A DNA stretch of 64,000 bases, taken from Desulfomonilia bacterium. GTDB taxonomy: Bacteria > Desulfobacterota > Desulfomonilia > UBA1062. Made by a program: the position numbers and the translations under genes. The notes under the pieces are model-generated. The model saw nothing but the letters and a program-made list of their open reading frames with translations. It had not been told where the DNA came from and ran no database searches. Shown in pieces: positions 1-64,000 of this stretch. Each line of letters begins with the position of its first letter. Position 1 is the stretch's first letter. The stretch spans positions 448,001 through 512,000 of the forward strand of contig CAXXDQ010000007.1 of assembly GCA_963664325.2 (NCBI GenBank), in the 5' to 3' direction.

Positions 1-302
1 CGGGACAGACCGTCAAGAATCTCCTTTTTCTGCCTCGGGGAAAAAGCCGTAATATTGATAAGTCCGCATATTTTTTCACTCACGGGATTGATGTTTTTTT
101 TGTTGCATCCGTTCAAAAGGCTGTCGATCTTTTTTATGCCTTCCCCCATAAACTTTTCGAAAAAGTCCGTTGTTAATGACAGCCATCGCGGAACGGGAAG
201 CCCTGCCCTGCCCATAACCGCAAGGTTTCTCGCCTTGCCGCCTACGAGCTTTATATCGGGTACAGGACAGTCCCGACTTTCAAGATAATATATCCCCTTC
301 AT
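1..302 (-). CDS. PEP-utilising enzyme (PEP synthase/PPDK N-terminal ATP-grasp family), 3' end outside window
   Basis: Hand translation from ATG 302: MKGIYYLESRDCPVPDIKLVGGKARNLAVMGRAGLPVPRWLSLTTDFF..., open to the window edge. VGGK-x-NL...GLPVP is the typical PPDK/PEP synthase N-terminus. Not in the ORF track. Confidence 0.85.
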   Translation of the reverse strand, partial: MKGIYYLESRDCPVPDIKLVGGKARNLAVMGRAGLPVPRWLSLTTDFFEKFMGEGIKKIDSLLNGCNKKNINPVSEKICGLINITAFSPRQKKEILDGLS

Positions 303-307
303 GATAT

Positions 308-1231
308 TCACCTTTGACAGATAATATAAAAGGCTATGGCCGAATTAAGATAAAAGCCAATGGTATAAAGGGCACCCGCCCCTTCCACTATTTTTGATCT
401 TTTCAGCACTGGTTTCTTAAGGAACATCAGGTCTGCGGCAAGAAACAACATATACAGCCCGGCCTGAACTCCAGATGATATGATACTTGCACCTGCTGAG
501 GCGAATACGAAAACCAGCGCACAGGTTGAAAAAACTGCAGTGAGCTGGTTTACCAGAACCGTTGCCGGCCGGCCCCAGAATTTGGTATAGGAGTCTGCAA
601 ATTCATGCTCCTTTTCTTCCGGCCATGTCTTTCTTGAAATTTCATAGGTGATAAAAGAACCCAGGCTTGCTGTAAAAAATGCCGCAGCGGACAATATATC
701 GATATTGGACGGCTTTCTCTGGAAAAACCCGAGAAGCAGGACTATCGGGACAAGTATCTGATGGCTCAAAAGGTATATGCCCATGTGGCGGTTTAAAAAT
801 CCGGGCACAAAAAATTCCTTGAGCATCAAAAATGTATAGAAAAAGATTATTGCCCAGATAACAAGGGTGTATACGCCGAGATAAAAACCCACTGCAATTT
901 CCAGAGCGATAATAATTAAAAGCAGCTTCCTGAGATCGGACAGCGTTATGTCGCCTCGGCTCAACATTCTTTCAGGATGTGCAATAATGTCTTTTTTATA
1001 ATCTTTATGCTCGTCAAAAATCCTCAAATGAAATGTTATGAGAAAAACAAGGATAGAACCAAGTATTATCTCTGAAATATGCTGCGGTGATTCAGGTGAA
1101 AAAAGCCCGCCCAGAAAATATGATGAGCAGTAAAGGGCGGCTGCAAATACAAGAGCGGGTGCAACCGGGAACCTCTCTTTTGAATAAAGGGCATACATTT
1201 TTATACCGGACGGTTTTGCGTTATCCGCCAT
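308..1231 (-). CDS. UbiA-superfamily prenyltransferase-like membrane protein
   Basis: Multi-TM protein with Asp-rich RIFDEHKDYKKD followed by HPERMLSRG (UbiA first motif and RPxxxG equivalent) and a second motif region YEISRK...DSYT. Confidence 0.75.
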   Translation of the reverse strand: MADNAKPSGIKMYALYSKERFPVAPALVFAAALYCSSYFLGGLFSPESPQHISEIILGSILVFLITFHLRIFDEHKDYKKDIIAHPERMLSRGDITLSDLRKLLLIIIALEIAVGFYLGVYTLVIWAIIFFYTFLMLKEFFVPGFLNRHMGIYLLSHQILVPIVLLLGFFQRKPSNIDILSAAAFFTASLGSFITYEISRKTWPEEKEHEFADSYTKFWGRPATVLVNQLTAVFSTCALVFVFASAGASIISSGVQAGLYMLFLAADLMFLKKPVLKRSKIVEGAGALYTIGFYLNSAIAFYIICQR

Positions 1232-1243
1232 GTTATCCTCCGC

Positions 1244-2317
1244 CTAGATTCTTATCGTGTACAGCTTATAGATATTGTCTCTGCTGAAAACTTTCATCGG
1301 CCTCACAGAGCAGCTATCGATATGGCAGAAAGCCCCAATAAGGTAATCATATCCCTTTGTTTTTGCCTGGAGAGCTTCGGCACACGACATGGCGCTTTGT
1401 ATACCTTTGTTTCGGTATTCGGGGAGGACGGCCGTTGTCTTCAGGACAAGGCCTTTAGGCGAGTTCCTTCCCATGTAAAGCCGTATCTTGTTCACAATTG
1501 AGTTCAAATCAAGGTTTTCAAAGTATCCTGTATAGTCCGGGCTTGAATAGAAAAAGCCCACCTCCTTGCCTTCAAACATAACTATCTTAAAGAAGTCTTC
1601 GACAATCATACTCTTTGATCCGGTGTAAAGGCCCCTGAATTCCTCAAAAGGGATACCAGTATAAAAGAGGTTGCCGGCAAACCCTTCCAAGCTCATTGAA
1701 TAAAGGATCCTGAGTTCCTTCTCAAACCTTGATTTGTTAAAGTTCCTGAAGTAGAAGCCTTCTTTCAGAACCTTATCATATCTATCCCTGTTGTCGTCAA
1801 TAAACTGATCTATATACGGGCAGAGCATGCTTATATAGCTGTATGTTTCATCAACCCCGTAGCGTTTTGCATATTCCGGATAATAGGGCTTATTCGGATA
1901 TTCAAAAAAGAAATAAAATTCATTCTTGGCAATAAACCTGTACTGATACCAGGTTGAGATGAAAAACGGGAAGAGCATGCTACGGTTGTCTCTCAAAGAT
2001 TTTTTAGCACAATCAATCATGGCGCAGAAAATATCATAGTCTTCAATCACCTCAAAAAGCCCGACCTGACCGTAAGGTATTCCTCCGGCATCGCATATGC
2101 CTTTATTTGCATACACCGACATCCTGCCTACGGCATCTATTCCGTCCTTAAGAGCAACATACAACCCGGTGTTGTGAGGGGCATCCAGCAGCCTCCTTGT
2201 TTTCATTATGGTGTTCCTGACAAGCGGGGTATCGCCATAGAGCTTGAGAGGCAGCATCAGAAAAGCTTCAAGCTGCTTCTTATCGTTAATGTCGATCTTT
2301 ATGATCTCAAGGGCCAT
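1244..2317 (-). CDS. GNAT N-acyltransferase, YghO/bacterial ceramide synthase (bCerS)-like
   Basis: C-terminal acyl-CoA motif AVLPEYRNKGI. Blocks FLMLPLKLY, VGRMSVY, GLFEVIED, PNKPYY, RFEKEL and VGFFYSSPD resemble the YghO/bCerS family (recognised by eye). Confidence 0.65.
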   Translation of the reverse strand: MALEIIKIDINDKKQLEAFLMLPLKLYGDTPLVRNTIMKTRRLLDAPHNTGLYVALKDGIDAVGRMSVYANKGICDAGGIPYGQVGLFEVIEDYDIFCAMIDCAKKSLRDNRSMLFPFFISTWYQYRFIAKNEFYFFFEYPNKPYYPEYAKRYGVDETYSYISMLCPYIDQFIDDNRDRYDKVLKEGFYFRNFNKSRFEKELRILYSMSLEGFAGNLFYTGIPFEEFRGLYTGSKSMIVEDFFKIVMFEGKEVGFFYSSPDYTGYFENLDLNSIVNKIRLYMGRNSPKGLVLKTTAVLPEYRNKGIQSAMSCAEALQAKTKGYDYLIGAFCHIDSCSVRPMKVFSRDNIYKLYTIRI

Positions 2318-2335
2318 GCCATCTATCCCCTAAAG

Positions 2336-3688
2336 CTATATTTCGGCATTTGCATAAGATTTACGCGATTTGTAATTCATCGCAACCGTCACAAGAGCCA
2401 TCTTCGGATTCTTGGTATGAACAAGGGCTTTTATCGCCCTTGACATTATCCTGAGCGGTGAGTAGAACTCAAGCCCGGTGTCCCTCACCCATTTCTTGAG
2501 CTCATGAATCTTGAGATTCCTGGGTATGAAATGAACACCCATGATAAAGTCCTTTTCCATCTTTTTCCAGTCTTCGGGAAAGTCTTTAAGAAGCAGCCTT
2601 CCTTCTTCTTTCAATGACTCGTATAGCTTGGTGCCGGGTATCGGCTGCATGATCTGCAGCCTTAAAAGGTCAAAGTTTATCGCTTTCAGGAAATCTCCTG
2701 TTCTCCTGAGGACATCGAGAGTATCTGAATCGTTGCCGACTATCATCTCTCCGGTTACGAGAATCTTCCTTTTCTGTGCATTGGCGACAAGCCCGGCATA
2801 TGAATCGACGCCGAACTTGAGGTTGAGCGTCTTGTTCATCTCCTTCAAGGACTCCGGATTTATCGATTCAAACCCGACGAATACCATGGCGCACCCGGCC
2901 TGTGATGCGAGCTCAAGCGCCTCGTCATCAGCCAGGGCGTTTACAGAGACATAGCAGGTGAAATATTTGAAAGACAGCCTGCCCTCGTTCCTCGCGGCTA
3001 TCATTCTCCGGCAGAGCTCTTTGAACCTGTCTATTTCGTTTTTTGAATAGCCATAAATATTACCGTCGGTAAAGAACACTATGTCATAGCCTTTTGGAAG
3101 ACCCAGGAGCTCTTCCATCACATCATCCACGTCGCGCGTCCGGTACTTACCCCGGTAAAACCTGTTAATCACGCAGAAGTTACAGTTGAACGGGCAGCCT
3201 CGGCTGGTGGAAACGGGCATGAAGGAATAGCCTTTTCTGAACAGGTCATGACGCGGCCGCTTCAATCCCTGAAGACCCTTAAGCTCACCTGTATAAACCT
3301 TCTTAAGCGAACCTCTTTCAAAATCATCTAAAATCTTTCCGATTATATATTCACCGTCACCGACGCACACGGCATCACAAAAGCGCGACGCCTCGTCAAC
3401 GCACATGGATGCATGCACGCCCCCGGTGATGACCTTTATGCCCCTTTTCCTGAATTCAGCGGAGATTTCATAAGCCCGGTTTGCTGTCAGTGTTGTCGTA
3501 GTTATGCCTACAAGATCTGCCTTCATGTTAAAATCGATCTTTTCAATCTGTTCATCGACAATCGCTACATCCCAGTGTACCGGGACATAGGCCGCCAGAT
3601 AACCGAGCCCGAGCGGGTAAAGCGTCCGGATGTTCCGGTCAACCTCCCTGTTCTGCCATTGCGGCTGAATAAGGACAAGTCTGGGCAT
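2336..3688 (-). CDS. B12-binding radical SAM protein (class B methyltransferase-like)
   Basis: N-terminal cobalamin-binding pattern (PLGLGYLAA...ADLVGIT...GGVHAS...GDGE) plus SRGCPFNCNFC. Confidence 0.9.
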   Translation of the reverse strand: MPRLVLIQPQWQNREVDRNIRTLYPLGLGYLAAYVPVHWDVAIVDEQIEKIDFNMKADLVGITTTTLTANRAYEISAEFRKRGIKVITGGVHASMCVDEASRFCDAVCVGDGEYIIGKILDDFERGSLKKVYTGELKGLQGLKRPRHDLFRKGYSFMPVSTSRGCPFNCNFCVINRFYRGKYRTRDVDDVMEELLGLPKGYDIVFFTDGNIYGYSKNEIDRFKELCRRMIAARNEGRLSFKYFTCYVSVNALADDEALELASQAGCAMVFVGFESINPESLKEMNKTLNLKFGVDSYAGLVANAQKRKILVTGEMIVGNDSDTLDVLRRTGDFLKAINFDLLRLQIMQPIPGTKLYESLKEEGRLLLKDFPEDWKKMEKDFIMGVHFIPRNLKIHELKKWVRDTGLEFYSPLRIMSRAIKALVHTKNPKMALVTVAMNYKSRKSYANAEI

Positions 3689-3711
3689 ATCGGTCTCTCC
3701 CGTGCCTGGAT

Positions 3712-6453
3712 CTATACTATACCGAACGTTTCGGAACCCTCGGTAATCAAAGTCCTCAGGTTGGCGTATACCCTGTCCATATAAGGAAACTTAAGGACGT
3801 TGTGCGCCAGCAGGTACAGGTTGAACCTGATGACTGCAAGCTTTATCGCGTTGAGATAAAGCACTTTTTCAAATATTTTTTTATCGAAAGTCCTTTCTGA
3901 AAATCCTTCGAGGTTTTTCATATACTGGGATATGTAACGGCTGAAACTGCTTCTTGTCGCATTGCCGGGCAGACAGTAAACAAGAAACTCAACGGCATCG
4001 AGCTGCGGGTTCTGCCAGCACGGTACCTCCCAGTCGTATAAAACCAGCCTCGACCTTTTAGGTTCAGGCTTCCTGAGGCAGATATTCCTGACATTGAAGT
4101 CATTATGTGTCAGTGTCATTGGAAAAGACTCCATCTCGTTTAAAATCCCCGGGATATTGTCAAGAAATACCTGATAAATCTTTTCAATGGGTTTCGTCAG
4201 TAGTTCCGGGAATCGTCTGGCGTTATACGACGTCAGCTCGGACAGCAGGTCCGATGCGGGAACAAGATTCTTTTCGGTATAGTTATTGACGTTTATCTCT
4301 TCGGGAATATCTTCAAAGCGCTCCATATATACAGAATGCATCCCGGCAAGGTCGAACAATACTGCCTTTATGCTTTCGGCATCCCAGAGCGACGGCCTGT
4401 TGACCGTATCCAGATGGGTTGAAGACGACAGGTCCTCCATCAGCACAGCATAGGCGTTCTTTGAGGCATCTGCATAAGAGCCGTATATTTCAGGGCAGTA
4501 TGAAAGCATATCCTTTCCGGCAAGTCTGTAAAAAGCAATTTCCCTCTCATGGCTTCCGTCAAACCCGAATACATTCACCTGGGACTCGAACAGGCCCGGC
4601 AGCCTGTCTTCACCTGAAAGCCTGGCAAGGCCTATGCCGACATCTATTATTTCCGTGTCAGAGGTTTTGAGCTTGAGAATTGCAGGCAGGTCAGTGATTC
4701 CTGATTTTGTTTCAATTTTCAGATCAAATTTATAAAGCCCGTGGAATTTCTTCGCTCTGGATTTGACGGTCTTTGTAATGATGCTTGAATCTGATGATAT
4801 CCTGCCTTCTTCGAAGGATACGACCTTTGTATCCTTGTCGAGCAGCATCGAGTTGAAGAAATCAAGCGTGATGTCAGCCCTTGAAAGATACTTTGCCGGC
4901 CTGTTTCTCCCATACCTGTCATGGGCGCTGGCGAATTCATTCGATGTCATTGCAGAACCCGTTGAGAGATCAAGCGACAGGCATGCTGCGGCAATGATTT
5001 CCGCAAGCCTGAACGATTTGCCCGGTCCGTAGCAGTTCATGAGTTCAAGGCATTCCCTCTGCGAGGGCAGCTTTGTACCGCCTCCTACGGTGCCGATAAC
5101 GAGCGAAGGAAGATATGCTGTAAACAGGATGCCGTTGTCCTGCTCTCGAACCTTGAATATCCCCACCGAAGACTCATGAACGCATGCGATATCCTGCCCG
5201 GTTGCAGTAAAAATACCAGCTATGGGATTGGCAAAATTGATGTTCATGCCGACTATGCCGACCCTCTGAGCGGAAAACTCCCCTTCATGATAATGCCGTG
5301 CAAAATCCTTGTAGTTGGTCCTGAGCTTGTCTTTGAAAAGTTTTCCCGGAACAAAGCATGATGCCTGCACGCTTATTCCTCTGCCTTTTATAAAGCTGCC
5401 GTAGCTGACCTTTTTGTCCGCGGACATGTTCCCGTCTATATTGTATGAATCAAACCCGATCGAGTCATTATCCAATATCTGTTCGACAATCCATTCGCAT
5501 GCGACCCATGTGCATGATGTCGTCATATTCTGTCCTGCCGCATCGCCCGTCGTATACGTAAAATTCAGATGCATGGCCGCACCGTAGACTTCCGGTGTTA
5601 TATGTTTGATCCTGGCAATGGAAGATACGCTCTCGGCCTTTGCAGTTATGTTCCTGATGTTACCCTGTACCCAGCGCTGAAGATTCCTGGCGCTCTGCAT
5701 GTCTTTGCAGAAAAATACAGGGACCCGCTGCATTTTCTGTTCGATAACCTGGGTCTCTATGCCGCCGGCAAGATTGCACACCCTTGCCCCCCTTGATATG
5801 GAACTCACAAGCGCACCTTCCGTGGTCGCTATGGGAACCGGGATATACCCGTTTGCATATACGCCGTTGATGAGAATAGGCCCCGCAATGCCGACAGGAA
5901 TCTGAACCGCGCCGATATAATTCTCGATGTTCCCGGCAAGGGATTCGGCCTTCAGTATAGTTTTGGAGATCGAATCCAGCATTGAGCCGCTCATCGTGCG
6001 CGCCCATCCCTGCCGGGTCTTGACCGATGCATCGGAATAATGCTCACTGCCCGAAAATTTGGGTATCATGTCCTCCCTGTACATCTTTGTAATGCTTTTT
6101 ACCGGCCTTTCCCACAGTTGCTGGAAGGCCTCCCTGAACTGTCTTTCGTCTCTGGCTCCGGAAGTGCATACAGCCACTTGTGACTTTCCGGTTGTATAAT
6201 TGTAATTGCAGTGCAGTACAGTCATCCCTTCAATGACCTTCCGTGTGCCGACGGAATCAAAATACAGCCTTGAGACAATGTCGCCCGGTCTTATTTCAAT
6301 CCGGGAATCAACACTTATACAAAGTCCGTTTTCCCAGAAATTTGAAACGAAACCATTACAAACCGTTTCATTGACCAGAAAGAGAACCTTAGGCTCTCTG
6401 CCCTCATGATAATACTTGCGGCCTTTTATTTTCATCCTTCCCATGTTTTTCAA
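3712..6453 (-). CDS. Class I HMG-CoA reductase-like domain fused to a C-terminal APH/choline-kinase-like phosphotransferase; ~115 aa N-terminal domain, possibly PilZ-like
   Basis: HMGR motifs ENYIG, PIATTEGALV, TTGDAAGQNM, GNMSADKK, ATGQDIA, GTVGGGT and C-terminal His (ASAHD). Kinase motifs THNDFNVRN and YDWE. Confidence 0.85.
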   Translation of the reverse strand: MKNMGRMKIKGRKYYHEGREPKVLFLVNETVCNGFVSNFWENGLCISVDSRIEIRPGDIVSRLYFDSVGTRKVIEGMTVLHCNYNYTTGKSQVAVCTSGARDERQFREAFQQLWERPVKSITKMYREDMIPKFSGSEHYSDASVKTRQGWARTMSGSMLDSISKTILKAESLAGNIENYIGAVQIPVGIAGPILINGVYANGYIPVPIATTEGALVSSISRGARVCNLAGGIETQVIEQKMQRVPVFFCKDMQSARNLQRWVQGNIRNITAKAESVSSIARIKHITPEVYGAAMHLNFTYTTGDAAGQNMTTSCTWVACEWIVEQILDNDSIGFDSYNIDGNMSADKKVSYGSFIKGRGISVQASCFVPGKLFKDKLRTNYKDFARHYHEGEFSAQRVGIVGMNINFANPIAGIFTATGQDIACVHESSVGIFKVREQDNGILFTAYLPSLVIGTVGGGTKLPSQRECLELMNCYGPGKSFRLAEIIAAACLSLDLSTGSAMTSNEFASAHDRYGRNRPAKYLSRADITLDFFNSMLLDKDTKVVSFEEGRISSDSSIITKTVKSRAKKFHGLYKFDLKIETKSGITDLPAILKLKTSDTEIIDVGIGLARLSGEDRLPGLFESQVNVFGFDGSHEREIAFYRLAGKDMLSYCPEIYGSYADASKNAYAVLMEDLSSSTHLDTVNRPSLWDAESIKAVLFDLAGMHSVYMERFEDIPEEINVNNYTEKNLVPASDLLSELTSYNARRFPELLTKPIEKIYQVFLDNIPGILNEMESFPMTLTHNDFNVRNICLRKPEPKRSRLVLYDWEVPCWQNPQLDAVEFLVYCLPGNATRSSFSRYISQYMKNLEGFSERTFDKKIFEKVLYLNAIKLAVIRFNLYLLAHNVLKFPYMDRVYANLRTLITEGSETFGIV

Positions 6454-6475
6454 CCCACCAAAAAAAATATTTCAA

Positions 6476-8788
6476 TTATAAATCAGCGGCTTTCCCCATC
6501 ACGCTTTCCCCGGTAGCCTTTTCACCCGAAAAGAGAATCAGCAGCGACGGCAGCAGCAGTATATCGCAAAGCAATGCAACACTCAGTGTAAGACTTGTGA
6601 GTATGCCGAAATATACCACGGATGTGACATGGCCGAATATCATTATAAGGTATCCGAATACCAGTATAATATTGGAAATGAACATCGGGGCTCCTTTGAA
6701 AAGCAGCGTATCCCTGACCGCATCGCGCACGCCTGCACCCGCTTTTCTAAGAAATTTGAAATAATAGAGGTAATGAATAGTATTATCGACAGAGAGCCCT
6801 ATCGTGATTGCCGCGACAGTGACGGTTGCAACATCAAGGTTTATGCCGGTAAAGCCCATGAAACCGAGCGTGAAGATTATGGGTATGATGTTGGGGATTA
6901 TTATTATGAGCAGGTAATACCATGAACGGAGCAGTATCGTGGTGCTTGCAAATATAAGTATGAAGGCCAGTATAAAGCTCTCGACCTGGGTTCTGGCTAT
7001 GTACTCTATAAGCTTTATGTAAAGCGGGATGTAGCCTCCGAAGGCCACGTCCACATTCCCGCTGAAAGCTTCATCTATCATCTTTTCAGTTTTGTCGATT
7101 ACCGTCCTGAACGAACGGCTGCTCGTCATGGGTATGCGGATCGTCAGTCTTGCCTCGGTATATCCGTTGTCAACGAAATACCAGAGGTCATTTTTGCCGT
7201 TCATTTCATAGAGCAGCAGTTCCTGTGCAACAGCATTCCTGGTATCAGGGATTTTGTAAGAAGACTCTCTGTTGTCTGTAAGAACACGGTTTAGCAGCTT
7301 TACCACATCGGCAATTGATGTCGATTTGTTGTAGGAAGGATCTCTTTCAATCCTGTCCTGAAGGAGACTCAGGCCTTTCAGGAAACCGGGGTCCTTTATC
7401 GTCCCGCTTTTAGGAATCAACCTCACCTCAAGCGGGACATAAAAACCGTAATCCTTCTCGAAGAACTCCGAGTCCTTTCTGATACCGTTTGATTCCTTGA
7501 GCATGCCGATTGTGTAGGTATCCACTTTGATCCTTGCAATGCCGGATACGCCCACAATCAGGATCAGAAAAAAGAATGCAACAACAGCCTTGTTGTGCCT
7601 TTGAATAAAGACATTTACCTTTATCAGCCGGGGCCTGAAAAACGTTTCGTAGAATTTATTTTCAGGCTCGACCGGGGGTCCCTGCCGCTTGTTTCTTTTT
7701 TCCATGAGAACAAGGACAAACGTACCGACAATTATTGAGACGACATATTCAAGGATGACGGCAAGGGCTGCGAATATCCCGAAATACTTGAGTATCTTCA
7801 TCGGGCTTGTGCAGAAGGAGAAAAAACCCACCGCGGTAGTAAATGAAGTGAAGAAACACGGCACAAGCACATGGCTTATAGTCTTCTTTATATCGCGCTC
7901 TGAGGGCGGCGTATCGTAATAATGGGAATATATGAATATTATGTCTTCAAGGCACATGATCAGAACGAGAGAGGGAAGTATTGCGGACACCATGTTGAGC
8001 TTCTGCTTGAAGAGGCCCAGGACGCCCAGTATGATCACCGAGATGAGGACTATGGTAGCCGTTGTTGCAATCATTATGGATTTTTTTCTGTAGAAGATGA
8101 GAATCGAAAACAGCAGTATGATGTAGGTCAGGCCTGTAAAGAGCGACGTGTCGTTGAGCGTCAGCCGGTTAAGCTCGTCATATATTACGCCCGTACCCAT
8201 TAGCTTGAAATCAATACCTTTAAGATTCTCTTTCACGAATCCGATCAGTTCGGGCCTCTTTGCATCCATTTCATCCGTTACGACCGGCTCGATAACAATG
8301 ATAGTCGCGGAAGAATCCTTGTTGAGCAGCAGTTTCCTCATCTGCGGGTTCGAATTAAGTCTTTTTTTGAAGTTATCAAGGTTGAATGATCCGTCGGGTT
8401 TTGATTCTACTATATCCTCAACAATGAGCATGTCACCTTTGCTGTCAAGGTATGGGGCATCGGTAATGGAAAGGATTCGTTTGACCAGCTTGTGTTTGCC
8501 GAGTTCGTTCGAAATATCATAGATCCTGCCGGCAAATGCCTTATCATAAATTCCCTTTTCAGGTTTGACCCAGACAAGTATCACCTCATCGTTGCCGTAA
8601 ATTCGTTTGAATTGATTGTAATCGATTAAAACCTTGTCGTTTTTCAGAAACCAGACTTCAAGCGAGTTCTCGATGCCGAGGTTCTTGAGGAAATATGCCG
8701 AAAAGGCGGTTGCGAAAAGAACAAGAACTAAGAGCAGCCACCTTTTTTCAACGAGTATCTCTGCAAGCCGATCATTTACCTTTGCCAT
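6476..8788 (-). CDS. MMPL/RND-family exporter
   Basis: 770 aa, two repeats of TM-periplasmic loop-5TM, with LEDIIFIY and SVDNTIHYL motifs. Confidence 0.9.
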   Translation of the reverse strand: MAKVNDRLAEILVEKRWLLLVLVLFATAFSAYFLKNLGIENSLEVWFLKNDKVLIDYNQFKRIYGNDEVILVWVKPEKGIYDKAFAGRIYDISNELGKHKLVKRILSITDAPYLDSKGDMLIVEDIVESKPDGSFNLDNFKKRLNSNPQMRKLLLNKDSSATIIVIEPVVTDEMDAKRPELIGFVKENLKGIDFKLMGTGVIYDELNRLTLNDTSLFTGLTYIILLFSILIFYRKKSIMIATTATIVLISVIILGVLGLFKQKLNMVSAILPSLVLIMCLEDIIFIYSHYYDTPPSERDIKKTISHVLVPCFFTSFTTAVGFFSFCTSPMKILKYFGIFAALAVILEYVVSIIVGTFVLVLMEKRNKRQGPPVEPENKFYETFFRPRLIKVNVFIQRHNKAVVAFFFLILIVGVSGIARIKVDTYTIGMLKESNGIRKDSEFFEKDYGFYVPLEVRLIPKSGTIKDPGFLKGLSLLQDRIERDPSYNKSTSIADVVKLLNRVLTDNRESSYKIPDTRNAVAQELLLYEMNGKNDLWYFVDNGYTEARLTIRIPMTSSRSFRTVIDKTEKMIDEAFSGNVDVAFGGYIPLYIKLIEYIARTQVESFILAFILIFASTTILLRSWYYLLIIIIPNIIPIIFTLGFMGFTGINLDVATVTVAAITIGLSVDNTIHYLYYFKFLRKAGAGVRDAVRDTLLFKGAPMFISNIILVFGYLIMIFGHVTSVVYFGILTSLTLSVALLCDILLLPSLLILFSGEKATGESVMGKAADL

Positions 8789-8913
8789 TCACTGTGCCCT
8801 TAATATAATTATTATATAAAAAAGAACTATAGATTTGATTTTTAGTTTCCCGATAACTTAATAATAATTTATTTTGATATTTTAAATAAAAATCGTGACG
8901 GAGGTATTATTTG

Positions 8914-9702
8914 ATGGGGGTTTTTATAAAATTCACAATGATACTCACTGCATATTGTCTTGCACCAATAGCTGCATTTAACGCATATTCTGCGCAGCCT
9001 GTGCCCTATGATATTGCTAAGAAATCCGATGAAGCCCTTAACAGGGCCAGGGATGTAAAATCTGAAATATCCATGCAGATATTTGACAGGAACGGCAGCA
9101 GGAGGGACAGGCGCATTACTTCCTATGCAAAGAAGTATCCGAACGGAGACAGGAAAACATTGCTTGTTTTTGATTACCCCGCCGATGTCAAGGACAGCGC
9201 TTTTCTTATCTGGGACATTAAAGGCCAGGACGACCGGCAGTGGCTTTATCTGCCGGCCCTTGAAAAAATCCGCCAGATAGCGCCCGGTGACAAAGGGGGC
9301 AGCTTCATGGGTTCCGACTTTTCATATTATGACATGGGAGGCCAGGATGTTGACGACTTCAATTACAAGCTCGTCAAGGAAGAAACTGCCGATGGCTCTT
9401 TATGTTATGTGCTTGAATCATACCCGAAAAAAGCCATCCCCTACGGCAGGATCACGACATGGATAAGGAAGGACAACTTTCTGCCGGTCAGGACTGATAT
9501 TTATGATAAAAAAGGAGAGTTCATGAAGCAGTGCCTGTCAGGGGCCGTAAAGGTGATTAACAATATCCCGACGCCGACCCATATTGTGATGAAGCAGGTG
9601 AAGGATCCCTCGTACACGGTCATTGACCTCGTAAATATTATTTATGATTCCGGTCTCGCCGACGGTATTTTCACGCAGAGATACATGCAGAGGGGAAAGT
9701 AA
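8914..9702 (+). CDS. Outer-membrane lipoprotein-sorting (LolA-like) periplasmic protein
   Basis: Signal peptide; PADVKD, QWLYLPAL and SFMGSDFSYYD family motifs; GGAGG RBS at 8900. Confidence 0.85.
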   Translation: MGVFIKFTMILTAYCLAPIAAFNAYSAQPVPYDIAKKSDEALNRARDVKSEISMQIFDRNGSRRDRRITSYAKKYPNGDRKTLLVFDYPADVKDSAFLIWDIKGQDDRQWLYLPALEKIRQIAPGDKGGSFMGSDFSYYDMGGQDVDDFNYKLVKEETADGSLCYVLESYPKKAIPYGRITTWIRKDNFLPVRTDIYDKKGEFMKQCLSGAVKVINNIPTPTHIVMKQVKDPSYTVIDLVNIIYDSGLADGIFTQRYMQRGK

Positions 9703-9706
9703 GGCG

Positions 9707-11197
9707 ATGCGGAGCCTGTTTGCCGCCCTGCTTTCACTCCTTATATTGGGCAGTCCCCTGCTGGGCCTTGATTTTCAGACCGGCAGAATCCAAAATTCCG
9801 TTGGCGGCTCCCTTGAAGGTCTGGGTACGGCACCTCTTCACAATAATTCTCCCAGGGAAGACTTGACTGGTGTTTTCAGGGTGCAGACAAAATCCTCTTT
9901 CGGGGATGTCAGCGACATCAAGATAAATTTAAGGGGAGAATATGACGGAACAGTGCTTTACCCGCATGACCACAAGGTTTTTCTCGGCTATACCAATATT
10001 TATCAGGACAGAAATCCTTTTTTGAGCGCCGATGAGGCATACTTTGATTTCTTTACGTCAAAGGCAGATTTCAGGCTGGGTATACAGAAATTCGCATGGG
10101 GGAGGCTCGACGAACTGAGCCCTGTGGACATGCTGAATACGGATTCCATGACAAACCCTTTTATCGAGGATGAAAACACCAGAAAGATAGGGGCCCCGTC
10201 GGCCAGGGCAAATATCTATTCGGATTTAGTCAACCTCGAACTGGACTGGATCCCCCGCTGGGTTCCCTACCGGCTTCCCATGTCTTATGAAAGATGGTTC
10301 CCTACCGTCCTGATTGCACCTGAAAACATTGTTATACAGGGATATGGTCCCCTTTTACCTGCCAATATATCCATCCCTGTAAAGGCCGAGTACCAGGACA
10401 TCGACATGCCGGCCTGCACATTCGAAAACTCCGAGATCGGTGTAAAGATTTCAAAGACCGTGGGAAAGTGGGAAGTTTCGGCCATGTATTTCAGGGGATA
10501 CGACACGATGCCGGTTTTTGACATGCCAACAAAGCTGTCGGTTTCGATAGACCCGCAAACGATTACGCCCAGCCTCTCTTTGGACACAGAACTAGAACCC
10601 AGGGTTTTCACAATCGATATGTTTGCCTTTGACTTCTCGACCACGGCCGGAGATTTCACGTTCAGGGGTGATGCGGCTTTTTTCAAGGACAGACGCTATA
10701 TCAGGGAAATCGAGGGCATGATAAACGACTATTTCGACAAAGACATGCTGCAATCAATTATCAGTGAGGTTTTAAAAGATCCTTTCAACCCGCATACCTT
10801 TACGTTCAACCCGCCCGTAATAGAAAAAAAGGATTCTGCAAAATACGGCCTCGGGTTTGATTATATCAAAGGGGACACGACGGTCACAGGCCAGATCATC
10901 CAGGAATATATCTTCAATTACGATGAAAAGCTGCTCTTCAACAAGAACGGCATAGACACCATGCTGACGCTCTCAATAAAGCGCATGCTGTTCAACAGCA
11001 GATTCGAGGCGGCCATTTACGGTTCCTACGGTATTGAGTTCAGGCAGTTTCTCGTCAAACCCTCGGCCTCTTATGATATTACGGACAACCTCAAGCTGAC
11101 TCTTGCAGCTCTTGTATTCGGCGGGGAAAAAGACTCCATTCTCGGACAGTATTCAGACAATGACGAAATCTTTTTAAAGGTAAAATACAGCTATTGA
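9707..11197 (+). CDS. Outer-membrane beta-barrel protein (DUF1302-like)
   Basis: Signal peptide; EAYFDF...RLGIQKFAWG...SPVDMLN; C-terminal beta-signal IFLKVKYSY. Confidence 0.7.
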   Translation: MRSLFAALLSLLILGSPLLGLDFQTGRIQNSVGGSLEGLGTAPLHNNSPREDLTGVFRVQTKSSFGDVSDIKINLRGEYDGTVLYPHDHKVFLGYTNIYQDRNPFLSADEAYFDFFTSKADFRLGIQKFAWGRLDELSPVDMLNTDSMTNPFIEDENTRKIGAPSARANIYSDLVNLELDWIPRWVPYRLPMSYERWFPTVLIAPENIVIQGYGPLLPANISIPVKAEYQDIDMPACTFENSEIGVKISKTVGKWEVSAMYFRGYDTMPVFDMPTKLSVSIDPQTITPSLSLDTELEPRVFTIDMFAFDFSTTAGDFTFRGDAAFFKDRRYIREIEGMINDYFDKDMLQSIISEVLKDPFNPHTFTFNPPVIEKKDSAKYGLGFDYIKGDTTVTGQIIQEYIFNYDEKLLFNKNGIDTMLTLSIKRMLFNSRFEAAIYGSYGIEFRQFLVKPSASYDITDNLKLTLAALVFGGEKDSILGQYSDNDEIFLKVKYSY

Positions 11198-11370
11198 TCT
11201 GACTTTGATATATCGAGGTTCCTGATTTTTATGTTTCTCAAAATAATCTGTCACGCTGGCATTAATATGTAAATCGTGCGATAATGTAACATGCCGGTGA
11301 GATAACCATCTTTTTTGTCCGGCGATATTTTAATAATCCCGAAATTATTAAATTGATAAGGGGAGATTTT

Positions 11371-12982
11371 ATGGGACTCAGACGTTTACTGATTATTCTG
11401 TTTCTTTTTTCCGCCCTTGCAATTGTGTCTCAACCCGCCTGTCTTTTAGCCCAGGACTATAGGATAAAATACGCCCGGCATTGGATTACGACATGGGACG
11501 GCTATAAACTTGACGTCGATGTTTATTCACCGTGCTCCGGCGTCAATTTCCCTCTGGTGATCTTTTCCCCGAGCTGGGGCGTCGACAAGATCCAGTATAT
11601 GATCCCTGCGGCCAAAATGGCCCAAAAAGGGTATGTAGCGGTTTCCTATTCTGCACGCGGCTGGTTTAAATCTACCGGGATCATAAATGTCGGTGAGGAA
11701 AACGATATGCGCGATATCTCGATCATAATAGATTTCGTCCTGGCAAATTACCCGGTGGACAAGAACAATATAGGCATGTCCGGGATTTCCATGGGGCGGG
11801 GAACGGTCTCTGAGCATACCGATATATGAAAACCGTATCAAAGCTGTTGCCGCATTGAGCTGTACGGCAGATTATCGCGAGAATATGTACAAGCAGGACA
11901 CACCCAACAACGCCCAGGCCTTGAGCGGTGACCCTACAATATTTGCTGATGCCATCAATGATCTTATCACCGGGATTAATACAAGCGGTGTGCTCAACTG
12001 GGCCGATTCATTATCTCCGGTAACATATCTTGATGACTATAACAGTCTGAAGAGACCTCCCAGCATTTACATATCAAACGCTTATGACGACAGGCTTATG
12101 GACAACAACAGCCTGCTCGAGTTTTTCAAAGATCTCGACTTTCCTGAAAAGGTTATCGATCTTAATGACGGCAAGCATGCCTTCCCGGTGGGAATAGGCT
12201 GTGTCGGTTTGCCGGAACGCACCTGGACCAAGGTATACAAGTGGTTTGACTATTACCTCAAAGGCATACCGTCTGACATTGTAGGGAGGGTCCAAAAAAC
12301 AAAAGTCGGGCTGCAGCTCAAAGGTACAGGCGAACGCCTGTATTTCGATTCATGGCCGCCCAGACAGATATTTTATCAGAACCTTTATCTGCATCCGAGA
12401 CAGGACTGCCCCACCAATAGTAACAACATGAAGAGCGGCATGAATATCTTTCCTTATAGATCAAGGGCCGTTGATCTGATCTACAGCGGGACTGGCTCGG
12501 CGGCAAATTCAGGTCCTTTTGACGATTCATCCGAGTTGAACCTCAGCCCTGTAACCGCCAACATGAACAACCTTGACGGCAGATATGCCCTTGTTTACGA
12601 GACTATCCCGTTTTGCCGGGAAAGTATCATCGCAGGCATACCTGTTCTGGATTTGAGTGTCACCCCGAGCATGCCCGATGCACAGGTTATCGCGTACCTT
12701 TATGACGTAAACGGCTATGGAAAAGGAACGCTCCTCACTTACAGCGCATGGACACTAAGGGATGTAAAAGCCGGGAAAAGGGTCAGATTGAATTTTGAAT
12801 TCAAGGTGCTGGCAGTAAGGATACCAAAGGACCACAGGCTTGCCCTGGTCCTCGATACATATGACCCGCGCTTCGGATTTCCAGAACGCCCCGCATATAA
12901 TGTAAGCATAAATTATGATGGCATGCCTGTATTGAAAATGCCATATACCTATGCAAAACCGGTTCAGGAGCCTGTGCAGTAG
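11371..12982 (+). pseudogene. CocE/NonD-family secreted hydrolase, split by one frameshift (possible sequencing error)
   Basis: ORFs 11353-11829 and 11855-12982 join if one G is removed from ATGGGGCGGGG at ~11793, restoring GISMGG (nucleophile elbow) and continuing ...ENRIKAVAALSCTAD. C-terminal PepX_C-like region. Confidence 0.75.
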
Positions 12983-13015
12983 ACGATAATAAGTAAGCGC
13001 TCAGAAGATGAAGAT

Positions 13016-14248
13016 ATGAGTTTAACCCGGCGTGATTTTATCAGATGCTCGGCTGTCGCTTCAGGCCTTGCTGCCTGGGTTTGCCCGTTTTCACCCTGTT
13101 CTGCTAAAATCGAACCGAATCAGAAGCGCTGTATAAAATTACCTTCCTATCCCGTATGCAAAGCAGCTTCAAAAGTCTTCATCGAGGGTGTGGACAAAAT
13201 TCCGGAAACCGCATCCGTTGAAACGGCATTGAGCATTGCTGCTGAATCAGCAACCGATTTTTCATGGCTCGGCAAAGGTGATTCCGTGCTCATCAAGCCT
13301 GTAAACAACTCGGGTGAGAAATACCCTGCAACCACTCATCCCGAAAGCATTGCCATCATAGTCAGGCTTCTCAAGGCCAAAGGCGCCGGCAGGATAATTG
13401 TCAGTGACATGGCCGGTGTCCAGCACTTGAAGCTTACCAGCAAGTCCCTTAGAGGCTCGACCAGGGCACTGATGATGAAAAACGGCATTCTCCAGGCAGC
13501 CGTTTCGGCCGGGGCCGAGATGTATTTCCCTGAAGAATCTGGCTGGAACGCATTCTTCGAGGACGGACCGGAAAAAGGCACATGCTGGAAAAACGGCATC
13601 ATGGTGCCCAGGATAATAAATGAAATTGACCATATTATCCTCATGCCTCGCGTAGCCCGCCATGCATTGGCTGGATGCACCCTGGGACTGAAGGCTGCGG
13701 TCGGCTACATCAGGCATGATTCCCGGCTTGAATACCATCACGACGCTTCGACCCTCTTTGAAAAGCACGTCGGTATTAATACAGTGCCTGCAATCAGTAA
13801 CAGGTTGAGGCTCGTAATCACGACGGCAACGAAAATGTTCGTCACATTCGGGCCTGACAACGGCAAGGTCTTTGAGCCTGAGACAGGACTTGTCATCGCA
13901 TCAACCGACATAACAGCCCACGATATGGTAAGCCTTGCCTGGCTCGAGATGGGCAGGGATAAAGACCCGGCAGGCTGGCCGGTTCTGATTAACGACCCTT
14001 ATGAATCATCAGATGCCACCGTTGACATGATGAACAGGGCGGTCGTCTATATGCTGGGAGGCGTCGGTGAGGCAGGCAGCGCACAAAAACTGATGCGCTA
14101 TAATGTAAGGTCCATATGGGAGGACCCGACGCTCAATGCAGCCTTCAAGATATTCGGCAATGTTCCAAGGATAGTCATAGAAAACCCTTCAGGTTCTGTT
14201 CCAGCTCCTTTGAAAGATGAATTTATGAAAAGGGTTACTTTTAATTAA
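13016..14248 (+). CDS. Tat-exported DUF362 domain protein
   Basis: TRRDFI twin-arginine signal; VLIKPVNN, TTHPE, TLGLKAAVG and STDITAHD DUF362-type blocks. Confidence 0.8.
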   Translation: MSLTRRDFIRCSAVASGLAAWVCPFSPCSAKIEPNQKRCIKLPSYPVCKAASKVFIEGVDKIPETASVETALSIAAESATDFSWLGKGDSVLIKPVNNSGEKYPATTHPESIAIIVRLLKAKGAGRIIVSDMAGVQHLKLTSKSLRGSTRALMMKNGILQAAVSAGAEMYFPEESGWNAFFEDGPEKGTCWKNGIMVPRIINEIDHIILMPRVARHALAGCTLGLKAAVGYIRHDSRLEYHHDASTLFEKHVGINTVPAISNRLRLVITTATKMFVTFGPDNGKVFEPETGLVIASTDITAHDMVSLAWLEMGRDKDPAGWPVLINDPYESSDATVDMMNRAVVYMLGGVGEAGSAQKLMRYNVRSIWEDPTLNAAFKIFGNVPRIVIENPSGSVPAPLKDEFMKRVTFN

Positions 14249-14564
14249 TTTATACCAGATTTTATCCGTCTCGCTGTTGTCCCCTAAATGATATCTGTCT
14301 GCAAGGACTTGGCACCTCAGTTCATAGGCGAGAGGGTTACAAAGCTTGCAACAATGTTGTTTAACAGCTGTATTGCAGCTCTTTGCAAGGCATCATGGAA
14401 ATCATAACCGGTGAATCAGAAAAAAAACCTTCTAGCCGGACAAACCATGACTGGGGAAAATGGGCTATAAACCTTCTTCATAACAATACTTCCCATGGTA
14501 CTAATATTAAAGGCCACTGCTAGTTTCTGCGGCAATTAAACATATCTTTATCGTGCCTTAGGTC

Positions 14565-14870
14565 TCAGTCAGTCAATTCACCGTTCAAGACACGGGCCCT
14601 CATCTCCGGGGTCAAGGGCGAACCCCGTTCAAGAAAATCGGGCGGTCTGTATTCAATATCAATTCCCCCAGATGGAGACCCGTCCGGATAAAGCAAAACC
14701 ATGCGGGAAACTTCACCTTTTGTCAGTTTCTCCACCATGTATGCCAGCTTGGGATTAAACTTTCTTTTTCCCGACAACAGCTCGGAAAAATAGCTGGGAG
14801 ACAACCCAAGCTCTTCAGCCAGTTTCTTTTGAGTAATTCCTCCAATATTCAACCAGGTTTTAAGATCCAT
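14565..14870 (-). CDS. Cro/YdaS-like HTH transcriptional regulator
   Basis: MDLKTWL...TQKKLAEELGLSPSYFSELLSGKR...VEKLTKGEVSR...LYPD. GAGG RBS before ATG 14870. Confidence 0.8.
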   Translation of the reverse strand: MDLKTWLNIGGITQKKLAEELGLSPSYFSELLSGKRKFNPKLAYMVEKLTKGEVSRMVLLYPDGSPSGGIDIEYRPPDFLERGSPLTPEMRARVLNGELTD

Positions 14871-14974
14871 TCTTTTCCTCATTAAATATACTTGAATATT
14901 GCTTCCAAGAATTGCATATGTCAATTACAGTATACTCTTTATCAGCAACAATCCTAATTTTTATTGCGGCGACC

Positions 14975-14991
14975 ATTCGCAATCTGCGAAT
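14975..14991. promoter_or_regulatory. Palindrome ATTCGCA-ATC-TGCGAAT, candidate operator
   Basis: Perfect 7-bp inverted repeat between the divergent Cro-like and GAF-PAS genes. Confidence 0.4.
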
Positions 14992-15030
14992 TTCGTTGCC
15001 GTCTTATATTCCAGGTGATATATTTTAAAG

Positions 15031-16269
15031 ATGTCTTCTTCCATATATGAATTTATTGTTGATATAAACAGCAGGACAGAATCACTTCTGGCACGAATCG
15101 GCGCATCTCTTGGTCCCGATCTCATTTGTGTTTTCCAGTTCACAGAAGGAATTCAATACCTGAAATACATCTGGCCGAAAGAGACGGACAGGCCTCATAA
15201 AATCAACAAATTTCAGCACTTCAACATAATTGAAAATCTTCCTGATATTTTTTCCAGACTTAAATCGTTAATGCTTTATTTTGATTCACCTGACAGCCTT
15301 CCTCAGAAACAGTCCGATTATTTAAAAACAAGCAATATTGCATCTGCCATTTTCATTCCGATCCAGAACAAGGGAGAGCTCTGGGGCTGCCTTTGCTGTA
15401 TATCTGCAACAAACAAACGCATGTGGACAAGTGAAGAACTTTCGATGCTGCTCAAAGAATCCATTGATCTTTCAAACTTCATATTTTTCTCTGAAATGCT
15501 CACCGAACTTAAGCATGCTGATGAACAGCTCTCAGTCATGCTGAACATGGCGACTGAAGGGATTGCCATATCCGATGAAAACATGGTGATCACTTCAGTC
15601 AGCGGACGTATTGCCGAGCTTGGCGGTTTCGCACAAGACGAACTGATGGGTCGTATAATATGGGATTTTTTAGATCCCAATGATTATGACAAGGCCAGAA
15701 CAAACCTTGAACTCGCCGAAAGAGGCCTGAGAAGTGTCGATTCTTACAGGCTTTTACTGAAATCAGGAGGGTCTCTTTTAACGCGAATAAGCATCAAGCC
15801 ATTAATAAAGAATGAACTCAAAAAAGGATTTATCTTTCTGATTGTAAATATGGAGGCAACTACTGTAACGGATATGAGACTACTGGAATACAAGGAGCAC
15901 ATGAATTACATAAGCGACCTTGTATGGACGACAGATATGGATTTGCTTTTTACCTATGTAAGTCCTTCAGTAAAACACCTGCTCGGATATACTACAGATG
16001 AAGCCCTGTGTTTGAACGCCGGTCTTACATTCAGCGGAAACACCCATAAAATCCTCGCCGAATCTTTTCAGAAAGGCCTTGCAGTTGCAAAAATAAAGGG
16101 CAGGCAGTTCAGGTCCGTCCTTAATGTAAAACAATACAGGCGTGATGGCAGAGCCATGTACGGCAAAATGATTATCGCCTTGAGACGGAATCCTGACGGC
16201 ACACCCAAAGGCTTCATCGGCGTGACCCATTTCGGAACAGAAGAACCATTTCCCGAACAAAGTGTTTGA
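15031..16269 (+). CDS. GAF-PAS-PAS sensory protein without output domain
   Basis: GAF end (IASAIFIPI...LWGCL...RMWTSEE); two PAS/PAC (EGIAISD...ELMGR; DLVWTTD...YVSPS...LLGY...RNPDGTPKGFIGV), then stop. Confidence 0.75.
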   Translation: MSSSIYEFIVDINSRTESLLARIGASLGPDLICVFQFTEGIQYLKYIWPKETDRPHKINKFQHFNIIENLPDIFSRLKSLMLYFDSPDSLPQKQSDYLKTSNIASAIFIPIQNKGELWGCLCCISATNKRMWTSEELSMLLKESIDLSNFIFFSEMLTELKHADEQLSVMLNMATEGIAISDENMVITSVSGRIAELGGFAQDELMGRIIWDFLDPNDYDKARTNLELAERGLRSVDSYRLLLKSGGSLLTRISIKPLIKNELKKGFIFLIVNMEATTVTDMRLLEYKEHMNYISDLVWTTDMDLLFTYVSPSVKHLLGYTTDEALCLNAGLTFSGNTHKILAESFQKGLAVAKIKGRQFRSVLNVKQYRRDGRAMYGKMIIALRRNPDGTPKGFIGVTHFGTEEPFPEQSV

Positions 16270-16371
16270 ATGCTGTCACTGAAGTTTAAAACGGGTGTAA
16301 ATCTGCAGGGCCGTAACTTCTGAATTATTCATTCTTTATCTGTCAGTCAAGTCATTACCCGATCCCGGCAT

Positions 16372-18176
16372 TCATAAAAACATTTTCGCAATGTCATCCA
16401 TGAATTTTTCTGCAACAATCTTTCGCTTGAGTTTCAAGGTATGCGTCATCATTCCGTTTTCGATACTGAAATCCTCGGCAAGAAGCACGACCTTTTTCGG
16501 TATCTCGTATCCGCCGTATTTGCCTTTCAGACTTCGTGCAATCTCATCGCCCACATATTTTATAATCTCGGCGTTGGCGGCCATTTCATCAACCCCTGTC
16601 GGCAGGCCCTTACTTTCCGCATATTTTTTGAGAAGCTTGTAGTCCGGATAAGCCAGGCAGATATTGTACGGCTTTCCTTCGCCGTATATCATCGCATTCA
16701 GCACGACAGGGTTGAGCTTGATATCCTCTTCTAATGATGCAGGAAAAACGTACTTGCCGTTTTCGAGCTTGAACTGCTCCTTGATTCGGCCCGTAATATA
16801 TAGGAAGCCGTCCTCGTCGAACCTGCCCCTGTCGCCGGTCCTGAACCCGCCGTCCTCAGTCATTACAGCCTTCGTCTCTTCCGGCTTGTTGTGATAGCCG
16901 AGCATGACGCTCGGTCCGTAGACAATGATCTCGCCGTCGGCAGCACCCGGTTCGACGACCGAACTGTCGATCTTGACCGTTATCCTGTCAAGCAGCTTTC
17001 CGACGCTCCCCAGCCTGTGCGCACTGAAGCAGCTCATAGTGACGCCGGGTGAGGTCTCGGTCAGCCCGTAGCAGTCGAATACCGGTATACCTATATCAAA
17101 AAAAGAACTGGGCGACTTCGATGTTCATCGTAGCGCTGGCAGTCAATGCGCCTTCCAGCCTGCCGCCGAACTTGTCCCTTACCTTCTGGAAAACAATCTT
17201 GTCGGCAAGTTTGAATTTTATGTCGTTTATAATGCTTTTACGGCCGGATTCCTTAAGTTCCCTTTTTTTCTTTGCCGAACTCAGGCCCATATTAAACAGC
17301 TTTTCCGGCAGACCGCCTTCCTCTTTCATCTTCTTGAACAACGTCGAATATATCTTATTAAATATGCGGGGTACGGCGATTATGTATCTCGGCTCGATGA
17401 GCGCAATGTCATCGAGCAGCGTCTCGGTTTTTTCCATGAATCCTATGGAGCCGCCAAACAGGAACCAGCCGTAGAGCTCGGCGCATTGCCCGAAGACATG
17501 CGCCCAGGGGAGTATGGATATGCTCCTTGTCTCTTCATTGAGTTCGGGATAGATGATACACCCGCATCTCGCCATGTGTGTATAGTTACCGTGAGAGAGC
17601 AGCACGCCTTTCGGGTCACCGGTCGTACCGGATGTGTATATGATAGTCGCCACATCGTACGGGTCAGGTTTGATTGAAGGAACGGGTTTTTTTTCGCCTT
17701 CGGCTTCCAGGGCCTTCATGGTTCCGGGCCCGTCGCCTTCTATGAGTATTATTTTTTCAAGCGAAGGTATCTCCGCGGGGAAATCCTTCACCTTCTCATA
17801 AATTGATTTCTTCGATACGAAGAGCACCTTCACGCTGCTGTCTTTGATTATATACCTGCAGATTTTTATGAGTTCGGCCTCGTACATCGGGACGTATATC
17901 GCGCCCCGGCCGTATGAAGCGAATGCCGCAACGGCCCATATCCGGACAGTTGTTGGCTATGATGCCCACAGAGTCGCCTTTTCCTACACCGAGCAAGGCA
18001 AGCCCGGCACGAAGGTTGTCCACCCTTTTCCCTATTTCGCCATAGGTTGACCATTTAAGAGACTTGCCGTCCGCTGATTTGACGCCGAAAAGCTTGTTGT
18101 TTGTAAAACGTCTTACTCCCTCTTCGCACAGGTCTACAAGGTTATCCGGCTTGTTGTACTCCCATCGCTGCTGCAT
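16372..18176 (-). pseudogene. Long-chain acyl-CoA synthetase (AMP-binding) with two frameshifts (possible sequencing errors)
   Basis: IIYTSGTTGDPKG, YGLTETS and FRTGD motifs lie across three ORFs. One extra base at ~17940 (CPE-W) and an A7 run at 17098-17104 (six would give QFFFDIGIPVFDCYGLTETS). Confidence 0.85.
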
Positions 18177-18284
18177 AAGAATTCTCCCGATTTTTCTGGG
18201 TATCTACACCCTATTCGATATCATGTCTACAATGTGTTAAAAATGAATTTGAAATATTGCAGCCGATACACCAACCGGGTTTTA

Positions 18285-19835
18285 TTATTCAACCTTTCTG
18301 ATAATCAGCTTCTTCCCGAACACCTTGGAAAAGGCCTCCCTGTGATTCTGCGCGCCCCAGGTCTCGAGATCACAACCCCTGTCGCATCCGAGCTCGAGTA
18401 TAACCGCATTTTTTTCGCCCGTTTTAAACCGGGCATGATTAATCAGGCCGGCGTGGCTCCTGTCAAGGCTTTCCGCAATCCTTAACAAAATCGAGTGGAC
18501 CTTGACGGTATCAACGGACTTTTCATCAAGGCCCGCAGTCTCCGGTCCTTTCCTTCCCGGAAAGCCGCGCCTGTGGAAAAAGACATCGGCGGCCATAATT
18601 AAAATTTCCCTCTGGTTGAACCCCAGCAGGTCCGCATTCCTTATGAAATAGCTGCTGTTGGCATGATGGTTGCTGTATGAAAGGAACGCCCCTATATCAT
18701 GCAGGATGGCAGAGCAGTGAAGCAGTTCCCTCCTGCCGGAGCCCTGCCTGTGAAGCAATATCTCCCTGCCCGTATCAAACATCTCAAGGCAAAGGCGTGC
18801 GACTGTCATGGCGTGCTTTTCATCAAAGCCGCATCTCCTGCCAAGGCTCAATACGCTCCTCATCCTTATTGAGACCTCAGGCGCTTCCTGGCCGTATTCC
18901 CTGTCAAGATAGTCAATGAGCAGTCCATCCCTTAATTCACGGGTGCTTATCCTGAGTTCGGGTATCCCGGTTTCAGACATGATGGTTTCGAGGATTGCCG
19001 CTCCGGCAACTAATATGTCAGCCCTTTTAGGATTCATTCCGGGCACATTCCGTCTTTCCCTGAGAGGCAGAGAACATAGCAGTTTCGATACCTGCTTCAG
19101 GTCTTTCAGCCTGAGCAGCGATTTTCTGTCCTCATCACCCTTATAGATTACTTGTCTTGAGATCTCGGCAAGATTCTGCGCAGTACCGGAACTCCCCAGG
19201 GCTTCTTTCACACCTGATGCCCTGATTGCCTGCACAGGCCTGATGGACGTACTTTTTACATGCTCGCAGATCATGGCATATTGTTTCGGCGGGATAGGCC
19301 CCTCGATGCCATCGGTATATTTCATGGAAAGCCTTATTGCCCCGAGTTTCATGCTGTCCAGAAAGATGTATCCGTTATTGTCACCGACAATGACTTCCGT
19401 ACTTCCGCCGCCTATATCTATGAATAGAGTCCGCTCGATTATCTTATCACCGCGCGAAACGCCCAGGTATATCAGCCTTGCCTCTTCCTTCCCCGAGACC
19501 ACATTCATTTCAATACCGGCCTCGTATTTAAGAAGATCAAGAAATTCTTTCTGGTTTGAAGCATCCCTGGTTGCCGAAGTAGCCACGGCAACAATCTCTG
19601 CGGCACCAAAGGTATGAGCCATGCTGACAAAGTTCCTGCATACGGCGACTGCCCTTTGAATGGCCTCGGGTTTTATCCTGTTATCGTCGAACTGCCCTTC
19701 CCCAAGCCTTATCATCTCTTTCTGGCGGGAGAGTTCGGTATAAGACCTTTCACTTTCAAACCGGGCTATCATCAGGCGCACCGAGTTGGTGCCCATGTCC
19801 ATGAACGCGACTACCTTTGGTTTATCGGGTTTCAT
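18285..19835 (-). CDS. ppx: Exopolyphosphatase / Ppx-GppA family with HD domain
   Basis: DMGTNSVRL, VATSATRDA, EEARL, DIGGGSTE, C-terminal LHDIG. Confidence 0.92.
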   Translation of the reverse strand: MKPDKPKVVAFMDMGTNSVRLMIARFESERSYTELSRQKEMIRLGEGQFDDNRIKPEAIQRAVAVCRNFVSMAHTFGAAEIVAVATSATRDASNQKEFLDLLKYEAGIEMNVVSGKEEARLIYLGVSRGDKIIERTLFIDIGGGSTEVIVGDNNGYIFLDSMKLGAIRLSMKYTDGIEGPIPPKQYAMICEHVKSTSIRPVQAIRASGVKEALGSSGTAQNLAEISRQVIYKGDEDRKSLLRLKDLKQVSKLLCSLPLRERRNVPGMNPKRADILVAGAAILETIMSETGIPELRISTRELRDGLLIDYLDREYGQEAPEVSIRMRSVLSLGRRCGFDEKHAMTVARLCLEMFDTGREILLHRQGSGRRELLHCSAILHDIGAFLSYSNHHANSSYFIRNADLLGFNQREILIMAADVFFHRRGFPGRKGPETAGLDEKSVDTVKVHSILLRIAESLDRSHAGLINHARFKTGEKNAVILELGCDRGCDLETWGAQNHREAFSKVFGKKLIIRKVE

Positions 19836-21149
19836 CTGAATATGATTTCCCGGCTGAAAACCTTTTTCATAAGGTCCGACTTTAAAAGGCCGTATTCGAG
19901 TTCGGTTTCAGAAGGCCGCAAAGTCTTGCATATTATCGTAATGTTATCAGGTGATACATCGCATATAAGACTTGAAACGGCATTCGAATGCGATCTGTCC
20001 AGGCCGTCTGCCACCCTTAATATGGCGGAAAGCTTGTCCACCCTTTGCCTGTCGGTTTCCGTCAGTGACGAATAAGGGGCCTGATCCTTCTCCGGCAGCG
20101 CCTTCCTGTGGTACCTTGCGACAAGCGCCGTGACAAGCCGTTCATTTTCCGTAAAAGACGGCAGGCTGCCTTTAAGTATCATTTCCATCGAGAGCTTGTG
20201 ATGCGCCCGGCCTCCCTCTGCAATGCCGATATCATGGAGGAGCGACGCACATTTCAGGATTGTCCTGTCGTGCGATGAAAGGCCGTGAAAGGCCTCAAGT
20301 TCGTCAAAAATCTGCTCGGAAAGCTTCATAACCTGTCTTGCATGCGCCTCCTCATAGCAGCTGGCCACTGCAAGGCTCTCAGCCTGGTTCTCGAGTTCAC
20401 TTCCCCTTGAATCCTCCTGGTCCTTAATCGATGTGTAGTTCCTGGCCTCAAGCAGCATCTTCGAGAATACATCGGGCAGCCCACTGCCGATAACAGCGCC
20501 GGCAGCGGCCCGGACATCATAATCGACCCTGTAATGATGCACCTTGACATCCTTCTTGGAGTTTATCTCAAGGATGGCGAATGAAGCCCTCGTGTCACCG
20601 TCATCAGGAAGACCTGTCGAGCCGGGATTGATAAAAACGGCATTGCCCGCCTTCCTCACAAAAGGCCTGTGTGAATGCCCGCAGATTATTATGTCACAAT
20701 CCGACTTCGAGGCAATCTCGGCAAACCTTTCGGTCGGCGTATCGGGTCCCAGATGCTCCCTGTCAGACTCCGGGCTTGCATGAACCAGAAGTATTTTTCT
20801 CCCTTCAATTTCAAGGACCCTTTTCATTGGAAGGTTTTTTACATATTTCCTGTTCGATGAGGAAAGGGCTTCATATGAAAATTTCAGCATGATGAACTTA
20901 TCCGGGTCTTTTTCATGCTGCCAGGCGGAAGCTTTTTTCGGGAATTTCATAATCCTTGTATCGAAATTGCCGGTTATGCCGAGCACCTTTTTTTTTCTGA
21001 GAATGCTAACGACCTCGTCAGGAAAAGCCCGAACCCCAGCATGTCCCCAAGGTCCCATACACACTCGGCCCGTGTTTTTTTGCCTGATTCAGTACTGTCT
21101 TCAGCGCATGCATGTTAGAGTGTATGTCGCCAATTAGCGCTATTTTCAC
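19832..21149 (-). CDS. YfcE-like metallophosphoesterase fused to a Ppx-type HD domain (two 5' frameshifts)
   Basis: From GTG 21149: MKIALIGDIHSN. WDLGDMLGFG lies in a second frame and AFPDEVV in a third (two 1-nt deletions near 21070 and 21030). Then GNFD, HASP, GHSH, NPGS and HD domain LLHDIG...RVADGLD. Confidence 0.8.
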
Positions 21150-22151
21150 TTAAACCTGCTCTTCGTTTGAATTTTGTTCAGCTGCATCACCTGAATTCAG
21201 AAAATCCGAGAGTGTCTGCCACACTGGAAGCAATTCTTCCCATACCTTTATAAATTCATCATACCTTTTCTTTCTGAATTCCGCCCTGTCCTTTTCAAGG
21301 CACGCAATCCCGGTTTTCAAACGCGGGATAATGCGTACATTTCCGCTGTATTCAATGGCTCTTCCTGCTTCGTCTTCGAGAAAAACCGGCAGAAAGTGCG
21401 CCCATACATCACAGTCGTGTATATCGCCAAGTATTTCCTGAATTGCCTTTGCCGCCTTGATCGGTTTTCTGAGCCTTGTCCTGAAAAGCGGCTCGAAGCT
21501 TTCCATCGCGTATCTGAGATGCTTTGCGGCAATACGCATCTGATGAAGTTCAACACTGCGAGAAGGCTCTCTGATATACATTTCATAACCGAAAAGTTCC
21601 CCCAGAAGCGCCTTTATTTCCCTTGAAGCAAGCATGAACGCATAACGGCCGGGCTTTGCCGGTTTGTCAAAGGCCATTGTGCCGAGTATGGTCCGGAACA
21701 GTTCCTGCATCTCCGTGAATATCCGGCCGTCCTCCATGCGCGTGACAGCTTTGGTTACAGCCGACTGAAGGCCTTCCCTCCTCTGGGTCAATCTGAGCAG
21801 CAGCCTTCTGATGCCTTCCTTCTGTCTCCTTGTTTCAAGGGAGTCCATAAATTCCCTTATATGGATTATCTGGACATCGGCATCCCGGGCCTCGCCCAGG
21901 GCCCGAGTCAGCGAACGCACCCTTTTTCTGTACATCGAGGCCTTTGCATCAGGCAGACATTCTGCGAAAAGCTTCAGGCGGGTCCTCAATCTCCGGGAGG
22001 CAACCCTCATCCTGTGAAGGAACTCAGCGTCTTCCGCAATCTTTACGCCTTCGGCCTCCCGCATTATGGCCTGGAGCTGTGCCGTTAGCGCCTCTATGCT
22101 GAATTTTACAAACATCCTGTCAGGAGTCGCTGTATCGGCTACTTGTTCCAT
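21150..22151 (-). CDS. CHAD domain polyphosphate-binding protein
   Basis: EFLHRMRVASRRLR, LGEARDADV, LHQMRIAAKHLRY, LGDIHDCDV. Confidence 0.9.
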   Translation of the reverse strand: MEQVADTATPDRMFVKFSIEALTAQLQAIMREAEGVKIAEDAEFLHRMRVASRRLRTRLKLFAECLPDAKASMYRKRVRSLTRALGEARDADVQIIHIREFMDSLETRRQKEGIRRLLLRLTQRREGLQSAVTKAVTRMEDGRIFTEMQELFRTILGTMAFDKPAKPGRYAFMLASREIKALLGELFGYEMYIREPSRSVELHQMRIAAKHLRYAMESFEPLFRTRLRKPIKAAKAIQEILGDIHDCDVWAHFLPVFLEDEAGRAIEYSGNVRIIPRLKTGIACLEKDRAEFRKKRYDEFIKVWEELLPVWQTLSDFLNSGDAAEQNSNEEQV

Positions 22152-24316
22152 GAACCCCTGTTCTCCAGCAGCCACTGCTGCGAATCGATCTCATCCTGTC
22201 CCTCGGCATGCACTATCCTGGAATATGTTCCGTCAGGCAGCAATAGCCTTGATTTGACATTATCATCCAGATGAACTTTCAGTATTCTTTCATAAATAGT
22301 CTTTTTGATCTTTTCATAGAGTATCGGGAACAGGACCTCGATCCGTCTGTCAAGATTTCTCGGCATCATGTCCGCGCTTCCCAGGAACATCTCGTCCTTG
22401 CCCCCGTTCCTGAAATAGAAAATCCGTGCATGTTCAAGAAACCGTCCCACTATGGATGTAACCCTGATGTTCTCGCTTACCCCGGGAATACCCGGTCTTA
22501 GGCAGCATATGCCGCGTATCTGGAGGTCGATTTTCACCCCGGCCTGAGATGCCCGGTAAAGCGCCTGGATAATCTTCTTGTCGACGAGAGAGTTCATTTT
22601 GAATGCAATGTAGCCGTCAGCCTTTTTCCGGTGTCTTTCTATTTCGCGATCAATACGCAAAAGAACTTCCTTCCTCATCCGTCCAGGCGCCACAAGCAGG
22701 CTTGTAAAATCGCTCTTCGCGGAATAGCCCGTGAGAGAATTGAACAGGTCGGTTACATCTTCGCCTATGGCAGGATTGCAGGTAAAAAGCCCGATGTCCG
22801 TATAAATGCGGCTGGTGATCGTGTTGTAGTTGCCGGTGCTCATGTGGACATAGCGTACTATTCCATTTTTCTCGCGGCGCACCACGAGGCAGAGCTTTGC
22901 ATGCACCTTCATGCCGATGAGGCCGTAGACCACATGCACACCCTCTTTTTCAAGCGCACGCGCCCAGTGTATGTTGGTTTCCTCATCAAAGCGCGCCTTC
23001 AGTTCAACCAGTGCGGCCACCTGCTTGCCTTCGATTCTCGCATCCATGAGGGCGTCGTAAATCGGCGAATTGACGCCTGTCCTGTAAAGAGTGAGTTTTA
23101 TTGCCAGTACATCAGGATCTTTTGACGCCTGCCTTATAAAATCGACAACCGGCGTAAAGCTCTCATAGGGGTGGTACAGGATGATATCGCGGTTCCTTAT
23201 TTTACTGAAGATATCGCCGCTGCCTGAAAAAACCTTCGGCACGGAAGGTATGTATCCAGTATCCTTAAGGTCCGGCCTGTTGATCTTTGCAAGCTGCATA
23301 AGGTCGGTCGTACCCATCAGGGATTTCGTTACAAAAACCAGATAAGGCTCCACTTTTAAATTTCTCATGAGGATATCTCTGATTCTTGCAGGCATGGTTT
23401 CATTCACTTCAAGCTTAACCGCAATACCGAAATGCCTCAAATCAAGACCTTCCTCGACCGTTGTCAGGAGGTCGGAGGCCTCGTCGTCCTCTATTTCTAT
23501 ATCGGCGTCCCTTGTAATCCTGAACGGATATGAGGCGTCCACCTTCAATCCCGGAAAAAGCGTGTCCAGATTAGCGGCAACAACTTCTTCCAGAGGGACA
23601 AAGCAGTATCTTCCCTGCTTTGCCAGAGGCTCAAACTCTGTCTTGTCGTCACTTTTTTCTGGAATTCCAATGAACCTCGGGAATATATCGGGCATCTTCA
23701 GCCATGCAAACCTGTCGCCTTTCTTCGAGTCGTTTATCATAACGGCCAGATTGAGGCTCAGACTCGAAATATGCGGAAACGGATGCGAGGGGTCAAAGGC
23801 CAGCGGCGTTAAAACAGGGAATATCTCCTTTCTGAAATACTCCCTCAAATAATCTTTATCCTCCTTCTTCAGCGACTGGTAGGAAAGCACGCTGATTCCG
23901 GCCTCTTTCAGTTTCGGCCTGAGGTCCTCCTCCCAGCATTTATCCCTGGTTTCCAGAAGGGGCTGCAGCATCTTCCTGATTTCCTGAAGCTGTTCGCCAG
24001 GGAGCATGCCGTCTATAGAACGCTCCTGGGAACCCGACGCAAGCTGATCCCGCAGGCCTGAAACCCGTATCATGAAAAACTCGTCCAGGTTGCTCCCGAA
24101 TATCGAGAGAAACTTGACCCGCTCCAGAAGCGGCTGGGACTGGTCCAGAGCCTCCTCCAGCACTCTGGAATTGAACTGAAGCCAGCTCAGTTCCCGGTTG
24201 ATGTAAAGCCCGGGATCATTGAGAGAATCCATGCCTGTCTTTGCAGAGACCTTTTCCGGAGCCTTTTTACCTGCTATACGCTTTTTCACATCTTTTGGTT
24301 TCTTTTCTTTCTTCAT
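22139..24316 (-). CDS. ppk1: Polyphosphate kinase 1
   Basis: YINRELSWLQFNSRVL, NLDEFFMIRV, HPFPHI, HPYESF, ELKARFDEE, KVHAK, GRFLEHAR. Confidence 0.97.
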   Translation of the reverse strand: MKKEKKPKDVKKRIAGKKAPEKVSAKTGMDSLNDPGLYINRELSWLQFNSRVLEEALDQSQPLLERVKFLSIFGSNLDEFFMIRVSGLRDQLASGSQERSIDGMLPGEQLQEIRKMLQPLLETRDKCWEEDLRPKLKEAGISVLSYQSLKKEDKDYLREYFRKEIFPVLTPLAFDPSHPFPHISSLSLNLAVMINDSKKGDRFAWLKMPDIFPRFIGIPEKSDDKTEFEPLAKQGRYCFVPLEEVVAANLDTLFPGLKVDASYPFRITRDADIEIEDDEASDLLTTVEEGLDLRHFGIAVKLEVNETMPARIRDILMRNLKVEPYLVFVTKSLMGTTDLMQLAKINRPDLKDTGYIPSVPKVFSGSGDIFSKIRNRDIILYHPYESFTPVVDFIRQASKDPDVLAIKLTLYRTGVNSPIYDALMDARIEGKQVAALVELKARFDEETNIHWARALEKEGVHVVYGLIGMKVHAKLCLVVRREKNGIVRYVHMSTGNYNTITSRIYTDIGLFTCNPAIGEDVTDLFNSLTGYSAKSDFTSLLVAPGRMRKEVLLRIDREIERHRKKADGYIAFKMNSLVDKKIIQALYRASQAGVKIDLQIRGICCLRPGIPGVSENIRVTSIVGRFLEHARIFYFRNGGKDEMFLGSADMMPRNLDRRIEVLFPILYEKIKKTIYERILKVHLDDNVKSRLLLPDGTYSRIVHAEGQDEIDSQQWLLENRGSWNK

Positions 24317-24447
24317 TCTATATTGTTCGGCTGTGAGGCTCCTTTTTCTTTACAGTTTTCTTGTATCAATCACCTATGAACCCCAACACGCCTGCATAAA
24401 TTATGTTGATGAACAGGATGCCCTTGATTGAAAAACAGCACGACAGG

Positions 24448-24810
24448 TTATCTGGCAAATATCATTTTCAGTGATATCGCAAACAAAGCTATCCCGAATA
24501 TTTTTTCCAACAGCGTTTCCGGCAGGGTTACAGCCAGCTTTGCTCCTAAAAGACTGCCAATGAAGAAACCAAGGCAGATAATAAATGCAATTTTTATATC
24601 GACATAACCCTGTTTGTAATATGCCCATGCGCCCAGAATACCTATGGGCGGAATTAATAAGGCCAATGTCGTACCCTGAGCCATATGCTGTGAAAAACCA
24701 AAAAGAAATATCAGGGCAGGAACAATTATGACTCCTCCGCCTATGCCTATCAGGCCGCTCAAGCTCCCTGAAACCAGACCCAAGCCAAGAAAAAGCAGGA
24801 TTCTGACCAT
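24448..24810 (-). CDS. Short TauE/SafE (TSUP) family membrane protein
   Basis: SGLIGIGGGVIIVPAL...QHMAQGTTL. Confidence 0.85.
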   Translation of the reverse strand: MVRILLFLGLGLVSGSLSGLIGIGGGVIIVPALIFLFGFSQHMAQGTTLALLIPPIGILGAWAYYKQGYVDIKIAFIICLGFFIGSLLGAKLAVTLPETLLEKIFGIALFAISLKMIFAR

Positions 24811-24877
24811 TATCTCCTCCTAATTTGTCGGCCGCATAATTCAGCCCGGTATCATATTCCCTAATTATTGATATTCG

Positions 24878-25816
24878 TCAGGCAAATGTGAACCTTGTCC
24901 CTGACATGCTCAGGATGAATGCCGGCAGTTCCTTCTCCATGGCCATCATGGCGGTCCTGCCGGTGCAGTGGCACGGGATGATATGTTCGGGTGCAATCTG
25001 CTTCAGTTCATTGATCGTGGGTGTGACGACGGCATCCATGTTCGCTCCTCCCAGGTGGAAGCCGCCTATTACGGCGTGGACCTTTTCGATTCCGGTCACT
25101 TTGCGCGCATGTCTGATCGTGTTGATAACGCCTGCATGGGCACAGCCCGTAAGAATTACGAGACCCTTGCCTCTCAATGAAAAGACAAGTGAAGAATCAT
25201 CGATGATGTCATCCTTGTGTTCGCCCGAACCGTCGGCATAAGTCGCAAAAGGCATGCCCTGCTCGAACGCGGTCTGTCTGGGAACCTCTCCCAGAAACAG
25301 GGAGTATCCGCCTATCATTTCAACAGGTTTTTCCGAGAGAATCATCTCAAGCCCCATTACGGAAAGACTCTCTTTCTTTAATTCAGGGAATCTCAGTTTG
25401 AAGTCTTCTGTGAATTTCAGATAGCGGTTGCTGTCAAGAGCAAAGGGATGCAGAAAAATTTTCAGAGGCTTTCCGATTTTTTCAGTAATTTTTTCGATGC
25501 CCCCTGTATGGTCCATATGGCCGTGTGAGAGTGCAAGTTCTTCTATCTTCGACGTGTCAACTCCAAGCGCATCCATATTATGAACCACGCCTTCCGGTGA
25601 ATACCCGAAATCAAAAAGGAGCGTGTGTTCGGTGACACCGTCAGTCGTTTTCACAAGGGCCGAAAACCCGTGTTCCGCAATGACGGAATTCTTTATGTAA
25701 CCATCCTTAACTGGATTGGCCCTGGCTGCAACCGGGCTTGCCGGAGCTTCAACAAGGTCTATATAGTTGTCCTGGAGAACGAGTATCTCAATCTTTTCAG
25801 ATTCTTTTATCTTCAT
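24878..25816 (-). CDS. MBL-fold metallo-hydrolase (DHPS-like subfamily)
   Basis: AEHGFS, LLFDFG, SHGHMDHTGG, GCAHAG, GGFHL, PCHCTG. Confidence 0.9.
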   Translation of the reverse strand: MKIKESEKIEILVLQDNYIDLVEAPASPVAARANPVKDGYIKNSVIAEHGFSALVKTTDGVTEHTLLFDFGYSPEGVVHNMDALGVDTSKIEELALSHGHMDHTGGIEKITEKIGKPLKIFLHPFALDSNRYLKFTEDFKLRFPELKKESLSVMGLEMILSEKPVEMIGGYSLFLGEVPRQTAFEQGMPFATYADGSGEHKDDIIDDSSLVFSLRGKGLVILTGCAHAGVINTIRHARKVTGIEKVHAVIGGFHLGGANMDAVVTPTINELKQIAPEHIIPCHCTGRTAMMAMEKELPAFILSMSGTRFTFA

Positions 25817-25830
25817 TTGCAATCTCCCCT

Positions 25831-26310
25831 TTATTTATTAAACGCTTCGATAACGGCATCCGGAACCCTGACCGCAACAACTTCACCCCGTGCGCACTCG
25901 ACTCCGCCAGAAGAAAGAATGGTAGTTATTATAACCTTTTTGGGCTTTATCTCTTTTGCGCTTGATCTGAGTTCAAGAGGCACCCCCATCGGCGTCGGGC
26001 TCTTGAAATCGACATGAAGCGCAGCGGTCAGAAACCTTATTTCCGGCTTGCTTCCGATCTCCCTGCCTTCGGCACGCGCTGCATAGGCGGCCGCCGAACC
26101 CGTGCTGTGGCAGTCAATAATCGATGCTATGAGACCGCCGTACACCATTCCCGGGATCGCCATGTATTTCCCGTCAGGAATAAAGGTGCAGACCGTTTCG
26201 TCTCCGTCCCAGAAGCTTTTTATCTGCAAACCTTCGCTGTTCAATCTTCCGCAGCCATAGCAATGGCTGAAGTTGTCCGGATAACAATCCTGAAAGGCCT
26301 TATTGTTCAT
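25831..26310 (-). CDS. PaaI-family thioesterase
   Basis: HCYGCG, YGGLIASIIDCH, hot-dog fold; start inferred at the ATG overlapping the upstream gene end. Confidence 0.85.
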   Translation of the reverse strand: MNNKAFQDCYPDNFSHCYGCGRLNSEGLQIKSFWDGDETVCTFIPDGKYMAIPGMVYGGLIASIIDCHSTGSAAAYAARAEGREIGSKPEIRFLTAALHVDFKSPTPMGVPLELRSSAKEIKPKKVIITTILSSGGVECARGEVVAVRVPDAVIEAFNK

Positions 26311-26662
26311 GGCAGCCGTGCTCATGGAGTTCACATGCGACTCCCGAATCCGTCAGGTTTCCTGAAAGCCAGGCCAGCATCACTTCTTTTACATCGCCGG
26401 AACAGCCCCTCACAACATCGATCCCGACGCTGTTGAGCACATTGACCGCACCCTGGCCCATAATGCCGGCAAGCATCAGGGTAACTCCCATCTGTTTGAG
26501 CGTACCGGCTATGTTGGACCTGCAGCCGCAGCCCGCCTGGGAACTGACAATTTCCAGCGCAGCGATTGATCTTTTCTCGTCAACCGTAAAAACCGTAAAA
26601 TACTCGCAATGTCCGAAATGTTCATCTATCCTGTTCTGTCTCGATGGTAACGCTATTTTCAT
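26300..26662 (-). CDS. NifB/NifX-family Mo-Fe cluster-binding protein
   Basis: MKIALP...HFGHCEYF...GCGC...MGQGA. Confidence 0.9.
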   Translation of the reverse strand: MKIALPSRQNRIDEHFGHCEYFTVFTVDEKRSIAALEIVSSQAGCGCRSNIAGTLKQMGVTLMLAGIMGQGAVNVLNSVGIDVVRGCSGDVKEVMLAWLSGNLTDSGVACELHEHGCHEQ

Positions 26663-26672
26663 TTTTTTCTCC

Positions 26673-27074
26673 TTAAACTTTTCTTATATTTTTTCTGCAG
26701 TAGGGACATCTTCCCGCGTTATTCATCCCCTCGCAGAGAACTGTCGCCCTTTTGCAGTTTTCGCAAGGATTCATGCCGGGCTTGACGATAAAGATATCAC
26801 CCCCGCTTATTCTGAGGGCCTTTCCGTTCACAATAAAATCTGCGATCTTCTGCTGGGCTGATTCGATTATCCTGCCGAATGTCGGACGTGATATGTTCAT
26901 CATAGCCGCTGCCTGTTCCTGGTACATGCCCTCGTAGTGCGCAAGCCTTACGGCCTCGAATTCATCCAGGCTCAGATGAACTTCCCCGCAGGAAGAAGCC
27001 TTCACTCCTTCCGGCTTAAAGCATGTATTCTCCGGCATCAGGCCTATGTTTCTGCAGCACTTGGGTCTGGGCAA
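26673..27074 (-). CDS. DUF134 DNA-binding protein with Cys-rich tail
   Basis: MPRPKCCR...FKPEG...LDEFEAVRL...QEQAAAMMNISRPTFGR...GKALRISGG. Confidence 0.92.
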   Translation of the reverse strand: MPRPKCCRNIGLMPENTCFKPEGVKASSCGEVHLSLDEFEAVRLAHYEGMYQEQAAAMMNISRPTFGRIIESAQQKIADFIVNGKALRISGGDIFIVKPGMNPCENCKRATVLCEGMNNAGRCPYCRKNIRKV

Positions 27075-27094
27075 ATCGAGCTCCTATTAAATTT

Positions 27095-27123
27095 GTTATA
27101 AGCATATGCTCATAATATTTCAA
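27095..27123 (-). promoter_or_regulatory. Sigma70 promoter with a 20-bp palindromic operator upstream of the DUF134 operon
   Basis: Minus strand TTGAAA-N17-TATAAC. TTATAAGCATATGCTCATAA (27096-27115, 9/10 pairs) spans the spacer and the -10. Confidence 0.65.
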
Positions 27124-27198
27124 GGTTTTATTGTATGCGTAAACATTTGAAGAGACAGCAGGAATGCTTACTGGAATCTACAGAGGTCAGAATCTTTT

Positions 27199-28728
27199 TT
27201 ATTTTTCTGTCTTTAACCTCAATGAACGTTCGAATCCGGGCAGCCGTGACTCATTGACAAAAAGTCTGTACGGCCTTCTGATCTTCCACCCCTTCATAAC
27301 AGGATCATACATGCCTATTTTTCTGCCAGAAAAAATAAGTTTCGGATATTTATTATTCTTCCGTTCAAATACTGCCAGTTCTATCCTTTTAACCTTTGGC
27401 AGCAGTTTTATGAAAATTCCTGAACGCGACAGGCCATGATAAACGCAGTGGAGCAGCCTTGATATAAAACGCATGACAGGCCTGCGCACCTTTACCAGAT
27501 GCATCTCCGCAACACCCAATAAACCTCCATAAATCCTGCGCATCCGGCCATCTCTATGTGATTCGCAAACCCGGCCGATAACATTAATCCTGTCAATTGT
27601 ATATGGGTCGGGATTGGCATTACTATCTCCCTTTGTCCGGATCTTGGAGTCTTTTACTTCAATAATTCTGTGGACTATCGTATCTTCCCTGGTTTCAGTC
27701 TTGTAGCATATTACATCGCCTTTTTTTATCCTTGAGCCGGCATCATAAGGAATAACAGTCATCATTTCAGGTTCGATAAATGTAGGATTCATGCTTACGC
27801 CGCGATAGACGAAATACAAACAGTTTCCATTTTTCCTTTTTTGAACATAATCATTTTCAGACAGCCTGACGTTCACTTCTTCAATCTCTCTCCTTTGAAG
27901 GATAACAGATTTAAGGGTCTTTTCCATCTCCTTCCAGAATTCACCGGTAAGGCTGATATGAAGCTGGAAGGCAGGGACAGATTGGGACAGTACATTCGCT
28001 CTTTTAATAAAGTTTTTAACAAGCCCTTGTTTTTCCCTAGCAGTAAACATATTCGAGCGTGTGACATGTTCGACAGTATCAATGATCATGGCCTTCGCAT
28101 GCGCCTTGTCAACCGGTATTGCAAAGTCATTAGGTGACTGCACCAGGAAAAATATCACATTAAGCTGAATTCCATCCTCAACTTTCCAGCTCCCGCCTGG
28201 CCCCTTCGTATAAAACCTGCTCCATGTAGGCCAGGGATGGGCTCTGAAGCCACCATTGCCATCAGGTATAATTATCGTCGCGTCGTCGCAGTAAGAAATC
28301 CAGGGTCCGGGCAGCCTCATGCTGGCTGTGGATTTGCCGATAGTCCCCGGACCGGCCATAATTGCGCCTGCTCCATCATGCGAACACAATGCACCGTGAA
28401 TGAGCATTCCGCCCTTATTCGTAGCATCGATAACAACAGCCTGGGCAATCCTTTCCACCTGGATATTGAACATCTCTCTGTTTTCGGCCGGATTGAGTAT
28501 GCAAAGGATCGGCTCTTCGTCGTTTTCAGGTATAACGAGCTTTTTTTCACCTCTTTCATGTTCCTTTACACAGACCAGAATTTTTCTGCCCTGTTCTTCT
28601 ACTTTCTCAAGCTGCATGATTTCCGCAAGCTTTTGAACAAACGTTTCCGCTTTTTTATCGGTTGGGATGATTGAATATCCAATTGATTCCGTCAGTTTCA
28701 TTACGGGATTCTTATTGATAGTATTCAT
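27199..28728 (-). CDS. scmC: SynChlorMet cassette ScmC-like protein (HPr-kinase-like P-loop) fused to an S26/S24 peptidase domain
   Basis: GGMLIHGAL...AGPGTIGKST...CDDA...RAHPWPTWS. C-terminal GVSMNPT...GDVICY...IVHRII...TKGDSN..PD (signal peptidase I, Ser-His type). Confidence 0.8.
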   Translation of the reverse strand: MNTINKNPVMKLTESIGYSIIPTDKKAETFVQKLAEIMQLEKVEEQGRKILVCVKEHERGEKKLVIPENDEEPILCILNPAENREMFNIQVERIAQAVVIDATNKGGMLIHGALCSHDGAGAIMAGPGTIGKSTASMRLPGPWISYCDDATIIIPDGNGGFRAHPWPTWSRFYTKGPGGSWKVEDGIQLNVIFFLVQSPNDFAIPVDKAHAKAMIIDTVEHVTRSNMFTAREKQGLVKNFIKRANVLSQSVPAFQLHISLTGEFWKEMEKTLKSVILQRREIEEVNVRLSENDYVQKRKNGNCLYFVYRGVSMNPTFIEPEMMTVIPYDAGSRIKKGDVICYKTETREDTIVHRIIEVKDSKIRTKGDSNANPDPYTIDRINVIGRVCESHRDGRMRRIYGGLLGVAEMHLVKVRRPVMRFISRLLHCVYHGLSRSGIFIKLLPKVKRIELAVFERKNNKYPKLIFSGRKIGMYDPVMKGWKIRRPYRLFVNESRLPGFERSLRLKTEK

Positions 28729-28742
28729 GGCGAAGTGATTTT

Positions 28743-29909
28743 CTAATTTAGCTGCTTCTTTTTTCTCGACGCAGCGAACCTTCCTGATTCATTCGCCTCA
28801 AGGCACATGGTATGCGGCCATAGGAGTCTGCCGAAGTTCGAGTAGTTCTGCACAACACAGCCTGTCCTGCATTTGCGCATGAATATGCAGTTGCGGCACA
28901 GTTCCGGATAATTCGCGAAATCCATTAGATCATTTCTGAGTCTCACGACCGCCGGATGGTTGAGCCATATGTTCCTGATCGAATCTTCTCCGAGCTTGCC
29001 GTAAACAAGTTCGGGCATGGTCCTGCCTATTCCGCACAGAGCAATAGCCCCTGAGCCAAGGATGCCGAGTATATGGTCAACCCCGCAATCGCCTGCATTG
29101 GTATTTGAAACAAGCTCTTTAATCGGTCTTAAAGAAAGCGGAATGTTAATTATAACAGGTATGCGGGAAATCTTTTTCAGAGAGCCCCTCACAAAATCAG
29201 ACAGCTCAATTATTTCCTTAAGTGCAAGTGTCTCGTTCCTCTCGTGCATGAGGATGCCTCGGCCGTTGTTTGTCACAGGATTCAACTTTACCGAACCCGC
29301 GCCCTTCGACGCCGCCATCTTGACGAGCTCTTCAACCTCGCCGACATTGCCCCTATGAGGGGACATGATTATCTGCACGTTCTTGTAGCCGGCATCGACA
29401 AGGCACCTTAGACCGTTCAGAGCCGTCTTGTAAGCGCCTTTGACGCCTCTGAACCTGTCATGGGATTCCTCATGTATGCTGTCCAGACTTATTGATATGA
29501 AGCTGATCTTCGTCTCTTCCCTTAGAAACCTCGCCTTTTCTTCATCGAGGAGCGTGCCATTGGTTTCCATATTCAGGCTCAATCCCTCTTCGGAGAGCAT
29601 TCTGGCTATTTCCCTGAACCTCGGATGTATCATCGGTTCGCCACCGGTAAGCTTGGCGTTGGTCAGACCGAGCGGCTTCGCCTCATTCACTGCCTGTCTT
29701 AAAAGCTCTATGTCAATGACCTCGCCGGGAGACGGCTTCCCGTTTACGAAAGAAGGCGTTATCCAGCAGTGCCTGCACTTCAGATTACAGCTGTCAGACA
29801 TGTAGAGGTAAAACGCTCTCAGAACCGGGACGCCTTCAGGCAGATCGGGATTTCTCTTATTGTCACTATCAACCATATCGCTGCTTAAGCAAAGATCGGT
29901 CATTCTCAA
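28743..29909 (-). CDS. scmF: Radical SAM/SPASM peptide maturase, ScmF-like
   Basis: YLYMSDSCNLKCRHCWITP; SPASM CGVDHILGILG...ALCGIG...CRNC...CRTGC. Start could be a slightly downstream ATG. Confidence 0.82.
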   Translation of the reverse strand: MRMTDLCLSSDMVDSDNKRNPDLPEGVPVLRAFYLYMSDSCNLKCRHCWITPSFVNGKPSPGEVIDIELLRQAVNEAKPLGLTNAKLTGGEPMIHPRFREIARMLSEEGLSLNMETNGTLLDEEKARFLREETKISFISISLDSIHEESHDRFRGVKGAYKTALNGLRCLVDAGYKNVQIIMSPHRGNVGEVEELVKMAASKGAGSVKLNPVTNNGRGILMHERNETLALKEIIELSDFVRGSLKKISRIPVIINIPLSLRPIKELVSNTNAGDCGVDHILGILGSGAIALCGIGRTMPELVYGKLGEDSIRNIWLNHPAVVRLRNDLMDFANYPELCRNCIFMRKCRTGCVVQNYSNFGRLLWPHTMCLEANESGRFAASRKKKQLN

Positions 29910-31012
29910 ACCTCTTGAAGATATTTTTTATAGCAGACAAGCGGATCAATGGAGTTCAACATACCGGTCTTTGACATGACTGTTCCGGGACATCCGCCGG
30001 TGCAGAATCCTGCATACAGACAGCCCCGGCATTCTTCGGCCTCGGTTATTGGAATTTTGCGTCGCTCCCTCACAATATTTATGTTCGGGTGAGCCTGCCA
30101 GACCTCTTTGAGCGAAACCTCTCCCATTTTTCCCATGACCAGGGTGGGCAGCATGTTGCACGGCACATATGTTCCGTCGTGCAGAACCGCCATCTTGTTG
30201 AACACTCCCCCACAGGAGCAGAATGTTCCTCTGCCTTTCATCGAGGTTTCACCTCTTTCAAGCCTCTCACTGATTTCCCTCATCATCCTGGCCCTTGTCA
30301 GCGGCCCGGCCTGTGCGCTTATACGACCGCCGTATCTTTCATCGATCGAGACAAGCGTAACCATTGCCTTCTTTCTTTCTTCTATACTCAGTATGATATC
30401 CTGGCCGTTGCAGCGGGCGCTTCCCATATAGTCGGCCTCGTTCGTGCTGAATCCGGACAGACCCACGTCATCTATGAGCAGCTCGGCAATGTTTTCAAGG
30501 TCATTTACATTATGGCGGTTTATGGTAACCCTCACGGTGACGGGAAAACCATGTTTTTTCAGTAGTCTGAGTGCGCCTATCGCCTTTTCGAAACTCCGGG
30601 GAGGCCTGCTCTTGTCATGGATGTCCGGTCTTGAACCGTCGACTGAAATCTGGATGGAATCGAGCCTCTGCCTGCGTTTTCCTTTAAAGAATTCGCTTAT
30701 GGTTTTCTCGTCAATGAGCGTGCCGTTGGAAAGTATTTTGTATCTCATCTTGTTGTCTATGACACTGTCGATGATTTCGAAAAGGTCTTTTCTTATGAAC
30801 ACTTCGCCCCCGCTCAGGCAGACCTTCTGAACCCCCAGACCACCCGCTTCACTGAAAAATGCAAGCCAGTCCCCGGTAGGAAGATCATCCGCCTTTTCCA
30901 TGCTCTCTGCATAAAAGCAGTAGCGGCATTTAAGGGTGCATTTTCCTGTAAGTCCTATGTCGAGTTCAAGTGGGGCGGATGATATTCCGGGATAACCTTC
31001 AGGAGATTTCAT
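29906..31012 (-). CDS. scmE: Radical SAM/SPASM peptide maturase, ScmE-like
   Basis: LDIGLTGKCTLKCRYC; SPASM CSCGG...VPCNML...CRGC..AGFCTGGCP...DPLVC. Overlaps both neighbours. Confidence 0.82.
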   Translation of the reverse strand: MKSPEGYPGISSAPLELDIGLTGKCTLKCRYCFYAESMEKADDLPTGDWLAFFSEAGGLGVQKVCLSGGEVFIRKDLFEIIDSVIDNKMRYKILSNGTLIDEKTISEFFKGKRRQRLDSIQISVDGSRPDIHDKSRPPRSFEKAIGALRLLKKHGFPVTVRVTINRHNVNDLENIAELLIDDVGLSGFSTNEADYMGSARCNGQDIILSIEERKKAMVTLVSIDERYGGRISAQAGPLTRARMMREISERLERGETSMKGRGTFCSCGGVFNKMAVLHDGTYVPCNMLPTLVMGKMGEVSLKEVWQAHPNINIVRERRKIPITEAEECRGCLYAGFCTGGCPGTVMSKTGMLNSIDPLVCYKKYLQEV

Positions 31013-31277
31013 TTATAAAATTTACTCCCAGCATTTTTATGAAGTTTTCCGCATCATTTTTTGCGCTTTCAAAGTCTATACCGCTGAAGCTCTCGACAAG
31101 GAAGGCGGCTATTTCATCCAGAGTCCTCGGCTTTTCTATGAAAACCCATATTAGCCCGCCCGTTACATTCATTATCGTGCTTAAATCCATGTCAGGGTTA
31201 TATAGAACCGCGCCTTCATGGTCTTCATCTCTGAACGAGACATCCGGGTTCGACTGATATCTTATTCCATTCGCCAT
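30999..31277 (-). CDS. scmD: PqqD/RRE peptide-recognition protein (type A, ScmD-like)
   Basis: 92 aa: NPDVSFRDE...GAVLYNPD...MNVTGGLIW...TLDEIA..L...F...AKNDAENFI. Confidence 0.85.
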   Translation of the reverse strand: MANGIRYQSNPDVSFRDEDHEGAVLYNPDMDLSTIMNVTGGLIWVFIEKPRTLDEIAAFLVESFSGIDFESAKNDAENFIKMLGVNFINEIS

Positions 31278-31368
31278 TTTTCACCTTGATTTATATAATT
31301 TTGCTCGATTGATGTTTTCTTTAAAACGTTTACCCGGTGCAATAAATTCAGTTTCAACATAAAACTAG

Positions 31369-31398
31369 AAGCCGGAGACATTCAAAAATCTCCGGCTT
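31369..31398 (-). terminator. Hairpin downstream of precursor gene 1 (terminator or mRNA-stabilising stem-loop)
   Basis: AAGCCGGAGA-N10-TCTCCGGCTT, perfect 10-bp stem 18 nt after the stop. Confidence 0.65.
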
Positions 31399-31416
31399 AT
31401 GGAATAAACTGGCTTA

Positions 31417-31677
31417 TTAAAAACCATTACCTTCAGAAACACAAGCAGTACTTGCTGAGTTTCCTGAAGAAAAACAGTCATGCATATCGGTTCCTGGTGA
31501 ATTGCCATCACCAGTACATGACAGGGTTGCAAAATTACCAGTCATGCAGGGGGAGTCTGCATTTGATCCCGGTGTAGTACAGTCTCCGATAGAATTCGAG
31601 GTTCCATCAAGCTTTATCGCTTTCGGCGCTTCGTATACGTGTTTAGAAACGGTACCGGATTTGTTTTCTTTAGCCAT
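31417..31677 (-). CDS. Cys-repeat RiPP precursor peptide 1 (86 aa)
   Basis: MAKENK...VYEAPKAIKLDGTSNSIG-DCTTPGSNADSPCMTGNFATLSCTGDGNSPGTDMHDCFSSGNSASTACVSEGNGF. AGGAG RBS; paralogous to 32095 and 32393. Confidence 0.85.
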   Translation of the reverse strand: MAKENKSGTVSKHVYEAPKAIKLDGTSNSIGDCTTPGSNADSPCMTGNFATLSCTGDGNSPGTDMHDCFSSGNSASTACVSEGNGF

Positions 31678-31775
31678 CACCATCTCCTAATATATTATCA
31701 TCCGTCATGAGCAAGATAATATTTAACACTTAATCTAAAGACGGGAAAAGTCAACCGTCATATGTTACATTGTCG

Positions 31776-32098
31776 TCAATATATTACCCTGCAGCCGGAG
31801 AAACCGTTCGAGTTGAGCCTGTCCGCAAGTTCAAAGACATCACAGCCGATGTCCCCGGGTACACCCGTAAAAGCCTCTTTTATAAGCTCTACTATCCGGC
31901 CAACGTCTTTAGCGCCGTCGCTGCATTCCTTCTTAACTTGCCCGTGGAGTTGACGGGCACAAAATTTCCGGTATCCATATTGACCCGCACGGCCCAGCCG
32001 TTTTCTTCATCCTGATAGATAACATCGGGGTTGTAGAGAATTGCACCATCTTCTCCCTCGTCCCGGAATGATATGTCAGGGGTCGCTTAATACTTCAA
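31776..32098 (-). pseudogene. Chimeric PqqD/RRE pseudogene (type A N-terminus fused to type B body)
   Basis: Hand translation: KY*ATPDISFRDEGEDGAILY-NPD-VIYQDEENGWAVRVNMDTGNFVPVNSTGK..[1-nt deletion ~31920]..DGAKDVGRIVELIKEAFTGVPGDIGCDVFELADRLNSNGFSGCRVIY*. Confidence 0.85.
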
Positions 32099-32346
32099 AA
32101 ACCACTCCCTACAGTAAGACAAGTCGTAGGGCTATTACCACTTGAATCACAATCGCCTATAGCGCCTATTCCATTGGCATAACAAGCTTGCATTGCTCCA
32201 TTACCATTCGTAATGCAATCTTGAACATCCCCTGAACCAGCCCCAACACAATCACCCATAGATTTACGGGTGCCATCCAGCCTCATTACCTTCGGCGCTT
32301 CGTAAACAGGCCTCACATCATTGACATTCTTTTTTTCTCTTGCCAT
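32095..32346 (-). CDS. Cys-repeat RiPP precursor peptide 2 (83 aa)
   Basis: MAREKK...VYEAPKVMRLDGTRKSMG-DCVGAGSGDVQDCITNGNGAMQACYANGIGAIGDCDSSGNSPTTCLTVGSGF. AGGAGAGG RBS. Confidence 0.87.
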   Translation of the reverse strand: MAREKKNVNDVRPVYEAPKVMRLDGTRKSMGDCVGAGSGDVQDCITNGNGAMQACYANGIGAIGDCDSSGNSPTTCLTVGSGF

Positions 32347-32392
32347 TATCCTCTCCTTGTTTTTAACCAATAAGCAGGGTTCGCTTTATACC

Positions 32393-32641
32393 TCAAAAAC
32401 CACTCCCATCAGTAAGATAATTTACAGGGCTATTACCACTTGCTTCACAATCTCCTATAGCGCCTGATCCAGAAGCATGACAAATATCTATTGCACCATT
32501 ACCATACGAAAGGCAATTTTGACCATCACCTTAACCCGCCGTACATTCCCCTAAAGATGTTCGGGTGCCGTCCAGTCTCATTACCTTTGGCGCTTCGTAA
32601 ACAGGCCTCGCATCATCGAGATGCCTTTTTTCTTTTGCCAT
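32393..32641 (-). pseudogene. Cys-repeat RiPP precursor 3 with an in-frame TAA
   Basis: MAKEKRHLDDARPVYEAPKVMRLDGTRTSLGECTAG*GDGQNCLSYGNGAIDICHASGSGAIGDCEASGNSPVNYLTDGSGF; TAA at 32531-32533. Confidence 0.87.
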
Positions 32642-32795
32642 TTTCCCCTCCCTTATCTTTATCCAATAAGAATGAGCAATATCTTATAATCTCAAAATTT
32701 AAAAGGATGGGAAGTCAACATTCGTAGTACAGCAAACCATTACAATTTTAAAGATCTTCCAATCCGGCAACCGGCGGGCAAATTTGTCATAAGCA

Positions 32796-33083
32796 TCAAT
32801 ACTCCACCTTATATCCGAAAAAACCGTTTGCCCTGAGGTTATCGATCAGTCCGGCAACATCATTATCAATATCATCAGGCACGCTTGAAAAGCTCTCTTT
32901 TATAAGACCGATTATCTTTCCCACGCTTTTCCTACCGTCAGCCGCCTTCCAGATTGATTTGCCCGTACTGTTAACGGCAATCGAATTGCCAGTGTCCATA
33001 TTGACCAGAACGGCCCAGCCATCATCCTCATCCTGATAAATCACGTCCGGGTTCGGATACGGTATATACTCGTAATTTGACAT
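32796..33083 (-). CDS. PqqD/RRE peptide-recognition protein (type B)
   Basis: NPDVIYQDEDDGWAVLVNMDTGNSIAVNSTGKSIW..ADG...IDNDVAGLIDNLRANGF. Confidence 0.85.
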   Translation of the reverse strand: MSNYEYIPYPNPDVIYQDEDDGWAVLVNMDTGNSIAVNSTGKSIWKAADGRKSVGKIIGLIKESFSSVPDDIDNDVAGLIDNLRANGFFGYKVEY

Positions 33084-33227
33084 ACCAATAATCTATAAAA
33101 TTATTCTCAGACTGTAAAACAAAAAAACATCAACTTTATCATGGATTCATTTCATAATGCACAGTGAATAATAAACATATTTCCCGGACCAATCCTCGCC
33201 TCAAACCACACCTTAAATCTTTTCTTC

Positions 33228-34100
33228 TCATCTGGATTTTGAAAAGTCTCCGCGCAGATACGGGACAAGCGAACTTATGACAAACCAGGCAAAGGCCGCA
33301 AGGATTACTGTGGCGCCTGTAGCGGTATAGGCCCATTCCTGAGCGGAAATTATCAGGCCGGCTGCGGCCGACGTTATGCTTATCAGAACCGCCCACCAGA
33401 ACATGGCGCCGGCCGTGCGGGACAGATTCCTTGCCGCAGCAGCAGGTACAATGAGAAGGGCCGTTACAAGCAGAACCCCCACTGCCCTTACCGAAAAGAT
33501 CACCACGACTGAAAGCAGCGCGGCATACATGTACTGATAAAAAGCGACCTTTATCCGGTGCGCCCTGGCAAGTGCATGGTTGAGTCCGATATAAAACAGA
33601 CGGTTGTAGCTGAAACCCATAAAAACAATGATGATAAGGGCAAGGGCTGCAAGCCTTAATATATCGCCGGTGCTTATGGACAATATGTCGCCATACAAAA
33701 AGATCTGCATATCGCGGGCTACGCTGCGGTCGCGGCTGACTATCGCAATTCCGAATGCTACGACGGCGGAAAAGAAAACACCTACAACAGTATCCATGGA
33801 AAGCTTGCTTTTCCGCTGCATCACCGTAATGGAAAGTCCGACAATCAGGGCGAATACGACCATAGTAACTGAAGGGTTCATTGATGCCATCAATCCTATG
33901 GCGACTCCTGTAAAGGCCGAATGGCTTATTGCATCAGAGAAAAACGCCATCCTGAAATTTACGACCTGTATGCCCATGACAGCGGCCATCGGCGCCAGAA
34001 GCAAGAGCCCGACAAGCGCCTGCTGCATGAACCTTGCTTCCATACATTCGAAAGGAAGCGCCAGAGGTATGATACCGTAAACAGCTGACAGGTCAGGCAT
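33228..34100 (-). CDS. znuB: Zn/Mn ABC transporter permease
   Basis: MAFFSDAISHSAFTG, FLYGDIL, VGVLLVTALLIVPAAAA. Confidence 0.9.
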   Translation of the reverse strand: MPDLSAVYGIIPLALPFECMEARFMQQALVGLLLLAPMAAVMGIQVVNFRMAFFSDAISHSAFTGVAIGLMASMNPSVTMVVFALIVGLSITVMQRKSKLSMDTVVGVFFSAVVAFGIAIVSRDRSVARDMQIFLYGDILSISTGDILRLAALALIIIVFMGFSYNRLFYIGLNHALARAHRIKVAFYQYMYAALLSVVVIFSVRAVGVLLVTALLIVPAAAARNLSRTAGAMFWWAVLISITSAAAGLIISAQEWAYTATGATVILAAFAWFVISSLVPYLRGDFSKSR

Positions 34101-34899
34101 TCGCAACACCCCCGCCATTTTCCTCATCACATTCTGTACAACCGTCCTTTATCGGCCTGAAGCTGAGCTCTCCGATATGAGGACCGAACATGTCAAGCAG
34201 TATGCCCTTGTTGAAAATGTCTTTCGGCGCACCTTCCGCAATCAATTTCCTATTGAGGCAAATCACATGGCTAGCATGGTAGGCCACCATTCCCAGATCA
34301 TGGCTGACCATAAGCTGGGTAAAGCCTTTTTCAATTCTGAGGTGCTCAAGGAGATGGCAGAAAACCTGGCCTCCTTTCATATCAACACCGGCGTCAGGTT
34401 CATCAAGAACAAGGATTTCCGGATCCCTCTGAATGGCAAGAGCCAGCAGAACCCTCTGCATCTCTCCGCCTGAAAGAGCACCGAGTCTTCTTCTCAAAAG
34501 GTGCTCGGCCTTTACCGAATAAAGCAGTTGAGAGGCAGTCTCCTGCATGCTTCTGTCTATTCCGAGCCAGAACGGTTTTTTCTGAACACCCATGGACAGG
34601 AATTCGATTACGGTTAAAGGAATACCCCTGTCAAAGGCGAACCGCTGCGGGACATAACCTATTCTGACTCCGCTCTTTGAATCATGTGAATAAATTCTAA
34701 TATCGCCTCTGTATTTTATCTCGCCGAGCAGAGCAAGCAGCAGCGTTGTTTTCCCGGCGCCGTTCGGGCCTATGATTGCCGTGCACTCTCCCTCAGGGAC
34801 ATCCGCATTTATATTCTCAAGGATCGACACCCCTCCCATTTCCACGCCTAAATTTTTAAATTGAATGGCTGACTTAACGGACAGATGTTCTTTTTCCAT
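34093..34899 (-). CDS. znuC: Zn/Mn ABC transporter ATPase
   Basis: GPNGAGKTT, IGYVPQ, LSGGEMQR, LDEP, SHD. Confidence 0.92.
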   Translation of the reverse strand: MEKEHLSVKSAIQFKNLGVEMGGVSILENINADVPEGECTAIIGPNGAGKTTLLLALLGEIKYRGDIRIYSHDSKSGVRIGYVPQRFAFDRGIPLTVIEFLSMGVQKKPFWLGIDRSMQETASQLLYSVKAEHLLRRRLGALSGGEMQRVLLALAIQRDPEILVLDEPDAGVDMKGGQVFCHLLEHLRIEKGFTQLMVSHDLGMVAYHASHVICLNRKLIAEGAPKDIFNKGILLDMFGPHIGELSFRPIKDGCTECDEENGGGVANA

Positions 34900-34900
34900 T

Positions 34901-35854
34901 CTATTTCTTCCCCAGTGTCACTTTTAATGTCTCTATGTTTTTCATCATAACCATTTCATAATAGTTGAGGCCTGCATTTTCAGGGCCCGTGGCAACAGGG
35001 TCGAGTATTGCTGACGGTATGCCGGCCTCTTTTGCTATAACCTGCGGCACCTTTGATGAATACTGGGGTTCATAAAAAACGGCGCCCGCCTTATATCTCT
35101 TGACTTCCCTTATTATTGAAAGCATCTCCGATGCCGACGGTTCCTGGCCGGGATGCGACTCTATAACGGCAACTATATCAAGACCTGCATCGCGCGCCAG
35201 ATAATCGAACACCCCGTGCTGGGTAACGATATTCCTGTTTTTAAGCATCTTAACCGATGAAACGAAATTATCCGACAGGCGGTTCATTTTTGAAGCATAG
35301 GCCTTTGCATTCCTGTTGTAGGTTTCAGCCCCGCCGGGGTCGGCTTTTGAAAGAGCCGAGGCTATGTTCATGGCAAGCTGACCACACATACGGGGGCTTG
35401 CAAAAAGGTGCGGGTTTACACCTTCATGATGATGGTCCTTGACCTTGTCATGGCCCGTCAGAATCTGACCGCCATCCGCGTTTCCGAGAAGGTTTTTTAT
35501 GCCCGCCGAACTGTCAACAACCCTCAACCGGCTGTTCGCCTTCCCGAGAATCGTGTCCATGAACTCCTCCATCCCCAGACCGTTTATTATAAGGATATCC
35601 GCCCTGGAAATCTTTTGCATGTCCTTCGGCGTCAAGGAATAATCATGCGGGCACCCGGATGCCGGAGGCAGCATCAATTCGACTTTGACCGCAGCATTTC
35701 CCTGAACGACATTCCTGGTTATCTGATAAACGGGAAAAGTGCTGCAGAGGACTTCCATCTTTTTCCCTGACGAATAAACCTCGCCGGTCATCAGAAATGA
35801 CAATAGGAAAATACAGCTCATAATGATGGCCTTCATTTCACACTTTCCAATCAT
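34901..35854 (-). CDS. znuA: Zn/Mn ABC substrate-binding protein
   Basis: CPHDY, His-rich loop HDKVKDHHHE, NPHLF, EP motif. Start may be ATG 35836. Confidence 0.9.
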   Translation of the reverse strand: MIGKCEMKAIIMSCIFLLSFLMTGEVYSSGKKMEVLCSTFPVYQITRNVVQGNAAVKVELMLPPASGCPHDYSLTPKDMQKISRADILIINGLGMEEFMDTILGKANSRLRVVDSSAGIKNLLGNADGGQILTGHDKVKDHHHEGVNPHLFASPRMCGQLAMNIASALSKADPGGAETYNRNAKAYASKMNRLSDNFVSSVKMLKNRNIVTQHGVFDYLARDAGLDIVAVIESHPGQEPSASEMLSIIREVKRYKAGAVFYEPQYSSKVPQVIAKEAGIPSAILDPVATGPENAGLNYYEMVMMKNIETLKVTLGKK

Positions 35855-35880
35855 TTACCGGCCCCTTTAAAATAGCTTAT

Positions 35881-35924
35881 TGCAAACTCATTTGCATTAT
35901 GATTATTAACAATAAACATGTCAA
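35881..35924 (-). promoter_or_regulatory. znuA promoter and probable Zur operator
   Basis: Minus strand TTGACA-N17-CATAAT (35924-35896). Palindrome TGCAAA-CTCA-TTTGCA (35881-35896) abuts the -10/+1. Confidence 0.7.
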
Positions 35925-35973
35925 TCGTTATTGGGATTTAGCTCATAACAATAAATTTCAAGAAGGTTTAGGA

Positions 35974-36351
35974 ATGTACAAGCGAAACACATCTCGAAGA
36001 AAACTGCTTGAGGAGATCATGTCATCAAGCGCAACCCCTTTAAGTGTTCAGGATATCTTATCCAAAGGAAGGGCGCGGATCAAGTCGCTAAACCAGGCCA
36101 CCGTTTACAGAAACCTGAAGATTCTCGTAGAAAACGAACGGCTGAAGGTCATCTCCCACCCGGCGCTGGGCCATCTCTATGAAATGAAGGAAAAGGACCA
36201 TCACCACCACTTTTATTGTCAGAAATGCGATAAGGTCTACCAGCTTGACGGCTGCCCGCTGAAGAAAACAGGTATTTCACCACCAGGATTTGTGCTTGAG
36301 GACCATGAAGTGTACCTCTCGGGCATCTGTGCAGACTGCAACAGAAGCTGA
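35974..36351 (+). CDS. zur: Fur-family regulator, probably Zur
   Basis: ATVYRNL, HHHHFYCQKC, GICADC; divergent from znuACB. Confidence 0.85.
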   Translation: MYKRNTSRRKLLEEIMSSSATPLSVQDILSKGRARIKSLNQATVYRNLKILVENERLKVISHPALGHLYEMKEKDHHHHFYCQKCDKVYQLDGCPLKKTGISPPGFVLEDHEVYLSGICADCNRS

Positions 36352-36354
36352 GGA

Positions 36355-37728
36355 CTATTCCGGCTGAGTTTTCTTTTTCCTTTCTTCAAGCTGCCTCCTT
36401 ACCTCTTCATGGCTTTCCTTTGTAATGGGCAGGAGCTTTACGAAGACACCGGAAATGATGAAAAATATCCCGGGACCGATGCCGATCATAACCCTTATGC
36501 AGGTAAGCGCTGCCTGAGGTTGTGGCAGCGTGCTGTTTTCCATATAGCCGAATATACCCATCAGCATGGATGCAGCCCATATCACAATTCCGGTAAGGAT
36601 GGTCAGCAGTGAGAATGTTACGCCGTAAAAGGCCCCTTCCCTCCTAACGCCGTTTGAGAGTTCGTCAAACTCGATGACGTCGGGCATCATGGAAAAAGGG
36701 ATCACCTGGGTAGCAGAAATACCGATGCCGGCAAGCCCGCAAAGGATGCCTGCGGCAGCGATATTCGATGGCGGCAGGAAAAGCGCGCTCAACATTACGA
36801 TAACCATATATGCCATTGCCAGGAAAAACGCCGTCTTCTTTCCCTTCTTCTCGCCGATGTAAACCCAGAGCGGAGCGGCGACAACCGCAGTGATCAGCGG
36901 CAGGCCCAGCAGTATGTAGGTCATGCTTTCAGGCATTTTCAGAACGTCCTTCAGATAGAACAGAAAAAGGCATTGTATGAGATTGAATCCCAAGAGGTTC
37001 ATTATGAACATGGTGATGGCTATCCTCGATTCCCTGAGCTTCATGATGGAGCCTATGATCCTGAACATGCCGCCTGTGACTTCGGCCTCTGACTTCACCC
37101 TTTCCTTTGTCCAGAAAAACGTTATCAGAAGAGAGACCAGGAAAACCGCTCCGCCGATCAGGCCCATGACGGGATAGCTTTCTCTGTAAAACTCCCTGCC
37201 CTTGTATATTTCGTCTACGATAAGGGCGACGCCTGCGGCGCCTATGAGATTTCCCACGAAAGTGAGCCCCATCCTTATCCCGGATATGCTGGTACGCTCG
37301 TCATAATTCATAGAAAGTTCCGGCATGAGAGAATTGTAAGGCAGCGCCACAAAGGTATAAATGGTGACATAGAGCACGTATACAACTGAAAAATATATGA
37401 TGTTGGACATATGACCGCTGAACGGGACGACCCATAAAAGCACGAACAGGACCGAAACCGGCAAAGAGCCGAAAATTATGAAGGGCCTTCTCCTGCCGAA
37501 CCTTGTCTCCGTCCTGTCGGATATCATCCCGACAATAAAGTTCAGCACGGCATTATAGATATTGACCGCCAGGAATATGCTTCCTGCAAGCTTGGCGGGC
37601 ACCCCTGTAACGTTGATGACGAAATACAAGAGATAAAAACTTACCGCGGTGAATACGACATTGATGCCGAAATCTCCTATGCCGTATGCGAACTTTTCCC
37701 AGAGCGGAACGACAAATCCCGGTTTCAT
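36355..37728 (-). CDS. MFS glycoside-pentoside-hexuronide (GPH/MelB-like) transporter
   Basis: AYGIGDFG, SDRTETRFGRRRPF, PYNSLMPE...YDERT, RREGAFYG. Confidence 0.9.
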   Translation of the reverse strand: MKPGFVVPLWEKFAYGIGDFGINVVFTAVSFYLLYFVINVTGVPAKLAGSIFLAVNIYNAVLNFIVGMISDRTETRFGRRRPFIIFGSLPVSVLFVLLWVVPFSGHMSNIIYFSVVYVLYVTIYTFVALPYNSLMPELSMNYDERTSISGIRMGLTFVGNLIGAAGVALIVDEIYKGREFYRESYPVMGLIGGAVFLVSLLITFFWTKERVKSEAEVTGGMFRIIGSIMKLRESRIAITMFIMNLLGFNLIQCLFLFYLKDVLKMPESMTYILLGLPLITAVVAAPLWVYIGEKKGKKTAFFLAMAYMVIVMLSALFLPPSNIAAAGILCGLAGIGISATQVIPFSMMPDVIEFDELSNGVRREGAFYGVTFSLLTILTGIVIWAASMLMGIFGYMENSTLPQPQAALTCIRVMIGIGPGIFFIISGVFVKLLPITKESHEEVRRQLEERKKKTQPE

Positions 37729-37934
37729 GCATACTCCCTTCTCAAAGGCAGACAGATCATGATTCATTATATTATTCCAGAAACATCATGAATTCAATTA
37801 TTCTGTTCCGGGTGCAAAATCATGCTTGCCCTTTCATAACTGTTGACCGCAGCCTAATGCAAATGTATGAATAACTGGCCTGATCAAAGGCATGATCAGA
37901 TAAAATAATATCAAGAAACTGGGGAGGTAGTATT

Positions 37935-39101
37935 ATGAAAGGATTAAGATTTCTGGCAGTTTTTCTCTTATGCGCATTGATTGCAGCACCAGCAACGGCG
38001 GCAAATAACGAACCCATCAAGATAGGGGCGATACTGGGAGTCACCGGACCTGCGGCCAACCTGGGAAAACCCGAGGCCAACACACTTGAAATGCTTACAG
38101 CCGATATCAACAAGAAGGGCGGCATCAACGGCCGCAAGATACAGCTCATAATCAAGGATTCGGCGGCAAGTCCCGAAAAGGCCATCTCTTTTGCAAAACA
38201 GCTCATAGATGAAGACAAGGTCGTTGCGATAATCGGCCCGTCGACCAGCGGCGAGTCCATGAAAATCAAAGGCATTGCAGAAGACGGCAAAACCATACTG
38301 ATGTCATGCGCCGCAGCTGAAGCGATTGTCGTTCCCGTCAAGAAATACATATTCAAGACGCCTCAGAACGACAGGTTCGCAGCCATGAAAATTTTCTATC
38401 AGATGAACAAGATGGGCATCAAACAGATAGCAATCCTCTCAAGCAATACCGGCTTCGGCAATGCGGGGAAACAGCAGCTTGAGAACATCGCACCCCAGTA
38501 CGGAATCTCTATCGTCGCAAACGAGGTCTATGACAAGGAAGCGACCGACCTTTCGGCAGTCATTACAAAAGTCAAGACCGCAGGGGCCCAGGCCATTGTC
38601 AACTGGTCGATAGAACCAGCGCAGTCCATAGTGATAAAGAACGCCAGGCAGGCGCTCGGGCCAAAATTCCCCATCTTTCAGAGTCATGGATTCGGCAACA
38701 TAAATTATGTCAAGGCGGCCGGGCCTGCTGCAGATGGCGTGATTTTCCCTGCAGGCAGACTCCTCATTGCCAACCTGCTGCCTAATACCAACAAGCAGAA
38801 ACCCGTCCTTTTGAAGTACAAGAAGGACTACGAAGCCAGCTACAAGGAAGAAGCCAGCACATTCGGCGGCCACGCATACGATGCCTTTACAATACTGGTT
38901 TCGGCGATCAGAAAGGCCGGAACAGACAATGAAAAACTCCGCACTGAAATAGAAAACATGAAAGGTCTTGTAGGGACTGCGGGTATTTTCAATTTCTCTC
39001 CCTCTGACCACAACGGCCTTAACATGGATTCTTTCGTAATGCTTACGGTAAAGAACGGCAAATTCGTCCCTCTACCGGACACCCCGGTAAAAACGAAATA
39101 G
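37935..39101 (+). CDS. Branched-chain/aromatic acid ABC substrate-binding protein
   Basis: Signal peptide, IKIGAIL..TGPAA.LG, GGINGRKI, HAYDA. Confidence 0.9.
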   Translation: MKGLRFLAVFLLCALIAAPATAANNEPIKIGAILGVTGPAANLGKPEANTLEMLTADINKKGGINGRKIQLIIKDSAASPEKAISFAKQLIDEDKVVAIIGPSTSGESMKIKGIAEDGKTILMSCAAAEAIVVPVKKYIFKTPQNDRFAAMKIFYQMNKMGIKQIAILSSNTGFGNAGKQQLENIAPQYGISIVANEVYDKEATDLSAVITKVKTAGAQAIVNWSIEPAQSIVIKNARQALGPKFPIFQSHGFGNINYVKAAGPAADGVIFPAGRLLIANLLPNTNKQKPVLLKYKKDYEASYKEEASTFGGHAYDAFTILVSAIRKAGTDNEKLRTEIENMKGLVGTAGIFNFSPSDHNGLNMDSFVMLTVKNGKFVPLPDTPVKTK

Positions 39102-39113
39102 TTCCTAATAACC

Positions 39114-39141
39114 GGGATGAGGTTTATTCATGCCTCATCCC
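39114..39141 (+). terminator. Intercistronic hairpin after the substrate-binding protein gene
   Basis: GGGATGAGG-N10-CCTCATCCC followed by TTT. Confidence 0.55.
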
Positions 39142-39158
39142 TTTACCTAACCAAAGGC

Positions 39159-40049
39159 ATGGGCATAGAAACCTTTTTCCAGTATATAATAGCAGGAATC
39201 ACCTACGGTACGATCTACGCAATTGTAGCCATCGGCTTCAACATCATCTACAACGCCACAGGGATAATAAATTTCGCGCAGGGCGAATTTGTAATGCTGG
39301 GGGCAATGACGGCAGTTACGCTTAACGAATACATGCCTCTGCCTGCCGCAATAATCTGCGCCGTTATCATAACAATGATGATAGGGGCTCTCATCGAAAT
39401 CCTCTTCATACGCTGGCTCAAAAACCCGGCCGTTCTGAGGCTCACGATAATAACCATCGGACTTTCTATTCTGATAAGGGAGGCGGCCCTTCACATCTGG
39501 GGTGCGGGTGTCAGATCACTGCCCTATTTTACAGGCACCGCCGTCACCACGATATCCATTGGAGGCGTGCTTGTATCCCCGCAGATACTATGGGTGATTG
39601 GTGTCTCCGGGATAATGGTTCTGATCCTGAGCTTCTTTTTCAATTATACACTCGCAGGCAAGCAGATGAGGGCCTGCTCATCGAACAGCGATGCCGCAAG
39701 ACTGTGCGGAATCAATGCAAAAAACATGGTAAGCCTTTCCTTCATATTGAGCGCAGGTCTCGGGGCGCTTGCGGGGTGCGTCGTGTGCCCGATCACCTAT
39801 GTCCAGTATGACAGCGGAACCAGCCTGGCAATCAAGGGCTTCACGGTGGCGATCCTGGGCGGTCTCGGAAACAGTCCCGCCGCAATAGCCGCCGGAATGA
39901 TCCTGGGCATCATGGAATCGTTCTCCATATGCATAATGCCTACGGCGTACAAGGACGTCATAGCCATCACCCTGCTCCTTCTGATACTTTTCGTGAGGCC
40001 TTCAGGCCTGTTCGGAAACGCCGAAACCTCACGCCTGAAGGAGTTCTGA
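39159..40049 (+). CDS. livH: Branched-chain ABC permease (LivH-like)
   Basis: INFAQGEF, GKQMRA, ILGGLG, VRPSGLFG. Confidence 0.88.
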   Translation: MGIETFFQYIIAGITYGTIYAIVAIGFNIIYNATGIINFAQGEFVMLGAMTAVTLNEYMPLPAAIICAVIITMMIGALIEILFIRWLKNPAVLRLTIITIGLSILIREAALHIWGAGVRSLPYFTGTAVTTISIGGVLVSPQILWVIGVSGIMVLILSFFFNYTLAGKQMRACSSNSDAARLCGINAKNMVSLSFILSAGLGALAGCVVCPITYVQYDSGTSLAIKGFTVAILGGLGNSPAAIAAGMILGIMESFSICIMPTAYKDVIAITLLLLILFVRPSGLFGNAETSRLKEF

Positions 40050-41131
40050 TGTTCACAGGCAAGAATTATCAGATCGGTCTTCTGGTCTTCATTGTGATAG
40101 CGATACAGCTGCTGATTACTTTTGCGGGCAAAACGCCTTATCTGACCCAGCTTACCATGACCGGCTATTATTCCATGGTCATCATAGGACTTACCCTTCT
40201 GATGGGGTATACAGGTCAGATATCTTTGGGGCATGCCGGTTTCTTTGCTATAGGAGGCTACACTTCCGCCTTCCTGACAACATTCAATATGCTGCCATAC
40301 AAGGCAAAGTCTCTGGTGGCATTTCTTAACAACATAGGGTTGCTTACGCTCCGCAAGGACCTTTACGAAACGGACATACTCACAATGACTCCATGGGCGG
40401 CATGCATTGCCGCAGTCCTTCTGAGTGTCGTTATCGCCTGGATAATCGGCAGGCCGGTGCTCAAACTCAAGGGACACTACCTTGCCATGGCGACGCTCGG
40501 CTTCGGTACGATAATATACAAAATCGTGCTTGCAACCACTTTCCTGGGTGCTGCGGACGGAATTTCCGACATACCTGGCTTCTGTATTTTTCCGGGTCTG
40601 GAGGTAAGCGGAAAGTCGTCCCTTCGCATAGAGAATTATTATATAGCATGGGGTCTTGTAGTCATAAGCATGATTCTGCTTACGAACCTTATACATTCCA
40701 GGGTCGGCCGCGCGCTGCGATCCATACATGCGGCCGAGGACGCATCCAATGCCATGGGCGTGAACACCTCCCAGTACAAACTGAAGATATTTATCCTGAG
40801 CGCGGCGCTCGCCTCCCTGGGCGGCGTGTTCCTTACGCATTTCAACGGCGGCATAGGACCCTCGGAAGCCTCCATCATGAAGTCTGTCAGATATGTGGCT
40901 ATTGTGGCAATCGGAGGCATGGCAAACCTCTGGGGTGCATTGTTCATGGGTGTGCTGCTTAATTTCCTTTCCCTAAGGGGTTACCTGGGCTCATATGACG
41001 ATGCGGTCTTCGGTGCGATACTTATTGTTATAATGCTCTTTGCCCCTGACGGGCTTTTAAGAAAAGAACTGTTCACCGGCATACCGGATAAGCTGAAACA
41101 CATGGTTAAAAGAAAGGGGTCTTCGGCATGA
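40049..41131 (+). CDS. livM: Branched-chain ABC permease (LivM-like)
   Basis: GYTGQISLGHAGF, LKGHYLAMATLGF, GRALRSI. Confidence 0.88.
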   Translation: MFTGKNYQIGLLVFIVIAIQLLITFAGKTPYLTQLTMTGYYSMVIIGLTLLMGYTGQISLGHAGFFAIGGYTSAFLTTFNMLPYKAKSLVAFLNNIGLLTLRKDLYETDILTMTPWAACIAAVLLSVVIAWIIGRPVLKLKGHYLAMATLGFGTIIYKIVLATTFLGAADGISDIPGFCIFPGLEVSGKSSLRIENYYIAWGLVVISMILLTNLIHSRVGRALRSIHAAEDASNAMGVNTSQYKLKIFILSAALASLGGVFLTHFNGGIGPSEASIMKSVRYVAIVAIGGMANLWGALFMGVLLNFLSLRGYLGSYDDAVFGAILIVIMLFAPDGLLRKELFTGIPDKLKHMVKRKGSSA

Positions 41132-41898
41132 TAATCCTCGAAGCCGGCAACCTCAATAAACGCTTCGGCGGTCTGCAGGCCGTAGGAGATGTCAGTTTCA
41201 CTGTCAGGGAGGGTACAATCAAGGCGCTTATCGGCCCGAACGGCGCAGGCAAAACCACGCTCTTCAACCTTCTTACCGGCGTGATCCCTCCCGATTCCGG
41301 CAGGATAGTGTTTAATGGACGAGAAATCCAGCGGGCCCATCCCTACATCGTGGCAGAGCTTGGAATGGCGCGTACATTCCAGCATATCAGGCTCTTTTCA
41401 GGAATGACCGCCATCGAGAACATCATGGTAGGTAGGCACACGCACAGCAGGTCTGGTTTTATCTCCTGCATGCTGGGCCTTCCCCCTACGGGAAAAGAAG
41501 AAAAATTCATAAAGGAAAAATCCTTTGAAATAATGAAATTCCTCGGCATCGAGGAACATGCGCATACCAATGCCGCAAGCCTTGCCTACGGCCAGCAGCG
41601 GATAGTTGAACTGGGCCGGGCGCTGGCATGCGAGCCGAAGCTTCTACTTCTTGATGAACCTGCCGCAGGGCTCAACATGAGAGAGACAGCAGAAATGGCA
41701 AAGCTCATCATGAAGATCAGGGATACGGGCATTACAGTGCTTATCGTCGAGCACGACATGAGTCTTGTCATGAACATCTCGGATGAGATACTCGTCTTGA
41801 GCTACGGCCAGAAGATAGCCGATGACATACCCTTGGCGATACAGAAGAATCCCGAAGTTATCAGGGTATACCTGGGGGAGGACGATGCTCAGGCTTAG
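41128..41898 (+). CDS. livG: Branched-chain ABC ATPase (LivG-like)
   Basis: FGGLQAV, GPNGAGKTT, ARTFQ, LDEPAAG, EHDM. Confidence 0.92.
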   Translation: MIILEAGNLNKRFGGLQAVGDVSFTVREGTIKALIGPNGAGKTTLFNLLTGVIPPDSGRIVFNGREIQRAHPYIVAELGMARTFQHIRLFSGMTAIENIMVGRHTHSRSGFISCMLGLPPTGKEEKFIKEKSFEIMKFLGIEEHAHTNAASLAYGQQRIVELGRALACEPKLLLLDEPAAGLNMRETAEMAKLIMKIRDTGITVLIVEHDMSLVMNISDEILVLSYGQKIADDIPLAIQKNPEVIRVYLGEDDAQA

Positions 41899-42623
41899 GA
41901 ACATGGAATCCGGCTATTCCGGACTTAAGGTGTTGAGGCGGTTGTCCATTCACGTCTCCCAGGGTGAAATCGTCACCATAATAGGCGCAAACGGTGCCGG
42001 GAAAACGACCCTTTTGAAGACAATTGCGGGGCTTATAAAGGCCTCTTCAGGCGAAATCCTTTTTGAGAATTCCGACATCTCGAAGCTTCCGCCAGAAAAG
42101 GTCGTCATGCTGGGATGTTCGCTCGTGCCTGAAGGAAGGCAGGTCTTCGCACCCATGACGGTCAGGGAAAACCTTCTGCTCGGGGCATACCCGCAGTATA
42201 GAAGAAGAAAAAAGCAAAGAAGTCGATGAAGACCTGCGGCGCATATTCACGCTGTTCCCGAGGCTTCTCGAGCGCGAAAAGCAGCTTGCGGGAACCCTCT
42301 CGGGAGGGGAGCAGCAGATGCTCGCCATGGGAAGGGCGCTTATGGCAAGGCCCAAGCTCATCATGATGGACGAGCCTTCAATGGGGCTTGCACCGCTGAT
42401 TGTGAAGGATATCTTTTCGATAATACGCCTTCTCAAGGATGAAGGTAACACTGTGCTTCTCGTCGAACAGAACGCAAAGATGGCCCTGTCCATTGCAGAC
42501 AGGGGCTACGTGCTGGAAACCGGCAGGATCATGCTTGAAGAAAAGGCCCAGGAACTCCTGTCCAACAAGGATGTCCAGAGGGCGTACCTAGGCAGGGACC
42601 TGGATTCGGAAGTCAGGATATAA
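41885..42623 (+). pseudogene. livF: Branched-chain ABC ATPase (LivF-like) with one frameshift (probable sequencing error)
   Basis: GANGAGKTT and VPEGR in one frame, [16 protein letters not shown] and DEPSMG in the next; removing one A from the A6 run at 42208-42213 joins them. Confidence 0.88.
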
Positions 42624-42660
42624 GATATGAACCCGCCAATATCATTACCGGGAGGCAGAT

Positions 42661-43947
42661 ATGTATTTTGAACCTGAACAGGAACAGATGGACAGGGAAG
42701 AATTAAAGCAGCTCCAGCTCGAACAGCTTCAGGCTATATTGTCCAGGGTTTACATGCATGTCCCGTTTTACAGGAAAAAGTTCGATGAAATGAAAATCGA
42801 CCCTGACGACTTCAAAAACCTCGACGACCTGAAGAGCCTCCCCTTCACGACCAAAGAGGACATCTCGGACAACTACCCTTACGGCATGTTCGCGGTTCCC
42901 CTGCGTGAGGTTGTAAGGATTCATGCCTCATCCGACATGTCGGCTGTTGTCGGTTATACGAAGAACGACATCAAGACATGGTCGAACCTGGTTGCAAGAC
43001 TTCTCACTGCGGGCGGAGTGACAAAGGACGACGTCGTCCAGATTGCCTACGGCTACAGCCTTCTTACCGGCGGGTTCGGCCTGCACTACGGAGCGGAGAA
43101 GATAGGCGCGTCAGTCATTCCGATTTCAACAGGCAACACTGCGCGGCAGATAAAGATCATGAAGGATTTCAGGACTACGGCCCTTGTCTGCACCCCGGGC
43201 TATGCCATGCATATCGCCGAGACCATCCACAAGTCGGGGACAGGCCTGGGCAATCTGTCGCTCAAGTACGGGCTTTTCGGCGGCGAACCCTGGTCAGAGG
43301 CTACAAGAAAGGAAATCGAGGAAAAGCTCCATATCACGGCAACCGACAACTACGGTCTCAGCGAAGTGATAGGACCGGGTGTGGCATGCGAATGCCTTGA
43401 AAAGGACGGCCTTCATATTGAGGAGGACCATTTCCTTGTCGAAATAGTCGATCCTGTAACGCTTGCCCCTGTAAAACCGGGTGAATCAGGCGAAGTTGTC
43501 ATCACAACGCTCACTAAAGAAGCCTTCCCTGTAATAAGATACAGAACGCGCGACATCTCGAGGCTGCTTCCGGGCCAATGCAAATGCGGCCGGACGATGC
43601 AGAGAATGGCTCGCATCATGGGCCGGACCGACGACATGCTCATAATAAAGGGCGTCAATGTATTCCCGTCGCAGGTTGGGGCAGTGCTTTCCGAAGTGGA
43701 AGGGACCGAACCCAATTATCAGATAATCATCGAGAGAAAAGGCGCCATTGATGAAATGAAAATCAATGTCGAGGTCTCTGAAAGCAGTTTCTTTGACGAA
43801 ATCAAAAAGCATCAGGAACTGATTGAAGAAATCAAAGACAAGATTGCCTCATCCATCGGGATATCGACACTTGTCAGGCTGGTCGAGAAGAAATCGCTTG
43901 GCGAGGCGACCGGGGCAAGGGTAATTGACAAGAGAGGCATATATTGA
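42661..43947 (+). CDS. paaK: Phenylacetate-CoA ligase family
   Basis: LPFTTK, YPYGMFAVP, RIHASS, GGFGLHYG, YGLSE, IRYRTRD, GRTDDMLIIKGVNVFPSQ. Confidence 0.9.
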   Translation: MYFEPEQEQMDREELKQLQLEQLQAILSRVYMHVPFYRKKFDEMKIDPDDFKNLDDLKSLPFTTKEDISDNYPYGMFAVPLREVVRIHASSDMSAVVGYTKNDIKTWSNLVARLLTAGGVTKDDVVQIAYGYSLLTGGFGLHYGAEKIGASVIPISTGNTARQIKIMKDFRTTALVCTPGYAMHIAETIHKSGTGLGNLSLKYGLFGGEPWSEATRKEIEEKLHITATDNYGLSEVIGPGVACECLEKDGLHIEEDHFLVEIVDPVTLAPVKPGESGEVVITTLTKEAFPVIRYRTRDISRLLPGQCKCGRTMQRMARIMGRTDDMLIIKGVNVFPSQVGAVLSEVEGTEPNYQIIIERKGAIDEMKINVEVSESSFFDEIKKHQELIEEIKDKIASSIGISTLVRLVEKKSLGEATGARVIDKRGIY

Positions 43948-43974
43948 ATAGTCTTCATCTTGAAAGGGGTGACG

Positions 43975-44427
43975 ATGGAAAATGAAACCGTAAACAAAAA
44001 ACGGAAAAAGATTATATTGACTGTCATATTTGCCGTGTTTGTAATTTCAGGAGTCAGCATCCAGTTCCCGAACCTGATCCACGACTACCGGGCAAAAAGC
44101 TTTGTCAAAAAATGGGTCCCGGTATTCACAAACTGCAGATCTCTAAACTGTATCTATACAACCTCCGGCATGAGCCCGGATTTTTTTTACAAAAGGACTT
44201 TTGAAAACGGCGAATGGGTAATTGCCATAAATGCCGATTCATGCAGTGGAGTGGGCGGCTTCAATACCTCCATATTCTACGGCAGTGACGGCGCCCTCTA
44301 TTACCAGACCGGATATAAATACTGCGGCCAGGCCGTTTTCACGAAAGAACTGAACAGCATCAGGGAAAGCGAACTTACTCGATTCTATGACAAGCTCCCC
44401 TACAGGCTTCATCAATGGAAAGGGTAA
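43975..44427 (+). CDS. Hypothetical membrane-anchored protein
   Basis: Basic N-terminus with one TM and a Cys-containing soluble part; no family recognised. Confidence 0.6.
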   Translation: MENETVNKKRKKIILTVIFAVFVISGVSIQFPNLIHDYRAKSFVKKWVPVFTNCRSLNCIYTTSGMSPDFFYKRTFENGEWVIAINADSCSGVGGFNTSIFYGSDGALYYQTGYKYCGQAVFTKELNSIRESELTRFYDKLPYRLHQWKG

Positions 44428-44457
44428 GATATAAGCTGGGGCCGGTTAAAAATATTA

Positions 44458-44489
44458 ACGGAGGAACAGGGCTGGCCCCGTTCCTCCGT
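44458..44489. terminator. Bidirectional rho-independent terminator
   Basis: ACGGAGGAAC...GTTCCTCCGT stem between convergent genes, T-rich on the right side. Confidence 0.75.
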
Positions 44490-44506
44490 CTTTAATACTC
44501 TTTTAA

Positions 44507-46225
44507 TTATGGAACCTGTACACTCATGCCGCCTTCATTGGCACGTACAAAATCAAGCAGGCGGCCGAAAACCTGGTTGGGTCTGCGGTATGGCCGGTCC
44601 GCCGCGGCAAAGAGCACATCAAGATGGTTGTATCCCTGAAGAAGGGGATCCGTGCGAACCGGAAAATTGATGATCGGGAAGGTGTTCAGGATATCCCCAT
44701 GAAGAAAGTTGAGCCCGTAATTCTTGTTGAATGAAGCTGCCGCAGCCTGCGAATCCAGGCTGATGCGGTTGGTGAAGTACCATTCCATGAAGTTCGACGG
44801 TCCCCGGTACTGGGCAAGTGAAAAGTCCTTGATATCGGTGACTTCTTCCTGCCAGGTGGTATAGGTGAGCTTTCCGGTGGTGTCTCTGTAATCAGGATGG
44901 TCGGCATTGCCGACCTGGTCGAATGGCACCCAGGAATAAAGCGGCCCCGTTCCAAGGGCATCAGCGGGACCAGCATTCCAGGCAATGAATTCGCCGTCCT
45001 TTTTTATAACACTGCCCAGGCCGAGCAGGTCTGCCAGAGAACCTGGAAAATCCTTCTTAACAACGGCCCCGCCCTGGAGGAACCCCAGGCTGGCCTGGAG
45101 GAAGGTGACCGGCTGGAAGTTGTCATCGAGGAAGACACCCAGGAGGGCCTCGTTGGTATAGCGGAAATCATTAAGCGACGGGCTGCCGGACAGATAATGG
45201 CAAAGGCTGCGTGAATGCAGCAGCTTGATCAGGTTCTTTGTTGCCTGTGAATAGTTGACTGTCCTGAAAGTTGTGGCTTCCTCGTCCGGGTGCATATAAG
45301 CGTTCATGGCGAGGATTTCCAGCAGGGCCATGGCCTCTGGCGTCACTCCGGTAAATAGGTTGAGCCGCTTCGCCTCGCCGGTACGGATCTGGTTCAGGGT
45401 ATCGAAGTAGGTTTGCTCGTCCATGGTGCTTGTGCGGGGACCGACATTGCCGTCCAGGCCTATCAGACCTGCGCAGTTCATATAACCCGCATCATTGAGT
45501 GTGGCCGGATTGGCGTCGAAGTCCCATCCGGCAAAGAAGGATGTAAACGTCCCCCCCATGGAATGTCCGCCTATGAAGACGCACTGCCTGCGTGCTTCGG
45601 GTTCCGGAATCTTGGTGGTGATGACAGTCCAGACATCTTTCATCAGGAGTTCGAGACCGAATTCGGAAAGCACGGCCAGGTCGGCATCGCTGTGGAAACC
45701 CTTAAAGGATTCACCGTCAACAGTACCGCCATTGAAGTAGTAGTCGACCGCGATCTGCGGGTCTGAATTATCCTCGGCTGCATTCATGCCCGTTAGATCC
45801 TCCATGCAGTTGCCCCGACGCTCCATGGCCCACACCTCCACGCTGCCCAGGGTATCATCAGCTTCGGCCATGGAAACGATCTGCCGGCCCAGATAATCAA
45901 AGCTGTTGGCCCCTCCCATGTAGCCAGGAATGAGCACAATGACAGCCTTGACGGGCTTGGGCTGAGCTTCCCCTTCCCCGGTCGCAGGACGATAGCGCAG
46001 GAAACGGATATAATCGCAGTCCCAGTCGCACTTGAATTCTGTCGGCACCGAACCGTTGGTGCGTGGATAAGGTGCATAAATCATCTCTTCCTGGACAATG
46101 ACTTTCTGTTCGACGGGTACTATGATCGCAGTTTCTACAGGAGCCTCGGGAACCGGCCCGCCTGGCAGATAACATGACGCGGCAAACAGGAGCACGATAC
46201 ACAAGGTCAATACTATACGTTTCAT
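44507..46225 (-). CDS. Lipoprotein alpha/beta hydrolase
   Basis: Lipobox FAASC; IPGYMGG, GHSMGG nucleophile, C-terminal GYNHLD. Confidence 0.8.
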   Translation of the reverse strand: MKRIVLTLCIVLLFAASCYLPGGPVPEAPVETAIIVPVEQKVIVQEEMIYAPYPRTNGSVPTEFKCDWDCDYIRFLRYRPATGEGEAQPKPVKAVIVLIPGYMGGANSFDYLGRQIVSMAEADDTLGSVEVWAMERRGNCMEDLTGMNAAEDNSDPQIAVDYYFNGGTVDGESFKGFHSDADLAVLSEFGLELLMKDVWTVITTKIPEPEARRQCVFIGGHSMGGTFTSFFAGWDFDANPATLNDAGYMNCAGLIGLDGNVGPRTSTMDEQTYFDTLNQIRTGEAKRLNLFTGVTPEAMALLEILAMNAYMHPDEEATTFRTVNYSQATKNLIKLLHSRSLCHYLSGSPSLNDFRYTNEALLGVFLDDNFQPVTFLQASLGFLQGGAVVKKDFPGSLADLLGLGSVIKKDGEFIAWNAGPADALGTGPLYSWVPFDQVGNADHPDYRDTTGKLTYTTWQEEVTDIKDFSLAQYRGPSNFMEWYFTNRISLDSQAAAASFNKNYGLNFLHGDILNTFPIINFPVRTDPLLQGYNHLDVLFAAADRPYRRPNQVFGRLLDFVRANEGGMSVQVP

Positions 46226-46284
46226 AAGAAACCTCCCTGTTTTGTAATCAAACACTTACAAAGTCATAAAAATAAACTATTGTA

Positions 46285-46371
46285 ATAGTAATAATAGCAT
46301 AGTCTGATGTCAACCTGTTAAGGATTCCCTGGATTTGACGCGTTGACAGCAAAGCGATTTAATTATAGTAT
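46285..46371. promoter_or_regulatory. Back-to-back sigma70 promoters
   Basis: Minus strand TTGACA-N17-TACTAT (46313-46285); plus strand TTGACA-N17-TAGTAT (46343-46371). Confidence 0.55.
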
Positions 46372-46514
46372 AAATCATATTTTGATTTCTGTAATGCACA
46401 TATATTCAAACAGAATGAGGCTCTCAAGGCGTTTTCATTTTTATGTGGAAGTTGACTGGAGTTTTAAGTGTGCATTACGGGTATCAAGCATAAAATCAGC
46501 CTAGGAGGTATGAT

Positions 46515-48437
46515 ATGTTCAGTGGGAATTGTATTATGAGGAAACTGTTTATCCTTGCCGTGATCATCATCTGCATCTCTGTTGTACCGGGATGCAAAAA
46601 AGACGGCATCAACGGCAAGCTGACCATTCTGAGCACAAACGACAGCCATTCACATCTTCTAGGGGACCCGGCCGAACAGTATGATCCGGGCGTTACAGGC
46701 GATGGAACCGTCGGCGGCGCATCCAGGGTTGCCGCCGTCATCGATTCGGAACGGCTTGCAAACCCCGATCTGATGGCTTTTTCCGCCGGCGACTTTATCG
46801 ACGGGACCATCATGATCACAGGGGAAACCGGCGCAGCAGACCTCAATATGCTGAAAGACATGGGCTTTACCGCCGCATGTCTGGGCAATCACGAGATGGG
46901 CATGGGCCCCGAAGGACTGGCCGGAATGATCCTTAATGCAAAGAAGCCAATGCTCCCGCTTTTATGCTCCAATTTCAGCTTCAGCCAGGCCGACACCCCC
47001 GAGGGGCATTCCGACGACCTCCTGGAGTCGCTGCATTCAGAAACAGAGCAGCCGGACAAATATGTTTTTGACTACATCGTCCGCCAAACCCCGTCCGGGA
47101 TAAAGGTGGGCATCTTCGGGCTCATAGGCAAGAATGTGCTGATGCCTGACGCCCTGCCCGTGAAATTCAAAATCGATAACCTGAAGATACAGTCCCTGGT
47201 TAACAAGCTGCGCAACACGGAGAAGGTCGACGTTGTCGTATGCCTCATGCATGCTGATTTCTCGGTAGATGGAACCGGAACCGCCAGCGGAGAGGTAGCC
47301 GACCTGGCCAAGAACGTGAGGGGCATCGACATAATCTGCTCCGGCCACTCTCACACACTCGGGACAGCCAATGTGAAATACTGGCTGCCCTGGTGCACCT
47401 GGACCACCACCATTATTGAGGCCAAAGACAATTTCAAATATGTCCATGCAGCAAACCTCTTTGTTGAAAAAGGAGATGTCAACCCAGCCCTCACAGAAAC
47501 ACATATCATAAATGTCGATGATACGATATTAGGGTCCCCGGCGGTCATTGACCGGGAAAACAGCCTTATCGAGGATATCCAGGCGAATTACCTGAGCCGG
47601 TTCCCTGCACTTGGCGACGGCTCTGTCTTTGCCGCGCTGGCGCATTCGGATTTTGCCTTCTCCCGTTTAAATTCCATGAATCTGGTAACGGATGCCATGC
47701 GGAGCATAGCAGGCACCGACGTCGCAGTCTGTACCCCGGGAGTCGATACGGCCTTCATCCAGACGCCTCCAGACGGAACAATCAGCGTATATGAAGCATT
47801 CGCAGCCATGCCCCACAGCATGGGCAGGGACAGCATGCCGGGAGGAGCACTCTATGCCTATAATCTTAAAGGCTCTGAACTCCTGTCTCTCTTCGAGCTG
47901 GGGACTTGCCTGCTGGGCCAGCTGACCAGCGATTTCTTTGTGGTTCCCTCGGGAATGAAGATCGTTTTTGATACCAAGGCGCTTCTGGGCAAACGCGTAC
48001 TTCAGATGTATGCCATTTCAGCCGATGAAGGCACAGAGACGCTCCTGTACGACAGTAAAGACCCCAAATACATTCTAAGGGGCGGGTGGATAGCAGATCC
48101 GCAGAAAAGCTACTCCGTAAGTTCAAGTCTTCTCGTCCTGCAGGGAGTCAGGTACGTATCCAACCTCCTGCCGCTTGTTGATATATGGCCACGGGATGCT
48201 TCTGGGAAACAGGTCAGATGGGAGGTCGTCTCAGACCTGGACCAGTTTGTAGTTCATGGCATCAACCCCTTAACCGAAGAAACCTATGAGGTAAAGGCCT
48301 GGTACGGCCTGTCCCAATGGCTCCTGAATTTGACCGGCGGAGAGATTCCGGCGCGCTTCAATGACGATACGACGATCAACCCCGTCGGGCCGTCCTGGCG
48401 CCGGGTATGGGACGTACAAAAATACGGCCAGCCTTAA
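46515..48437 (+). CDS. 5'-nucleotidase/metallophosphoesterase family lipoprotein
   Basis: VVPGC lipobox; TNDSHSH, AGDF, LGNHE, H, SGHSH. Confidence 0.85.
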   Translation: MFSGNCIMRKLFILAVIIICISVVPGCKKDGINGKLTILSTNDSHSHLLGDPAEQYDPGVTGDGTVGGASRVAAVIDSERLANPDLMAFSAGDFIDGTIMITGETGAADLNMLKDMGFTAACLGNHEMGMGPEGLAGMILNAKKPMLPLLCSNFSFSQADTPEGHSDDLLESLHSETEQPDKYVFDYIVRQTPSGIKVGIFGLIGKNVLMPDALPVKFKIDNLKIQSLVNKLRNTEKVDVVVCLMHADFSVDGTGTASGEVADLAKNVRGIDIICSGHSHTLGTANVKYWLPWCTWTTTIIEAKDNFKYVHAANLFVEKGDVNPALTETHIINVDDTILGSPAVIDRENSLIEDIQANYLSRFPALGDGSVFAALAHSDFAFSRLNSMNLVTDAMRSIAGTDVAVCTPGVDTAFIQTPPDGTISVYEAFAAMPHSMGRDSMPGGALYAYNLKGSELLSLFELGTCLLGQLTSDFFVVPSGMKIVFDTKALLGKRVLQMYAISADEGTETLLYDSKDPKYILRGGWIADPQKSYSVSSSLLVLQGVRYVSNLLPLVDIWPRDASGKQVRWEVVSDLDQFVVHGINPLTEETYEVKAWYGLSQWLLNLTGGEIPARFNDDTTINPVGPSWRRVWDVQKYGQP

Positions 48438-48496
48438 TAGTACGAAACTTCTTCCGGAGGGCAGGAACCGGCTGAGAAACGGCTTCTGCCTTCCAA

Positions 48497-48521
48497 TGTC
48501 TCCTGACTCCTGTCTCCTGAT
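48497..48521. repeat. Short heptamer tandem repeat (TCCTGWC)n
   Basis: TGTC-TCCTGAC-TCCTGTC-TCCTGAT; a degenerate reverse-complement version lies at 62702-62736. Confidence 0.45.
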
Positions 48522-48525
48522 TTCA

Positions 48526-49470
48526 TCACTTGTCAAATAGCTTCAGGTATTCTCCATACCCCTGCTTTTCCATCTCCTCCCTGGGGATGAATTTCAGTGA
48601 AGCCGAGTTTATGCAGTATCTGAGGCCAGTCGGAGCCGGCCCGTCTTTGAAAACATGTCCCAGATGGGAATCGGCGCCTTTGCTTCTGACCTCTGTCCTG
48701 GCCATAAATCCTTGTTCTTTCTTTTCCACAATATTTTTCTTTTCAACAGGCCTGGTAAAACTCGGCCAGCCAGTGCCCGAATCAAATTTGTCTCTTGAGC
48801 CGAAAAGCACCTCTCCCGAAACTATGTCGACATAGATGCCGTCTTTCCTGTTGTCCCAGTATTCATTCCTGAACGGAGGCTCGGTGCCGCACTGCTGTGT
48901 GACATTATACTGCATCGGGCTGAGCTTGTTCTTCAGATTATCCTTGTTCCAAATCCTGTCTAGCCATGAGTTCCTTCCGGAACCTTCCCTGTACAGCCTG
49001 TACCTGACAGGACATTTTTTCGAATAGCCCTGATGATAGTCTTCCGCCCTGTAAAAGGACGACGCTGGAAGTATCTTCGTTGCAACAGGTTTACCAAGTA
49101 TTCCCATGTTGTTAAGACGTTTCTTTGATTCTTCGGCAAGCTTCTTTTGATTCTCATCCTTATAGAAAACAGCCGTCTGATACTGCTGTCCCCTGTCAGT
49201 AAACTGTCCTGCGGAATCTGTCGGATCAATGTTCCTCCAGAATATATCCAGTAGTCTCTCATAGGTAGTCACTGAAGGGTCAAAAACCACCTCAACCGCC
49301 TCGTAATGGCCTGTAGAACCTGAGCACACCTGTTCATAGGTGGGGTTTGCGACAGACCCTCCTGTGTATCCCGAGACGACCTTTAAAACACCCTTTTCCC
49401 TGCTGAAAGCAGATTCTGTACACCAGAAACAGCCCCCAGCAAAAACTGCTGTTTCAGGATTTTTTTTCAT
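48526..49470 (-). CDS. msrAB: Peptide methionine sulfoxide reductase MsrA/MsrB fusion
   Basis: AGGCFWC, AEDYHQ; [24 protein letters not shown]. Confidence 0.96.
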
Positions 49471-49616
49471 CCCGGTTATTTCCTTTCCCTCATTTTAGGA
49501 ACAGGCTGCAATAAAAGTAATTGCAGCAGCAATGAGGATTGCTTTATTCACATTTATTCAGTAGGGATTGGAGTTAGAAATCTCAAGGGCTCGGATTACA
49601 GATTCTATTTTCAAGG

Positions 49617-50483
49617 GTGTTGCTGATGCAGAACAACATTAATCCCAAGGCATTATCGGCCGGCATAGGAGATGCTGAGATATCTTACCTCGACTACGAA
49701 GGCAGCGGGGAGACCATAATCTTTCTGCATGCAACAGGATTCATGCCATGGATATGGCATCCGATTGCAAGAAAGTTTGCCGGAAAATACAAGGTGTTAG
49801 CACCTTATTTCTGCGACCACCGTTCGGCTGACCCTTATGAAGGAGGCCTCGACTGGCTTCAGCTAGCAGATGATTTTACGAAGTTCTGCAATGTACTGAA
49901 TATAAAAAAGCCCTGTCTGGTCGGCCACTCCATGGGTGCAACCGTCATAACGATTGCCTCTGCAGTTTCCGGGCTCGAATCTTCGGGAATGGTGCTGATC
50001 GAGCCTATATTCCTTCCTGATGCCATTTACAAAATGGACTTGAGCGTTGAACAGCACCCCCTTGCCTCAAAATCCATCAAACGCCGCGACGGCTGGGCGG
50101 ATTCTGAAGAGGCTTTTGCCTATCTTAAATCAAGGCCTCTATTCACTAGGTGGGATGATGAAATGCTGCACCTTTATCTCAAGCACGGTATGAAGCCTGA
50201 CGAGGAAGGGCTCAAGCTCACCTGTTCGCCTGTCAAAGAAGCCTCCCTCTTTATGGGCGGCACACATTTCAACCCATGGCCCGTACTTCCCGAAGTCACC
50301 TGCCCTGTTCTCGTCATCGAAGGGGCATTGAGCGAAAACAGAGGCTTTATAGAATATGAAAAGGCGACCAGCCTTTTCCCCAAGGGCAGGTATCTGCTGG
50401 TTGAAGACGCAGGACACTTGATACCTATGGAAAAACCCGACTTGATCGCGGAGAAGATTCAATCCTTTTTCTCTGAAAAATAG
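49617..50483 (+). CDS. Alpha/beta hydrolase
   Basis: FLHATG, GHSMG, AGHLIPME. Confidence 0.88.
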   Translation: MLLMQNNINPKALSAGIGDAEISYLDYEGSGETIIFLHATGFMPWIWHPIARKFAGKYKVLAPYFCDHRSADPYEGGLDWLQLADDFTKFCNVLNIKKPCLVGHSMGATVITIASAVSGLESSGMVLIEPIFLPDAIYKMDLSVEQHPLASKSIKRRDGWADSEEAFAYLKSRPLFTRWDDEMLHLYLKHGMKPDEEGLKLTCSPVKEASLFMGGTHFNPWPVLPEVTCPVLVIEGALSENRGFIEYEKATSLFPKGRYLLVEDAGHLIPMEKPDLIAEKIQSFFSEK

Positions 50484-50510
50484 AAGGGATATCTGAAAGG
50501 GGGATTTAAG

Positions 50511-51593
50511 ATGAAGGCCATACCAGTTGACCGTAATCGGATCAGGGGTGCCTGGGAGGGCAGGATTTCCGGCTGTCAGCTTGGCAGGCCTGTTGAAATC
50601 ATGGCCAATATGCTGGGCCTTGAAGCGATGCAGACCTATCTGAAAGAGACCGGCGCACTGCCTCTCAGGGATTACATCCCGTATGCAAATAACCCGCTTG
50701 TTGACCTTATGGGAAAACTGTCCTGCAAAGATTTCATCACACGCAGCGAGCCGGATGATGACATAAATTATACGGTACTGGCTCTCATGATGCTGGAAGA
50801 ATACGGGCTTGATCTTACAACGCAAGATGTCGCCCTCTCATGGCTTCGCTATCTGCCGGCAGGCAGAACCTTCACGGCTGAAAAGGCAGCCTATAGAACA
50901 CTCCTCTCACTCACGGATGATGTTTCGGCGACTTTCGGGCTTCCTCCCGGATTCGACCTTTCGTCATGTTCCGAGAATGATTTCTCAGACTGGATAGGCG
51001 CACAGATCCGGGCCGACATATACGGCTGGGTCTGTCCAGGCCGTCCGGGGCTGGCCGCAGACCTGGCACGGAAGGATGCAGTTCTGTCTCACCGGGGTGA
51101 TGGCGTTGAGGGCGCCGCGTTTATAGCGGCCCTCGGTGCGGCGATCCCCGCTTCGAAGTCCGTTGAAGATGCAGTGGAAGAAGCTCTGAAGGAAATCCCC
51201 GCTGGCGGCAGGGCCTTCGAGGCTGTCAGGTTCGGATGTGACATTGCAGGGAAAAGCGATGCCGTCACTTTGCTGCATGAAAAATATAAAGGGATGCCCG
51301 CTGTTCACGTGATCAATAATCTCGCCCTTGTCGTATGGGCCATCCTGTCGTACGGGAACGACTTCTCCGCCGCCATCGGTGAAGCGGTCGCGGCCGGACT
51401 CGACACCGACTGCAACGGGGCAACTGTCGGAGGGCTCTGGGGCCTTTCAGGGAAGCCCATACCCGGACACTGGGTAAAACCATGGAATAAACGCGTGGCT
51501 GTAGATCTAGCCGGCATTGGAGAACTGAATTTGGAGAGCCTGATTGACAGGACAATTGAGGTTGCTGATCGAATACATCCTGCCTCGGATTAA
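50511..51593 (+). CDS. ADP-ribosylglycohydrolase family
   Basis: PDDDINYT, IGAQIRAD, GLDTDCNGATVG. Confidence 0.88.
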   Translation: MKAIPVDRNRIRGAWEGRISGCQLGRPVEIMANMLGLEAMQTYLKETGALPLRDYIPYANNPLVDLMGKLSCKDFITRSEPDDDINYTVLALMMLEEYGLDLTTQDVALSWLRYLPAGRTFTAEKAAYRTLLSLTDDVSATFGLPPGFDLSSCSENDFSDWIGAQIRADIYGWVCPGRPGLAADLARKDAVLSHRGDGVEGAAFIAALGAAIPASKSVEDAVEEALKEIPAGGRAFEAVRFGCDIAGKSDAVTLLHEKYKGMPAVHVINNLALVVWAILSYGNDFSAAIGEAVAAGLDTDCNGATVGGLWGLSGKPIPGHWVKPWNKRVAVDLAGIGELNLESLIDRTIEVADRIHPASD

Positions 51594-51604
51594 GATAACT
51601 CCTG

Positions 51605-52849
51605 ATGATACGGATTATTACTGCAGTTGTGATATCTGTTTTTATTATCGGCTCTCAGGCGCTCTTCGGTAGCAGCATGGGCAAGCCGGTTGATATTTCC
51701 AGCAAAATTCCGGCCGATAAACATTTGATAGACACGGACAATCCAGAAGCATCTGCCGATGATACAACCAGCGCCGGTGGAATTACCGTAATCAACCCCT
51801 ACCCTTTTAAAGTCAACAGCTCTTATCCCGCAAATGTGGCTGTCAGAAGGCTTGATAACGGCGGTTTCTTCACCGCCTGTGAGGAAAAGCTATCAAATGG
51901 CAAGTTTGCGGGAGTTGCTGCATTATATACGGAGAACATGCAGGAAAAGTGGATGAGGGTTTGTTATACGGACCAGAAGAGTGATTTTTTCATAAAGAAC
52001 AACTCGGTTGCCACGTTTTCGGACGGAAACGTAATTATCGCTTACGTGGATGGAAAGGATTCCAGGGCAAGGTTTGTAATATTTAACCCCGAGATGAAAA
52101 TAATAAGGGATCCCGTTTTAATCCAAGCCTCTGCAGCCGAGTGCATTTCAGTAACGAGGCTGGCCGGAGGCATGACTGCAATGATAGCCTTTTATGCGCC
52201 TTTTGGAACAACTGGTATTGGCAGGTTCATTATCGTCAATTCATCAGGCGATATTCTGGGTTCGCCTGCTGCTTTCTCAAAGGATGGTTTCATAAGCGGC
52301 ATATCGGCAGCTACGCTGTCCAACGGTCTGATATTCATTGCATATAACAGCGGGTTTGGCAGAAGCGTGGTCATTGATCAGAATGGAAATGTCATCAGGC
52401 CCATGAGCGCTTGTTACACCAAATACTCTTCAAGGATTACGGCAATCCCGCTCGATAACGGCAATGTAATGGTTACTTTCAGGGATGAACAGGAAAGGCC
52501 GAGGTTCACAATCATTGACCAGCAGGGCGGGACCGCCGACAGTCCCGGTTATCTGTTCAACGGTGCGGCAGATGACGTGGTACCTGTAAAAATGAACAAC
52601 GGCAATGTCATGGCAGCCTTTACCCCCCTTGCAAATGGTTATCCGGCGGCCCTCTGCCTGACAGTCATCAATCAGACAGGACTGTCTGTGAAGAAACCTA
52701 AAGTAATAATCAGTGACATGCGGATTGCATCCGGGAATTATCAGATCGCTGCAGTTAAAAATGATATGGCGCTGATACTCTTCAGCGGATTTGAGGAGAT
52801 CAGGGGCGGACAGGGTACTTATAAATACGGTTTTCTTCTGGTTAAGTAG
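51605..52849 (+). CDS. Secreted repeat protein, probable beta-propeller
   Basis: Signal peptide; about seven ~50-aa repeats centred on (L/M)x(N/D)G(N/G) followed by a hydrophobic strand. Confidence 0.6.
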   Translation: MIRIITAVVISVFIIGSQALFGSSMGKPVDISSKIPADKHLIDTDNPEASADDTTSAGGITVINPYPFKVNSSYPANVAVRRLDNGGFFTACEEKLSNGKFAGVAALYTENMQEKWMRVCYTDQKSDFFIKNNSVATFSDGNVIIAYVDGKDSRARFVIFNPEMKIIRDPVLIQASAAECISVTRLAGGMTAMIAFYAPFGTTGIGRFIIVNSSGDILGSPAAFSKDGFISGISAATLSNGLIFIAYNSGFGRSVVIDQNGNVIRPMSACYTKYSSRITAIPLDNGNVMVTFRDEQERPRFTIIDQQGGTADSPGYLFNGAADDVVPVKMNNGNVMAAFTPLANGYPAALCLTVINQTGLSVKKPKVIISDMRIASGNYQIAAVKNDMALILFSGFEEIRGGQGTYKYGFLLVK

Positions 52850-53020
52850 GAAGAAAGCTCAAATAAAGTTCAATACAATGAAACGATGACAAATCCGCTA
52901 CAAAGCCTGAGCCTTCCCAGATCACAACTGTCATAAAATCCTTTTAATCAAGTTTTATTACAGATATATCTCGATCGCCATTGACTGATTCGTTTTTTTT
53001 TGAGCATAAGTTCTTACATT

Positions 53021-53038
53021 AATGAACAGCCATTCATT
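53021..53038. promoter_or_regulatory. Palindrome AATGAA-N6-TTCATT, candidate TetR/FadR-type operator
   Basis: Inverted repeat just upstream of the RBS of an acyl-CoA synthetase, downstream of TTGACT at 52981. Confidence 0.4.
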
Positions 53039-53054
53039 TTCTAAAGGGGACAAT

Positions 53055-54605
53055 ATGAGCAACATTATCAGCAGGGACACCATCGGTGATATCACAAGGA
53101 AAGCTGCCACCAAATACGGCGACAAGACGGCCATCATCTTCAGGGATATAAAACTTTCTTATTACGACCTCGAAAAAGAGGCCCGGCGTTTTGCCAACCT
53201 GATGACAAGCTACGGGATCAAGAAAGGCGACAGGGTCGCCATTTACTCCTATAACTCGCACTATTATCCTATAAGCATGATAGGCTTATCGAAGATCGGA
53301 GCAATACAGGTGCCCATAAACTATATGCTCAATGCAGATGAAATCGCCTATATAGTCAATCATTCCGGGTCCAAGATTTTCATTGTTGAAGATGCGCTCT
53401 ATCCAATCATTGCCAAGGCTCAGGACAGGTTCACATCGGTTGAGAAATGGGGATTCCTGCCCCTGTCGGATACCGATATCCCGGGCGGTTTCTTCAACCT
53501 GATCAAGGAAATGGAATTGATGAATTATGATGAGTCCTATGTCGAGGTCAATGCCGAAGACATTGCCCAGATACCCTATACAAGCGGTACGGAATCAAAA
53601 CCCAAAGGCGCCATGCTGTCCCACCGCGCACTGATGTCCGAATATTACAGCTGCATATTCGATGGCCAGTATGACACATATGATGTCAGTCTCAATGCCC
53701 TGCCGCTTTTCCACTGCGCCCAGCTGCACTGCTTTCTTATGCCTTACCTCTATGTAGGTGCAACCAATATAATCATGCACAAGGCCGACGCGCTGGAGAT
53801 GATAAAGTGCATCGAGAAATACCAGATAACGCACACATTCGCCCCGCCAACAGTCTGGATCGGCATACTCAACCACCCGGAATTCAAGAACCATAACCAC
53901 GGCAGCCTCAAGAAGGCGGCCTACGGCGCAAGCATCATGCCGGTTGAGATAATCAAGCAGCTTTCTGTGGCCTTCCGGGGTCTCAAACTGTGGAATTACT
54001 ACGGCCAGACCGAAATGGGTCCGGTTGCTACCATACTGAAACCGGAAGACCAGCTTTTAAAACCAGGCTCGGCAGGCCAGCCGGTGCTCAATGTCGAGAC
54101 CAGGTTGATGGATTTCGAGGGCAACTTCGTGCCTAACGGTGAAGTCGGCGAGATCGTCCACCGTTCGGGCCAGGTCATGACCGGGTATCTGAACGATCCA
54201 GAAAAAACGACTGAAGCCTTCGAATACGGTTGGTTCCACAGTGGAGACCTGGGCCGTTTCGATGAAGACGGATATCTGTATGTGGTTGACCGCAAGAAGG
54301 ACATGATCAAGACAGGCGGGGAAAACGTTGCCTCTCGAGAGGTCGAGGAGGTCCTTTACAAGCATCCCGGCATCGAGGAAGTCGCTGTCATAGGCCTTCC
54401 GGACCCCAAATGGATCGAGATTGTCGCCGCTGTTATAGTGCCGAAAAAAGGCACTGTATTATCCGAGAAAGACATAATTTCGTTCTGCAAAGAAAATCTT
54501 GCCGGGTTCAAGTGCCCTAAGAAACTTCACATCGTGGACAGGCTTCCCAAAAATCCTTCGGGCAAGATACTGAAACGAGAGCTCAAAGAAGAGTTGGGAA
54601 AGTAA
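53055..54605 (+). CDS. Fatty acyl-CoA synthetase (AMP-binding)
   Basis: YTSGTESKPKG, YGQTE, WFHSGD, LPKNPSGKILK. Confidence 0.92.
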   Translation: MSNIISRDTIGDITRKAATKYGDKTAIIFRDIKLSYYDLEKEARRFANLMTSYGIKKGDRVAIYSYNSHYYPISMIGLSKIGAIQVPINYMLNADEIAYIVNHSGSKIFIVEDALYPIIAKAQDRFTSVEKWGFLPLSDTDIPGGFFNLIKEMELMNYDESYVEVNAEDIAQIPYTSGTESKPKGAMLSHRALMSEYYSCIFDGQYDTYDVSLNALPLFHCAQLHCFLMPYLYVGATNIIMHKADALEMIKCIEKYQITHTFAPPTVWIGILNHPEFKNHNHGSLKKAAYGASIMPVEIIKQLSVAFRGLKLWNYYGQTEMGPVATILKPEDQLLKPGSAGQPVLNVETRLMDFEGNFVPNGEVGEIVHRSGQVMTGYLNDPEKTTEAFEYGWFHSGDLGRFDEDGYLYVVDRKKDMIKTGGENVASREVEEVLYKHPGIEEVAVIGLPDPKWIEIVAAVIVPKKGTVLSEKDIISFCKENLAGFKCPKKLHIVDRLPKNPSGKILKRELKEELGK

Positions 54606-54606
54606 A

Positions 54607-54996
54607 ATGATAAGAAAGATCAAGTTGCCGCCGCCCTGTTTTGATTTTCTTCACGCGGAACTTTTGAGCGCGGAAAACGGCAGGGCGGTTGTCAGGTTCG
54701 TACCGACAGAACAGATGGAAAACCCCTATGGAACGATACAGGGCGGCATCATAGCGGGCATGCTGGACAACGTATTCGGCCCGGCGGTGGTTTCCGCTGC
54801 CCCTTCAAACAGGAGCACAACTGTTCAGATGTCGGTCAATTACCTGAGATCCGTGAAGGCGGGCGAACCTATTATCGGCACGGCCGAGGTCGTCAAGCTC
54901 GGACGTACCCAGGTGCTGATCGAGGCCAGAATGGAGCGGGAATCGGACGGAGAACTCCTGGTAAGGGCTACAGCGACCAATCTTATAAGGGAATAG
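54607..54996 (+). CDS. PaaI-family thioesterase
   Basis: NPYGTIQGGIIAGMLD hot-dog motif. Confidence 0.88.
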   Translation: MIRKIKLPPPCFDFLHAELLSAENGRAVVRFVPTEQMENPYGTIQGGIIAGMLDNVFGPAVVSAAPSNRSTTVQMSVNYLRSVKAGEPIIGTAEVVKLGRTQVLIEARMERESDGELLVRATATNLIRE

Positions 54997-55106
54997 CAAA
55001 GACTCTCTTCAATGAAACTCTATTTGACATTTCTGCTTGTTGCCTTGTAGAGCAGATGAATATTTTTCAGCTTCATAATATATTCGACCGACGAAGAGGA
55101 GACGAT

Positions 55107-56039
55107 ATGACTGCAAGAACCGGAGCGTCGCATATTTCAGACTGGATTTCTGCAATGAGAATACCTTTTGCCACGGTTGCAATAGTACCTTTCGGTGTCG
55201 GTGTTTTCCTGGCTTTTGTTAACGGCGCCCAGGTTTCATGGCCTGCTTCAATTTCCGGTATCGTAGCAGTAATGCTGATATGCACGGGCTGCCACCTTAT
55301 CGGTGAAGTCTCCGATCAGGCGGAAGACAGGAAAACCCTTGATATCGGAAGGACAAAGTTTTCGGGCGGCACCCTTTCCGTCGTGGAAGGCAGGCTCAAT
55401 GAAAAATCCGTAATGAAAGGCGCGATAGCCTGTTTTGCAGTTTCGGCTCTTCTTGGCGGCTATATCTTTTATATCCAAAGGTCATTCTGGCTTATAGGAC
55501 TCGGGATTTTCGGCGCCACGGTTGCAATACTCTATTCCCTGCCTCCTGTCAGGCTGGCGAAACAGGGAGTGGGAGAGCTGTTTATCGGCATATGCTACGG
55601 ATGGCTGACAATCGTTACAGGCTATGCTACCGCATCAGGCATGATGCCGCCCGATTCATACATCTGGTGCTGGCCGGTGGCCCTTACGGTATTCAACATC
55701 ATACTGATAAATGAATTTCCGGATTTCATCCCGGATTCTTCGACAGGCAAAAAAACCCTTGTAGTCAGGATAGGAATGGAGAAAAGCCAGTGGATATATG
55801 CAAGTGCATCGATGCTTACCGGAATCTCAATACTGGGCCTCTGGTTCAGATACAGACCGTTTGAGATGCTCTTCCTGGCCGCGGTTCTGCCGGGAATTTT
55901 ACTCTCCTTTGTGCTGGCATACCTCGTTGCTGTTAAAAAAGTCTGGAAATCCAACAGCACGATCGAGCCCGTATGCGCATTTACGATAATATTAAACCAC
56001 ATTTCATCCCTAACGGTCGCCCTGCTGGTAAGATGGTAA
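55107..56039 (+). CDS. MenA-like prenyltransferase (UbiA superfamily)
   Basis: MRIPF, GEVSDQAED, FSGG, YSLPPVRL, GVGE, INEFPDFIPD...GKKTLVVR. Confidence 0.82.
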   Translation: MTARTGASHISDWISAMRIPFATVAIVPFGVGVFLAFVNGAQVSWPASISGIVAVMLICTGCHLIGEVSDQAEDRKTLDIGRTKFSGGTLSVVEGRLNEKSVMKGAIACFAVSALLGGYIFYIQRSFWLIGLGIFGATVAILYSLPPVRLAKQGVGELFIGICYGWLTIVTGYATASGMMPPDSYIWCWPVALTVFNIILINEFPDFIPDSSTGKKTLVVRIGMEKSQWIYASASMLTGISILGLWFRYRPFEMLFLAAVLPGILLSFVLAYLVAVKKVWKSNSTIEPVCAFTIILNHISSLTVALLVRW

Positions 56040-57298
56040 TAGCCCCTTATCTATCCGTCCATAACCTCATAAGGCAGTTTGCTTCATCGCTTCTGCTCAT
56101 GAAGACCGCCAGGTGGAAACACTTCCCCCTGTGGCTGAGCAGAAACGCCTGGAAGTCCATACCGGTTGCAGGCGGCGCCGTCGGCATGGGCTGTATCGGG
56201 TTCGGATATCATGCAGTCTGGGAAGTCACAGAAGCCTGCAACCTCAGATGTCTGCACTGCCACGCCACAAGCAGTGTGGCATCATCCGATGAACTCGATA
56301 CCAAGGAGGGTTTCAGACTGCTAGAACAGATACACAGACTGAAGGGATTCCAGATGCTCGCATACTCGGGCGGTGAACCTCTTGTGAGGAAAGACATCGA
56401 CGATCTGCTTGCATACGGGAAAAAGCTGGGTCTGGTTAATGTAATCGCAACAAACGGCACGCTTATAGATTATCCACGGGCCCGGGAACTGAAAAAACTC
56501 GGCGTTAAAGGCGTCGCCGTAAGTTTCGATTCCACGGACCCTGATATACACAACAGCATCAGGCAGAGCCCGACCGCCTTCGATCGCGCGATACGCGGGA
56601 TAGAGGCCTGCAAAAAGGCGGGCATTATAGTTCAGCTGAACTATACGGCAATGAAGGAAAATATCGGGACCCTGGCTGAAGTGGTGAAGTTCGCCCATGA
56701 TATCAATGCAGCCATCATGCTCTGCTATCAGCTAGTACCCATGGGCAGGGGCGGCGCAATTGCATGTTCTGCCCTCTCCCCTGAAGACAACAGGCTTCTG
56801 ATGAACAGTGCAAGGAAACTCCAGGCTGATGCGGTAACCATTGTCGAGCCTGTTGCAGGACCCCAATACTGGGCGCATCTTCTACGAAGGGACAACAGGA
56901 ATCCGAAGCGCCTTATAAGGCACAGCCCATTCCATGGCTGTGCAGCAGGATGGGGACTTGTTTACATAAAGCCCAACGGCGAAGTATGGCCCTGCCCTTT
57001 TGTCCCTGTAAGCGGTGGAAATGTCCGCTCAAGCAGTCTTTCCGACATTCATAAGAAAAGCGACATATTCAGAAAACTCTCGGACAGGAATAACCTTAAG
57101 GGAAAATGCGGCGAGTGTGAGAACAGGCATGTCTGCGGAGGCTGCCGTGGAAAGGCCTATGCCGCCTGCGGTGATGCCCTCGAAACCGATCCCACCTGTT
57201 ATATACACTTTACTGAAATGCCGGAATATCTGAAATGGGCTTCAAATACAGCTGTCGCCGGTGATGCGCCGGGAGGAGGCACGGGAAGCTGCGGTTGA
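56033..57298 (+). CDS. Radical SAM/SPASM protein (Ahb/NirJ-like)
   Basis: WEVTEACNLRCLHCHA, SGGEPL; SPASM GCAAG...PCPF...GKCGECE...CGGCR...DPTC. Confidence 0.85.
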   Translation: MVIAPYLSVHNLIRQFASSLLLMKTARWKHFPLWLSRNAWKSIPVAGGAVGMGCIGFGYHAVWEVTEACNLRCLHCHATSSVASSDELDTKEGFRLLEQIHRLKGFQMLAYSGGEPLVRKDIDDLLAYGKKLGLVNVIATNGTLIDYPRARELKKLGVKGVAVSFDSTDPDIHNSIRQSPTAFDRAIRGIEACKKAGIIVQLNYTAMKENIGTLAEVVKFAHDINAAIMLCYQLVPMGRGGAIACSALSPEDNRLLMNSARKLQADAVTIVEPVAGPQYWAHLLRRDNRNPKRLIRHSPFHGCAAGWGLVYIKPNGEVWPCPFVPVSGGNVRSSSLSDIHKKSDIFRKLSDRNNLKGKCGECENRHVCGGCRGKAYAACGDALETDPTCYIHFTEMPEYLKWASNTAVAGDAPGGGTGSCG

Positions 57299-57354
57299 GC
57301 TGAGAGGAGCCGGTCATTGATCTCTAAGGCTTCCAGGCATGCCGACTGCTCATA

Positions 57355-58476
57355 TCACTTGTACATATCGGGCAGATCCTTTTCAAAAACGGTAACAGGA
57401 TCATTATAAAACTTGATGAAATCCTCGGCTGACGGGTCTCCTGGATATGGTCCGAAATGATGCGATTCATTGGCGTTCCGCCAGAAAAGCACGTATGCAA
57501 TCTTGTCCGTCTTAAGGCACATTTTGATCGGATTCAGGAAAAGGCTCCACCAGTTGGTGAGCGGCACGCCTTCACTGCCTGATTCCGTGAGAGCCGGGAT
57601 CTTGCCGAAGGCCCGGGCCATCTCGACAAGCTGGCTTAAACGCATCATACCGCACAGGGAGGTTCCGTAGGTGAAATCACCGTAGTTGTCGTGTCCCATG
57701 ATATCGACCCATTCATTTCCCGGATAACGGTTAAGATAGCCGTCATATCCCCAGAACCTGTCCGGAGAATATGCATATAGAAGATTGTGGACATGGCGGT
57801 TGTCGCGCAGATAGGAGACCGTGAAGCGCCAGAGCGCCTTGAATTCTTCAGGCGTGCAGGAGGCTGAGCCCCACCAGAACCATGTGCCGTTATTTTCATG
57901 AAAGGGCCTGAAGATAATCGGTATAAACTCGCCGTTTGAACCTTTGAGGCTCATAAAATAATCTGCCAGCGCATCCAGTTCGGCTGTGTAAATTTCATGC
58001 CTGTCTCCGCCGGGTAAAATGCGGTTTATGTCGGCAGTTGTATCCCAGGCTGTCCCCCCATTGGGTATGTTGTGCAGGTGCCAGCTGAAGGTGTTGATGC
58101 CGCCGCGTTCATAAGAGCTGAAGATCAGTTCTCGCATACGGGCGAAACTGACACCGTCGATATTTGTCGGGCCGCTGACTCCTTCCGCGTCCCAGCCGTA
58201 TACAGCAGGGAAATCACCGCAAACCTTTTTTATGTCCGATGTCTCTTCAGCAGCCGGATCATCCCACCAGCCCACGCCATAGGCGGTTGTTTCCTGATGG
58301 CCGATGAGAATTTTATCGCCCGCGGCACTTATATCCATGAGATTATTATATAGCGCCTTTGTTTCAGCCGTAGCCTCATTGTCCACCAGACCTTCATGTA
58401 AAGGGTAGCCGCTCGGATCGAACTTGCAGCTGACAAGAACTGCAAGTGCAAGACATACTATTGAAAAGCGTTTCAT
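57355..58476 (-). CDS. GH26 beta-mannanase-family lipoprotein
   Basis: VLVSC lipobox; GDFPAVYGWD, RPFHENNGTWFWWG, YPG..WVDIMGHDNY, ALTE, WRN. Confidence 0.9.
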   Translation of the reverse strand: MKRFSIVCLALAVLVSCKFDPSGYPLHEGLVDNEATAETKALYNNLMDISAAGDKILIGHQETTAYGVGWWDDPAAEETSDIKKVCGDFPAVYGWDAEGVSGPTNIDGVSFARMRELIFSSYERGGINTFSWHLHNIPNGGTAWDTTADINRILPGGDRHEIYTAELDALADYFMSLKGSNGEFIPIIFRPFHENNGTWFWWGSASCTPEEFKALWRFTVSYLRDNRHVHNLLYAYSPDRFWGYDGYLNRYPGNEWVDIMGHDNYGDFTYGTSLCGMMRLSQLVEMARAFGKIPALTESGSEGVPLTNWWSLFLNPIKMCLKTDKIAYVLFWRNANESHHFGPYPGDPSAEDFIKFYNDPVTVFEKDLPDMYK

Positions 58477-58588
58477 AATATAACCTCCAGTCTTTCAGGA
58501 AGGGAATGCTTTCAGGAATTTCTTCCCTTCCGGGATTTTATATGAGCATAGGGGTATTGCCAATCCTTTCAAAATCAGGCCGTAACAA

Positions 58589-60856
58589 TCACCTGAACAG
58601 ACTTGCCGTTCCTCCTATCTCGATTGCTGCCGCACCGCTCAAATTAACCTTCATGAGCTTTGAGGCGTCATCATAAGTGAAGTCAATGCCCTCTGTAATG
58701 ATCTCGCCGTTCCTTTTAACCCGTTTAAAGCCGTTCAGGTAAATCTCGGCAACTCCTGCAACGCCTGTATCCTCTATACTTATTCTGATGGTGTTGTCCT
58801 CTGTTGATGATAGGATCCTGCATACGCCGTTGTCCGTGAAATAATCAAATGAAGAGCTTCCAGACGCAGCCGGGAACACCTCTATTCTCAGGCTGGCTTT
58901 CCAGTCGGGCGTCCAGCTGTTATTGCTCTTGAGTATGTCGCCGCGGGGTATTATGGCCCCCTCTTTTGCAAAGACCGGGATTACTCCTAGCGGTGCATCC
59001 TCATTTATCACAGATGGGCCTTGATGAATCTCATACCTGTTGTTGTAGTTCAGCCATTTGCCTTCAGGCAGGTAGATGTCACGGCTCCTGATGTTTTTCA
59101 CTGCCACAGGGGCAACCAGCAGCTCGCTGCCGTACATGTATTCATCCCAGATATCATGAACGCTGCAGTCACCGGGATATGCTATCACGAGCGCCCGCAT
59201 GACGGGCATGCCCGTTTTTGCGGCCTGATGCATCATTGAACGCGTATAGGGTATGAGATCATGGTGCATTGCCGTAGTATCGCGCGCTATCTCGAGCAGT
59301 TCATCGTCGAAATTATTGAATATGGTCCTGTACCATATGGTGCGGTTCGGCCCTATCAGCACTTCCATCATGGGCGAATATGCCCCGAATTCGAGCCACC
59401 TTGCGAAAAGCTCCTTTGTAAAAATCAGTCCTCCGATATAACCCCCGACATCCGAGCCCCAGAACGGAAAGTTTATCATGCCGCTCCTGAGCCCGTTTTT
59501 GATGGACATCCTCAAGCTTGAAAACGTCGCATCGGTGTCTCCGTTCCAGACCCCGACAAACTGCCTCGACCTGTCAAACGCGCTGCGTGCGAACATAAGC
59601 CAGTCGCTGCCGTTTTTCGCGGCAAGGCCTTCCGCGCTCAGCTTGTGGAAATTGTATGTGACTTCGTTCTGTGCTGAAAGCGGCATTTCGCCTTCTTCCC
59701 CCCGGTCTATCTTGTATCCCTTTATGCCCATGCCGACAAACGTATCCAGCTTCGATCTGAACCAGTCATATACCTCCGGCCTCCTGACGTCAGATGCAGG
59801 CCATTCACCGCCATAGCCGTAGAAAAGATAGCCCAGCGGATCGCCTTCTGTGTAAAGGCCGTTGATGCAGCGGTTGGTTATCCAGAGGAGCAGGTTATAT
59901 CCGTCGGCCTTAAGGCTGGAGATCATGAACCCCGGGTCCGGGAATGATGAGTCAAAATCCATGTTGCCCCAGCCCATGTTCCCCGTGCCGTAAGGCCTGT
60001 CGATCCATATCGCCGATGCCCTGATCCTGTTGTCCTTGAGTTTCGATGCCGTCTGAAGCACATTTTCCTGGGCGTTCGCAACCCCTTCATTGAAACCCGT
60101 ATGGTCGTCGTCGCGCCACCATATGGAATCGAACGCCCAGAGAGGGGGCATGACCGGAGGCCCGGCAATATCATTGTATGCCTTGAGCATGTCTGCATAT
60201 GATGGACCATAGAGAATATGGTACTTGAGTTCAGGGGCTTCGAAGGAAAAAGAGGTCTTTCCAAGACATGCGATTGTGTATTGGCCCTTCGCAAATGTTT
60301 CGGCGTATATGGCGTATTTTTTCGACGTCATGTAAAATGGGGCCCGGGCGTTGCAGAAATTAGCATCATGCTTCTTCTGGAAGCCCAGCATCTGGGCGGA
60401 AGCGCCCCGGTTGTCCAGTGCTCCGGCGGGCGGGTATTCCCAGAGCCCGTAATAATGTTCGCCCAGATCAGCAAAGGTTTGAGTTATCTGTCCTGCATCA
60501 GGCGCATTGAACGCCAGTTCAATATGAGCCGGGCCCCTGAAATCGAATCTTACAAAAGCCCTGACTGAACCGTCCGCCACAAGATTTGCCTCAAGAAAAT
60601 CCCGGCCGGTTTTCAGATCGCTTACATCCGTGGCTTCAAACGAGTCCTGAAAGGCAAATGTGCTGAGCGTGTTTCTGAGTAACACTTCACCGCTTGCCTT
60701 TTCCCTGATCTCGTACGAGAAGGGATGCGAGAATACATTCAGCGTTAACAATTCACTTTCAACTGATCCGATCAATTCCAGATTTTCTTTGCATCCCTGG
60801 AGAAAAATTAGAAGTGCAACCGCTATCAAAATTACAGATGACAGTCTTTTCTTCAT
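58589..60856 (-). CDS. GH31 glycoside hydrolase lipoprotein
   Basis: FLQGC lipobox; IWIDRP, GYKIDRGE, WNGD, WGSDVGGY, ELFARWLEFG, GMPVMRAL. Confidence 0.9.
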   Translation of the reverse strand: MKKRLSSVILIAVALLIFLQGCKENLELIGSVESELLTLNVFSHPFSYEIREKASGEVLLRNTLSTFAFQDSFEATDVSDLKTGRDFLEANLVADGSVRAFVRFDFRGPAHIELAFNAPDAGQITQTFADLGEHYYGLWEYPPAGALDNRGASAQMLGFQKKHDANFCNARAPFYMTSKKYAIYAETFAKGQYTIACLGKTSFSFEAPELKYHILYGPSYADMLKAYNDIAGPPVMPPLWAFDSIWWRDDDHTGFNEGVANAQENVLQTASKLKDNRIRASAIWIDRPYGTGNMGWGNMDFDSSFPDPGFMISSLKADGYNLLLWITNRCINGLYTEGDPLGYLFYGYGGEWPASDVRRPEVYDWFRSKLDTFVGMGIKGYKIDRGEEGEMPLSAQNEVTYNFHKLSAEGLAAKNGSDWLMFARSAFDRSRQFVGVWNGDTDATFSSLRMSIKNGLRSGMINFPFWGSDVGGYIGGLIFTKELFARWLEFGAYSPMMEVLIGPNRTIWYRTIFNNFDDELLEIARDTTAMHHDLIPYTRSMMHQAAKTGMPVMRALVIAYPGDCSVHDIWDEYMYGSELLVAPVAVKNIRSRDIYLPEGKWLNYNNRYEIHQGPSVINEDAPLGVIPVFAKEGAIIPRGDILKSNNSWTPDWKASLRIEVFPAASGSSSFDYFTDNGVCRILSSTEDNTIRISIEDTGVAGVAEIYLNGFKRVKRNGEIITEGIDFTYDDASKLMKVNLSGAAAIEIGGTASLFR

Positions 60857-61142
60857 GTTGAACCTCCCCAATGCAAAATACAGCATCTAATATTATCTAT
60901 ATAACACTTCAACAATTCAAGTTTATTCTTTTCAGGCGCGGGGCATTGCAATCAGTACTGTTGAGAATGACAACCGGGCTTTTATCGTTCGAGCCTGGTC
61001 TATACCAGGAACGCCACCGGCTCTGAGAGTTATTAAAGACGCAATGCTTGAAAGACAGAGGCCTGGTTACTATTCACATATTTGCAGGCGGGACCGTCAT
61101 TGTGATTGCAGTTGCCGGTGTGCAAGCTTGACAAGCCTGCTT

Positions 61143-62678
61143 TTACTCCCACTCGATTGTGCTGGGCGGTTTTGAGCTGATGTCGTAAACAACGCGGTTA
61201 ACGCCTTTAACTTCATTGATTATGCGCGTGGAGATTCTCGCCAGTATATCATATGGAATTTTCACCCAGTCCGCAGTCATGGCGTCCATACTGTGAACGG
61301 CACGGATAGCAATGGCGTTGGCATAGGTACGCTCGTCGCCCATTACACCTACGCTTTTTACAGGAAGCAATACTGCAAAACCCTGCCAGATGTCTTTATA
61401 ACCTTCCCACTTCTCAAGCTCCTCCTGCACCCGCAGGTCGGCCTGACGAAGCACATCAAGCTGTTCCCTTGTTATATCTCCAAGAAGCCTGACGGCAAGA
61501 CCCGGACCCGGAAACGGCTGACGCTTAAGAAGCTTATCCGGAAGCCCCAGCTCATGGCCAAGCACCCTCACCTCATCCTTGAACAGTTCCTTCAGGGGTT
61601 CGATCAGTTCAAACTTCAGGTCTTTAGGCAGGCCCCCGACATTGTGGTGGCTCTTGATGGTTACTGAAGGACCACCTTTGGCCGAACGGCTTTCTATGAT
61701 GTCAGGGTAGAGCGTGCCCTGTGCCAGGAACTTGGCGCCGCCTATTCTGTCGGCCTCGCCATAGAACACATCGATGAAAGTCTTACCTATTATCTTGCGT
61801 TTTTTCTCAGGATCGGAGACGCCTTTCAATGCTTCAAGAAAACACTCGCTTGCATCTACTATATCAAGGTTCAAAGGATAATCATGCGTGAACATTTGCC
61901 TGATCTCATCGACCTCATTGGCTCGCAGCAGTCCGTTATCAACAAAGATGGCTGTCATTTGTCTGCCGATTGCTTTATGTATGAGCGCAGCGGCGACCGA
62001 TGAATCAACGCCGCCTGAAAGCCCGCAAATAAGATTATCTTTCCCTACGGCAGCGCGTATCTTTGCGACAGTCTCCTCAATGAAACTCGCCATTGTCCAT
62101 TCGCCCCTGCATCGCGCAATCCTGAACAGGAAATTCCTGAGCACTTCCATTCCGCGCGGTGTATGAACAACTTCGGGATGAAACTGCACCCCGAATATTT
62201 TCCTTTTAAAATCGCCCATTGATGCAATGCAGGACGTCGTATGGGCAAGGACTTCAAATCCTTTTGGGGGCACCTTTACATGGTCACCGTGGCTCATCCA
62301 TACATCTATTCCAAGGCCGAAACCATCAAACAGCCCTGTATGCGAATCAATCTCAATCGATGCAGGACCATACTCACGGCTTTTTCCTGCGTCTACCGTA
62401 CCGCCGGAAACTTTTGCAATAAGCTGCATCCCATAGCATATACCAAGAAATGGAATCCCGCTCTCAAGAAGTGCGGCGTCCATACCGGGGTGATTATCTT
62501 CAAGTACCGAGGAGGGACCGCCAGAGAGCACTGCCGCTTTCACTCCCATTTCTCTCAGTTCATCGGCGGTTACATCGTGCCTGAGAATTTCGCAGTAAAC
62601 GCCAAGCTCTCTGATACGTCTGGCAATAAGCTGTGCATACTGGCTGCCGAAATCAAGAACAGCTACCATTTCTCTCAT
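61143..62678 (-). CDS. guaA: GMP synthase (glutamine-hydrolysing)
   Basis: LDFGSQY, GICYGMQ, QFHPEV, SGGVDS, KSHHNVGG, KPPSTIEWE. Confidence 0.98.
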   Translation of the reverse strand: MREMVAVLDFGSQYAQLIARRIRELGVYCEILRHDVTADELREMGVKAAVLSGGPSSVLEDNHPGMDAALLESGIPFLGICYGMQLIAKVSGGTVDAGKSREYGPASIEIDSHTGLFDGFGLGIDVWMSHGDHVKVPPKGFEVLAHTTSCIASMGDFKRKIFGVQFHPEVVHTPRGMEVLRNFLFRIARCRGEWTMASFIEETVAKIRAAVGKDNLICGLSGGVDSSVAAALIHKAIGRQMTAIFVDNGLLRANEVDEIRQMFTHDYPLNLDIVDASECFLEALKGVSDPEKKRKIIGKTFIDVFYGEADRIGGAKFLAQGTLYPDIIESRSAKGGPSVTIKSHHNVGGLPKDLKFELIEPLKELFKDEVRVLGHELGLPDKLLKRQPFPGPGLAVRLLGDITREQLDVLRQADLRVQEELEKWEGYKDIWQGFAVLLPVKSVGVMGDERTYANAIAIRAVHSMDAMTADWVKIPYDILARISTRIINEVKGVNRVVYDISSKPPSTIEWE

Positions 62679-62795
62679 GTTTAACCTCTTAATTAAGTAA
62701 TCAGTAGACAGGAGTCAGGAGGAAGGAGACGGGAGAAAAACCAAACTGTTTTTCATTCTGTCTTCCTTATCCCTGCTTTTGCATCCTATTTTCAA

Positions 62796-64000
62796 TTAAT
62801 CCGGGCCTTCCATGCAGTCGCATCCTGAAAATGCAAACTTGTCATAATCCGACGGCTTTGCAGTCGGATATTTTCCTGTAAAGCACGCCGTACAGAAATC
62901 TGTAGGGTTCACTACGGTTGCGAGCATGCCGTCGACACTGAGATACTTCAGGCTGTCAGCCTCAATAAACTCGCAAATCTCCTCTACAGTTTTGGCTGCC
63001 CCTATAAGTTCTCCCTTGCTCGATATATCAATGCCGTAAAAGCAGGGGCATTTAACCGGCGGAGAACTTATCCTGACGTGAACCTCTTTCGCCCCGCCTT
63101 CCCTGATAAGCTTCACCAGTTTTTTCATTGTAGTGCCTCTGACAATCGAATCGTCGACCACCACAACCCGCCTGTCCTGGAGCACCCCGCCGACAGGATT
63201 GAATTTTATCTTCACACTGTCCTGCCTTGATTTCTGATATGGTGAGATAAAAGTCCGTCCCACATAATGGTTTCTGATAAGGCCTATCTCAAAACGTTTT
63301 CCCGATGCCTGGGCATATCCGAGCGCCGCAGTATTTGCCGAGTCGGGAATAGGTATAACGATATCGGCCTCTGCAGGCGACTCATTGGCAAGCTGTTTGC
63401 CCAGTCTTCTGCGGATTTTGTCAACCTTTTCACCGAATATCCAGCTGTCAGGCCTGCTGAAATAGATGAATTCGAAAATGCACTGCGCCTTTCTGCTTGA
63501 TGGCGGAAGCATAAGCGATTTAAGCCCTGACGAATCTATGACAATCACCTCTCCGGGTTCAACCGAGCGTATGTACTCGGCCCCTACAATGTCAAATGCA
63601 CAAGTCTCCGAAGCTACCATATATCCGCAAGATGTCTTTCCGAGACTGAGGGGTCTGTTTCCCATCGGGTCTCTTGCCGCTATCACTTTATCAGAGGTTA
63701 AGAAGACATAGCAGTATGCGCCCACCATTTGTGACAGTGCGTCTATGATCTGCTCCTCGATTGTTTCTTTCTGTGACCTTGCAATGAGGTGCAGGACGAT
63801 CTCGCTGTCCGATGTAGTCTGGAATATAGAGCCCGAGCATTCCATTTCATGCCTGAGGCGGGGGGCATTAACCATGTTACCGTTATGTGCGGCGGCCAGC
63901 TGGCCCGACTTGCACTGAATGACTAGCGGCTGGGCATTTGCAATATTAGTCCCGCCCCTTGTCGAATATCGGTTATGTCCTATGGCCAGATAACCGTGCA
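62796..64000 (-). CDS. purF: Amidophosphoribosyltransferase, 5' end outside window
   Basis: Frame is open to the edge: GHNRYST, AHNGN, TSDSE, CIFEFIYFSRPDS, VDDSIVRGTT. Confidence 0.97.
   Translation of the reverse strand, partial: HGYLAIGHNRYSTRGGTNIANAQPLVIQCKSGQLAAAHNGNMVNAPRLRHEMECSGSIFQTTSDSEIVLHLIARSQKETIEEQIIDALSQMVGAYCYVFLTSDKVIAARDPMGNRPLSLGKTSCGYMVASETCAFDIVGAEYIRSVEPGEVIVIDSSGLKSLMLPPSSRKAQCIFEFIYFSRPDSWIFGEKVDKIRRRLGKQLANESPAEADIVIPIPDSANTAALGYAQASGKRFEIGLIRNHYVGRTFISPYQKSRQDSVKIKFNPVGGVLQDRRVVVVDDSIVRGTTMKKLVKLIREGGAKEVHVRISSPPVKCPCFYGIDISSKGELIGAAKTVEEICEFIEADSLKYLSVDGMLATVVNPTDFCTACFTGKYPTAKPSDYDKFAFSGCDCMEGPD

Follow-up and report, generated by a model that had tools for sequence, protein, structure and literature searches.

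A divergent SynChlorMet-type RiPP cassette with probable Cys-repeat precursor peptides in a Desulfomonilia bacterium

Background

What does a row of genes for radical SAM/SPASM enzymes, PqqD-type chaperones and short Cys-rich peptides make in a Desulfomonilia bacterium? The genes lie on contig CAXXDQ010000007.1, in a stretch of 64,000 nucleotides (hereafter the window, to which all coordinates refer). An original prediction, drawn from the letters alone, read them as a SynChlorMet (SCM)-type RiPP cassette and proposed that its small paralogous peptides are the precursor, which it believed had not been identified for the SCM family. The locus raises two questions, namely whether its enzymes belong to the SCM family and whether the Cys-repeat peptides are their substrates.

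Results

All nine predicted elements, from RRE-B through to an ScmC-peptidase fusion, are found on the minus strand between positions 27199 and 33083, exactly where they had been placed. They are arranged on this single strand as D-(pseudo-precursor)-precursor-(pseudo-D)-precursor-D'-E-F-C::S26, against a modal order of D-E-F-pep-C-S26 in 60 ScmC loci. The absence of a transporter from the cluster was also noted correctly: the ABC genes that flank it belong to a ZnuA/ABC-3 importer and come with a Fur-family regulator. Only one ScmC-positive locus (TIGR04249 at 125 bits or more) is present in the host genome.

Both radical SAM enzymes possess CxxxCxxC and the full Cys motifs of the SPASM auxiliary clusters; Pfam Radical_SAM matches both of them and Pfam SPASM matches ScmE. 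The ScmE-like protein (29906..31012, minus strand, 368 aa; CxxxCxxC at residue 25, SPASM motifs at 265 and 328) falls just under the TIGR04250 cut-off (391.7 against 400 bits), and this is its best family by more than 260 bits. Its runner-up families are WgkB (124.7 bits), PqqE (118), StsB (103), AhbD (98.7) and PapB (70), while the AlbA model gives a secondary match in the cassette at 64 bits, lower than StsB and PapB. The ScmF-like protein (28743..29909, minus strand, 388 aa; CxxxCxxC at residue 41, SPASM motifs at 275 and 338) is likewise under the cut-off of its best family, TIGR04251 (313.6 against 400 bits; runner-up 108.9). The two genes overlap each other, and the start of the ScmE-like gene is also overlapped by RRE-A.

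Two intact PqqD-family proteins are encoded, RRE-B (32796..33083, minus strand; PF05402 50.2 bits, TIGR04248 54.4 bits) and its paralogue RRE-A (30999..31277, minus strand; 34.9 and 21.7 bits). Both pass the Pfam PqqD model and miss the 100-bit cut-off of the ScmD model TIGR04248. Canonical ScmD proteins from the 60 loci favour RRE-B over RRE-A in BLAST (52-84 versus 30-38 bits), and RRE-B is the orthologue of canonical ScmD. A pair of A-type and B-type proteins is also present in locus L085. The third PqqD/RRE copy (~31776..32086, minus strand) is a pseudogene without a start, frameshifted midway and chimeric, with RRE-A-like 5' codons and an RRE-B-like body; its repeat D3 shows 74% nucleotide identity to RRE-B over 113 nt.

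A predicted complex of RRE-B with the leader scores 0.49, against 0.00 for the best control, and lends weak support to an interaction; at least 93% of contacts recur between runs, and the partner pLDDT is at least 54. By benchmark counts that hold only roughly because our own alignments were used as input, 58 out of 80 solved complexes pass the mark applied here, as do 2 out of 110 mismatched pairs; passes with a score of 0.60 or below comprise only 7 of the 80 solved complexes and both of the passing mismatches. Moreover, structures of PqqD-leader complexes have already been solved, so the pass may stem from structures familiar to the predictor.

The ScmC::signal-peptidase fusion (27199..28728, minus strand) is 509 aa long. 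Its ScmC domain (aa 1-285; 27874..28728) exceeds the TIGR04249 cut-off (153.7 against 125 bits, E = 6.7e-45) over profile positions 99-292 only, the first 98 positions being unmatched. The domain has an HPr-kinase fold: the ScmC family profile matches the HprK/P chains 1knx (E = 0.0022), 1ko7, 1jb1 and 2qmh in a PDB profile search, and for the AF2 model (pLDDT 86.3) Foldseek retrieves HprK/P and PEPCK, with matches at E = 5e-5 to 1e-3, target-normalised TM up to 0.58 and 9-14% sequence identity. The P-loop fold, an invariant His, a GK(S/T) P-loop and Asp-Asp are common to ScmC and HPr kinase/phosphorylase, whereas that low identity, a different N-terminal domain and the fused peptidase set the window's protein apart. 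Walker A is located at residue 126; among 59 sequences no variation occurs at H111, G131, K132 or T134, and at least 90% have D148.

The remainder of the fusion (27199..27873) consists of a linker, an S26B-type (SEC11/SipW-like) signal-peptidase domain (aa ~301-400) and a C-terminal helical/beta tail. The peptidase domain passes TIGR02228 (60.6 bits; cut-off 51.85), is matched by Foldseek to SpsB, SEC11A and SipA, and aligns with SEC11C and SEC11A over the motifs S-M-x-P, H-R and G-D-x-N, which we take to hold the catalytic Ser, His and Asp. The fusion protein has no membrane segment (maximum hydropathy over 19 residues 1.02), and the domain is no membrane signal peptidase; it would act as an S26 protease and is presumed to be a leader peptidase. 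S26B signal peptidases (SEC11A/C, SipW, archaeal type) share the TIGR02228 match, the three motifs and the fold, whereas the SCM form lacks a membrane anchor, is either joined to a cytoplasmic P-loop protein or encoded next to one, and would presumably act on a RiPP leader, no secretion signal being involved. A signal-peptidase gene follows scmC in most of the 60 loci, and the two are fused in six of them, with seven fused ORFs (L083, L084, two in L085, L087, L089 and L135).

The profile check that the original prediction had proposed for ScmC to ScmF thus came out divided, ScmC lying above its cut-off and ScmD, ScmE and ScmF under theirs. The assignment to SCM held, with the SCM family as the best one for each enzyme, and we regard the cassette as a divergent sister form because only ScmC clears the curated threshold.

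Precursor 1 (31417..31677, minus strand, 86 aa) and precursor 2 (32095..32346, minus strand, 83 aa) are intact; the latter has a visible ribosome-binding site, a Y-E-A-P motif in its leader and five core Cys spaced 10-11 residues apart. Precursor 3 (32393..32641, minus strand), 63% identical to precursor 2, is a pseudogene interrupted by an in-frame nonsense TAA (32533..32531), and three-frame translation shows its last Cys codon changed to Tyr. Its region contains the direct repeats D1 and D2, with 80-84% nucleotide identity to precursor 2, and both pseudogenes of the array look like by-products of tandem duplication. Between precursor 1 and RRE-A a terminator-like hairpin (31369..31398, minus strand) has an 11-bp stem followed by a T-run; it is a possible attenuator, and a lead only, because six such sites occur in the region where 5.7 are expected by chance.

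Five further intact paralogues are encoded outside the cluster as orphans, giving seven intact copies in the host genome. Their leader of about 30 residues shares the motif (K/R)-Y-E-x-P-x-hydrophobic-hydrophobic-x-L, and the core is built of 10-11-residue repeats, C-x2-3-G-(N/S)-x-A. These peptides are not chance ORFs, since a search of the genome's 51,881 stop-to-stop frames with a profile of its own copies gives, at E <= 1, no match beyond the seven intact copies and both halves of the pseudogene; the iterated profile described below adds no other match there at the same threshold.

The belief that the SCM precursor was unidentified proved outdated, as NCBIfam release 20 already holds TIGR04252 ('SCM_precur_ScmA'). 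At a cut-off of 35 bits this model matches neither window peptide, even at E <= 10, and no Pfam family matches them. It is nonetheless the only NCBIfam family that matches the wider peptide sets at E <= 0.01 (8 of 91, and 40 of 137 in the larger set), and hhalign relates the alignment of the window's peptide family (A1) to ScmA-positive peptides with 97.8% probability (E = 7.9e-13). The window peptides are therefore divergent ScmA relatives missed by the curated model and no new precursor class, and the five orphans are probably also distant members of the ScmA family. Because the precursor family is already in the databases, the cluster is a divergent variant and no first discovery. A literature search found no paper on SCM; as far as such searches show, it is a bioinformatic family without a published product.

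A profile made from the seven host-genome copies alone finds the same peptide family in 29 of the 60 bacterial and archaeal ScmC loci (E <= 1e-3). Two further iterations raise this to 48 of 60, a count that is no independent test because ScmC-adjacent peptides went into both the iterated profile and alignment A4, and one whose scores the low-complexity cores (G/S/N/T/A/C) can inflate. Forty of the 48 matches are on the same strand as scmC and end less than 1.5 kb upstream of it. More than 400 nt of upstream sequence is available in 54 loci; 12 of the 60 give no peptide match after iteration, and in six of them the upstream stretch is no longer than 400 nt. Of 85 peptides, 84 contain an aromatic-x-x-P motif with a Cys after it (of 82 aligned contexts, 76 have the Y and all have the P), and the most common Cys spacing is 10-11. 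In other families, canonical cassettes have a Cys-rich peptide of 75-79 aa between scmF and scmC, and the cassette is kept with a peptide in the same-genus genomes G001-G003.

Peptide and ScmC also tend to co-occur at the genome level. Among 41 relatives, all six peptide-matching genomes have ScmC above cut-off and none of the 30 without an ScmC match has a peptide match. In a phylum sample of 401 genomes, 16 of the 18 ScmC-positive genomes are peptide-positive (lists compared by hand), again no independent test for the reason given above. Conversely, 22 of the 38 peptide-positive genomes lack an ScmC match at E <= 1e-20; in one of these, G222, a divergent ScmC-like protein adjoins the peptide. 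The search of other SCM cassettes for leader/Cys-repeat ORFs suggested at the outset thus recovered similar peptides, and the identification of the Cys-repeat peptides as the cassette's putative precursors is strongly supported by the family's position beside scmC across phyla.

Outside the genus, SCM cassettes are frequently accompanied by an ABC exporter (in 21 of 60 loci) and by glycosyltransferases. In the host genome, a tandem pair of orphan precursors adjoins a glycosyltransferase related to those beside SCM cassettes elsewhere.

Discussion

We consider it probable (at roughly three chances in four) that the cluster is a divergent SCM-type RiPP cassette whose Cys-repeat peptides are precursors matured by its enzymes. 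It is a real gene cluster for a small Cys-rich peptide of an anaerobe that would be heavily modified. The parts are those of the described cassette (ScmA TIGR04252, ScmC TIGR04249, ScmD TIGR04248, ScmE TIGR04250, ScmF TIGR04251): a PqqD chaperone, two SPASM radical SAM enzymes, the ScmC P-loop protein and a Cys-rich precursor with a Y-E-x-P leader. In contrast to the canonical form, the peptidase is fused to ScmC, a second PqqD paralogue is present, and the precursors are duplicated and have moved from the scmF-scmC gap to the space between the two PqqD genes; at 83-86 aa they escape the 49-position ScmA model.

AlbA/subtilosin, CteB/SCIFF and PapB/freyrasin are characterised examples of sacti- and ranthipeptide maturation. 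They resemble the window cassette in an RRE with a SPASM radical SAM enzyme and in a Cys-rich core with regular Cys spacing, whereas two radical SAM enzymes, discrete PqqD proteins, an HprK-like protein and an S26 peptidase distinguish the latter. Another parallel is the CrpA/CrpC system of Methanococcus voltae, in which a leader-like N-terminus, many Cys-containing repeats and a SPASM radical SAM enzyme yield ranthionine cross-links (PMC13692751). Crp differs in its enzyme family (TIGR04463, with a fused RRE), in a far larger substrate (17-residue repeat, C-x-x-Q/D motif) and in lacking both ScmC and an S26 peptidase (PMC13692751).

Maturation may proceed as follows. The leader would be bound by the PqqD-type chaperone RRE-B, possibly together with RRE-A, and the peptide handed to the two SPASM enzymes, which, by analogy with sacti- and ranthipeptide maturases, may link the regularly spaced Cys to nearby backbone or side-chain carbons as thioethers. 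HprK-like kinases of lasso clusters phosphorylate the precursor. The ScmC domain could act by phosphorylation or by ATP-dependent engagement of the peptide, and phosphorylation is a reasonable guess because the domain is HPr-kinase-like; an HPr kinase is noted in lasso-peptide clusters of anaerobes (PMC4289311). The soluble S26B domain fused to ScmC would cut off the leader, the probable site lying after small residues that immediately precede the first Cys. The cluster itself encodes no export function. We tentatively extend this scheme to an uncharacterised RiPP class, in which one enzyme set might mature all seven dispersed precursors (two in cis, five in trans), the C-x-x-G-x-x-A repeats of 10-11 residues being stapled rung by rung by the two SPASM enzymes, phosphorylated by the HPr-kinase fold and freed of the leader by a cytoplasmic, anchor-less signal-peptidase homologue; as a complete account this is possible, though doubtful.

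The thioether chemistry has one competitor, which we think unlikely. The same cassette and precursors could be at work with Cys that are not thioether donors: the radical SAM enzymes would install C-C or ether cross-links, epimerisation or Cys-derived heterocycles, and the thiols would serve as ligands in a metal-binding product tied to the neighbouring zinc/manganese uptake genes. The runner-up families of ScmE are chemically mixed (WgkB, PqqE, StsB, AhbD, PapB), and homology therefore does not fix the chemistry; furthermore, the znuA/ABC-3/ATPase/Fur block abuts RRE-B, likewise in three same-genus genomes. However, locus maps and neighbour clusters show no Znu/Fur neighbourhood beside SCM cassettes outside the genus, and regular Cys repeats beside SPASM enzymes gave thioethers where tested, for instance the ranthionines of CrpA/CrpC (PMC13692751).

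Decay of the cassette into a remnant without a product seems less likely still. Its two pseudogenes (the precursor 3 nonsense codon and the frameshifted chimeric RRE) and the missing exporter would fit such a history, but the five enzyme and chaperone genes and two precursors are intact, with canonical Fe-S and catalytic motifs, the cassette is intact and syntenic in three other species of the genus, the orphan paralogues are intact too, and the pseudogenes resemble duplication debris. That the small Cys-rich ORFs are no substrates, the true one being encoded elsewhere, is very improbable, because their failure to score with TIGR04252 or Pfam is outweighed by a linkage to scmC that keeps position and strand across phyla, by the conserved leader motif, by the specificity of the peptide profile within the host genome and by the profile-profile tie to ScmA-positive peptides.

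Conclusions

The precursor family is large, with 2,097 cluster representatives (50% identity) matching at E <= 0.001 among 1.84 billion library proteins, and its members come from anaerobic bacteria as well as methanogenic archaea. Most of them go unannotated by the curated ScmA model, and a broader profile would name thousands of small ORFs now called 'hypothetical'. If one enzyme set does mature seven precursors, the organism would make a small combinatorial family of products. With two intact precursors, two chaperones, two radical SAM enzymes and one fused kinase-fold/peptidase protein, the window is a compact test case from which one could learn the chemistry of the class, what an HPr-kinase fold does in peptide maturation and how a soluble S26 peptidase is used to remove leaders.

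Linkage of the Cys-repeat peptides to scmC

The Cys-repeat peptides are the precursors of the SynChlorMet (SCM)-type RiPP cassette, as originally predicted, on the evidence of a linkage to scmC that is conserved at most of 60 loci and of the specificity of their profile within this genome. These loci were the output of scanning 185,579 species genomes with an alignment of the P-loop protein ScmC, and include Syntrophales and related lineages, WOR-3, KSB1, Omnitrophota, Aerophobetes, Chlorobium, Saganbacteria and Synergistia, as well as the archaea Methanothrix, Methanospirillum and Methanogenium. Searching them with a profile made from nothing but this genome's seven intact precursor paralogues gave matches in 29 at E ≤ 1e-3. 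Two more iterations raised this to 48, of which 40 have the match in the same orientation as scmC, with its end less than 1.5 kb upstream of that gene (upstream sequence of more than 400 nt was available in 54 of the 60 loci). As a control, every frame of 40 aa or longer in this genome (51,881 in all) was searched with the iterated profile, which recovered only the seven peptides and both pseudogene halves at E ≤ 1. The modal gene order is D-E-F-peptide-C-S26, where S26 is a signal-peptidase-type domain. The cassette persists in three other species of the genus, where a single peptide lies between the two PqqD genes. Canonical cassettes from another family of the same class have their Cys-rich peptide, 75-79 aa long and with a related leader, between scmF and scmC; the peptidase is encoded by a gene of its own after scmC.

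Among 41 relatives, six genomes have a peptide match, each together with ScmC above the cut-off, and the 30 genomes that lack a ScmC match yielded no peptide match. Across 401 genomes of the phylum, ScmC is found in 18 (E ≤ 1e-20), the peptide in 38 (E ≤ 1e-4) and both in 16 when the two lists are compared by hand; related genomes are not independent in these counts, and the profile used for the peptide (A4) was itself assembled from peptides adjoining ScmC. Two genomes have ScmC but no peptide, and in one of them scmC stands at the very start of a contig. The peptide occurs without canonical ScmC in 22 genomes: ten of these make up the whole sample of one family, and the one genome examined among the 22 encodes a divergent ScmC-like protein with a P-loop next to its peptide.

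Layout and duplications of the cassette

The nine-element array proposed at 27199-33083 is real: ORF listing and three-frame translation place every element on the minus strand (33083..27199), and it is the only SCM-type cassette in this genome. It opens with the PqqD gene RRE-B, followed by the precursor 3 pseudogene, which has an in-frame TAA at 32533..32531 and a Tyr in place of its last Cys, and by the intact precursor 2 (83 aa). A PqqD pseudogene (31776-32086), frameshifted and without a start, combines first codons like those of RRE-A with a body like that of RRE-B. Then come the intact precursor 1 (86 aa), a terminator-like hairpin of a kind whose count in the region is not above chance, and the second PqqD gene, RRE-A, which overlaps the next gene. 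Two mutually overlapping radical-SAM/SPASM genes (ScmE-like and ScmF-like) and a 509-aa ScmC::S26 fusion protein complete the array.

Direct repeats between precursor 2 and pseudo-precursor 3 (80-84% nucleotide identity) and between the pseudo-RRE and RRE-B (74%) confirm the duplications. The chimeric make-up of the PqqD pseudogene is what would be expected of a remnant of unequal crossover between both PqqD paralogues, and it looks like the scar of an event that duplicated an RRE-B-precursor unit.

Features of the peptide family

The five further intact paralogues (loci L009-L012) lie on other contigs of this genome, at C3:991408-991623, C5:185893-186123, C5:186307-186537, C7:899789-900007 and C4:230177-230413, and no radical-SAM gene adjoins any of them. 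The tandem pair on C5 is directly downstream of a GT1 glycosyltransferase with 26% identity (E 8e-17) to a GT1 that follows SCM cassettes in other genomes. In all seven paralogues Y, E, P and L are invariant in the leader, as are several G and C in the core.

Over the wider family the leader consensus is (K/R)-Y-E-(K/P/A)-P-x-(L/V/A)-(V/I)-(D/R)-(L/M), and in 84 of 85 peptides the first Cys comes 9-31 residues (median 19) after an aromatic-x-x-P motif. A short class of 55-110 aa has a median of 5 Cys at a modal spacing of 10, with Gly at +3 and Ala at +6; the peptides of this genome have a Cys period of 10-11 and Gly at +4. Members of a long class (>110 aa, median 14 Cys) are encoded at loci L091, L094, L096, L101, L103, L106, L107, L113, L119, L121-L125, L131, L133 and L136, often in tandem arrays that alternate with extra scmC copies and frequently with an ABC exporter and a GT2 glycosyltransferase after them.

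Of 1.84 billion representatives searched by profile, 2,097 matched at E ≤ 0.001, mostly of 70-150 aa and aligned from the leader onward. Five proteins of 770-1501 aa (P0001-P0004 and P0098) each contain 4-7 stretches matching the Cys-repeat core of the profile only; the Cys repeat thus exists in large proteins too.

Relation to ScmA

The view that the SCM precursor was unidentified proved outdated, since NCBIfam holds TIGR04252 'SCM_precur_ScmA' (49 positions, cut-off 35 bits) and a model of the precursor therefore already exists. It surfaced through a weak match; the precursor peptides themselves have no Pfam or NCBIfam match even at E ≤ 10. Precursor 1 alone found no homologue in a word-index search, which reflects a limit of that tool, as the later profile searches succeeded. 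TIGR04252 begins at the Y-E-P-P motif, spans the first three Cys and matches 8 of 91 collected peptides at E ≤ 0.01, the four positives inspected individually scoring 17-29 bits, under the cut-off. When the alignment of the seven paralogues was compared with four ScmA-positive peptides by hhalign, the probability was 97.8% (E 7.9e-13, 65 columns), a value to be read with compositional bias in mind. Of 137 short top matches of the 1.84-billion search, 40 are hit by the model at E ≤ 0.01 (with 4e-10 as the best value), and it is the only NCBIfam family that hits any of them. In the 41 relatives it gives noise-level matches only, none above cut-off, while two matches in the 401 phylum genomes, both sub-cut-off, locate ScmA-like peptides.

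Elsewhere the peptide is represented by unnamed clusters only (ESM Atlas), and a word search with A4 returned 13 proteins, without a Pfam family among them, that were unnamed or, where the source gave a name, called 'hypothetical protein'.

Genomic neighbourhood

Directly upstream of the cassette (33228-36351) are genes for ZnuA, an ABC-3 permease and an ATPase, with a Fur-family regulator divergent from these importer genes; DUF134 and NifX-like proteins are encoded downstream. All three further species of the genus share this arrangement, and its Znu/Fur genes could be taken as part of the SCM system; however, the synteny holds within the genus only and such genes were not seen beside SCM cassettes outside it, so that we keep this as a minor alternative. 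Across the 60 ScmC loci, a downstream ABC exporter of ~616 aa occurs in 21, an unannotated protein of ~569 aa, mostly upstream of scmC, in 13, and GT2 in 10.

A second radical-SAM RiPP-like cluster is located outside the window on contig C3 (~857.4-866.5 kb; locus L140 5372-14509). It comprises a 673-aa rSAM::HprK-like fusion, two more rSAM genes, PqqD, an S24-peptidase::GNAT fusion, NTP_transf_5, an ABC exporter 45% identical to the SCM-associated one, and four or five small ORFs with 4-5 Cys and a W-x-K-P-E-L-x-x-L leader that resembles the SCM Y-E-K-P-x-L motif. Another rSAM/SPASM gene within the window (55973-57298, plus strand, 441 aa) overlaps the end of a UbiA-like prenyltransferase gene (the pair spans 55056-57298) and seems unrelated to the SCM cassette.

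ScmC, its partners and the status of the cassette

The ScmC profile matches HprK/P structures around the P-loop (1knx, E 0.0022, then 1ko7, 1jb1 and 2qmh), and 59 ScmC sequences all have H111, G131, K132 and T134, with D148 in at least 90% of them. An AF2 model of the fusion from a 59-row alignment (mean pLDDT 86.3, pTM 0.66) had as its top Foldseek matches in the PDB chains of PEPCK and HprK/P (E 3e-5 to 1e-3, target-normalised TM ≤ 0.58), followed by the signal peptidases SpsB, SEC11A (7p2p, TMt 0.51) and SipA. The S-M-x-P, H-R and G-D-x-N motifs of the peptidase domain align with SEC11C and SEC11A, and no hydrophobic anchor was found in this domain. Among the 60 loci, 6 carry ScmC::S26 fusions (7 ORFs in total), and these are the closest relatives of the ScmC studied here. 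The predicted complex of RRE-B with the leader scored 0.49 (best control 0.00), in a range up to 0.60 that holds the passing scores of only 7 of 80 solved complexes, along with both mismatched pairs that passed; with runs agreeing on at least 93% of contacts and a partner pLDDT of at least 54, the model hints that RRE-B may bind the leader.

Pfam recognizes PqqD in RRE-A and RRE-B, Radical_SAM in both rSAM enzymes and SPASM in ScmE, and the motifs CxxxCxxC, CX(9-15)GX4C and CX2CX5CX3C are present in the ScmE-like and ScmF-like proteins alike. Canonical ScmD proteins are nearer to RRE-B than to RRE-A, and an A-type/B-type PqqD pair is found in a WOR-3 locus too. Literature searches on the SCM cassette, its five TIGR families, ScmA/ScmE/ScmF, or HPr kinase with radical-SAM RiPPs found nothing on SCM. 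Among experimentally studied systems, the nearest one found is CrpA/CrpC, in which an rSAM enzyme of a family different from those of SCM installs ranthionines on a Cys-repeat protein (PMC13692751). We infer the mechanism of the cassette by analogy.

Against the NCBIfam models, the ScmC domain reaches 153.7 bits with TIGR04249 (cut-off 125; profile positions 99-292 only) and the peptidase domain 60.6 bits with TIGR02228, the archaeal-type signal peptidase I (cut-off 51.85). The ScmE-like protein scores 391.7 bits with TIGR04250 and the ScmF-like protein 313.6 bits with TIGR04251 (cut-off 400 for each), and RRE-B and RRE-A score 54.4 and 21.7 bits with the ScmD model TIGR04248 (cut-off 100). 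Judged by these curated cut-offs ScmC is the sole SCM member, and on such sequence matches the cassette is best called a divergent sister form of SCM.

Follow-up and report, generated by a model that had tools for sequence, protein, structure and literature searches.

Two repeat-bearing peptides of a Desulfomonilia bacterium are very probably precursors of a SynChlorMet-type RiPP pathway

SynChlorMet is a gene set recognised by four NCBIfam models, TIGR04248 (ScmD), TIGR04249 (ScmC), TIGR04250 (ScmE) and TIGR04251 (ScmF). To our knowledge, the family description gives its precursor as not identified, and searches for SynChlorMet and for Scm/TIGR04250 terms returned no publications. Among described pathways, thuricin CD is a two-component antibiotic with a nested hairpin. 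Its thioethers need both TrnC and TrnD, two radical SAM enzymes in complex (PMC12093266). Type 2 sactipeptides carry unnested rings in which Cys precedes the acceptor (PMC8172795, PMC9389541), as in streptosactin, where the CxxG motif of GggA holds an unnested sactionine, Cys31-Gly34 (PMC8172795). Cys-to-Gly thioethers also characterize the StsA/StsB/StsC system, with its discrete RRE and WxxP motif (PMC10288494, PMC12710340); here the sactionines are installed by StsB, which works with the discrete RRE (PMC10288494). In lasso peptides, the YxxPxL motif of the leader covers positions -17 to -12 (PMC10368454), and lasso clusters of the paeninodin, pseudomycoidin and bsf types encode a kinase, a nucleotidyltransferase and an ABC transporter (PMC8498205).

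The stretch of DNA analysed here, called the window, comprises 64,000 nucleotides of contig CAXXDQ010000007.1 (positions 448,001 to 512,000). Two radical SAM/SPASM genes, a PqqD gene and ScmC lie together at 27199-33083, a gene set equal to that of SynChlorMet, and enclose three short open reading frames that a first-pass annotation had proposed as RiPP precursors. The features are:

27199..28728, minus strand: ScmC fused to a SEC11-type S26 domain (TIGR04249 153.7 bits, above the cut-off of 125; TIGR02228 60.6, above 51.85)
28743..29909, minus strand: ScmF-like radical SAM/SPASM protein (TIGR04251 313.6 bits, cut-off 400; next family 108.9)
29906..31012, minus strand: ScmE-like radical SAM/SPASM protein (TIGR04250 391.7 bits, cut-off 400; next family 124.7)
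30999..31277, minus strand: RRE-2, PqqD family, overlapping the start of ScmE (PF05402, E 2e-8)
31369..31398, minus strand: RNA hairpin of 11 bp, directly 3' of P1 and before the enzyme genes
31417..31677, minus strand: predicted precursor P1, 86 aa from an ATG preceded by an RBS; five C-x2/3-G units
31779..32090, minus strand: broken chimeric RRE remnant (PqqD profile, 42 and 24 bits)
32095..32346, minus strand: predicted precursor P2, 83 aa; five C-x3-G units
32393..32641, minus strand: precursor-like P3, leader intact; 32531-32641 as encoded
32796..33083, minus strand: RRE-1, PqqD family, ScmD-like (PF05402, E 3e-13; TIGR04248 54.4 bits, cut-off 100)

Much of the initial description of these peptides was confirmed. 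All three reading frames share VYEAPKxx(K/R)LDGT on the minus strand and place S-[IML]-G directly before [DE]-C (S-I-G/D-C in P1, S-M-G/D-C in P2, S-L-G/E-C in P3), and the numbers of residues between Cys are 10/9/13/10 in P1 and 10/10/10/9 in P2. The YxxP Tyr of P1 is Tyr15; cleavage is predicted C-terminal to Gly31, with a core from 31584, and likewise behind Gly31 in P2, with a core from 32253. A further possible opening of the P1 frame lies at 31683. Every one of the 10 Cys in P1 and P2 has a Gly at +3 or +4. P3 is not the intact third precursor it had been taken for, as an in-frame TAA (32531-32533), aligned to the Ser codon TCA of P2, stops it after the first Cys unit and leaves a 36-aa product that has a single Cys. 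The core and the GSGF end of P3 lie only beyond this stop codon, where the fifth Cys codon is also replaced by TAT (Tyr, 32417-32419), and P3 is probably a decaying duplicate of P2. With 80% nucleotide identity between P2 and P3 across 299 nt, the likeness among the three frames is partly shared descent. The RRE remnant starts like RRE-2 and continues like RRE-1 (73% nucleotide identity over 166 nt), the two parts being joined at a common NPD stretch and frameshifted; it is the likely junction of the duplication that built the precursor array. The hairpin behind P1 (-19.1 kcal/mol, z -4.7; equalled by none of 200 shuffles) is a possible terminator or stabiliser. P2 has one relative, P0122, at 60% identity, and a search for plasmid matches to P2 found none.

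The SynChlorMet models are the top NCBIfam matches for the window's five cassette proteins and, for all 24 locus enzymes tested, the only matches below 1e-50. The window ScmE falls short of the TIGR04250 cut-off while fitting that family best by 267 bits, and its orthologue at another locus (L001), 83% identical, is above the cut-off at 411.5. ScmF, too, misses the cut-off of TIGR04251, its best family by 205 bits, a cut-off exceeded by the ScmF orthologue at 1 of 12 loci (L040). At that locus ScmE (415.5) and ScmF (563.4) both exceed the curated cut-offs, and the locus carries a 9-unit precursor. TIGR04248 is the best match for both RREs (54.4 and 21.7 bits, each below the cut-off of 100), which fall into separate clades in a quick tree. 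Because only ScmC is above its cut-off, the window represents a broader SynChlorMet-type family and not a strict member. The S26 peptidase, the second RRE, the exporter and the nucleotidyltransferase stand outside the four named models. Families with described ring chemistry match poorly: NF045574 (StsB) gives the window enzymes 103 and 84 bits against a cut-off of 625, the PapB model gives 70 against 340, and the names GggB and QmpB are absent from the 25 best NCBIfam families of the window proteins. The precursors that were tested have no match at cut-off in NCBIfam, Pfam or PHROGs, with weak matches to lasso_leader_L3 (E 0.03, below cut-off), CsgB (E 0.049) and DUF5972 (E 0.03).

We scanned genome contigs for related cassettes and took the best 80 of 328 confirmed stretches as loci. 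A leader profile spanning 34 residues, counted from the YxxP motif onward, which covered the first unit and did not select for later ones, found 67 open reading frames from 56 sources (55 of the 80 loci and the window) and had 0 matches in a reversed database. Gly follows 317 of 319 core Cys at Cys+3 (227) or Cys+4 (90), compared with a mean of 116 (sd 8, maximum 140) in 1000 shuffles. The same pattern holds for 840 of 842 Cys in 139 further database matches, selected by a profile that itself contained it. Among 206 members, the YxxP Tyr (99%) and Pro (100%) are conserved partly by construction of the set, and [AGVS]-x-G stands 15-16 residues C-terminal to this Tyr in 168 (shuffles 44±6, maximum 61). 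Gly occurs at Tyr+16 in 109 and at Tyr+15 in 71, together 180 of 206, a distance equal to lasso leader geometry. The position of P1 and P2 between two RRE genes, together with this spacing, agrees with the early reading of them as RiPP precursors with a YxxP-type RRE leader. Other features are local: YEAPK occurs in 6 of the 206 and S-[IML]-G-[DE]-C in 3, all of them the window's own. The G[NS]GF end initially listed as part of the precursor grammar is real in P1 (GNGF) and P2 (GSGF), is found in P3 only past the stop, and was rejected as a family signal (3 of 206).

Precursors mostly hold 3-10 units (range 2-21) in cores rich in G/S/A/T/N with a regular Cys spacing of 10-11 residues. Around the Cys only the Gly is invariant, and position Gly+3 is enriched in A (516), P (262) and V (124), together 902 of 1156 units. 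Longer spacers occur in 93 of 206 precursors; in 57 of these a second P-x-G precedes the first Cys, which leaves the cut site ambiguous. Only CxxG units are used in 22 of 56 sources and only CxxxG units in 1; one enzyme per ring size was considered and is weakened, as the single-type sources generally still keep both enzymes.

The peptides are linked to the cassette. Where each flank reaches 4 kb or more (43 loci), a precursor was found by profile in 39 and by pattern in 3 of the other 4, giving related peptides in 42 of 43 well-flanked cassettes; at the last, L076, neither profile nor pattern found one. Of the 67 profile-matched precursors, 65 have a cassette gene no more than 610 nt away, and ScmE and ScmF are kept together in 41 of the 43 loci. 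The hosts are bacteria (Chloroflexota, Aminicenantes, Verrucomicrobiota, Desulfobacterales, WOR-3, Clostridia) and archaea (Methanoregula, Methanospirillum, Methanothrix). With an E limit of 0.001, a precursor profile matched the representatives of 2079 clusters formed at 50% identity. The leader is present in 142 of the top 150 matches, and the remaining matches include unrelated repeats. The source names of 21 precursor matches include 5 'hypothetical protein' and none that is functional. In the ESM Atlas, P2 falls in unnamed 'hypothetical' clusters at 0.92-0.93, and there was nothing usable there for the 21-unit member. The sequence grammar, the gene linkage and the conservation of catalytic residues are observed. 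We regard it as very probable that a RiPP pathway of the SynChlorMet type uses P1 and P2 as its precursor peptides; most likely they are the substrates of a radical-enzyme pathway that anaerobic bacteria and methanogenic archaea share and that bears a name, yet is uncharacterised. The whole model, in which RRE-guided Cys-Gly rings are made by ScmE and ScmF, the leader is removed by S26 and ScmC phosphorylates, has in our estimate a probability of roughly 0.6.

The pathway would begin with a discrete RRE binding the YxxP-x4-L leader, as homology and conservation suggest. A predicted complex of RRE-1 with the leader scored 0.50, against 0.02 for the best control, with a contact agreement of at least 86% and a partner pLDDT of 54 or more. 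In the benchmark, 116 of 157 solved pairs and 2 of 215 mismatched pairs passed the mark, yet only 18 of the 157 passed it at 0.60 or less, as did both mismatches, and so the prediction lends the binding step weak support. The score may stem from a resemblance to lasso RRE-leader complexes already solved.

ScmE and ScmF, singly or paired, would then act on the Gly in every C-x2/3-G unit, abstracting its alpha-H so that this Gly is joined to the Cys sulfur within the unit as an S-C(alpha) thioether. The product would carry unnested sactionine rings of 4 or 5 residues, one after another, each a change of -2 Da, or -10 Da for P1 or P2. The repeated installation of one small ring had been suggested initially; the sequence pattern of the family favours this and refines it, since the invariant is C-x2/3-G and points to Gly, which has C-alpha only, as the acceptor. 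We propose Cys-to-Gly rings because of this invariant Gly and the GggB and StsB precedents, and by this pattern and analogy repeated, unnested Cys-to-Gly(C-alpha) thioethers are probable. As in streptosactin/GggB and QmpB, the Cys donors each have a nearby downstream acceptor, here as a sequence pattern only, and as in type 2 sactipeptides the radical SAM enzymes have a SPASM domain. Those two systems, however, make two rings with one enzyme, whereas here there are mostly 3-10 repeats and two enzymes, Gly would be the acceptor in every ring, the pathway includes an S26 peptidase and a kinase as well as discrete RREs and a YxxP leader, and the hosts are anaerobic bacteria and methanogens. StsA differs in its nested hairpin, CxCxCx4GxGxG, made by one enzyme, and thuricin CD lacks the C-x2/3-G repeat.

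Seven SPASM Cys are conserved in the enzymes (70-72 of 72 ScmE sequences, 64 of 64 ScmF). With seven Cys the first auxiliary cluster is one Cys short, as in CteB. All 72 ScmE sequences have His278, which may occupy the open iron site; an extra Cys occurs at 265 or 269 in 48 of 72. No solved relative of either enzyme exceeds 20% identity. The best folds include those of C-C-forming SuiB and of thioether-forming CteB and SkfB, and the fold does not name the chemistry because these mix both types. The invariant Gly can be purely structural, and it is unlikely, without being negligible, that the same precursors undergo other radical chemistry, the Gly being a turn and the enzymes acting elsewhere. 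Cys might be linked by a ranthipeptide-like thioether to the A, P or V at Gly+3 of the previous unit, or be converted to a thio-oxazole or thioaldehyde, or one enzyme might form thioethers and the other act as an epimerase or C-C enzyme at Gly+3. A single ring type needs only one enzyme, and the conserved pair is 24% identical; SuiB ranks first for the ScmE model, whose auxiliary site may be His-filled; and the A/P/V enrichment makes Gly+3 a second candidate target. The two ring sizes, unusual for one active site, also count against the thioether model. But Gly+3 accepts residues such as H, F, Q, D and Y and lies at a varying distance from the next Cys, unlike the near-constant unit Gly, and a second modification is compatible with Cys-to-Gly thioethers and need not displace them. 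We consider it improbable that the Cys stay free or disulfide-bonded in a metal-binding or beta-solenoid peptide with Gly as a turn, the radical enzymes making some lesser change. The regular spacing and core composition would suit such a peptide, as would the 21-unit match, a match fused to an FlgD-Ig domain, and the ZnuACB operon 5' of the cassette in the window and at L001. However, no Zn-uptake gene was found at any other locus (146 neighbours scanned), two SPASM enzymes and RREs are conserved alongside the peptide, and a second Cys is absent within the unit; odd Cys counts (73 of 205 precursors) disfavour obligatory disulfide pairing.

Leader removal would fall to the soluble SEC11-like S26 domain, cutting after [AGVS]-x-Gly 16 residues past the Tyr and releasing a core that begins Asp-Cys. 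This predicted site is rather likely. The first-pass annotation had linked an S-x-G junction to the small-x-small rule of S26 peptidases; the catalytic residues are indeed kept (Ser 43/46, His 44/46, Asp 46/46 and 45/46; Ser312, His353, Asp368 and Asp374 in the window), while the junction takes the more general form [AGVS]-x-G. The best solved relatives are SEC11C (E 5e-15) and SEC11A, and the model superposes on E. coli SPase I with Z 11.0 and rmsd 1.7 over 95 aligned residues. Ser-His-Asp residues and fold are thus those of SEC11/SipW-type (S26B) signal peptidases, from which the domain differs in its predicted lack of a membrane anchor (the N-terminal helix is absent from the model, and the 19-residue hydropathy peak is 1.02 in the window protein and below 1.5 in 42 of 46), an extra, uncharacterised C-terminal domain of ~110 residues, a hydrophilic substrate leader, and frequent fusion to the kinase. 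The Ni-SOD maturation protease is an analogue; its model, TIGR02754, scores only 20.5 bits here. A targeted literature search found no precedent for a soluble SEC11-like RiPP leader peptidase.

It is doubtful, though conceivable, that a different protease takes the leader off or that the cut falls at a different bond, whether because the Gly is position -2 of a degenerate double-glycine leader or because S26 cuts between units or has another substrate. The one natural swap, L007 (n=1), keeps ScmE and ScmF and, within the 21 kb fetched, lacks the cassette-type ScmC-S26 and RRE-1; there, and only there, two C-x2/3-G precursors with double-Gly leaders accompany a C39-ABC transporter. Close to the site, 70 of 206 members also have G-[GAS], and S26 is absent or below threshold in 8 of 43 loci. 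GG itself is found in just 22 of 206, however, the commonest residue behind the Gly is Gln (61 of 193), a C39 domain is present in 0 of 3 typical ~600-aa cassette transporters tested, and several of the 8 S26-poor loci hold S26 fragments or weaker S26 matches. A/G/V/S two residues before the Gly (173 of 193), with the residue between them free, fits the signal-peptidase pattern. That the peptides are lasso precursors or chance open reading frames is very improbable. The YxxP leader at -17, the discrete RRE and an HPr-kinase homologue do resemble paeninodin, pseudomycoidin and bsf-type clusters (PMC8498205, PMC10368454), one member matches lasso_leader_L3 below cut-off, and kinase and nucleotidyltransferase also occur in lasso clusters (PMC8498205), but no lasso cyclase or B2 protease was found among gene clusters common to at least 3 loci or among the 146 of 293 selected neighbours scanned. 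The empty reversed-database search and the conserved place beside cassette genes argue against chance.

The least certain step is the last, in which HPr-kinase-like ScmC (P-loop domain with His111, GKST and DD) would phosphorylate a Ser/Thr-type target on the peptide. The precursor cores contain no invariant Ser/Thr as kinase target, and their last residues vary, whereas the lasso kinases act on a C-terminal Ser; searching the PDB by sequence with the kinase domain brought up nothing of use. At many loci the cassette is accompanied by a nucleotidyltransferase and a peptidase-free ABC exporter, neither of which was found in the window.

No description of these precursors was found in the literature searched, which included passages of PMC12710340, PMC10288494, PMC13622209, PMC9062424, PMC13635244 and PMC7470986, the supplementary spreadsheet of PMC10288494 and the supplementary PDF text of PMC12710340.

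A cassette with curated names and no precursor model now has a very probable substrate, which makes ScmC, ScmE and ScmF assayable. From the strict Cys-then-Gly repeat one expects small sulfur-bridged rings in a chain, a prediction that is directly testable, and an enzyme that required nothing but C-x2/3-G, whatever the rest of the sequence, would be a general tool for making many small thioether rings. More speculatively, the family may be a large RiPP class with 3 to about 20 Cys-Gly rings set like beads on a string by a two-enzyme radical SAM pair, its members released by S26 in the role of a dedicated leader peptidase, phosphorylated and, where a nucleotidyltransferase is present, glycosylated or coupled to surface polysaccharide, and serving as parts of the cell envelope and not as secreted antibiotics.

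The candidate precursors P1 and P2 and an interrupted third ORF, P3, are flanked by two PqqD-family leader-binding candidates (RRE-1 and RRE-2); genes for two radical SAM/SPASM enzymes and a 509-aa fusion protein follow downstream.

31417-31677, minus strand: P1 ORF
32095-32346, minus strand: P2 ORF
32531-32641, minus strand: P3 ORF
31779-32090: frameshifted chimeric RRE remnant, between P2 and P1

NCBIfam labels the window's cassette genes as ScmD-, ScmE-, ScmF- and ScmC-like, the gene set of the SynChlorMet cassette, here with a signal peptidase domain of archaeal type at the ScmC end within the fusion. Of the models involved, those for ScmC and the peptidase alone are cleared at their curated cut-offs in the window; ScmE falls 8 bits short and ScmF 86, each more than 200 bits ahead of the next family. 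Profile search of the window found no cassette-type exporter or nucleotidyltransferase. A strong RNA hairpin 3' of P1 (z -4.7) could hold the precursor message above the enzyme message. The cassette's neighbors include a same-strand ZnuACB zinc-uptake operon (33228-36351), which lies 145 nt upstream of RRE-1 and is paired with a divergent regulator of the Fur family. Related locus L001 has this arrangement too, and the 146 neighbors scanned showed zinc uptake at no other locus. Downstream of the cassette, on the same strand, are genes for DUF134 and dinitrogenase FeMo-cofactor-domain proteins (26300-27074). About 3 kb downstream (18285-24316) are genes that we take from their motifs to encode a polyphosphate kinase, a CHAD-domain protein and two Ppx/GppA-type phosphatases.

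The cassette itself is a known orphan; to our knowledge, the TIGRFAM text calls its precursor unidentified. P1 and P2 belong to a new precursor family: no family model matched at cut-off, all five precursors with an informative source name are labelled hypothetical, and we found no description in the published literature, where the full tables of large RRE and radical SAM surveys may list such precursors.

To define the family we took as loci the best 80 of 328 stretches confirmed by a ScmE alignment search of genome contigs. A profile restricted to the first 34 residues counted from YxxP gathered, at convergence, 64 ORFs from 55 of these 80 loci together with the three of the window; a reversed database yielded 0 matches. 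Most loci without a match were short or ended by a contig end. Flanks of 4 kb or more on each side were available for 43 loci; among these, a precursor was found by profile in 39 and by pattern in 3 more, leaving L076 as the sole locus with neither. All 43 have an RRE and a ScmC-like match (that of L007 belongs to a neighboring system), 41 have ScmF, 35 S26 at a strict threshold, 28 an ABC exporter and 23 a PF14907 nucleotidyltransferase. The nearest cassette gene lies within 610 nt for 65 of 67 precursors. Locus L040, where both ScmE and ScmF exceed their curated cut-offs, has a precursor of nine C-x2/3-G units and so links these peptides to the TIGRFAM family in its strict sense. We put the probability that P1-type peptides are the precursors of the cassette at about 95%. 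A whole-precursor profile matched 2079 cluster representatives at E ≤ 0.001; the leader was present in 142 of the best 150, of which the 8 lacking it were dropped, 3 were seeds and 139 were kept as new.

The window feature is real, with some revision. VYEAPKxx(K/R)LDGT common to all three ORFs, S-[IML]-G ahead of [DE]-C, and Cys spacings of 10/9/13/10 and 10/10/10/9 are as first described, and of 6 matches to a looser motif in a six-frame scan of the window, only these three fall within short peptides containing Cys. The first-pass annotation counted three precursors, of which P1 and P2 are intact and P3 is not: a TAA interrupts it after the first Cys unit, where P2 aligns a Ser codon, and beyond the stop a Tyr codon replaces the fifth Cys codon. 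A branched-chain ABC ATPase gene (41822-42623) seemingly split over two frames indicates that frameshift or sequencing errors may be present in the window, which bears on the reading of this stop. The array most likely arose by local duplication, given the RRE remnant, which is joined at a short stretch common to RRE-1 and RRE-2 and probably marks the duplication junction, the 80% identity of P2 and P3 across 299 nt, and the single precursor between the two RREs of L001, the nearest of the 80 best loci kept from 328 (syntenic, ScmE 83% identical). Likeness among the three copies is therefore no independent evidence.

Across 206 precursors, basic residues precede Y-x-x-P-x4-L (Leu in 87%), and [AGVS]-x-G with Gly at Tyr+15 or +16 occurs in 168, compared with 44±6 in shuffles (maximum 61 of 1000). 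The lasso leaders treated in PMC10368454 have the corresponding Tyr at -17, so Gly at Tyr+16 would be residue -1, a spacing that agrees with the lasso-like leader originally proposed. YEAPK (6/206), S-x-G-[DE]-C (3/206) and the G[NS]GF end (3/206), which was correctly read in P1 and P2 but is not a family trait, are local features. Core Cys are mostly 10 or 11 residues apart (173/255 intervals). Gly stands at Cys+3 (227) or Cys+4 (90), in total 317 of 319 Cys versus 116±8 in shuffles, both exceptions coming from one precursor with extra adjacent Cys; further database matches, selected by a profile containing the pattern, follow the rule in 840 of 842. At the third residue past this Gly (Gly+3), 902 of 1156 units have A, P or V.

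The Gly, invariant beside variable neighbors and with no carbon to offer except C(alpha), has the profile expected of a thioether acceptor; each unit would have its Cys sulfur joined to the Gly C(alpha), a linkage we consider somewhat probable for the family. Of 205 precursors, 73 have an odd number of Cys, which argues against disulfide pairing. ScmE and ScmF each retain seven SPASM Cys, a pattern that, from known structures, presumably leaves one iron site open for the substrate thiol. The invariant His278 of ScmE may fill this site, in which case ScmF would be the better candidate for forming the thioether; the predicted ScmE structure (pLDDT 89.6) matches SuiB, CteB, SkfB and anSME at 17-20% identity, and fold therefore cannot tell which chemistry applies. 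A division of ring sizes between the two enzymes is unlikely, as CxxG is the sole unit type in 22 of 56 sources. The two enzymes may instead form an obligate pair like that described for thuricin CD (PMC12093266), or the second may carry out another reaction at Gly+3. Precedents for the Cys-Gly thioether include the unnested Cys31-Gly34 ring reported for streptosactin (PMC8172795, PMC9389541) and the Cys-to-Gly linkage reported for StsB, which acts with a discrete RRE (PMC10288494). The system is most likely of the multi-ring type 2 sactipeptide kind, though its peptidase and tailoring set are unusual.

The S26 domain, closest to SEC11 among solved relatives, has no membrane helix and keeps its catalytic residues (Ser 43/46, His 44/46, two Asp 46/46 and 45/46). 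It would cut after the small-x-Gly junction, whose free middle residue suits such a peptidase, and a cut at the predicted Gly31|Asp32 is probable. The retained residues and the frequency of [AGVS]-x-G support the earlier match of a small-x-small junction to S26; a single clear cut site is opposed by longer spacers in 93 of 206 precursors, and 57 of the 93 also have a second P-x-G. A natural swap occurs in Methanoregula (L007, 9157-16235), which has ScmE, ScmF and, of the two RREs, RRE-2 alone; within the fetched 21 kb there is no cassette-type kinase-peptidase, a C39-ABC transporter stands in its place, and C-x2/3-G cores like those elsewhere follow double-Gly leaders. This one case favors S26 as the peptidase that usually removes the leader, with a hint that RRE-1 works with the kinase or peptidase. 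The RRE-1/leader complex prediction proposed by the first-pass annotation scored 0.50 (best control 0.02), with contact agreement of at least 86% and partner pLDDT of at least 54. Of 157 solved pairs, 116 reached the mark, as did 2 of the 215 mismatched ones, but 18 of the solved pairs and both of the mismatched did so at scores of 0.60 or less; the model lends weak support to binding, and its score may stem from resemblance to RRE-leader complexes already solved.

ScmC keeps the HPr-kinase His, P-loop and DD in 63, 64, 62 and 61 of 65 sequences, and no fixed Ser/Thr kinase target is visible in the precursors. A kinase with a nucleotidyltransferase is reported to yield phosphoglycosylated lasso peptides (PMC8498205). 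In Chloroflexota cassettes an RRE is fused to a sulfotransferase-like domain (L013 13844-14668, L069 14017-14835, L080 14315-15133; weak matches below the Pfam cut-off in L013 and L069, the two scanned), a possible extra tailoring step.

Other loci hold a second unannotated precursor type, W-x-K-P-x-L...E-x-V-L-x-x-C:

L039: 5610-5843 and 2802-2993
L040: 8449-8658
L045: 20667-20885
L075: 14659-14877
L009: 816-1022

It mostly adjoins a sister system that has an RRE and other radical SAM enzymes, which score under every NCBIfam cut-off listed, and in some loci also a radical SAM-kinase or S26-GNAT fusion. Two convergent ScmE/ScmF cassettes with one precursor each occur in L058 (6654-17958), and the cassette of L012 (Methanomicrobiales) is flanked by three genes with ice-binding-like domains (1384-2733, 17479-20854). 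The Methanothrix locus L039 (12273-15216), with five precursors, a second ScmF copy, exporter and nucleotidyltransferase, would serve well as a complete test system.

Function is the least secure part of the case. Eight shared gene clusters read as surface-polysaccharide genes (five labelled from family searches, three by reading sequences) have at least one member in 25 of 80 loci, a count without background control. Database protein P0164 fuses about ten K/Q-rich C-Q-P-G units to a FlgD-Ig/secretion C-terminal sorting-like domain, and P0125, a 265-aa precursor with no Pfam or Atlas match, has 21 C-x2/3-G units. Together, these clusters, the FlgD-Ig fusion and the 21-unit member hint at a cell-surface role for the precursor peptides.
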